The notes below the pieces were generated by a model, which saw only the letters and a list, made by a program, of their open reading frames with translations, did no database searches and was not told where the DNA came from. DNA of 20,000 nt from an uncultured virus (IMG/VR IMGVR_UViG_3300037132_000149) (taxonomy: Duplodnaviria; Heunggongvirae; Uroviricota; Caudoviricetes), in IMG/VR virus record IMGVR_UViG_3300037132_000149, positions 45,402-65,401 of that record, one strand, 5' to 3'. Shown piece by piece: positions 1 through 20,000 of this stretch. The position numbers were made by a program, and so were the translations under genes. How positions within the stretch are numbered: position 1 is the stretch's first letter; each line of letters opens with the position of its first letter.

Positions 1-466
1 GGCCGGCATAGCTCGCGTCCACGGTTCCCACCACACCGTTGTTATAGGTCTGGAGGTAGGTGTCGCGGTCATGGCCCTGCTTCACTTTGGCGTCGGCGAC
101 CATGCGCGCGACGGGGTCGATCGCGGTCACCTGCGCGCCGCCCTTGGCGATGCGCTGCATCAACTCGGTCGCCGCAAACGCCGAGGTCATGGGCACGGGA
201 GCGATGATGAACTCCGCGTAGCCGGGGCCGAAGCCCTTGGGGTAGATGCCGCCGTCCGGCTGGTAGCCTCCGGTGTGCCCGCCGATGTTGAACTGGATCG
301 GGTGACGGAAGTCCTGCTCGCCGATTTCGCCGGCTTCTTTCGTAGCTGTCGAGAACATTTTCTCGAGAATCGAGTCCATGTTCTGGGTCAGCTCAATGTC
401 GCGTTGCACAACCTGCAGGTCCAGGGGCGCCTGGGCGACTGCGGTTGCAAAATCCTGAATTGCCAT
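1..466 (-). CDS. Probable major capsid protein, N-terminal part (runs off the window edge)
   Basis: Not in the ORF track. Manual translation from ATG at 466 gives MAIQDFATAVAQAPLDLQVVQRDIELTQNMDSILEKMFSTATKEAGEIGEQDFRHPIQFNIGGHTGGYQPDGGIYPKGFGPGYAEF..., open to base 1. AAGGA SD lies 9 nt upstream. It follows portal and scaffold, the usual capsid position. Confidence 0.75.
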   Translation of the reverse strand, partial: MAIQDFATAVAQAPLDLQVVQRDIELTQNMDSILEKMFSTATKEAGEIGEQDFRHPIQFNIGGHTGGYQPDGGIYPKGFGPGYAEFIIAPVPMTSAFAATELMQRIAKGGAQVTAIDPVARMVADAKVKQGHDRDTYLQTYNNGVVGTVDASYAG

Positions 467-675
467 GGTCTGGCATCCTTGCTGCCGTCAAAACCGGGCA
501 GGCTCGGGCTCACTCGCGTTGGTTGTGCACACGGCCGCATCATTGCGGCCGGTGGTTCGGTTCTGGCGTTGCCCTGCGAATTGCCCTGCGAAGTGGAACA
601 GAGTCGAGCCCATGGTGGTCTGACGCCCCCGGTAGGCGGTTACACGGTGACCGAACTCTTGTCTGCTCCCGATGC
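467..675 (-). promoter_or_regulatory. Structured intergenic leader of the capsid gene
   Basis: Hairpin cggccgca-tcat-tgcggccg (532-551); long-range stem 506-515 with 601-611; tandem 12-mer ttgccctgcgaa x2 (569-592); short stems around the SD. Confidence 0.4.
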
Positions 676-2412
676 TTACTTCCGGCCCGAACGCAGCCGG
701 TGATACTGGGTGATGATCCGGGCCTGCTTGTCGCCCGGGCTTGCCCCTGGGAAACCAGGGTCGGCCTTGGCCAGTTCTTCGGCCTTGGTCATCAGTTGCG
801 CTTCGGTCGCGCCCTGCGGCAGCGCCGAGCTCGCGCTCGTCGGCTCCGGCTGGACTGCGGCGGTCCGCGCGCCCAATCTTTGCGCCTGTTTGTCAGCGTC
901 GAGTTTCACCAGATTCTGGATCCGCTCGATCTCTTTGGTCACCAGGCCGGGGATCAGGTCCGCGGCCTTGCGCTGGTACCAGTCGGCGCGCATCTTGCGG
1001 GTTTGATCGTTCTGCGGCAGCAGTTCGTGCTGCGCAATCTCGAGCAGCGTCCTTGAGCCAGGCTGCATCAGCGCGTTCTCGAAGGCCGTGAAGATTCTGA
1101 CCACGATGTCTGCGGTCTTGGTTTCCTGGCCGTCGGCGCCCACGTATTTCTGCTGCAGGTAGAACTCGGGGATGTAGGTGCCCCCGTCGATCGCCTCTTT
1201 CAGGCGCTCGCCGATCACCTTGCCGGCCGAGCTTCCCATGTCGCTGCGCACGGCAGACTGGAACGTCGCGTTCTCGGCCGCCCTGGTTTCCTTGGTTGCT
1301 CCGGCCTTCCTGCCGGCCAACTCCTCGCGTTCCCTCGTCAACCGCGCCGCTTCCTCGGTGGCCCACTGTTTGAACTCGGGCGTCGCGTCGGCCGGAATCT
1401 CCGGCGCTTCGTCGGCGAAGTATTCGCCGCTCATGATCAGGGGCGCGATCTCGGCCCACATCTGGGCGTATTCGAGCCGGTCGAGCCGGCGCTGATCCAT
1501 CGAGCGCGCTTGCTCGTTCGGATAGACGCCGGTGTCCACCTTGGCCTTGAGTGCCGCGATCTTTGCCGTCATGTCGGCGTGGATGCTCGTCACTTCGCGG
1601 CCCACCACGGCGTCGATGAACGGCTTGCGGTCCGCCGCATAGGTTGGTTTGCCATCGGCTCCCATCACCGGCCTGCCGTCGGCCCCTACCACGGCGAACT
1701 GCGAGTCGAGCATCTCGAGCACCTGCGGCGCCGTCTCCGGAGCAACCGACAGGCGCATCGAGGCGGCCTTCAATCCCACCATGGCCGCCGAGTTTTCCTG
1801 CATGAACTCGGCGTCGGCTTTGGTTGGTACCAGGGCCAGCACCTCTTCGGCGCCGGCGAGTTTGCGGGCCATCGAGAAGACCTGACCCTTGAACTCCGGG
1901 TCGGCGTCGAGGAAGGCCTGCCGCTCGGGCTTCGCTGTGAGTAGGTCCGCCAGTTGCTTCGGGGTTGGCGGCGCTGCTTCCGGCGCTGCCGGTGCGGCTG
2001 CCTCGCCCGGTTTGGCTGGCTCGCCGGGCTTGGCGCCATCGGCCGGCTGCGCGCCGAGCTGGTCGGCTACGGCCTGGGCTGGCGGCTTCGCTGGTTCGGC
2101 TGCCGGTGCCGCGCCTGGCGCGGGCTGCGCGGCTTCCCACTCTCTGAGTTTGCGCAAGAACTCGACCTGCCCATCGCGGTTGCCTGGGAAGTCGGTGTTT
2201 TTCGGCTTCTCGCCGGCTGCCGCTGCCGCGGGTGCTGCCGGTGCGGCTGCTGGAGCAGCGGGCGCCGCGCCTGGGGCTGCGGGGGCTGCTGGGGGCGCTG
2301 CTGGTGCTGCGGGGGCCTGACTAGACGGCGCAGAGGATGGAGCGGCCGCGGGGGCCGCTGGAGCTGCTGCCGGTGCTGCTGCTGGCGCTGCTGGTACGAC
2401 TGGACTTGCCAT
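676..2412 (-). CDS. Probable capsid scaffolding protein
   Basis: 578 aa with a long Pro/Ala low-complexity N-terminus, helical charged body and short C-terminal helix. It lies directly upstream of the capsid gene. SD GAGGA. Confidence 0.65.
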   Translation of the reverse strand: MASPVVPAAPAAAPAAAPAAPAAAPSSAPSSQAPAAPAAPPAAPAAPGAAPAAPAAAPAAPAAAAAGEKPKNTDFPGNRDGQVEFLRKLREWEAAQPAPGAAPAAEPAKPPAQAVADQLGAQPADGAKPGEPAKPGEAAAPAAPEAAPPTPKQLADLLTAKPERQAFLDADPEFKGQVFSMARKLAGAEEVLALVPTKADAEFMQENSAAMVGLKAASMRLSVAPETAPQVLEMLDSQFAVVGADGRPVMGADGKPTYAADRKPFIDAVVGREVTSIHADMTAKIAALKAKVDTGVYPNEQARSMDQRRLDRLEYAQMWAEIAPLIMSGEYFADEAPEIPADATPEFKQWATEEAARLTREREELAGRKAGATKETRAAENATFQSAVRSDMGSSAGKVIGERLKEAIDGGTYIPEFYLQQKYVGADGQETKTADIVVRIFTAFENALMQPGSRTLLEIAQHELLPQNDQTRKMRADWYQRKAADLIPGLVTKEIERIQNLVKLDADKQAQRLGARTAAVQPEPTSASSALPQGATEAQLMTKAEELAKADPGFPGASPGDKQARIITQYHRLRSGRK

Positions 2413-2431
2413 CTTTTCCTCGTTTCGAGTT

Positions 2432-2447
2432 GGCCGCCGCGGCGGCC
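2432..2447. promoter_or_regulatory. 16-bp perfect palindrome GGCCGCCGCGGCGGCC, 19 nt upstream of the scaffold ATG
   Basis: Seen directly. A sister copy lies at 16671-16686. Confidence 0.45.
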
Positions 2448-2465
2448 GTTGGTCCTGCTGGTTGC

Positions 2466-2495
2466 CCCGGCCCCGCTTTTGAAGGCGGGGCCGGG
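2466..2495. other. GC-rich intergenic hairpin (11-bp stem)
   Basis: cccggccccgc-ttttgaag-gcggggccggg. There is no U-tract on the coding (minus) strand, so it is not a canonical terminator. Confidence 0.5.
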
Positions 2496-2506
2496 TGCCT
2501 GTCCGT

Positions 2507-3331
2507 TTATTGCTGCTCTTCTACCGGCTTGCCGCCTGCCTCTGGATCCCCGGCGTCGTCGACGGCGTCGAGGAAACTCTCGGCAACCGCTTCGGGCTCG
2601 GGTTCGGGCTCATTTTCCGGCTGCGCTTCCATGGTCTCGGCGACCGCCTCCGGCTCGAGGTGGGTCTGGCCCTCGTCGACGAAGGTCTGAGGTTCGGCGA
2701 CGACGACGCCTGACTCGGGCTGCGCCTGGGGCTCCTCACCCGGTTGCGCACCGCCGGCCGTTGCATCGGCGGCGGCCTTGTCGGCCGCGTCGGCGTCGAG
2801 ATCTTCGGCCGATGGGAGTTGCTGCTTCACGATGCCGGAGCTGAGGGCTTCGGCGAGGGCGCCCGGTGTGCGCAGCGCGCGTGCCATCGCGCTCGCCTGA
2901 ATGGCTTCGACGATTCTGTTCGAGGCCACCTTGTGCATCTCGACATCGGGATCGGCGATCAGCGCGAGCAAGGCCTCAACCTTGTCGAAGGGCTGCCAGC
3001 CGCTGGCCCTGGGGTTCGCGTTCATCTGCGCCTCGAGGTCCTTGGCGGCCTCGTCGCGTTCCGGGCCCGGCCGGAACTGGGCTGCGGCGGTCTGGCGCGC
3101 GTACTCGCCGGCAACGCCCAGGCGAATCGCGGCTGCGATCAGCATCGGGGCTCCGGTCACGGTTGACGGCACGCCGGCCTCGTCCAGGTAGATCAAGCTG
3201 AGGTGATGGCTGACCATCCTATACCCGGCGTGCATCCCGATTGCGGGACTGCCGAGCGCAACGGCGCGATACCCAACGCCACCGACCACGTACAACACGG
3301 GGTCGCCCTTCTTGATTGCTGCAAAGTCCAT
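2507..3331 (-). CDS. Hypothetical protein with acidic Glu/Pro-rich C-terminus
   Basis: 274 aa, GGAGGA SD, between portal and scaffold. It has a beta-rich N-terminal domain and a disordered acidic tail (PENEPEPEPEA). Confidence 0.8.
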   Translation of the reverse strand: MDFAAIKKGDPVLYVVGGVGYRAVALGSPAIGMHAGYRMVSHHLSLIYLDEAGVPSTVTGAPMLIAAAIRLGVAGEYARQTAAAQFRPGPERDEAAKDLEAQMNANPRASGWQPFDKVEALLALIADPDVEMHKVASNRIVEAIQASAMARALRTPGALAEALSSGIVKQQLPSAEDLDADAADKAAADATAGGAQPGEEPQAQPESGVVVAEPQTFVDEGQTHLEPEAVAETMEAQPENEPEPEPEAVAESFLDAVDDAGDPEAGGKPVEEQQ

Positions 3332-3345
3332 GACATTCCTCCGTT

Positions 3346-5907
3346 TTATTTTGCTCCGCCGGCGACCTTGAGAGTGTCGAGGGCGGTCTTGACGACATTG
3401 TTTGAAGCAGTGACCTGCGGGCCGATGGCCCCGTTCTTGCCCTGGGGCGGCAGCTCGGCGAGCTCGACCTCGCGGTCAACCATGGCCAGAGCCTTGCCCA
3501 GCAGTTCCTTGAGGGCCGCCTGGGCGCCCTGCTGTGTTGGATCGGGCGGAGGTGGCGGCGGCTGGCCGGCAGCGCGCACCTTGAGTTCGAGGTTGGCTTT
3601 GCGCACGCCCTGCGTGGTCTGCATGTCCTGGCACATGCCGAAGTAGCGCTCGACCTGCGACCATCCGATGGGATTTTTGACGCGCAGGTCGGCGTTTTCG
3701 ATCATGAACTCCTGAATGGTCGGAATCACGATCGAGTAATCCCAGAGCACGGAGGGTTCGACGGGCAGCTTCACGCCGATCGAGCCGTCCGGCATCTCTA
3801 TCGGCATGCCCGGCTGCTCGAGCAGCACGTTCACATCCTGGAGGGTTTGGGCGCGCTGCGCCTTGACCGGCGAGACCACGTTCGGGTAGAGACGGCTGGC
3901 GATGGTGTCCTGGTTCGCCGGCACGTCGAGGATGCGCTGCGCTGCCGGGTTGCCCTTGGTCAGCCCATCCATCAGGTGCTCGAAACTCTCGCGCTCCTGC
4001 TCGGCGGTCAGCGGCATATCCTGGTCCTCGTCGGGGTAGACTTTAACGCGGCCGCGCATCTTCTCGAGGTTGACGTAATTGTTGCGGAACTGCGAGCCCT
4101 GGTCTTCGACGACTTCCCATATCTCCTTCGCGGCGCCGCACTTGAGCAGCTTTTGCAGGCACTCGATTGCGTTCTCGGCGGCCTGTGCGTGCTCCTCCTT
4201 CACATTCTCCCAGTACGGGGCCATGCCCAGGTTCGCCTGGCCGAGCTGCATATTCTGGCCGCCATAGGTCTCAACGTCGGGGTTGGTGCCGGCGCCTGCC
4301 AGTTGCGGCGGCATGCCGTTCAGCAGTTGCGCAAACATCCAGAGCATCTGCGGGTAGAGCGCGAGGCCCGGGTTCACGGGGATGTCGAAGTGCATGAAGG
4401 CTTCTGACATCGGCCGTTTGTCGCCCGCGCCAAACTTCATCGGCACCGGCAGCACCGTCGCCGGGGCCAGCGTGTTGCCCTTCCACTTGTCGGTGTCGAT
4501 CCTCGAGCCGTCCACCAGGTTGAGCCCGCAGGCCGCCCGCATCATGTAGTCGTCGTAGAGCTGCATCGCGGAGTTGAACCGCTCGTTGAAACTGACCACG
4601 TTTTCGGCGATCGAGATCGAGTACACGCCAAACTTCTCGTGCAGCCGGCAGAGCGTCCACTCCTTGACCAGCGTGGCCTTCTTCACCGCGACGACTTTGG
4701 ACCCGATCATCGAAATCTTGATCCCGTCAGGCGCTGCCGCCGTCATGCGGTCGGCGTAGTCCTTGTCGCCTTTGCGCCGGTAGGCCATGGGCTGCACCCA
4801 GACCTGCGAGAACGTCGGCCGCTGCTGGTCGGTGTCCGAGGTGTAGGCCGTGCCCATCGAGTAGCTCTCGTTGCGGCGCAGCCGGTCGTAGTCGGCGATC
4901 GACGAGGTGGAGGCGACCGCGCCCTCCTTGATGTCTTCCCACGCCGCCGGGAACATCATGCGCGCCTCGCCCACGTCGATCTCCATATCGAACGCGAGCA
5001 GCGGCACGCCGGCCAAATCCTTGGCCTGGGGGTCGGTGTCGATCTCAAGGCCTGAGTGGATTGACTGCTTTACCATGGCCCGCGGAATTTTCTGGACTCC
5101 GGTCACGGTGAGCACGTTTCTGGGCGGCCCGGCTTCCATATAGTCCTGGGGTCCCATCCTGGCCGAGCACCCGGGGCAGCTAAAGTTCGTGTCGTCGCCG
5201 GCGCCGAGCTGATCGAGCGGCGTTTCCTTGCCGCATTTTGGGCAGTGCATGCGCTCGGGCACGTCGATCGTCATCTCGCCCAGCACCGGCTGCGTGTCGT
5301 AGCCAGACCAGGCGCCGTCGAGCACGCCGCGGGTGTACTTGAAGTAGGAGCCGTACAGGTAGAGGAACTCGAACTCGCCGCGGGTCATCTGCCGGATTCC
5401 GTTGCGCCGTTCGATGATGCCGATGGCGTCCTGCGCGGCCTCGGCGGTGGTCAGGTCGGCGAGCACGCGCGCGTCCTGCGGCCGCACGATGGTCATCGGC
5501 ACCTCGCGACTCATGTTGCCGATAAAGGTCTGGCCGAGCATCAGGGTGACCGGGTGAATAAACCGCTCGAGGCCGGTCGACTCGCCCTGGCGCACCTTGT
5601 CCGAGCCCTGGTACCAGGCTAGCGAATCGACCCAGTTGCCGGCCTGCTCGTTCCAGTCCAGCACCTGCACGCCGCGATACATCAGCACGTTCTTCATCCA
5701 TATCCGCATGCGCTGCAGCCGGTCCATCGACCACTGGTTGCGGTACATGGTGATGATCGAGACGGTCTGGTTGATGTCCTCTTCGCTGAGGTCGAGCTCG
5801 ATCCACTGGTTCTCGGCCGGGCGCTGCTCGGGGTTCTCTCCTGAGATTGCGGCAACCTTGGATCCAGTTGAGCCTGGAAGCGTAACCGGGATGATGCTTG
5901 CACCCAT
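3346..5907 (-). CDS. Probable portal protein with zinc-ribbon insertion
   Basis: 853 aa upstream of scaffold and capsid. It has the portal-like segment MSREVPMTIVRPQD...DLTTAEAAQDAI, CPKC...CPGC motifs, and a helical/Pro-rich C-terminus as in P22-like portals. Confidence 0.75.
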   Translation of the reverse strand: MGASIIPVTLPGSTGSKVAAISGENPEQRPAENQWIELDLSEEDINQTVSIITMYRNQWSMDRLQRMRIWMKNVLMYRGVQVLDWNEQAGNWVDSLAWYQGSDKVRQGESTGLERFIHPVTLMLGQTFIGNMSREVPMTIVRPQDARVLADLTTAEAAQDAIGIIERRNGIRQMTRGEFEFLYLYGSYFKYTRGVLDGAWSGYDTQPVLGEMTIDVPERMHCPKCGKETPLDQLGAGDDTNFSCPGCSARMGPQDYMEAGPPRNVLTVTGVQKIPRAMVKQSIHSGLEIDTDPQAKDLAGVPLLAFDMEIDVGEARMMFPAAWEDIKEGAVASTSSIADYDRLRRNESYSMGTAYTSDTDQQRPTFSQVWVQPMAYRRKGDKDYADRMTAAAPDGIKISMIGSKVVAVKKATLVKEWTLCRLHEKFGVYSISIAENVVSFNERFNSAMQLYDDYMMRAACGLNLVDGSRIDTDKWKGNTLAPATVLPVPMKFGAGDKRPMSEAFMHFDIPVNPGLALYPQMLWMFAQLLNGMPPQLAGAGTNPDVETYGGQNMQLGQANLGMAPYWENVKEEHAQAAENAIECLQKLLKCGAAKEIWEVVEDQGSQFRNNYVNLEKMRGRVKVYPDEDQDMPLTAEQERESFEHLMDGLTKGNPAAQRILDVPANQDTIASRLYPNVVSPVKAQRAQTLQDVNVLLEQPGMPIEMPDGSIGVKLPVEPSVLWDYSIVIPTIQEFMIENADLRVKNPIGWSQVERYFGMCQDMQTTQGVRKANLELKVRAAGQPPPPPPDPTQQGAQAALKELLGKALAMVDREVELAELPPQGKNGAIGPQVTASNNVVKTALDTLKVAGGAK

Positions 5908-6275
5908 CAGTTCGGTCTCCTGCCGTTCAAAGCAAAGGTGCCGTTGGCCAGCGCCGTGCGCGCGGCCTCATGAACGTCGTCAAAGCTGATCTGCCGCTTC
6001 GGGGCCGGCGCCGAAGATTCCGGCGGCGCGGCCGCAGTCGCGACCGCCCGTTCATAGATCGGCGGCTGTCCGCTCAGTTGCGCGATGCGGTCGGTCAAGA
6101 TCCGGCGTTCCTGCTCGGCCGTATCGGCCCGCGCGTTTGCTGCCGCAATCAGCGCTGCGTCGCGAGCCTCGGCCAGCTCGCGGGCGGCTTCGGCCTTGGC
6201 GGTTGCGCTCTCGGCAATCCTTACCCAGGCCTCTGCGGCGTCCAGCCTCGCTCTCGAAACCAACGGCCATCTCAT
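5907..6275 (-). CDS. Hypothetical coiled-coil protein
   Basis: Likely start ATG 6275 (MRWPLVSRARL..., 122 aa). ATGA overlap with the upstream ORF and TGATG overlap with the portal start. Ala/Glu/Arg helical composition. Confidence 0.7.
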   Translation of the reverse strand: MRWPLVSRARLDAAEAWVRIAESATAKAEAARELAEARDAALIAAANARADTAEQERRILTDRIAQLSGQPPIYERAVATAAAPPESSAPAPKRQISFDDVHEAARTALANGTFALNGRRPN

Positions 6276-6445
6276 GCGAATATCCCCATCAGCCAGGCAC
6301 CCAGCCTGGTCTCCGACGTTCCGGCATCCTGCCACTTGTCACCGACCCATATCAAGGTCAGGAAGAAGTCGGCGGTAATGCCGCGGCGCTCGCGAAACTC
6401 CGAGTACCAGCCGGCCCGAACGCGAACGTGCCAGGGCGCGGTCAT
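6272..6445 (-). CDS. Small hypothetical protein (57 aa), not in the ORF track
   Basis: MTAPWHVRVRAGWYSEFRERRGITADFFLTLIWVGDKWQDAGTSETRLGAWLMGIFA*. ATGA overlaps at both ends fill the gap exactly. Confidence 0.6.
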   Translation of the reverse strand: MTAPWHVRVRAGWYSEFRERRGITADFFLTLIWVGDKWQDAGTSETRLGAWLMGIFA

Positions 6446-6672
6446 ATCTTGCCTGCTCCGGAAGTGTTGCCTGTGCCGAGCACCGGCCGGCTCTTAATCA
6501 CAAGCTCTCTGATCAACGCGACCATGTTCATGTCCCATCCTGGCGGCGCAAACTTAGTCAGACCAAGGCTGCGCGCGTGTCGGAGGTGCTGCGCGCTTCT
6601 GCGCATCGCCTGGTCGTAGTTCAACTGGCACGCCTCGCAGGCCGTCTCCGGGTTGTGCTGGCAGCCGACCAT
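6442..6672 (-). CDS. Small hypothetical protein with N-terminal Cys/His cluster
   Basis: 76 aa, CQH...CEAC possible metal site. TAATG overlap with the upstream gene. Confidence 0.6.
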   Translation of the reverse strand: MVGCQHNPETACEACQLNYDQAMRRSAQHLRHARSLGLTKFAPPGWDMNMVALIRELVIKSRPVLGTGNTSGAGKI

Positions 6673-6893
6673 TATTTCTTGCGCTTCGCCTTCTCCCGCG
6701 CGCTCACCATGTCAAACTTCCGCTTGACCTTGCCGCGCACGCGGGCCTTCTCTTCCGGCGTGCCGTTCTCGCTCACCCTCGACAATGCGTTCGCCCCGTG
6801 GCTCCGGTCGGGAATCGGATAGGCGCGCTTCTCGGGAATGGCAAAAGCCGAGTCGGGCAGCGCGTCGCGGGTTGCCGTGGTCAGTTTCGCCAT
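6672..6893 (-). CDS. DUF6582-like small basic protein
   Basis: MAKLTTATRDALPDSAFAIPEKRAYPIPDRSHGANALSRV matches the recalled LPxSAFAxPxxRxYPIxDxxHAxNALxR pattern. GGAG SD. Confidence 0.75.
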   Translation of the reverse strand: MAKLTTATRDALPDSAFAIPEKRAYPIPDRSHGANALSRVSENGTPEEKARVRGKVKRKFDMVSAREKAKRKK

Positions 6894-6895
6894 CG

Positions 6896-7282
6896 TCAAT
6901 TCTCCGTCGCATCGATCAGGATCGCGGACGCGGTCTTGGACGTCACCACGCAGATCACGGTGCCGTGGGTGACCGGGCCGCCAGGGCAGACCGGGAACGG
7001 CGAGCTGCCGCCGTTGCCGATGGGCACCGTGTTGGGTGGGTGGTCGCCGGGGTACCCGGCAATCAGCACCGGCTCCTGCGTCGGACCCACTGCAATCGGC
7101 GGGCCGAGCACGTACAGGCCGTTGCCCTGCATGGTCGCGAGGCGGTAGATGAAGCCCTGGAGCACGCCGGCGTTGAGCGAGGCGTCCTCCTGCAGCGAGA
7201 TCCGGCTCGAGACCTGCGTGGTGCGAACGATGACTGCGGCGCCGCCAGCAACGGGCGCGGCGTACTGGGTTGTCTTTTGCAT
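6896..7282 (-). CDS. Hypothetical protein (beta-rich, possibly virion-associated)
   Basis: 128 aa, strong GAGGAG SD, fits the gap between endolysin and the DUF6582-like gene. Confidence 0.7.
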   Translation of the reverse strand: MQKTTQYAAPVAGGAAVIVRTTQVSSRISLQEDASLNAGVLQGFIYRLATMQGNGLYVLGPPIAVGPTQEPVLIAGYPGDHPPNTVPIGNGGSSPFPVCPGGPVTHGTVICVVTSKTASAILIDATEN

Positions 7283-7319
7283 TACCCTCTCCTCGTTGCC
7301 CTGCTCTGGCCCGTCTGTT

Positions 7320-7769
7320 TCATATCACCTGTGCCGGGGTATACGACCCCTGCCCGTTGGTTTCACCCACCAGCGCCTCGCGGCGTTGCGCGGCCTTGCC
7401 TGAGTCGTAACTGAGGTGCACGCAGGCCGGCGCACCCTTTGAGAACTCGAGGATGACCTGGTCGAATGGCAGTTTGCTGTCCAAGCGGATCCAGTCAAAC
7501 ACCGTCTGCAGGCCGCCCGTGACTGGCACGATCACGCGAATGTCTGCCGCCGCGTTGCCGGCCTCGTACAGGTGCTGCGAATCGCAAGCGCCACCGACGC
7601 GCGCGTTGTGCCCCGGGTCGCGGTAGCCGTCGTCGACCGCGATCGACCCAAACTTCGCGCGCACCGGCTCGAGCAGTTTCTCGCAGAGCACGGTGGCGTT
7701 CGCGATCAGCCGCTGTTCGCAGCCGGCGACCCCAAGCTCGGTGTCCGCAAAATGTGGCGAGAGTTGCAT
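7320..7769 (-). CDS. Peptidase M15A-type Zn metallopeptidase, probable endolysin
   Basis: LSPHF..E, GYR....NARVGG...SQH....AADI, FDQVILEF, VHLSY: the Zn-ligand pattern of Peptidase_M15_3. Confidence 0.9.
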   Translation of the reverse strand: MQLSPHFADTELGVAGCEQRLIANATVLCEKLLEPVRAKFGSIAVDDGYRDPGHNARVGGACDSQHLYEAGNAAADIRVIVPVTGGLQTVFDWIRLDSKLPFDQVILEFSKGAPACVHLSYDSGKAAQRREALVGETNGQGSYTPAQVI

Positions 7770-7793
7770 GAACTCTTCTCCCCGTCAAAATGC

Positions 7794-7858
7794 TCCGCGG
7801 GCCAGCCTACGACCGGCGGAGGATAGATCCGGCCGCGGCGATGCGGCTGGTCCGCGGA
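7794..7858 (-). promoter_or_regulatory. Long intergenic stem-loop upstream of the endolysin
   Basis: 14-nt outer stem tccgcgggccagcc / ggctggtccgcgga (one non-Watson-Crick position) plus an inner stem, followed on the minus strand by GCATTTT. Confidence 0.4.
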
Positions 7859-7863
7859 ACCTC

Positions 7864-8454
7864 TTACCTGCAGCTCTTGAGAGCCGCGCGCCGCAAAAAC
7901 ATCCTCTTTACCGCCATCGACTGCGAGGCCTGCGGATTGAAGAAATAGGTCAATCCGCTCGAGACTTCCCACGAGTTCTGCGTGCCCACTCGCAGCCAGT
8001 GAACGTCAAGCGTCGACAGTTGCAAAGCGGTATTCAGCCGGTAGGAGACGCCGCCGCCGGCCAGATAGGTGAACTGGCTGCCCGAGGCAAACGGCGAGAC
8101 GCCGAGCGCGCCCTGGGCGAATACCTGGAACGAATCGGCCGGCAGATTGGTCTTCTTGATCAGGGCGGAAATGTCAGGGGTTACCCGCACGCCGCCGAGG
8201 TAGGAGTTAAAGCCGAACGCGGGGCCAGCCACAATCTGGTGGCCCTCGATCGAGAGCGCATTGCCTTTGGACGCTCCCCAGTCGATCAGGTCGAGCGACT
8301 CGGTGGTGTGCGTTGCCACGCCCCAGGTGTTGTTATAGTGGAGTGCTGTCGCCTCGGCCGATGTCGAGAAGACGAGGCCCGACTGGGCCTGGATAGGCAG
8401 CGCGAAAACAAGAAGGCCGAGCAAGGCCCCCAGGGTTGAGATTAAACTCTTCAC
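7864..8454 (-). CDS. Secreted outer-membrane beta-barrel-like protein
   Basis: GTG start with GGGAGG SD and signal peptide (…LPIQA|Q). Alternating beta strands (FQVFAQGALGV, YLAGGGVSYRL, VSSGLTYFF) resemble 8-stranded OMP barrels. Confidence 0.65.
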   Translation of the reverse strand: MKSLISTLGALLGLLVFALPIQAQSGLVFSTSAEATALHYNNTWGVATHTTESLDLIDWGASKGNALSIEGHQIVAGPAFGFNSYLGGVRVTPDISALIKKTNLPADSFQVFAQGALGVSPFASGSQFTYLAGGGVSYRLNTALQLSTLDVHWLRVGTQNSWEVSSGLTYFFNPQASQSMAVKRMFLRRAALKSCR

Positions 8455-8468
8455 GGTGTTCCTCCCTT

Positions 8469-9266
8469 TCAATTGGTTTTCGGGACCCACGGCCGGCCCA
8501 TGTGGCCGGTCCACGAGTCGCAGGTTTCGTTTCCCCCCGCGGCGTCGTAATAGCCGTAGGGGATCATCAGGTCGCCCTCGAGACCCCAACCGGAGCCCCA
8601 GGAGTTGCGTGCAAGTTCCACGCCCTTTGTGTCGTCGTAGCCGTAGACCAGCAGCTCGTGGCCGCCGACCGGCGTCTCGAACCTCGCGGGCAGCGGCAGC
8701 AATCCAGTCTCGGCCACCTCGTCGCTCTCGATCGCCTTGTACACCGGGATGCCGATCGTCCGGCAGTAGCCGGAGGCCAGCACCGACTTCGCGGTTGCAA
8801 GGCCCTCGTCGAACAGCACGCGGTGGTAGGCGCCGATCCTGAAAGCGTATGCGGCCGCATCCATCGGCGCGGTCGGCGCCTGGCCGATCGCGGTGTCAAT
8901 AAATGGATCCGCCGGGTCCGGGCAGACGCCAAGCTGGTTGAGGACCTGAAACAGGGTGCGGCTGTCCGAGCCGTCGTCGGCAGGGAATGTGCCGTTCTTC
9001 ATGCGCTCCTGGGCGTAGAGGAAGAGCGCCGAGAACATGGCCGGGCTAACGAGTTTGGTTGGGAAGGCGGAGGTGAACGCGCCGTAAAGCCAGTCGAGCC
9101 ATCCTGCTCCTGACTGGCCTGTGCAGCTTCCGCTCGCGCCCTGGTCGCGCACCGGCCCGAGGCCTGGCTTCATGCTCACCGTGGCCGGACCCAAGGCCAG
9201 CGACCGCATCGCGAGGTGATCGCGAACGTCAAACAGATCCTTGCGAACTTTGAAGATGCGACTCAT
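8469..9266 (-). CDS. Papain-family (C1A) cysteine peptidase
   Basis: PVRDQGASGSC (oxyanion Gln, catalytic Cys), GGHELLVYGYDD (His), RNSWGSGWG (Asn). Confidence 0.92.
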   Translation of the reverse strand: MSRIFKVRKDLFDVRDHLAMRSLALGPATVSMKPGLGPVRDQGASGSCTGQSGAGWLDWLYGAFTSAFPTKLVSPAMFSALFLYAQERMKNGTFPADDGSDSRTLFQVLNQLGVCPDPADPFIDTAIGQAPTAPMDAAAYAFRIGAYHRVLFDEGLATAKSVLASGYCRTIGIPVYKAIESDEVAETGLLPLPARFETPVGGHELLVYGYDDTKGVELARNSWGSGWGLEGDLMIPYGYYDAAGGNETCDSWTGHMGRPWVPKTN

Positions 9267-9508
9267 GAATGGTTTCCCTCCTTTTGGACCAGCGAGTTCA
9301 CCCCTGGGTCAGGGGCGTCGTTTGTCATGTGGGCGACCGCGATTCTCAGGCCGCCGGCGACGGCTGCGAGAACCAGGAACGTGATCGGCACCCATTTGGG
9401 GCATCCTTGAATGGCCACCGTGCCAGCGGCTGCGGATCCGAAGGCTGTCGTAAAGAACCCGGCGTACCCGGCAAGCGTTGTAAGACTCACTCCGAAAAGT
9501 TTCTGCAT
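9263..9508 (-). CDS. Small two-TM membrane protein, holin candidate
   Basis: 81 aa with two hydrophobic stretches and a hydrophilic C-tail. ATGA-coupled to the C1 peptidase and near the endolysin. Confidence 0.55.
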   Translation of the reverse strand: MQKLFGVSLTTLAGYAGFFTTAFGSAAAGTVAIQGCPKWVPITFLVLAAVAGGLRIAVAHMTNDAPDPGVNSLVQKEGNHS

Positions 9509-9560
9509 GGCGTCTTGCGCCCCTTTCGTGGCGATTTTGGCCCTTCGATTACCGGCGCGC

Positions 9561-10100
9561 CTAGCGGTGCCAGGTGACGGTCACCGTCGGCGCTGCCAGG
9601 GTTGCTACGTTGTACTTCCCGGTCTCGAACACGTTCGGCGGCGTGCTCGGCAGCAGTGGCGGCGCCAGTGACGCGATCGTCGTCACGGCCGGCGCGCCCA
9701 GCGCGGGCGGGTAGAGCGCGATCAATTGCGCGGTCGAGGCCGGCGAAGGCGGGCCGGTCCAGGCCGGCGTGAGGTTCGTGTAAACCACCTGCACGGTAAA
9801 CGCCACGTAAACGCCGGTCGCCGGGGCCGGCCCGCTGTAGCTTGCCGTCGTGAGTGCCGTCGCTGGCGTCTGGAGCGCCGTGTACGGGCCGGGCCCCGGG
9901 TTGCCGGGCGTCGGGCAGGTGGTCGCGTTGGTGCACGTCGCCCAACTGTAGATGTACCCGCAGGTGTAGCCGGCTGGGCAGGCCGGCGCATTGTTTGAGG
10001 CGGTGACGGTGGGCGGCGGTGTCACCGGCGCCTGGCCGTGGCTGCAGCCGACGATGGCGGCGGCGAGCACGAGGGCTAGAAGTTCGTTGCGTAGTTTCAT
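9561..10100 (-). CDS. Lipoprotein with Cys-rich FN3-like domain
   Basis: Start ATG 10100 with AAGGAGG SD. MKLRNELLALVLAAAIVG|C lipobox. The domain is duplicated in the upstream gene. Confidence 0.75.
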   Translation of the reverse strand: MKLRNELLALVLAAAIVGCSHGQAPVTPPPTVTASNNAPACPAGYTCGYIYSWATCTNATTCPTPGNPGPGPYTALQTPATALTTASYSGPAPATGVYVAFTVQVVYTNLTPAWTGPPSPASTAQLIALYPPALGAPAVTTIASLAPPLLPSTPPNVFETGKYNVATLAAPTVTVTWHR

Positions 10101-10470
10101 GGAATCCTCCTTGGGTTGATGGTTACTGTTGGCTCCGGCCAAGCGACGTCGGGTGAGTTGGCTCGACCGCGGGCACCAGTTGCGCCGTTGATGCCTCCGA
10201 AGGCGGCCCGGTCCAGGCCGGGGTGAGGTTCGTGTAAACCACCTGCACGGTGCATGCGAGATAGACCCCGGTCGCCGGCGCCGAACCCGTGTGATTGGGC
10301 GACGACAGCGCCGTCGCTGGCGTCTGGATTGCCGTGTAGGGTCCGGGCCCCGGGTTGCCGGGGGTCGGGCATACGGTTGAGTTTGTGCAGGTCGCACAAC
10401 TGAAAATGTAGCCGCAGGTGTTGCCATCCGGGCACGTCGGCGCCGATGCTGAGGCCGTAATCGTGGCCGG
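9720..10470 (-). repeat. Diverged duplication of a ~100-codon domain (approx. 9720-10020 and 10175-10470)
   Basis: Shared CPTPGNPGPGPYTAxQTPATAL and TVQVVYTNLTPAWTGPPS. The DNA is near-identical over ccggtccaggccgg(c/g)gtgaggttcgtgtaaaccacctgcacggt. Confidence 0.9.
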
Positions 10471-10839
10471 CGGGTTGACCTTGACGGTCGGTTTCGAGAG
10501 GGCCGCCGGCAAGGCCGGAACTGGCACGGTCGCGGTGTTTGAATTTGAACTCGTCACGCCCTCGGCGTCCACGCTTTCGACCACGTAGTCGTAGCTCGTG
10601 GCTGGCTGCGGGGTCAGGTCTGAGTAGTTTGTCGGCACAACCAGGCCGGTCGAGATCTGCTGAAAGCTGGTCGACCCTGTCGGCGCACGATAGGCGTTGT
10701 ATCCAGCCACCGGGTCGGGCGAGCTCACGGGGGCATCCCAGGTCAGGTTTACCTTAAAACTCGTCACTTTGGCCTGGCCGGCGGCGGATCTCGCCCACGC
10801 ACATACGAGAACCAGCGCCAGCATGAAGACTCTCAGCAT
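10123..10839 (-). CDS. Secreted fibronectin type III domain protein plus Cys-rich domain
   Basis: ATG 10839 with AAGGAG SD and signal peptide (…SAAG|Q). VNLTWDAP...VAGYNAYR...YSD...YDYVVESVD...S..SN is an FN3 signature. Confidence 0.8.
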   Translation of the reverse strand: MLRVFMLALVLVCAWARSAAGQAKVTSFKVNLTWDAPVSSPDPVAGYNAYRAPTGSTSFQQISTGLVVPTNYSDLTPQPATSYDYVVESVDAEGVTSSNSNTATVPVPALPAALSKPTVKVNPPATITASASAPTCPDGNTCGYIFSCATCTNSTVCPTPGNPGPGPYTAIQTPATALSSPNHTGSAPATGVYLACTVQVVYTNLTPAWTGPPSEASTAQLVPAVEPTHPTSLGRSQQ

Positions 10840-10849
10840 CAATCGCTCC

Positions 10850-11104
10850 TTACCGAAGGTGAATAAAACCCAGCGCACTCAGCGCCACCAGGGTCGCCGG
10901 CACGCCCGCCAGAAAAACGATGAACCAGAGCACGCCCTTGGCGAAGCTCCCAAAGTTGCGACGTGTGGTGCTGAAATCCCGCCATTCGCCCACCATGCCC
11001 TCGTCTCCATCCTTGCCGAAAAGGATCGTGTCCACGGGCTTCGCCCACAGTTGCAGTTTCAAGAGCTCGCGCTGCGGGCTTTCGTGTCCCGGTTCATACG
11101 GCAT
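10850..11104 (-). CDS. Small protein with C-terminal transmembrane helix (holin/XhlA-like topology)
   Basis: 84 aa, GAGGGG SD, hydrophobic C-terminus GVLWFIVFLAGVPATLVALSALGF. Confidence 0.6.
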   Translation of the reverse strand: MPYEPGHESPQRELLKLQLWAKPVDTILFGKDGDEGMVGEWRDFSTTRRNFGSFAKGVLWFIVFLAGVPATLVALSALGFIHLR

Positions 11105-11170
11105 CTCTTCCCCTCAGTTGATCCCGTGAATGGTGAGTGTATCGCCAGCAGAGAAGTGAGTCTCGTTAGC

Positions 11171-14092
11171 TCATCGTCCGGTTACCGTGACGGTGGTTCC
11201 AACTACGAAATTGACACCCTGACCGTTCTGAATCTTGATTGCGTTAATCGCCGCAGTTGAGTCCCATTCTCCGCCAAAGTGCATTGCCATCAAATTTGAG
11301 GCATTGTTTTGACTTCCCCAACCCTCGCCCGTCACTGCTTTTGGCAATGTTGTTCCAGCATAATTCAATACAATTGCTGAAGCGCCACCTATAGTTGCAC
11401 ATCCACTACTGCAACCACTAGCAGGGAAATTGTCAATCAGATCGATGAAAGCCACACCAAAACTTTGCAGATTAAATTGTGCCCCCGCAAGGGATTTTCC
11501 GCCTTGGTAACTGTAGTTATTGCCGGTGTCTCCATTGAATTGCAACTGGACATTGGTGCCAGAGCCGCTTGCTAGCACCCCACTGAAAGAGATTTGCAAA
11601 TCAGTGCAAGTAGCAGGGATTGATGAGATTGTGATACTGGTCGCCGGTGAGCCAAGAGTAGTGGAAATCGGCGTCATGCAGGCTGCACCACCCCCGCCTG
11701 AAGGCAGGTATCCGGTGCCCGATGCGTTCCAGTTCGTTCCGTCGTAGCAGATGTGCATCGGCTTGTTGGCGGGGATGCTGCTTGAGGCGACCAGCGTCGT
11801 CGTCCAGCCGCTCGAACCCGCCACGGCCACGCTTTTCGCACCCAGCGAGTTTACGTTGACCGTCAGCCCCGTGCCAGAGTTCGCCGTTGTCGTCGAATAG
11901 ACCACGCAGTTGCCGGTCTGCGGCACAAACGTGTTGGCTACGGTGCAGCTTTGCGCGGTCCCGCTGCCGCTCGAATCGGCGCATAGCTGAGGCATGAATC
12001 CGGTAACCGGCAGGTTGGTCTCCGCCGCTCCCGAGTTCTGCGACACGCTGGTGCCCCCGAGTCCGGTGCCGCAGGTTGGGCAATCGATGACATGGCCGGT
12101 GATTCGTATCGGTGAGGTCGCCGTGTAGTCCTGAACCTCGAGGATCACGTTCGAGCCTGTCACCTTGAATGTCCCTGGGGTGTAGCCGGAATCGGGCGAC
12201 GGCGCGGCCGCGTTAAAGTTCGGACTCGATACCCCTGCCCCATTGACGTTGACACTCGTCCCCGCCACGCAACCGCTAGTGGTCAGTGCGGCCCCGGTCC
12301 CGTTCGGGCAGATAGGCGCAGTCGAGGAAGTGATGCCCTGGATCACCACATTCCCGGCGCCGTCCACGGTGATGCCATTCTCCCCGTAGATGCCCATGAA
12401 GGCGTAGTTTGAAGCCGAAGAAGAACCCACAAAGTGGAAGCCGAAGAGTGCCGCGTTATTCGTGGACTCGGCGACGCCGGTCTCAATGTTGAGGTTCGCA
12501 GTGGCAGACGCATTTGCCGCCAGCACTCTCAATTGCGGAGCAAAGATTGAGCCGCTCGCTGAATTATTGAAGCTGCCGATCGCGTGGATGTCAGAACTAT
12601 AAACTTTGAAGGGGTTCAAATCGCCGCCGCCGTCGATCTGCACGCCCTTGTATCCGCTCGTGGTGCGAATCGTGAAGACCTGCGTATCCATCGCCGCATT
12701 GAACCAGCTCTCGTAGTAGATGGCATCAGCAGCCGGAACGTGCACGAAGCCGTCGCCGGCGTTCGATACGCCCGGCCCCGCGCCGAAGTATTGCGGTCGC
12801 TTGTCGTAGGGCAGCGACGAGCCGGAGAGAATCGAACTCGACATGGTGTTCGAGGCCAGGTTCACGCCGCCGGCGCCAAAGCCGCCGTTTCCGGCCACCA
12901 TGCTCGAGTTCGTGGCGTCGTTCACCACGCGCCCGATGTCGGCAAAGATGTCCCAATACTGGCCGTTGGCCGCGGTCGCTACGCTCTTGCCCTGCAAGGG
13001 TAGCCACTGCTCGAGGGCGACGTAGGTCTGGTAGCCGGAGGTACAGATCCCGATGCCGGCCTGGTTGATGATGAAGGCGTTCGTGCTCCACTCGATCACA
13101 GAACTGCCGTCAGTGTGGATCTTTGCCCAGAGCGACTGTAGCGCGGCCTCGATCGTCGCCGCCGAGTTGCAGCCGGCGCTGCTTGCTGCCACGTCGTTCT
13201 CTTCCTGGCCCAGAATAAAGTAGGTTGGCAGCCCCGTTACCGCCTCGCTGAGGGGATGGAGAAGGCTGGTGTAGTCGGTGTTCAGCTCCTGGAGCGTCAC
13301 CGGGCTCGGAATGACGACCTTGGTCGTCCCGATCCCGTGCAGCCGGCCCTGGTTGGTCGTGTTAAAGGGGAAGTTATAGCTTGCGATGGCCGCATTGCCG
13401 CAGGTCGATGAGCAGGACCCAGTGCCCGAAAAACTGAACTTGAACTGCGTGGTGGTCAGGCCGGACGACAGAACCTGAAAGAGCGTGTACCCCGTTGCCA
13501 GCGTCGTATGGGCCGGAGCCGAGAAGGCCGTCGTCCACGCGCTCGAGAAGCGCATATTCACCCAGTCACCCGCGACCATCCCGTTGGAGCCCGTGTTGGT
13601 CACGGTGCAGGTTCCCGCGGAGCAACTAAAGGTTGCCAGCGCAAAGGTCGGCTCGATCGCGTTTCCATCGTCGTCGTTCGCGCTGTCGCCGGCGAACACA
13701 AATACCGAGTTGTTTGGGATGGGCAGGGTGTTAGCCGCGATGGTCACGTTGCCGATACAGCCGCCGGCCACGAACGGCGTGCAGCTCGTGTTCGTTCCTG
13801 GCAGGATCTCCGTGACCGCGCCGAAGGAGGAGCCGAGGCACGCCGACAGCGTCACGCATGGCGTCCACTGGCCCAGCGACGTATTGAACCCGTAAAAGGC
13901 AAAGGCCTGCGGCGTGCTTTGCGCAGGCTCCGAGGTCGATGGGTTGGTGATCTGAACCCACTGGCCGGAGGTCGGGTTCCACTGATAGAGCGCGATGGGC
14001 GTCGGCTGGAGCCCGATGACCTGGCCTCGCACACCGAGCGCAGCGCACGCGGCAAGCGCAACCAACCCGACAATCCTCGCGAGGTTTCGCAC
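11171..14092 (-). CDS. Large secreted mosaic fibre/adhesin-like protein with SGNH/GDSL-like domain
   Basis: Likely GTG start 14092 (973 aa), signal peptide …ALGVRG|Q, VFAGDS block-I motif, ENDV block-III-like motif and Gly/Ser/Thr-rich fibre segments. The C-terminal SITISSIPAT..DL.....LQFNGDTGNNY domain recalls phage fibre proteins. Confidence 0.7.
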   Translation of the reverse strand: MRNLARIVGLVALAACAALGVRGQVIGLQPTPIALYQWNPTSGQWVQITNPSTSEPAQSTPQAFAFYGFNTSLGQWTPCVTLSACLGSSFGAVTEILPGTNTSCTPFVAGGCIGNVTIAANTLPIPNNSVFVFAGDSANDDDGNAIEPTFALATFSCSAGTCTVTNTGSNGMVAGDWVNMRFSSAWTTAFSAPAHTTLATGYTLFQVLSSGLTTTQFKFSFSGTGSCSSTCGNAAIASYNFPFNTTNQGRLHGIGTTKVVIPSPVTLQELNTDYTSLLHPLSEAVTGLPTYFILGQEENDVAASSAGCNSAATIEAALQSLWAKIHTDGSSVIEWSTNAFIINQAGIGICTSGYQTYVALEQWLPLQGKSVATAANGQYWDIFADIGRVVNDATNSSMVAGNGGFGAGGVNLASNTMSSSILSGSSLPYDKRPQYFGAGPGVSNAGDGFVHVPAADAIYYESWFNAAMDTQVFTIRTTSGYKGVQIDGGGDLNPFKVYSSDIHAIGSFNNSASGSIFAPQLRVLAANASATANLNIETGVAESTNNAALFGFHFVGSSSASNYAFMGIYGENGITVDGAGNVVIQGITSSTAPICPNGTGAALTTSGCVAGTSVNVNGAGVSSPNFNAAAPSPDSGYTPGTFKVTGSNVILEVQDYTATSPIRITGHVIDCPTCGTGLGGTSVSQNSGAAETNLPVTGFMPQLCADSSGSGTAQSCTVANTFVPQTGNCVVYSTTTANSGTGLTVNVNSLGAKSVAVAGSSGWTTTLVASSSIPANKPMHICYDGTNWNASGTGYLPSGGGGAACMTPISTTLGSPATSITISSIPATCTDLQISFSGVLASGSGTNVQLQFNGDTGNNYSYQGGKSLAGAQFNLQSFGVAFIDLIDNFPASGCSSGCATIGGASAIVLNYAGTTLPKAVTGEGWGSQNNASNLMAMHFGGEWDSTAAINAIKIQNGQGVNFVVGTTVTVTGR

Positions 14093-14108
14093 GTTCCGCC
14101 CTTTCAAA

Positions 14109-14402
14109 CTACTTCGGCCTGGCCGGCGCCGGTTTGGCCGCTTTGGCCGCCGCGGCGTCTTCCGCCGCGATCCTGTCCAGCCAATGCTGGCACTCCTGAA
14201 TTGCGCCGGCGATTGCCTGGACGTTAGCGATGGCCTGCTGTTGCTGCTGTTGTAACTCGAGCAGCCGCCGCTCAATATCTTCGCGCTTGACGACCGAGGC
14301 CGCCGTGGGCGCTGCCGGCGCTGGAGCAGCCGGCTTTGAATCCTGGGCGACGGCCATCAGGCAGGCACCCAGGAGCAGTACAAATATGGCCTTGCTGTGC
14401 AT
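14109..14402 (-). CDS. Small secreted coiled-coil protein
   Basis: 97 aa, signal peptide …LMAVA|Q, heptad helix with poly-Gln, IAGAIQEC motif. Confidence 0.7.
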   Translation of the reverse strand: MHSKAIFVLLLGACLMAVAQDSKPAAPAPAAPTAASVVKREDIERRLLELQQQQQQAIANVQAIAGAIQECQHWLDRIAAEDAAAAKAAKPAPARPK

Positions 14403-14413
14403 TTCTGCCGATC

Positions 14414-15598
14414 CTAGCTGGCGCCGGCGTAGACCCGCACGTAGGCGTCGGACCCGTTGATCTTCACCTTGATGTAGCCGGTAACTGCCGAGGACGCACC
14501 CGAGCCGGAGATCAGGTAGCCGCCGCCGTTGTCGGTCAGATCCGCAAAGTACGCAGCCTTTGAGTAGCCATAGATCAAGTCATGGAAGATCGTCGCCGTG
14601 GTGTTGGTGACGACGATCCCGTCGCAGAACGCGCAACTCACCGAAGGGCCAGTCGCCCCGGCGTCGCTCCACAAGCCGCCAACGTGGGACGCAGAGGTCA
14701 GCGTCGCGGCTGAAAGATCGAGTTGCCCGAGCACGCCGAAATCCCAGGTTGAGCCGCTTACGGTCCCGGCCAGCACAAACTTGCCCTGCGTGCCGTAGAG
14801 GTAGCCGCTCGAGGCCGTGGTGCCTACCGGGATGGTTGCCAGCCCGCGCACGCCGGTCAGGTTGTTCCCGCCGTTCGCATAGCTCGCGTTCGATGTGGTC
14901 ACGGATCCAACAATCGAGCGCACGTTGCCGGGCGCGGCTGCGGTCACCGTTGCGGCGGCCTGTGGGCCGGTTACGCCCAGCACCCCGCCCGAGCAGGCCT
15001 AGAACGTCCACGGGTTGGTGGTTACGTCGACCACGCCTGTCTTCGCGCTGCAGGTGGCCGCGGCGAGGATCGTCGCCGCTGTCACCGCCGAGTCCTGCGA
15101 GTGTATGTTTGCGACCAGCTTGTACCACTCGGGGCTCAGAACGACGGTCATCAGCGCAGGTTCATGCGTGCCGCCGACCGCGTTCAAAGCCTCCTGGAGG
15201 CCGCCCGTGCCAGACTGCAATGTGAATGTGGTGTGAGGGTTCACCGGCGCGATGTTGACGCCGCAGCGCAGCTCGCTCGGCACCAGGTAGCTCGACGGGG
15301 TCAGCACCTCGCTCGTGGCCTGGTTCTGGTCCTGAATCAGGATCGGAGCCAGGGCCAGCGTGTCGGCGAAGGCATAGAACGTCGGGCTGTCGGCAAAGTC
15401 CAGTTGCGTGACCTGGCACCCGTTTACATTCGAGAAGGTGTACGTGTTGGGCTTCTGGCCTTGAATAGCCCAGCGCCCGTAGTTATCCGCATACACCCAG
15501 GGCGGCGCCCCGGCCGGATTGAACCCCTGAGCGAATACACACGCCGTCGCCGTCAGCGCCAGCACCAAAACCGCGAGAAGCCCGGTAAAGGTCTTCAT
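14414..15598 (-). pseudogene. Secreted protein gene interrupted by one in-frame TAG at 14999-15001 (nonsense allele, error or readthrough)
   Basis: ORFs 14999..15598 and 14414..14983 are in the same frame: …VTTNPWTF*ACSGGVLGVTG…. The stop aligns with Tyr in the paralog, and the downstream part has no convincing SD. Confidence 0.65.
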
Positions 15599-15643
15599 GG
15601 TTGCCTCGTTCCTTGTGGAGATTGGCCGTGCGCCCCTCTGCCA

Positions 15644-16651
15644 TCAATGGCAGAGGTAGGTCCAGGAGTACCCGGCGGTCGAGCTCGTGAGCCCGGCGGC
15701 GGGCGATGTCAGGGTTGCGACCGCAGGCGGCCCGATCACGGACGAGGCCACGGTAACGCCGGGGGCCACGCCGGTTGACGTGTAAACGCAGGTCGGGGCG
15801 TACTGGTACCCGCTCGTCGGCGAGCCGGCGGTGCCGGGCGAGGGCCAGGTCAGCGTAAAGATGGGATCGGCGGCCGTTGGAACCGCAGAGCCGGTCCTGA
15901 GAGTCACAGTCCCGGTCACGCTGTTGCCAGCGATCGCGATCGTCGGCGAGGTGCCGGCGCCCGTGCCGGCCGCGACCGTGGGAGGCGTTGCGCTCAACAG
16001 GTAGTATTGCGTGCCCGAGGCGTAGCCGCCCGAGCCCTTCCACACGTACTGCGTTGGCGGCGCCGTGGTGATGTCGACCACGATGGCGAAGACGCTGCCC
16101 TTGGCTGCCGCAATGATCGTCGCCGGCGTGGTCGAGGCCAGGGTCGAGTTCTGGGTTGAGATCCCGGTCACCAGCTTGTACCACTCGGGAGATAGGATCA
16201 CTTCCATCGCGTTCGCGGCCGTGAAGCCGCCCACCGAGTTGATCGCCTCCTGGAGACCGCCTGTGCCTGATTGCAGCGTGAAGGTCGTATGGTTGAGCGA
16301 CGGCGCGATGTCCACGCCGCAAGAGAGCTGCGTCGGCGTCAAGTAGGTCGACGGCGTCGCGAGCTCGCTGTTGGCTGAGTTCTGGTCGGCGATCAGCACC
16401 GGAGCCAGCGCCACAGCGTTCGAGAACGCATAGAACGTCGGCCGGTTTTGAAAGTTGAGCTGCGTAATCTGGCAGCCGTTGACGTTCGAGAACGTGTAGG
16501 TGTTTGGCGACTGGCCTTGAATCGCCCAGCGGCCGTAGTTATCGGCGTATACGACGGGGGGCGAGCCGGCCGGGTTGAATCCCTGAGCGAGGACGAGAGC
16601 CGGCGTCAGCGACGCCAGCAGGATGACTGCGAGTGCGAGGAACTTCCGCAT
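15644..16651 (-). CDS. Secreted hypothetical protein (SGTGGLQEA-motif domain plus Thr/Gly-rich C-terminal beta domain)
   Basis: ATG 16651 with AGGAG SD and signal peptide …ALVLA|Q. The N-terminal ~200 aa are paralogous to 14999..15598. Confidence 0.8.
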   Translation of the reverse strand: MRKFLALAVILLASLTPALVLAQGFNPAGSPPVVYADNYGRWAIQGQSPNTYTFSNVNGCQITQLNFQNRPTFYAFSNAVALAPVLIADQNSANSELATPSTYLTPTQLSCGVDIAPSLNHTTFTLQSGTGGLQEAINSVGGFTAANAMEVILSPEWYKLVTGISTQNSTLASTTPATIIAAAKGSVFAIVVDITTAPPTQYVWKGSGGYASGTQYYLLSATPPTVAAGTGAGTSPTIAIAGNSVTGTVTLRTGSAVPTAADPIFTLTWPSPGTAGSPTSGYQYAPTCVYTSTGVAPGVTVASSVIGPPAVATLTSPAAGLTSSTAGYSWTYLCH

Positions 16652-16670
16652 GTCGATTCTCCTGGTGACT

Positions 16671-16686
16671 GGTCGCCGCGGCGACC
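16671..16686. promoter_or_regulatory. 16-bp perfect palindrome GGTCGCCGCGGCGACC, 19 nt upstream of ATG 16651
   Basis: Seen directly. A sister copy lies at 2432-2447. Confidence 0.45.
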
Positions 16687-16732
16687 TGAGTCCTATTGTG
16701 GAATTGGCCTTACGAAGGGCCCTGCTCAAAAC

Positions 16733-19447
16733 CTACTCTACAATCTCCGACCAGCTCGAGATCGCCGGCGTGCCGCCCGAACCGCTCAAAGTTGCCGCGG
16801 TTGCGGAGAAGGTCTCGCCGGGGAGAACTTTGAAACTGATCTGCGATACGCCGGCGCAGATGTTATACACGCCGTTGCCCGCCTGGCCGGCGCCGTCGAT
16901 CGTGTACTCGAGCGCTGCCGCGTAGCCCGTGCACGAGCCGGTCACGGTCATGCCGACGAACTCCTCGACAGGCACCGCGCCGCTGTTGGTGTACGTGGTG
17001 CCCGACACATAGGTCGAGCCGCCGACGCAGGCAACCGACAGGCAGTCCTTGCGCACGCCGGTCACGGCATTAGTGCCATCGTTACAGACCGAATTGACCG
17101 GAGTTCCCACGGTCGAGAGGTTGTTCTGCTGGCAGGCGATCCCGGTCGAGAACAGATAAACCCCGTAAGGCGTCCCGCCGGCAAAGCCGGTCGAGAGGAT
17201 GGTGTTGTGCCGGACGACGCTCTGGACGCCTGCGGCCGCGAGGCCGGTCGCGTAGATAGCTGCCTGGTAGACGGTCGACGAAAACGCCAGGTGATTGTCG
17301 ATGATCGAGACGGGGTTGAGGACGCCCCAGGTCGATCCCTCCTCGAGCTGAATCGCCGCGACCGGCGTGCCACTCATGGCCGTCATCGTCTCGGCGTTGT
17401 CATGGACAGAGACGGCCGTGCCAGGCTGCACGTAAATGCCGGCGCCAAAGTTGCCGGTGATGGTGTTCGGGCCCACATTGGCTGAGTCCACGCAGGTCGA
17501 GGTCTTGCCGTTGCACGAGATGCTGATTCCTACGCGGCCCTCGGCGACTGTCGTATCGCGCGTGAGTGTGTTGCCCGAGATCGTCGCCGAGATATTGGTG
17601 TTGGCGCTGGGTCCGCCCAGCGCCTCGATTCCGCTCATCGCGAAATTTGAGATGGTGTTGCCCGTGTAGCTCGAGCGAAGTCCGTCGGTCTCCATGCCCT
17701 GGCCCACGCCCACCATCACGTTGTCCGAGTAGGTCGCGTCGCTCGTCCAGCCCGTGCCGATGCCACTGAAGGCGTCCTGGGTGAGCAGGTTCGAGCTCAC
17801 CTCGAGGCCGATCACGCCCCACGGCTCGATCGCATCCGAATAGAAATTGGACAGGTTCATGTGCTTCACCTGGACGTTGTTCGCGCACCAGATGGCCACG
17901 CCCACATTGTTGAGCGGGATGTTGGTGGTCGGCTCCCCGTTGTTGTTCCAGATTAGGGAGTTGTAGCTGCCCACCGAACTCATCGAAAAATCGTGCAGGT
18001 TCACGTTCGAGATCAGCGTCGTCACCGCCCGGCCGGTCGTCACGTCCTGGGGGTTTGAGACGGGCGACAGCGTGCAGCCGGGCGAGTAGATCTGCAGGCC
18101 CGCCGCGTAGATGCCGCTGATCGCCGTGCCGAACGTGGGATGGCCCGAGACCAGGACCGGGTCGAAGAAGAGTCGACCGCCGCCGGTCATCTCGAAGTTC
18201 GAGACCGCGACCGAAAGGTAGTCGGTGTTGATCGTCGAGTCGGTCGACGCGATGCGGCAGATGTGGCCGGCGGGGATGACGACCTGCCCGCCCAGCGCCG
18301 GATCCAGTGTATTAAGCAGCGCCTGGATGGCAGCGCGATCGTTGTGGCCGTTGCCGGTCGTCCCGTTCGAATCGCAGAACGCGCCGAAGTCGAGCACGTT
18401 CAGACCGGATCCGCAGGAGCCGATCAGGTCGAAATAGTTTCCGTCCGAGATCGGGCAACTGCCGGCCGCGCCGGCCTGCCCGTTGATCAGGTAGCCTTGC
18501 CGCGCGTTGACCGCGCCCGGCGTGCCCGAGCCTTCGACGTCGACGCCCCATGCGGGCAGCTTGGTGCCCACGCCCAGCGCGCCCAGGTTCACGATGTTAT
18601 AAGCCGTCATGTCGATCGGTCCTGAGATCGACTGAACGTTGTGATTGTAGGGGACCGTCAGCACCGGAATCGGGTAGGTGACCTGGCCGTTGTAGTAGGG
18701 GATTCCATTCGACAGGTTGTAGGCCGACCCCGGCCCCAGCAACTGCCAGAGTTGCGGATATTGAAACAGCACGTTGCCGCTCGCGTCGACCAGCGAAACC
18801 TTGTAGCCGGTGCCGGTCGGCCAGCCCGCATCGTTCGCCACCTGCCGGCAGGCGCTCGAGTTCATGATGGGGGGGTTCGCGCCTGTCGCCAGCGGCACGG
18901 CCTGGGTGAACTGCGCGGTCGGCGTCACGGTCTGGCCCTGGTAGGTCTCGGCGCCGGGCGCCGAGCCAATGTAGACATCCATGCCCACAGCGGAAGGTGG
19001 CCCGGTTCCTGCTGGCGGGAGCACATGGAGCTCGCCGACGCTGGTCAGTTGCTGGGCCACCTCCACGCTCGGCAGTGTCTGGCCGCCGAACTGGTCGTAC
19101 CAGGTGAACTTCACGTAGTAATTGCCGACCGGGAGCGTGCCCACAAACTGCGGGCTCACTATGGGCGGCGAATAAGGGTTGCCGATCCCCACCACCGAGC
19201 CGTTGACGTCGCTCGAGCATTGGCCGCCGTTGACGACGACGCCGGTGCCCCCGACAAAGAAGACCTGGCTGGGCTGAAAGGAGAGCGTCGCGTTCTTGGC
19301 TGGGATCCCGCTCGAGCTGAAAAGTGTGCCCTGGAGAATGACGTATGGAGCCACGTACTGCGCCGGAGCCGGCAACCCTAGAAACAGGGCAGCGGTGGCC
19401 AGGGTCAGCCACCGCTGGGTTGCCTGTGGTTTTTGGAGCAATTCCAT
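16733..19447 (-). CDS. Tailspike/depolymerase-like protein with pectate-lyase-3 right-handed beta-helix and signal peptide
   Basis: LNVLDFGAFCD…DRAAIQALLN…GGQVVIPAG is the Pectate_lyase_3 N-cap, followed by Asn-ladder repeats (SSNLL, SDNVM, TGNTI, SGNTL, HDNA). The N-terminus is signal-like (…GLPAPA|Q). The start is uncertain: ATG 19447 is preferred because the upstream extension overlaps the terminator. Confidence 0.8.
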   Translation of the reverse strand: MELLQKPQATQRWLTLATAALFLGLPAPAQYVAPYVILQGTLFSSSGIPAKNATLSFQPSQVFFVGGTGVVVNGGQCSSDVNGSVVGIGNPYSPPIVSPQFVGTLPVGNYYVKFTWYDQFGGQTLPSVEVAQQLTSVGELHVLPPAGTGPPSAVGMDVYIGSAPGAETYQGQTVTPTAQFTQAVPLATGANPPIMNSSACRQVANDAGWPTGTGYKVSLVDASGNVLFQYPQLWQLLGPGSAYNLSNGIPYYNGQVTYPIPVLTVPYNHNVQSISGPIDMTAYNIVNLGALGVGTKLPAWGVDVEGSGTPGAVNARQGYLINGQAGAAGSCPISDGNYFDLIGSCGSGLNVLDFGAFCDSNGTTGNGHNDRAAIQALLNTLDPALGGQVVIPAGHICRIASTDSTINTDYLSVAVSNFEMTGGGRLFFDPVLVSGHPTFGTAISGIYAAGLQIYSPGCTLSPVSNPQDVTTGRAVTTLISNVNLHDFSMSSVGSYNSLIWNNNGEPTTNIPLNNVGVAIWCANNVQVKHMNLSNFYSDAIEPWGVIGLEVSSNLLTQDAFSGIGTGWTSDATYSDNVMVGVGQGMETDGLRSSYTGNTISNFAMSGIEALGGPSANTNISATISGNTLTRDTTVAEGRVGISISCNGKTSTCVDSANVGPNTITGNFGAGIYVQPGTAVSVHDNAETMTAMSGTPVAAIQLEEGSTWGVLNPVSIIDNHLAFSSTVYQAAIYATGLAAAGVQSVVRHNTILSTGFAGGTPYGVYLFSTGIACQQNNLSTVGTPVNSVCNDGTNAVTGVRKDCLSVACVGGSTYVSGTTYTNSGAVPVEEFVGMTVTGSCTGYAAALEYTIDGAGQAGNGVYNICAGVSQISFKVLPGETFSATAATLSGSGGTPAISSWSEIVE

Positions 19448-19502
19448 CTTCGCGCTGCTGGACTCCGGTGTCAATGAAATGGCCGCTAATCTTTTCAGGC
19501 AC

Positions 19503-19533
19503 AAAAAAACGCGGGCAAGCCATGCCTGCCCGC
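19503..19533 (-). terminator. Rho-independent terminator
   Basis: Minus strand GCGGGCAGGC-ATG-GCTTGCCCGC-G-TTTTTTT. Confidence 0.88.
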
Positions 19534-19582
19534 AATCAGAATCAGTTGCCTTGGTTGTCCCCGGATGCGCTCCGGAGCCATC
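19503..19582 (-). ncRNA. Putative ~80-nt leader/small RNA between promoter and terminator
   Basis: Bounded by the promoter at 19587-19615 and the terminator. Contains a 5' hairpin CUCCGGA-GCGCA-UCCGGGG (19559-19577). Confidence 0.45.
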
Positions 19583-19586
19583 AGCG

Positions 19587-19615
19587 ACTGTAAGGTAGTC
19601 CATCGTCTCTGTCAA
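19587..19615 (-). promoter_or_regulatory. sigma70-like promoter
   Basis: TTGACA (19615-19610), 17-nt spacer, TACAGT (19592-19587). Confidence 0.7.
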
Positions 19616-19623
19616 GACCTTTC

Positions 19624-20000
19624 TCACTCGGCGGCTTTGCCGACGCCGCTGTCCTCGAGTTCGTCCTCGTGGACGGTTTCGAGTTCGCCGGCGCCATCGC
19701 CCTGGCTCACCGCGGCTGGCTGCACCAGTTCGGGGCCGGCGACGTGGCCGCGCATCTCTGCGGCGCGCCGGCGATCCATCTCTTCCTGGGCCAGCTTCGT
19801 GTTCTTCTCCTGCACCATCACGGCCCGCTGCCGCAGCGCGTTCTCCGCGTCCGCCGCGGCCTTTTGCTCCATAAGGTTGCGATGATCCCGGCCGATGCGC
19901 ACCAGCTCGACAATCGCCGAGTGGGTCTGGACCGGGTAGGCCATCAACTGATCGTTGAACTTCCTGGCAATTCCGTACATTTCACTGGGTTGCAGATCTT
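19624..20000 (-). CDS. Hypothetical helical protein (may extend beyond the window)
   Basis: 118 aa from ATG 19980, but the frame stays open to the window end. Coiled-coil and acidic tail. Confidence 0.65.
   Translation of the reverse strand, partial: DLQPSEMYGIARKFNDQLMAYPVQTHSAIVELVRIGRDHRNLMEQKAAADAENALRQRAVMVQEKNTKLAQEEMDRRRAAEMRGHVAGPELVQPAAVSQGDGAGELETVHEDELEDSGVGKAAE

What the first reader, a model, noticed from the sequence alone, without database searches (positions are those of the whole stretch)
7864..19447. Phage late operon whose spike/fibre-like proteins carry Sec signal peptides: possible periplasmic folding or assembly of virion appendages
Seen: eight genes co-oriented with portal, scaffold and capsid encode export signals. 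They are the tailspike (19447), two paralogs (16651, 15598), coiled-coil (14402), SGNH/fibre (14092), FN3 (10839), lipoprotein (10100) and beta-barrel (8454). Several are rich in closely spaced Cys (SCSAGTC, SCSSTC, DCPTC, GCSSGC, SCNGKTSTC, DCLSVAC). Established: tailspikes and fibres of model tailed phages fold and assemble in the cytoplasm without signal peptides, and disulfides form in the periplasm. Inference: receptor-binding or decoration proteins are exported, oxidatively folded and join particles at or after membrane rupture. Alternatively they remodel the host surface or capsule.
Basis: partly seen in the sequence, partly recalled or inferred. Interest (0 to 1): 0.85.

Follow-up and report, generated by a model that had tools for sequence, protein, structure and literature searches.

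The report
Phage spike proteins carrying export signals
A family of peat-soil phages that infect Acidobacteria puts secretion signals on all of its tail-spike-like, host-recognition-type proteins, which suggests these parts are exported and folded outside the cytoplasm, something not described for any studied tailed phage.

Summary
The window is the last 20 kb of a complete 65.4-kb temperate phage genome. It has a terminal repeat, an integrase, a large terminase and a P22-like portal. Its hosts are probably Acidobacteria (Terracidiphilus).

Only 2 of 55 genes outside the block do.

- **Conservation.** The signal is conserved in function but not in sequence: 101 of 113 spike homologues, 115 of 119 homologues of the paralog, and 123 of 144 further representatives of a family with 1,313 cluster representatives.
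- **Receptor-binding architecture.** The N-terminal modules are conserved, the C-terminal cassettes are swapped (beta-helix, K1-lyase_C, Gp53-like tail-fibre tip), and the proteins are rich in cysteine.
- **Cassette exchange.** Compared with a second complete genome that is 97.5-99.4% identical over the collinear late genes, almost the only late-region DNA (≥100 bp) without a match is these cassettes.
- **A culturable parallel.** The cultured acidobacterial podovirus Tunturi 1 is unrelated in sequence but has a similar signal-bearing cluster, which includes its annotated tail spike. Tunturi 3 and 4 do not.

Whether the proteins join virions is untested. My odds are 0.45 for virion appendages that mature in the periplasm and 0.33 for exported non-virion enzymes or adhesins. 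The SGNH, FN3 and beta-barrel labels are not confirmed. One paralog is split by an in-frame TAG.

The parts
19624..19980 (-). 118-aa gene (p124) just upstream of the block. No signal peptide. Homologues sit upstream of the spike gene in related phages. Possible late-gene regulator (inference only).
   Evidence: no family hit (weak NCBIfam hit below cut-off)
19510..19615 (-). Promoter-like site (TTGACA-17-TACAGT, 19615-19587), followed by a strong terminator-like hairpin with a T-run (19534-19510). Both lie between p124 and the spike ATG.
   Evidence: Consensus scans only; function not shown.
16733..19447 (-). 904-aa tailspike-like protein. Predicted signal peptide covers residues 1-29 (cleavage APA|QY). 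A conserved beta-rich N-terminal module spans about residues 30-345. A right-handed beta-helix spans about 346-775, followed by a variable C-terminus.
15644..16651 (-). 335-aa paralog 1 ('par1'). Signal peptide (VLA|QG), a conserved N-terminal module and a C-terminal beta-sandwich. Conserved Cys at 60/111 and 288/334.
14999..15598 (-). 199-aa paralog 2. Signal peptide plus the same N-terminal module. It ends at an in-frame TAG (14999-15001).
14414..14983 (-). 189-aa ORF in the same frame. It is the C-terminal part of the paralog-2 gene. A single 396-aa ORF in locus L022 and a 623-aa ORF in L006 span the break.
14109..14402 (-). 97-aa protein with a signal-like N-terminus and a Gln-rich coiled-coil-like middle. 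Candidates: periplasmic assembly factor or i-spanin-like protein.
   Evidence: signal-bearing homologue in L022; weak DUF7310 match
11171..14092 (-). 973-aa Cys-rich protein (22 Cys in the mature part). Signal peptide, then a conserved N-terminal module of about 95-118 aa, then a variable body. SGNH fold not confirmed.
10850..11104 (-). 84-aa ORF without a signal peptide. Unknown.
10123..10839 (-). 238-aa protein. Signal peptide, an Ig/FN3-like N-terminal domain, and a C-terminal domain paralogous to the lipoprotein.
9561..10100 (-). 179-aa predicted lipoprotein (lipobox IVG|C, Ser at +2, Pro-rich start).
   Evidence: The orthologue in the relative is interrupted by an IS200/IS605 element.
9263..9508 (-). 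81-aa protein with two hydrophobic segments. Holin candidate.
   Evidence: sequence; position next to lysis genes; no family hit
8469..9266 (-). 265-aa papain-like peptidase. No signal peptide.
   Evidence: phrog_16701 E 5e-10; PF00112 just below its cut-off
7864..8454 (-). 196-aa protein with a clear signal peptide (IQA|QS). Putative small outer-membrane protein. Only 33% identical in the otherwise near-identical relative.
   Evidence: Barrel fold not tested.
7320..7769 (-). 149-aa M15-family endolysin. No signal peptide.
   Evidence: PF08291 E 2.7e-9; phrog_894 E 1.3e-23
3346..5907 (-). 853-aa portal candidate with an inserted zinc ribbon.
   Evidence: atlas score 0.97 to P22_portal clusters

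Best explanation
**What the block is.** It is the receptor-binding and depolymerase module of a temperate podovirus with a P22-like portal that infects Acidobacteria. Its proteins are made as Sec precursors (one as a lipoprotein precursor) and exported to the periplasm.

**Proposed mechanism.**
1. The signal is cleaved, which leaves an N-terminal Gln.
2. The Cys-rich proteins fold and oligomerise under oxidising conditions.
3. Capsids with tail hubs assemble in the cytoplasm.
4. After the holin opens the inner membrane, the exported spikes and fibres dock through their conserved N-terminal modules. There are three kinds of module: about 315 aa on the spike, about 190 aa on the par1 family, and about 100 aa on the 973-aa protein.
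5. The swapped C-terminal cassettes set host specificity.

**Shown here.**
- The signals are present and conserved.
- The proteins have receptor-binding-type architecture.
- Cassettes are exchanged between near-identical genomes.
- The genes lie at the head of the late-gene block, behind a promoter-like site and a terminator-like hairpin.

**Inferred, not shown.** Export, cleavage, disulfides, and above all incorporation into virions.
For: 1. **Signals.** 8 of 12 block genes are positive against 2 of 55 elsewhere. Positives number 101 of 113 spike homologues, 115 of 119 par1 homologues, and 123 of 144 further representatives. The signal sequences vary freely, while the mature N-terminus is conserved from the cleavage site onward.
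2. **Related loci.** In 25 related viral loci, 67 of 137 genes in the block are signal-positive against 7 of 145 outside it (p = 2e-18). This is an undercount caused by wrongly called starts.
3. **Receptor-binding character.**
   - The beta-helix scores Z 30.1 to the Dettilon tailspike, 29.5 to the K5A lyase and 25.5 to the HK620 tailspike.
   - In the precomputed Pfam column, homologues carry Gp53-like_C tail-fibre tips (18 of 113), K1-lyase_C (5 of 113) and Beta_helix (3 of 113) (confirmed on 9 proteins).
   - The par1 N-module heads proteins of up to 2196 aa. It matches uncharacterised proteins of uncultured Caudovirales in BFVD at E 3e-7 and 4e-6.
4. **Specificity cassettes.** Genome G001 (65,655 bp, terminal repeat, CheckV completeness 100%) is 97.5-99.4% identical across C1 19742-51853 (TerL to portal). 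Downstream of the portal, the unmatched segments are window 7871-8472, 9780-9947, 10138-10549, 11114-13788, 14339-14962, 16727-18524 and 19374-19496, all inside the block, plus 6453-6673 among the small genes between portal and endolysin. The one other fibre-like candidate, a 357-aa Gly-rich protein, is 100% identical between the two.
5. **Cysteines.** Cys density is 1.9% against 0.86%. The capsid candidate has 0 Cys of 437 residues and the giant protein has 1 of 3683. Conserved Cys pairs: C77/C200 in the spike; C60/C111 and C288/C334 in par1.
6. **Late-operon position.** The block follows a promoter-like site and a terminator-like hairpin. It runs into the lysis and head genes on the same strand.
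7. **Independent lineage.** Cultured Tunturiibacter podovirus Tunturi 1 has signal-like N-termini at the annotated starts of gp12, gp13, gp14 (annotated 'tail spike protein'), gp16 and gp17 (annotated 'virion structural protein', Beta_helix). These proteins carry 2-32 Cys each. Its portal, capsid, adaptor-like gp30 and gp31 have no such signal.
Against: - No solved or studied tailed phage is known to export its spikes. This statement is recalled; the paper searches found no case. One preprint states that the P22 tailspike has no signal peptide because it needs no export (passage seen).
- Export separates these proteins from cytoplasmic particles until lysis, and the time window for docking could be short.
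- Virion association was not tested and cannot be tested here.
- The same architecture (signal, conserved beta-rich N-domain, variable tips) exists in Bdellovibrio MAT fibres, which are displayed on the cell and are not virion parts.
- The best matches of the beta-helix are secreted bacterial enzymes: AlgE4 at Z 33.9 and RbmB at Z 32.4.
- par1 folds as a confident monomeric globule (pTM 0.81), not an obvious fibre.
- The par1 N-module's matches to phage tail parts are within noise (best Z 6.2).
- The block also holds a lipoprotein and a putative outer-membrane protein, which fit an envelope-directed module.
- Tunturi 3 and 4 infect the same host genus with signal-free tail fibres: 0 of 22 and 2 of 23 proteins are positive, and the two positives are small proteins near the endolysin. 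Export is therefore not forced by the host.
- The signal calls come from my own heuristic, not SignalP.
Confidence: 0.45

Rival explanations
1. The large exported proteins are not virion parts. They are phage-encoded polysaccharide depolymerases and adhesins, released into the periplasm or displayed on the infected or lysogenic cell. They might be docked through their conserved N-modules to the phage's own lipoprotein or outer-membrane protein. Their role would be to clear or remodel capsule and exopolysaccharide: for progeny escape, to destroy receptors (superinfection exclusion), or to change adhesion. The virion would recognise its host with other proteins.
For: - Bdellovibrio MAT fibres have the same build and are cell-displayed (passages).
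- WceF is a bacterial exported trimer with a tailspike fold that cuts the cell's own exopolysaccharide (passages).
- The top fold matches are secreted or periplasmic enzymes: AlgE4, RbmB, and AlgG at Z 23.1.
- A lipoprotein and a putative outer-membrane protein lie in the same block, and the latter is itself hypervariable (33% identity in G001).
- A 357-aa Gly-rich protein without a signal could be the true fibre.
Against: - A free enzyme has no obvious need for three conserved N-terminal module families that track the phage lineage as closely as the portal does. Spike N-module identity is 35-84%; portal identity is 29-64%.
- If host polysaccharide type drives the cassette swaps, the virion's own receptor-binding protein should swap too. 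Outside the block, only a 221-bp segment among small genes (window 6453-6673) and a 315-bp segment next to the capsid gene (C1 44228-44542) differ in the late region.
- About 12 kb, or 18% of the genome, sits at the head of the late-gene block.
- Some homologues end in a Pfam domain named after a phage tail-fibre tip.
Confidence: 0.33
2. The hydrophobic N-termini are uncleaved signal anchors. The proteins stay tethered to the inner membrane facing the periplasm. There they act as exclusion or lysis-timing factors, or as a membrane-bound assembly platform.
For: - The small coiled-coil protein (97 aa) looks like an i-spanin: an N-terminal hydrophobic segment followed by a coiled coil.
- The relative's spike has a non-canonical start with a long or uncharged n-region.
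- Four family representatives carry an extra 85-185-aa domain ahead of the hydrophobic segment, which would make it an internal anchor.
Against: - Nearly all family members have small residues at -3 and -1 followed by Gln, at a median position of 26. That is the pattern of cleaved signals.
- The extra N-terminal domain is a separate small gene in three related loci, so the fusions may be gene-call artefacts.
Confidence: 0.08
3. The proteins are auxiliary metabolic genes. They would be secreted carbohydrate-active enzymes that help the lysogen degrade plant or microbial polymers in peat.
For: - The beta-helix fold is shared with pectinases and alginate enzymes.
- A CBM_4_9 domain occurs in 1 of 30 long family members scanned.
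- Signal peptides were predicted on 5% (3261 of 64,678) of prophage CAZymes in a global survey (passage).
- The phage occurs in about 20 peat metagenome runs.
Against: - No CAZy-type catalytic family was found in any window protein.
- Conserved N-modules and cassette swapping are not features of metabolic genes.
- The genes sit inside the late structural and lysis gene block, not in a moron position with their own terminators.
Confidence: 0.07
4. The signals are an artefact of start-codon choice or of chance hydrophobic N-termini.
For: - The spike ORF can be extended to a GTG at 19627, and the 973-aa ORF to a TTG at 14275.
- My heuristic gives weak false positives, such as the scaffold candidate and the 128-aa protein at core scores 2.0-2.4.
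Against: - Independent database gene calls place the signal at the annotated N-terminus in 91 of 113 and 112 of 119 homologues.
- Shine-Dalgarno motifs and an upstream terminator fit the short starts.
- The clustering has p = 3e-6 in this genome and 2e-18 across relatives.
- The same test is negative on all annotated tail fibres of Tunturi 3 and 4.
Confidence: 0.02

Closest known systems
Podovirus tailspikes and tail fibres (P22 gp9, HK620, Sf6, CBA120 TSPs, K1/K5 lyases)
   Same: - Right-handed beta-helix body (Z 25-30).
- A conserved N-terminal module with exchangeable C-terminal specificity cassettes.
- Tail-fibre and tailspike C-terminal Pfam domains in homologues.
- Encoded in the late gene block of a phage with a P22-like portal.
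   Different: - Every member here carries an N-terminal Sec-type signal, and the proteins are Cys-rich. Known tailspikes have no signal and fold in the cytoplasm (recalled; also stated for P22 in the preprint seen).
- The N-terminal modules show no detectable sequence or clear fold relation to known particle-binding domains.
Bdellovibrio bacteriovorus MAT fibres (PMC10769870)
   Same: A signal peptide is followed at once by a conserved beta-rich N-terminal domain, then long bodies and diverse swapped tips. The relation to phage adhesins is noted by the authors (passages).
   Different: - MAT genes are chromosomal genes of a predatory bacterium, and the fibres are shown on the cell surface.
- The genes here lie in complete phage genomes, between a late promoter-like site and the lysis and head genes.
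- Homology between the N-domains was not tested, because no MAT sequence was at hand.
Pantoea stewartii WceF (PMC7949094) and Vibrio cholerae RbmB
   Same: Both are exported beta-helix enzymes with a tailspike-like fold that act on exopolysaccharide. RbmB is among the best fold matches (Z 32.4). WceF even keeps a P22-like head-binding domain (passages).
   Different: - Both are bacterial genes in polysaccharide or biofilm loci.
- WceF uses a Tat signal, not a Sec signal.
- Neither has multi-gene cassettes or a phage context.
Envelope-directed phage accessory proteins: Rz/Rz1 spanins, lambda Lom and Bor, T5 Llp, Cor (all recalled from knowledge, none fetched here)
   Same: The lipoprotein, the small coiled-coil protein and the putative outer-membrane protein have the signal types and sizes expected of such proteins. 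They lie near the holin and endolysin genes.
   Different: - The coiled-coil gene is about 4 kb from the lipoprotein gene, not nested in it or adjacent to it.
- The lipoprotein is 161 aa after processing and shares a domain with the FN3-like protein.
- This class does not account for the five large receptor-binding-like proteins.
Tunturiibacter phage Tunturi 1 gp12-gp17 (GenBank PP887698; Microbiome 2025, PMC11924767)
   Same: - It is a cultured podovirus of Acidobacteriaceae with a genome of about 63 kb.
- It has a cluster of about 12.6 kb of large Cys-rich proteins with signal-like N-termini.
- The cluster includes the annotated tail spike and a Beta_helix 'virion structural protein', and it lies next to the lysis genes.
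   Different: - No sequence similarity was detected to the window's proteins by BLAST or by profiles of the spike, par1 and portal families.
- The paper's main text does not mention signal peptides or virion proteomics (term searches of the main text; supplements not read).

Membership tests
Sec (type I) signal peptide | A positively charged n-region, an uncharged hydrophobic core of about 9-20 residues, small residues at -3 and -1, all at the extreme N-terminus | tested here: met
   My own heuristic, not SignalP. It is met for 7 window proteins, counting the 973-aa protein from its GTG start at 14092. The spike is weaker (core score 2.06-2.23), but 101 of 113 of its homologues are positive.
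Sec (type I) signal peptide | Sequence varies but physico-chemical pattern is conserved across homologues, with conservation starting at the mature N-terminus | tested here: met
   Positives: 101 of 113, 115 of 119 and 123 of 144.
Sec (type I) signal peptide | Actual export and cleavage by signal peptidase I | not testable with these tools
   This needs fusions, N-terminal sequencing or proteomics.
Bacterial lipoprotein (type II signal) | A lipobox [LVI][ASTVI][GAS]C at the end of the hydrophobic core | tested here: met
   The window 10100 gene reads MKLRNELLALVLAAAIVG|C. Lipobox-bearing genes sit at the same position in relatives (L006 20805-21317; L008). This is a pattern match only.
Phage tailspike (beta-helix depolymerase, receptor-binding protein) | Right-handed parallel beta-helix body | tested here: met
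   AF2 model with mean pLDDT 71.5. VIA-align over residues 346-775 gives Z 33.9 to 20 against AlgE4, RbmB and many tailspikes. Foldseek E 9e-8 to 1e-3.
Phage tailspike (beta-helix depolymerase, receptor-binding protein) | Conserved N-terminal particle-binding module with an exchangeable distal part | tested here: inconclusive
   The modular pattern is met. That the N-module binds a particle is not shown. It was not folded alone, and no match to known head-binding domains was seen.
Phage tailspike (beta-helix depolymerase, receptor-binding protein) | Homotrimer | not tested
   Only a monomer was folded. The low-confidence stretch at 254-318 could be a trimeric neck.
Phage tailspike (beta-helix depolymerase, receptor-binding protein) | Component of the virion | not testable with these tools
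   No cultured relative exists: no portal match and no par1 match among 50,697 GenBank phage records. The spike matches only a 110-aa domain in 2 Bacillus phages.
Phage tailspike (beta-helix depolymerase, receptor-binding protein) | Cytoplasmic synthesis without an export signal (as in all studied members; recalled) | tested here: not met
   The signal is present and conserved.
Bdellovibrio MAT-like fibre | Signal peptide, then a conserved beta-rich N-domain of about 130 aa, then variable tips | tested here: met
   The architecture is seen in par1-family members of up to 2196 aa. The comparison rests on passages of PMC10769870.
Bdellovibrio MAT-like fibre | Homology of the N-domain to the MAT N-domain | not tested
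SGNH/GDSL hydrolase (973-aa protein) | Blocks I (GDS), III (GxND) and V (DxxH) | tested here: not met
   Only GDS at residue 135 is present; no GxND or DxxH. No Pfam or NCBIfam hit. The atlas gives only a weak lead: score 0.75 to a cluster in which 13% of members carry Lipase_GDSL_2.
Two-component spanin (Rz/Rz1-like) | An outer-membrane lipoprotein gene nested in or adjacent to a gene for an N-terminally anchored coiled-coil protein, in the lysis cassette | tested here: inconclusive
   A lipoprotein lies next to the holin candidate. The coiled-coil candidate is about 4 kb upstream and has a cleavage-type site. No family match.
P22-like portal | Similarity to PF16510 members | tested here: inconclusive
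   No Pfam or PHROG hit, and the PDB profile search matches only a zinc ribbon. The atlas scores 0.97, with 204-210 shared features, to clusters in which 11-52% of members carry P22_portal.

The most novel reading that the evidence does not exclude
Some tailed phages have a periplasmic branch of virion assembly.
- Their receptor-binding spikes and fibres are Sec-exported, signal-cleaved and disulfide-stabilised outside the cytoplasm.
- These proteins are added to cytoplasmically built particles only after the holin breaches the inner membrane.
- The trait has arisen, or been kept, in at least two podovirus lineages of Acidobacteriaceae that are unrelated in sequence: this family and Tunturi 1/2.
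- The par1-type N-module alone defines more than 1,300 protein clusters.
Probability: 0.42. Interest if true: 0.92.

Novelty: new variant of a known kind. Interest (0 to 1): 0.8.

Why it matters
In textbook accounts, tailed-phage assembly is entirely cytoplasmic, and a missing signal peptide is even used as a mark of phage origin for fibre-like proteins (passage).

**If the virion reading is right.**
- The order and the compartment of virion assembly are not universal.
- Oxidative folding becomes available to phage adhesins.
- The step between holin action and outer-membrane rupture becomes an assembly stage.

**If the rival is right.** Soil phages commonly carry large, rapidly swapping sets of exported spike-like enzymes that remodel the host surface. 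That matters for three things:
- how 'auxiliary' carbohydrate-active genes of soil viruses are read;
- host-range prediction from tail genes;
- mining of depolymerases.

**Scale and testability.**
- The family is large: 1,313 representatives at 50% identity.
- It is widespread in peat: about 20 runs hold the block.
- A cultured phage, Tunturi 1, makes the question testable at the bench now.

Tried and rejected
- **PDB sequence searches.** The spike and the 973-aa protein gave 0 hits. The portal gave only zinc-ribbon noise.
- **Family scans.** Pfam, PHROGs and NCBIfam on the eight proteins gave nothing, apart from weak Ig-like PHROG hits for the FN3-like protein and sub-threshold hits for the coiled-coil protein.
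- **par1 fold.** Foldseek against the PDB gave no match at E <= 0.001. VIA-align wide gave a best Z of 6.2 (phage GP4 portal-tail complex, the K1 lyase N-part, the Chi tail tip, the JBD30 baseplate). This is within the tool's stated noise level, so it is not used as evidence.
- **Complex prediction.** Spike N-module (residues 30-345) with mature par1: verdict 'no answer', score 0.00. This says nothing either way.
- **RNA evidence of expression.** No RNA holder is listed among 22 runs. Contigs cannot rank genes by depth.
- **Suppressor tRNA for the in-frame TAG.** None found. The only tRNA call is a tRNA-Leu(gag) inside the scaffold candidate on the opposite strand, probably spurious.
- **N4-like reading.** I first considered this because of the giant 3,693-aa ORF. 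I dropped it: the ORF carries RelA/SpoT-, 2'-5' ligase- and GGDEF-like domains, not polymerase matches, and the portal is P22-like.
- **Homology between Tunturi 1 gp11-gp37 and the window families.** None by hmmsearch with the A1, A3 and A4 profiles or by blastp at E <= 0.1, apart from two chance-level rows.
- **Accession PP885684.** Not in the collection. The correct numbers were taken from Table 1 of the paper.
- **Literature.** Searches for signal-bearing tailspikes or fibres in phages found no description of this. The library lacks most subscription journals, so this is not proof that it is unpublished.

Full report
**What the window is**

The window is the last 20 kb of a single 65,401-bp contig (G000:C1:45402-65401). 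The contig has 64% G+C and a 127-bp direct terminal repeat.

Outside the window the contig encodes:
- a tyrosine integrase (phrog_1, E 7.5e-55);
- a GroEL (phrog_5725, E 6e-108);
- a large terminase (phrog_979, E 6.5e-23);
- a 3,693-aa protein with RelA/SpoT-, 2'-5' RNA-ligase- and GGDEF-like stretches.

All genes from C1 65401 down to 19767 lie on the minus strand.

The 853-aa 'portal' has no Pfam, PHROG or PDB sequence match. Its nearest protein-atlas clusters score 0.97, share 204-210 features, and carry P22_portal on 11-52% of their members. The 'scaffold' and 'capsid' labels rest on position only.

Named homologues of the block proteins come from Terracidiphilus and Acidobacteria metagenome bins. 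About 20 peat metagenome runs hold the block. I read this as a complete temperate podovirus-type phage of Acidobacteriaceae.

**The observation**

- Shine-Dalgarno-like motifs precede six of the eight starts.
- A strong terminator-like hairpin (19534-19510) lies between the upstream gene and the spike's ATG at 19447, which fits the short reading.

SignalP was not available, so I scored N-termini by charge, hydrophobic core and the -3/-1 rule.
- Eight of 12 genes in the block are positive.
- At a comparable core strength, 2 of 55 genes elsewhere in the genome are positive (Fisher p = 3e-6).
- One block gene has a lipobox (IVG|C).
- The quoted Cys motifs are all there.
- The mature exported proteins hold 1.9% Cys against 0.86% for the rest. 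The capsid candidate has none in 437 residues, and the giant protein has one in 3,683.

**Are the signals real?**

The strongest evidence is comparative.

| Family | Hits | Signal-positive | Notes |
|---|---|---|---|
| Spike | 113 database homologues sharing the first ~330 residues | 101 of 113 (91 at the annotated start, 10 after an internal start) | The 12 negatives are mostly calls that begin inside the hydrophobic core or later |
| par1 (335-aa paralog) | 119 homologues | 115 of 119 | The 4 negatives are truncated |
| par1 profile against 1.84 billion representatives | 1,313 at E <= 0.001 (359 at <= 1e-10) | 123 of 144 new sequences | Among the best 150, the module sits at the extreme N-terminus of proteins of up to 2,196 aa |

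The signal sequences differ freely. Conservation begins exactly at the predicted cleavage site, A-x-A | Q-[YF]-[VT]-[AS]-P-Y-V.

In 25 related viral loci, 67 of 137 block genes are positive against 7 of 145 genes outside (p = 2e-18). Inspection showed that many 'negatives' are start miscalls by my gene caller.

As a control matched for host, the same test calls no annotated tail fibre positive in the cultured acidobacterial phages Tunturi 3 and 4. There, 0 of 22 and 2 of 23 proteins are positive, and the two positives are small proteins beside the endolysin.

**What the proteins are**

*Spike.* The AF2 model (50-row alignment, mean pLDDT 71.5) has four parts:
- an N-terminal helix, which is the signal;
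- well-predicted beta domains at residues 35-250;
- a low-confidence stretch at 254-318;
- a right-handed beta-helix at about 346-775.

The helix aligns at Z 33.9 to AlgE4 and 32.4 to the RbmB polysaccharide lyase. It aligns at 30.1 to the Dettilon tailspike, 29.5 to the K5A lyase and 25.5 to HK620 (Foldseek agrees).

In homologues the same N-module is joined to other ends. These are Gp53-like_C tail-fibre tips (18 of 113 in the precomputed column), K1-lyase_C (5), Beta_helix (3) and Gly_rich_2 (2).

*par1.* It folds confidently (pLDDT 89, pTM 0.81) into an N-terminal alpha/beta module plus a C-terminal beta-sandwich.
- It has no significant PDB match.
- It matches uncharacterised proteins of uncultured Caudovirales in BFVD at E 3e-7 and 4e-6.
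- In relatives the spike gene is followed by one to four genes that carry the par1 N-module on bodies of 233-1,479 aa, each with its own signal.

*Conserved cysteines.* Pairs are conserved: C77/C200 in the spike; C60/C111 and C288/C334 in par1.

*Labels I could not confirm.* These are SGNH for the 973-aa protein (only a GDS motif), FN3 (weak PHROG hits) and the beta-barrel (not tested).

**Cassette exchange**

A second complete genome, G001, has 65,655 bp, a terminal repeat and a CheckV completeness of 100%.
- It is 97.5-99.4% identical to G000 across C1 19742-51853, from the terminase to the portal.
- Downstream of the portal, no blastn match is found for window 7871-8472 (the putative outer-membrane protein), 9780-9947, 10138-10549, 11114-13788 (body of the 973-aa protein), 14339-14962, 16727-18524 (spike body) and 19374-19496 (spike signal region), nor for 6453-6673 among the small genes outside the block.
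- G001 carries other signal-bearing genes in these places: ORFs of 359, 628, 844 and 170 aa.
- The only other fibre-like candidate, a 357-aa Gly-rich protein next to the 1,056-aa nozzle-like protein, is 100% identical in both genomes.
- Contigs from four further peat runs break off or switch at the same junctions: 12624, 14338-14963 and 15831.

This is the pattern expected of host-specificity determinants.

**Mechanism and odds**

I consider it well supported (about 0.85) that the block encodes exported proteins of receptor-binding or depolymerase type, and that this is a conserved trait of a large phage family.

For what they do, I commit to periplasmic maturation followed by docking onto particles after holin action. 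My confidence is 0.45. The reasons:
- The N-modules are conserved along the phage lineage about as well as the portal.
- Apart from two short segments (221 and 315 bp), nothing else in the late region varies between the two near-identical genomes.
- The genome shows no other convincing spike or fibre.
- Last-step addition of spikes or fibres to finished particles is possible in vitro for P22 and T4 (recalled knowledge).

The main rival (0.33) is a non-virion set of exported enzymes and adhesins that acts on the host envelope or exopolysaccharide. It is supported by the cell-displayed MAT fibres of Bdellovibrio, which have the same build. It is also supported by exported bacterial proteins with a tailspike fold (WceF, RbmB), and by the lipoprotein and putative outer-membrane protein in the block.

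The lipoprotein, the small coiled-coil protein and the putative outer-membrane protein may be ordinary spanin-, Bor/Lom- or exclusion-type proteins under either reading.

**An independent, culturable case**

A literature search led to the Tunturi phages of Tunturiibacter, a genus of Acidobacteriaceae (PMC11924767). I saw passages and Table 1 of that paper, not the supplements.

In the GenBank record of the podovirus Tunturi 1, five proteins have signal-like N-termini at their annotated starts and carry 2-32 Cys each:
- gp12 (1,190 aa);
- gp13 (675 aa);
- gp14 (919 aa, annotated 'tail spike protein');
- gp16 (149 aa);
- gp17 (1,184 aa, annotated 'virion structural protein'; Beta_helix and CHB_HEX_C_1 domains).

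The portal, the capsid, the SU10-adaptor-like gp30 and the 1,307-aa gp31 have no such signal.

These proteins show no detectable similarity to the window's families. The trait therefore occurs in two lineages that are unrelated in sequence. It is not forced by the host, because Tunturi 3 and 4 lack it.

Term searches of the paper's main text found no mention of signal peptides or mass spectrometry. Proteomics appears only as future work.

**Novelty**

Six full-text searches found no description of tailed-phage spikes or fibres with export signals. Two papers treat the absence of a signal as normal for phage proteins.

The library misses most subscription journals, so prior description cannot be excluded.

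I rate the finding a new variant of a known kind: phage receptor-binding proteins, here Sec-exported. It would be categorically new if virion incorporation is shown.

Noticed in passing
window 14999-15001 (minus strand), genes 14999-15598 and 14414-14983: An in-frame TAG splits one paralog gene into a 199-aa and a 189-aa ORF. The relative G001 has TAC (Tyr) at that codon, a single-base difference. Locus L022 has one 396-aa ORF that aligns end to end with the two pieces. A contig from another peat run covers the site with 0 differences, so the stop is not peculiar to this assembly. No suppressor tRNA was found in the genome.
   Followed up: yes
L004 4653-6258 (record G001): An IS200/IS605-type element interrupts the orthologue of the window's lipoprotein gene. 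It consists of a 145-aa TnpA-like ORF and a 396-aa TnpB-like ORF. The genome is otherwise complete, which suggests the lipoprotein is dispensable. The element names come from reading the sequences, not from a family scan.
   Followed up: partly
window 19510-19615 (minus strand): A promoter-like site is followed about 50 nt later by a strong terminator-like hairpin, directly ahead of the ~45 kb of co-oriented late genes and just after a conserved 118-aa gene. The layout recalls lambda PR'-tR' with Q antitermination (recalled knowledge). No test was made.
   Followed up: no
G000:C1:22106-33187 (minus strand; L002 3106-14187): A giant 3,693-aa ORF carries RelA/SpoT-like, 2'-5' RNA-ligase-like and GGDEF-like stretches and a match to part of phrog_21. 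It has a single Cys in 3,683 residues. It is possibly a multi-domain ejected protein.
   Followed up: partly
G000:C1:7958-10059 (plus strand): A phage-encoded GroEL is preceded, with overlapping stop and start, by a 115-aa protein with a clear signal peptide (MRNGIFTFAGCLVLTVALVAA|Q). Both are conserved in G001.
   Followed up: no
window 3346-5907, portal residues 222-247: The portal candidate carries an inserted four-Cys zinc-ribbon-like motif (C222, C225, C244, C247). It is invariant in 5 aligned homologues and is the only part that matches PDB sequences.
   Followed up: partly
window 11001-12000: G+C drops to 54.6%, against about 64% elsewhere. The drop lies inside the variable body of the 973-aa protein and is consistent with recent acquisition of that cassette.
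   Followed up: no
window 7864-8454 versus L004 7640-8257: The putative outer-membrane protein is only 33% identical between two genomes whose flanking genes are 97-99% identical. It is therefore itself a swapped cassette.
   Followed up: partly
proteins P0281, P0314, P0320, P0325; loci L022 5537-6100, L025 11197-11574, L030 9073-9495: In some relatives a small signal-free gene lies just upstream of the par1-type gene. In four database proteins it is fused in frame ahead of the hydrophobic segment. This is either a gene-call artefact or a genuine membrane-anchored form.
   Followed up: partly
window 2809-2900 (plus strand): ARAGORN calls a tRNA-Leu(gag) inside the scaffold candidate on the opposite strand. 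It is probably a false positive.
   Followed up: no
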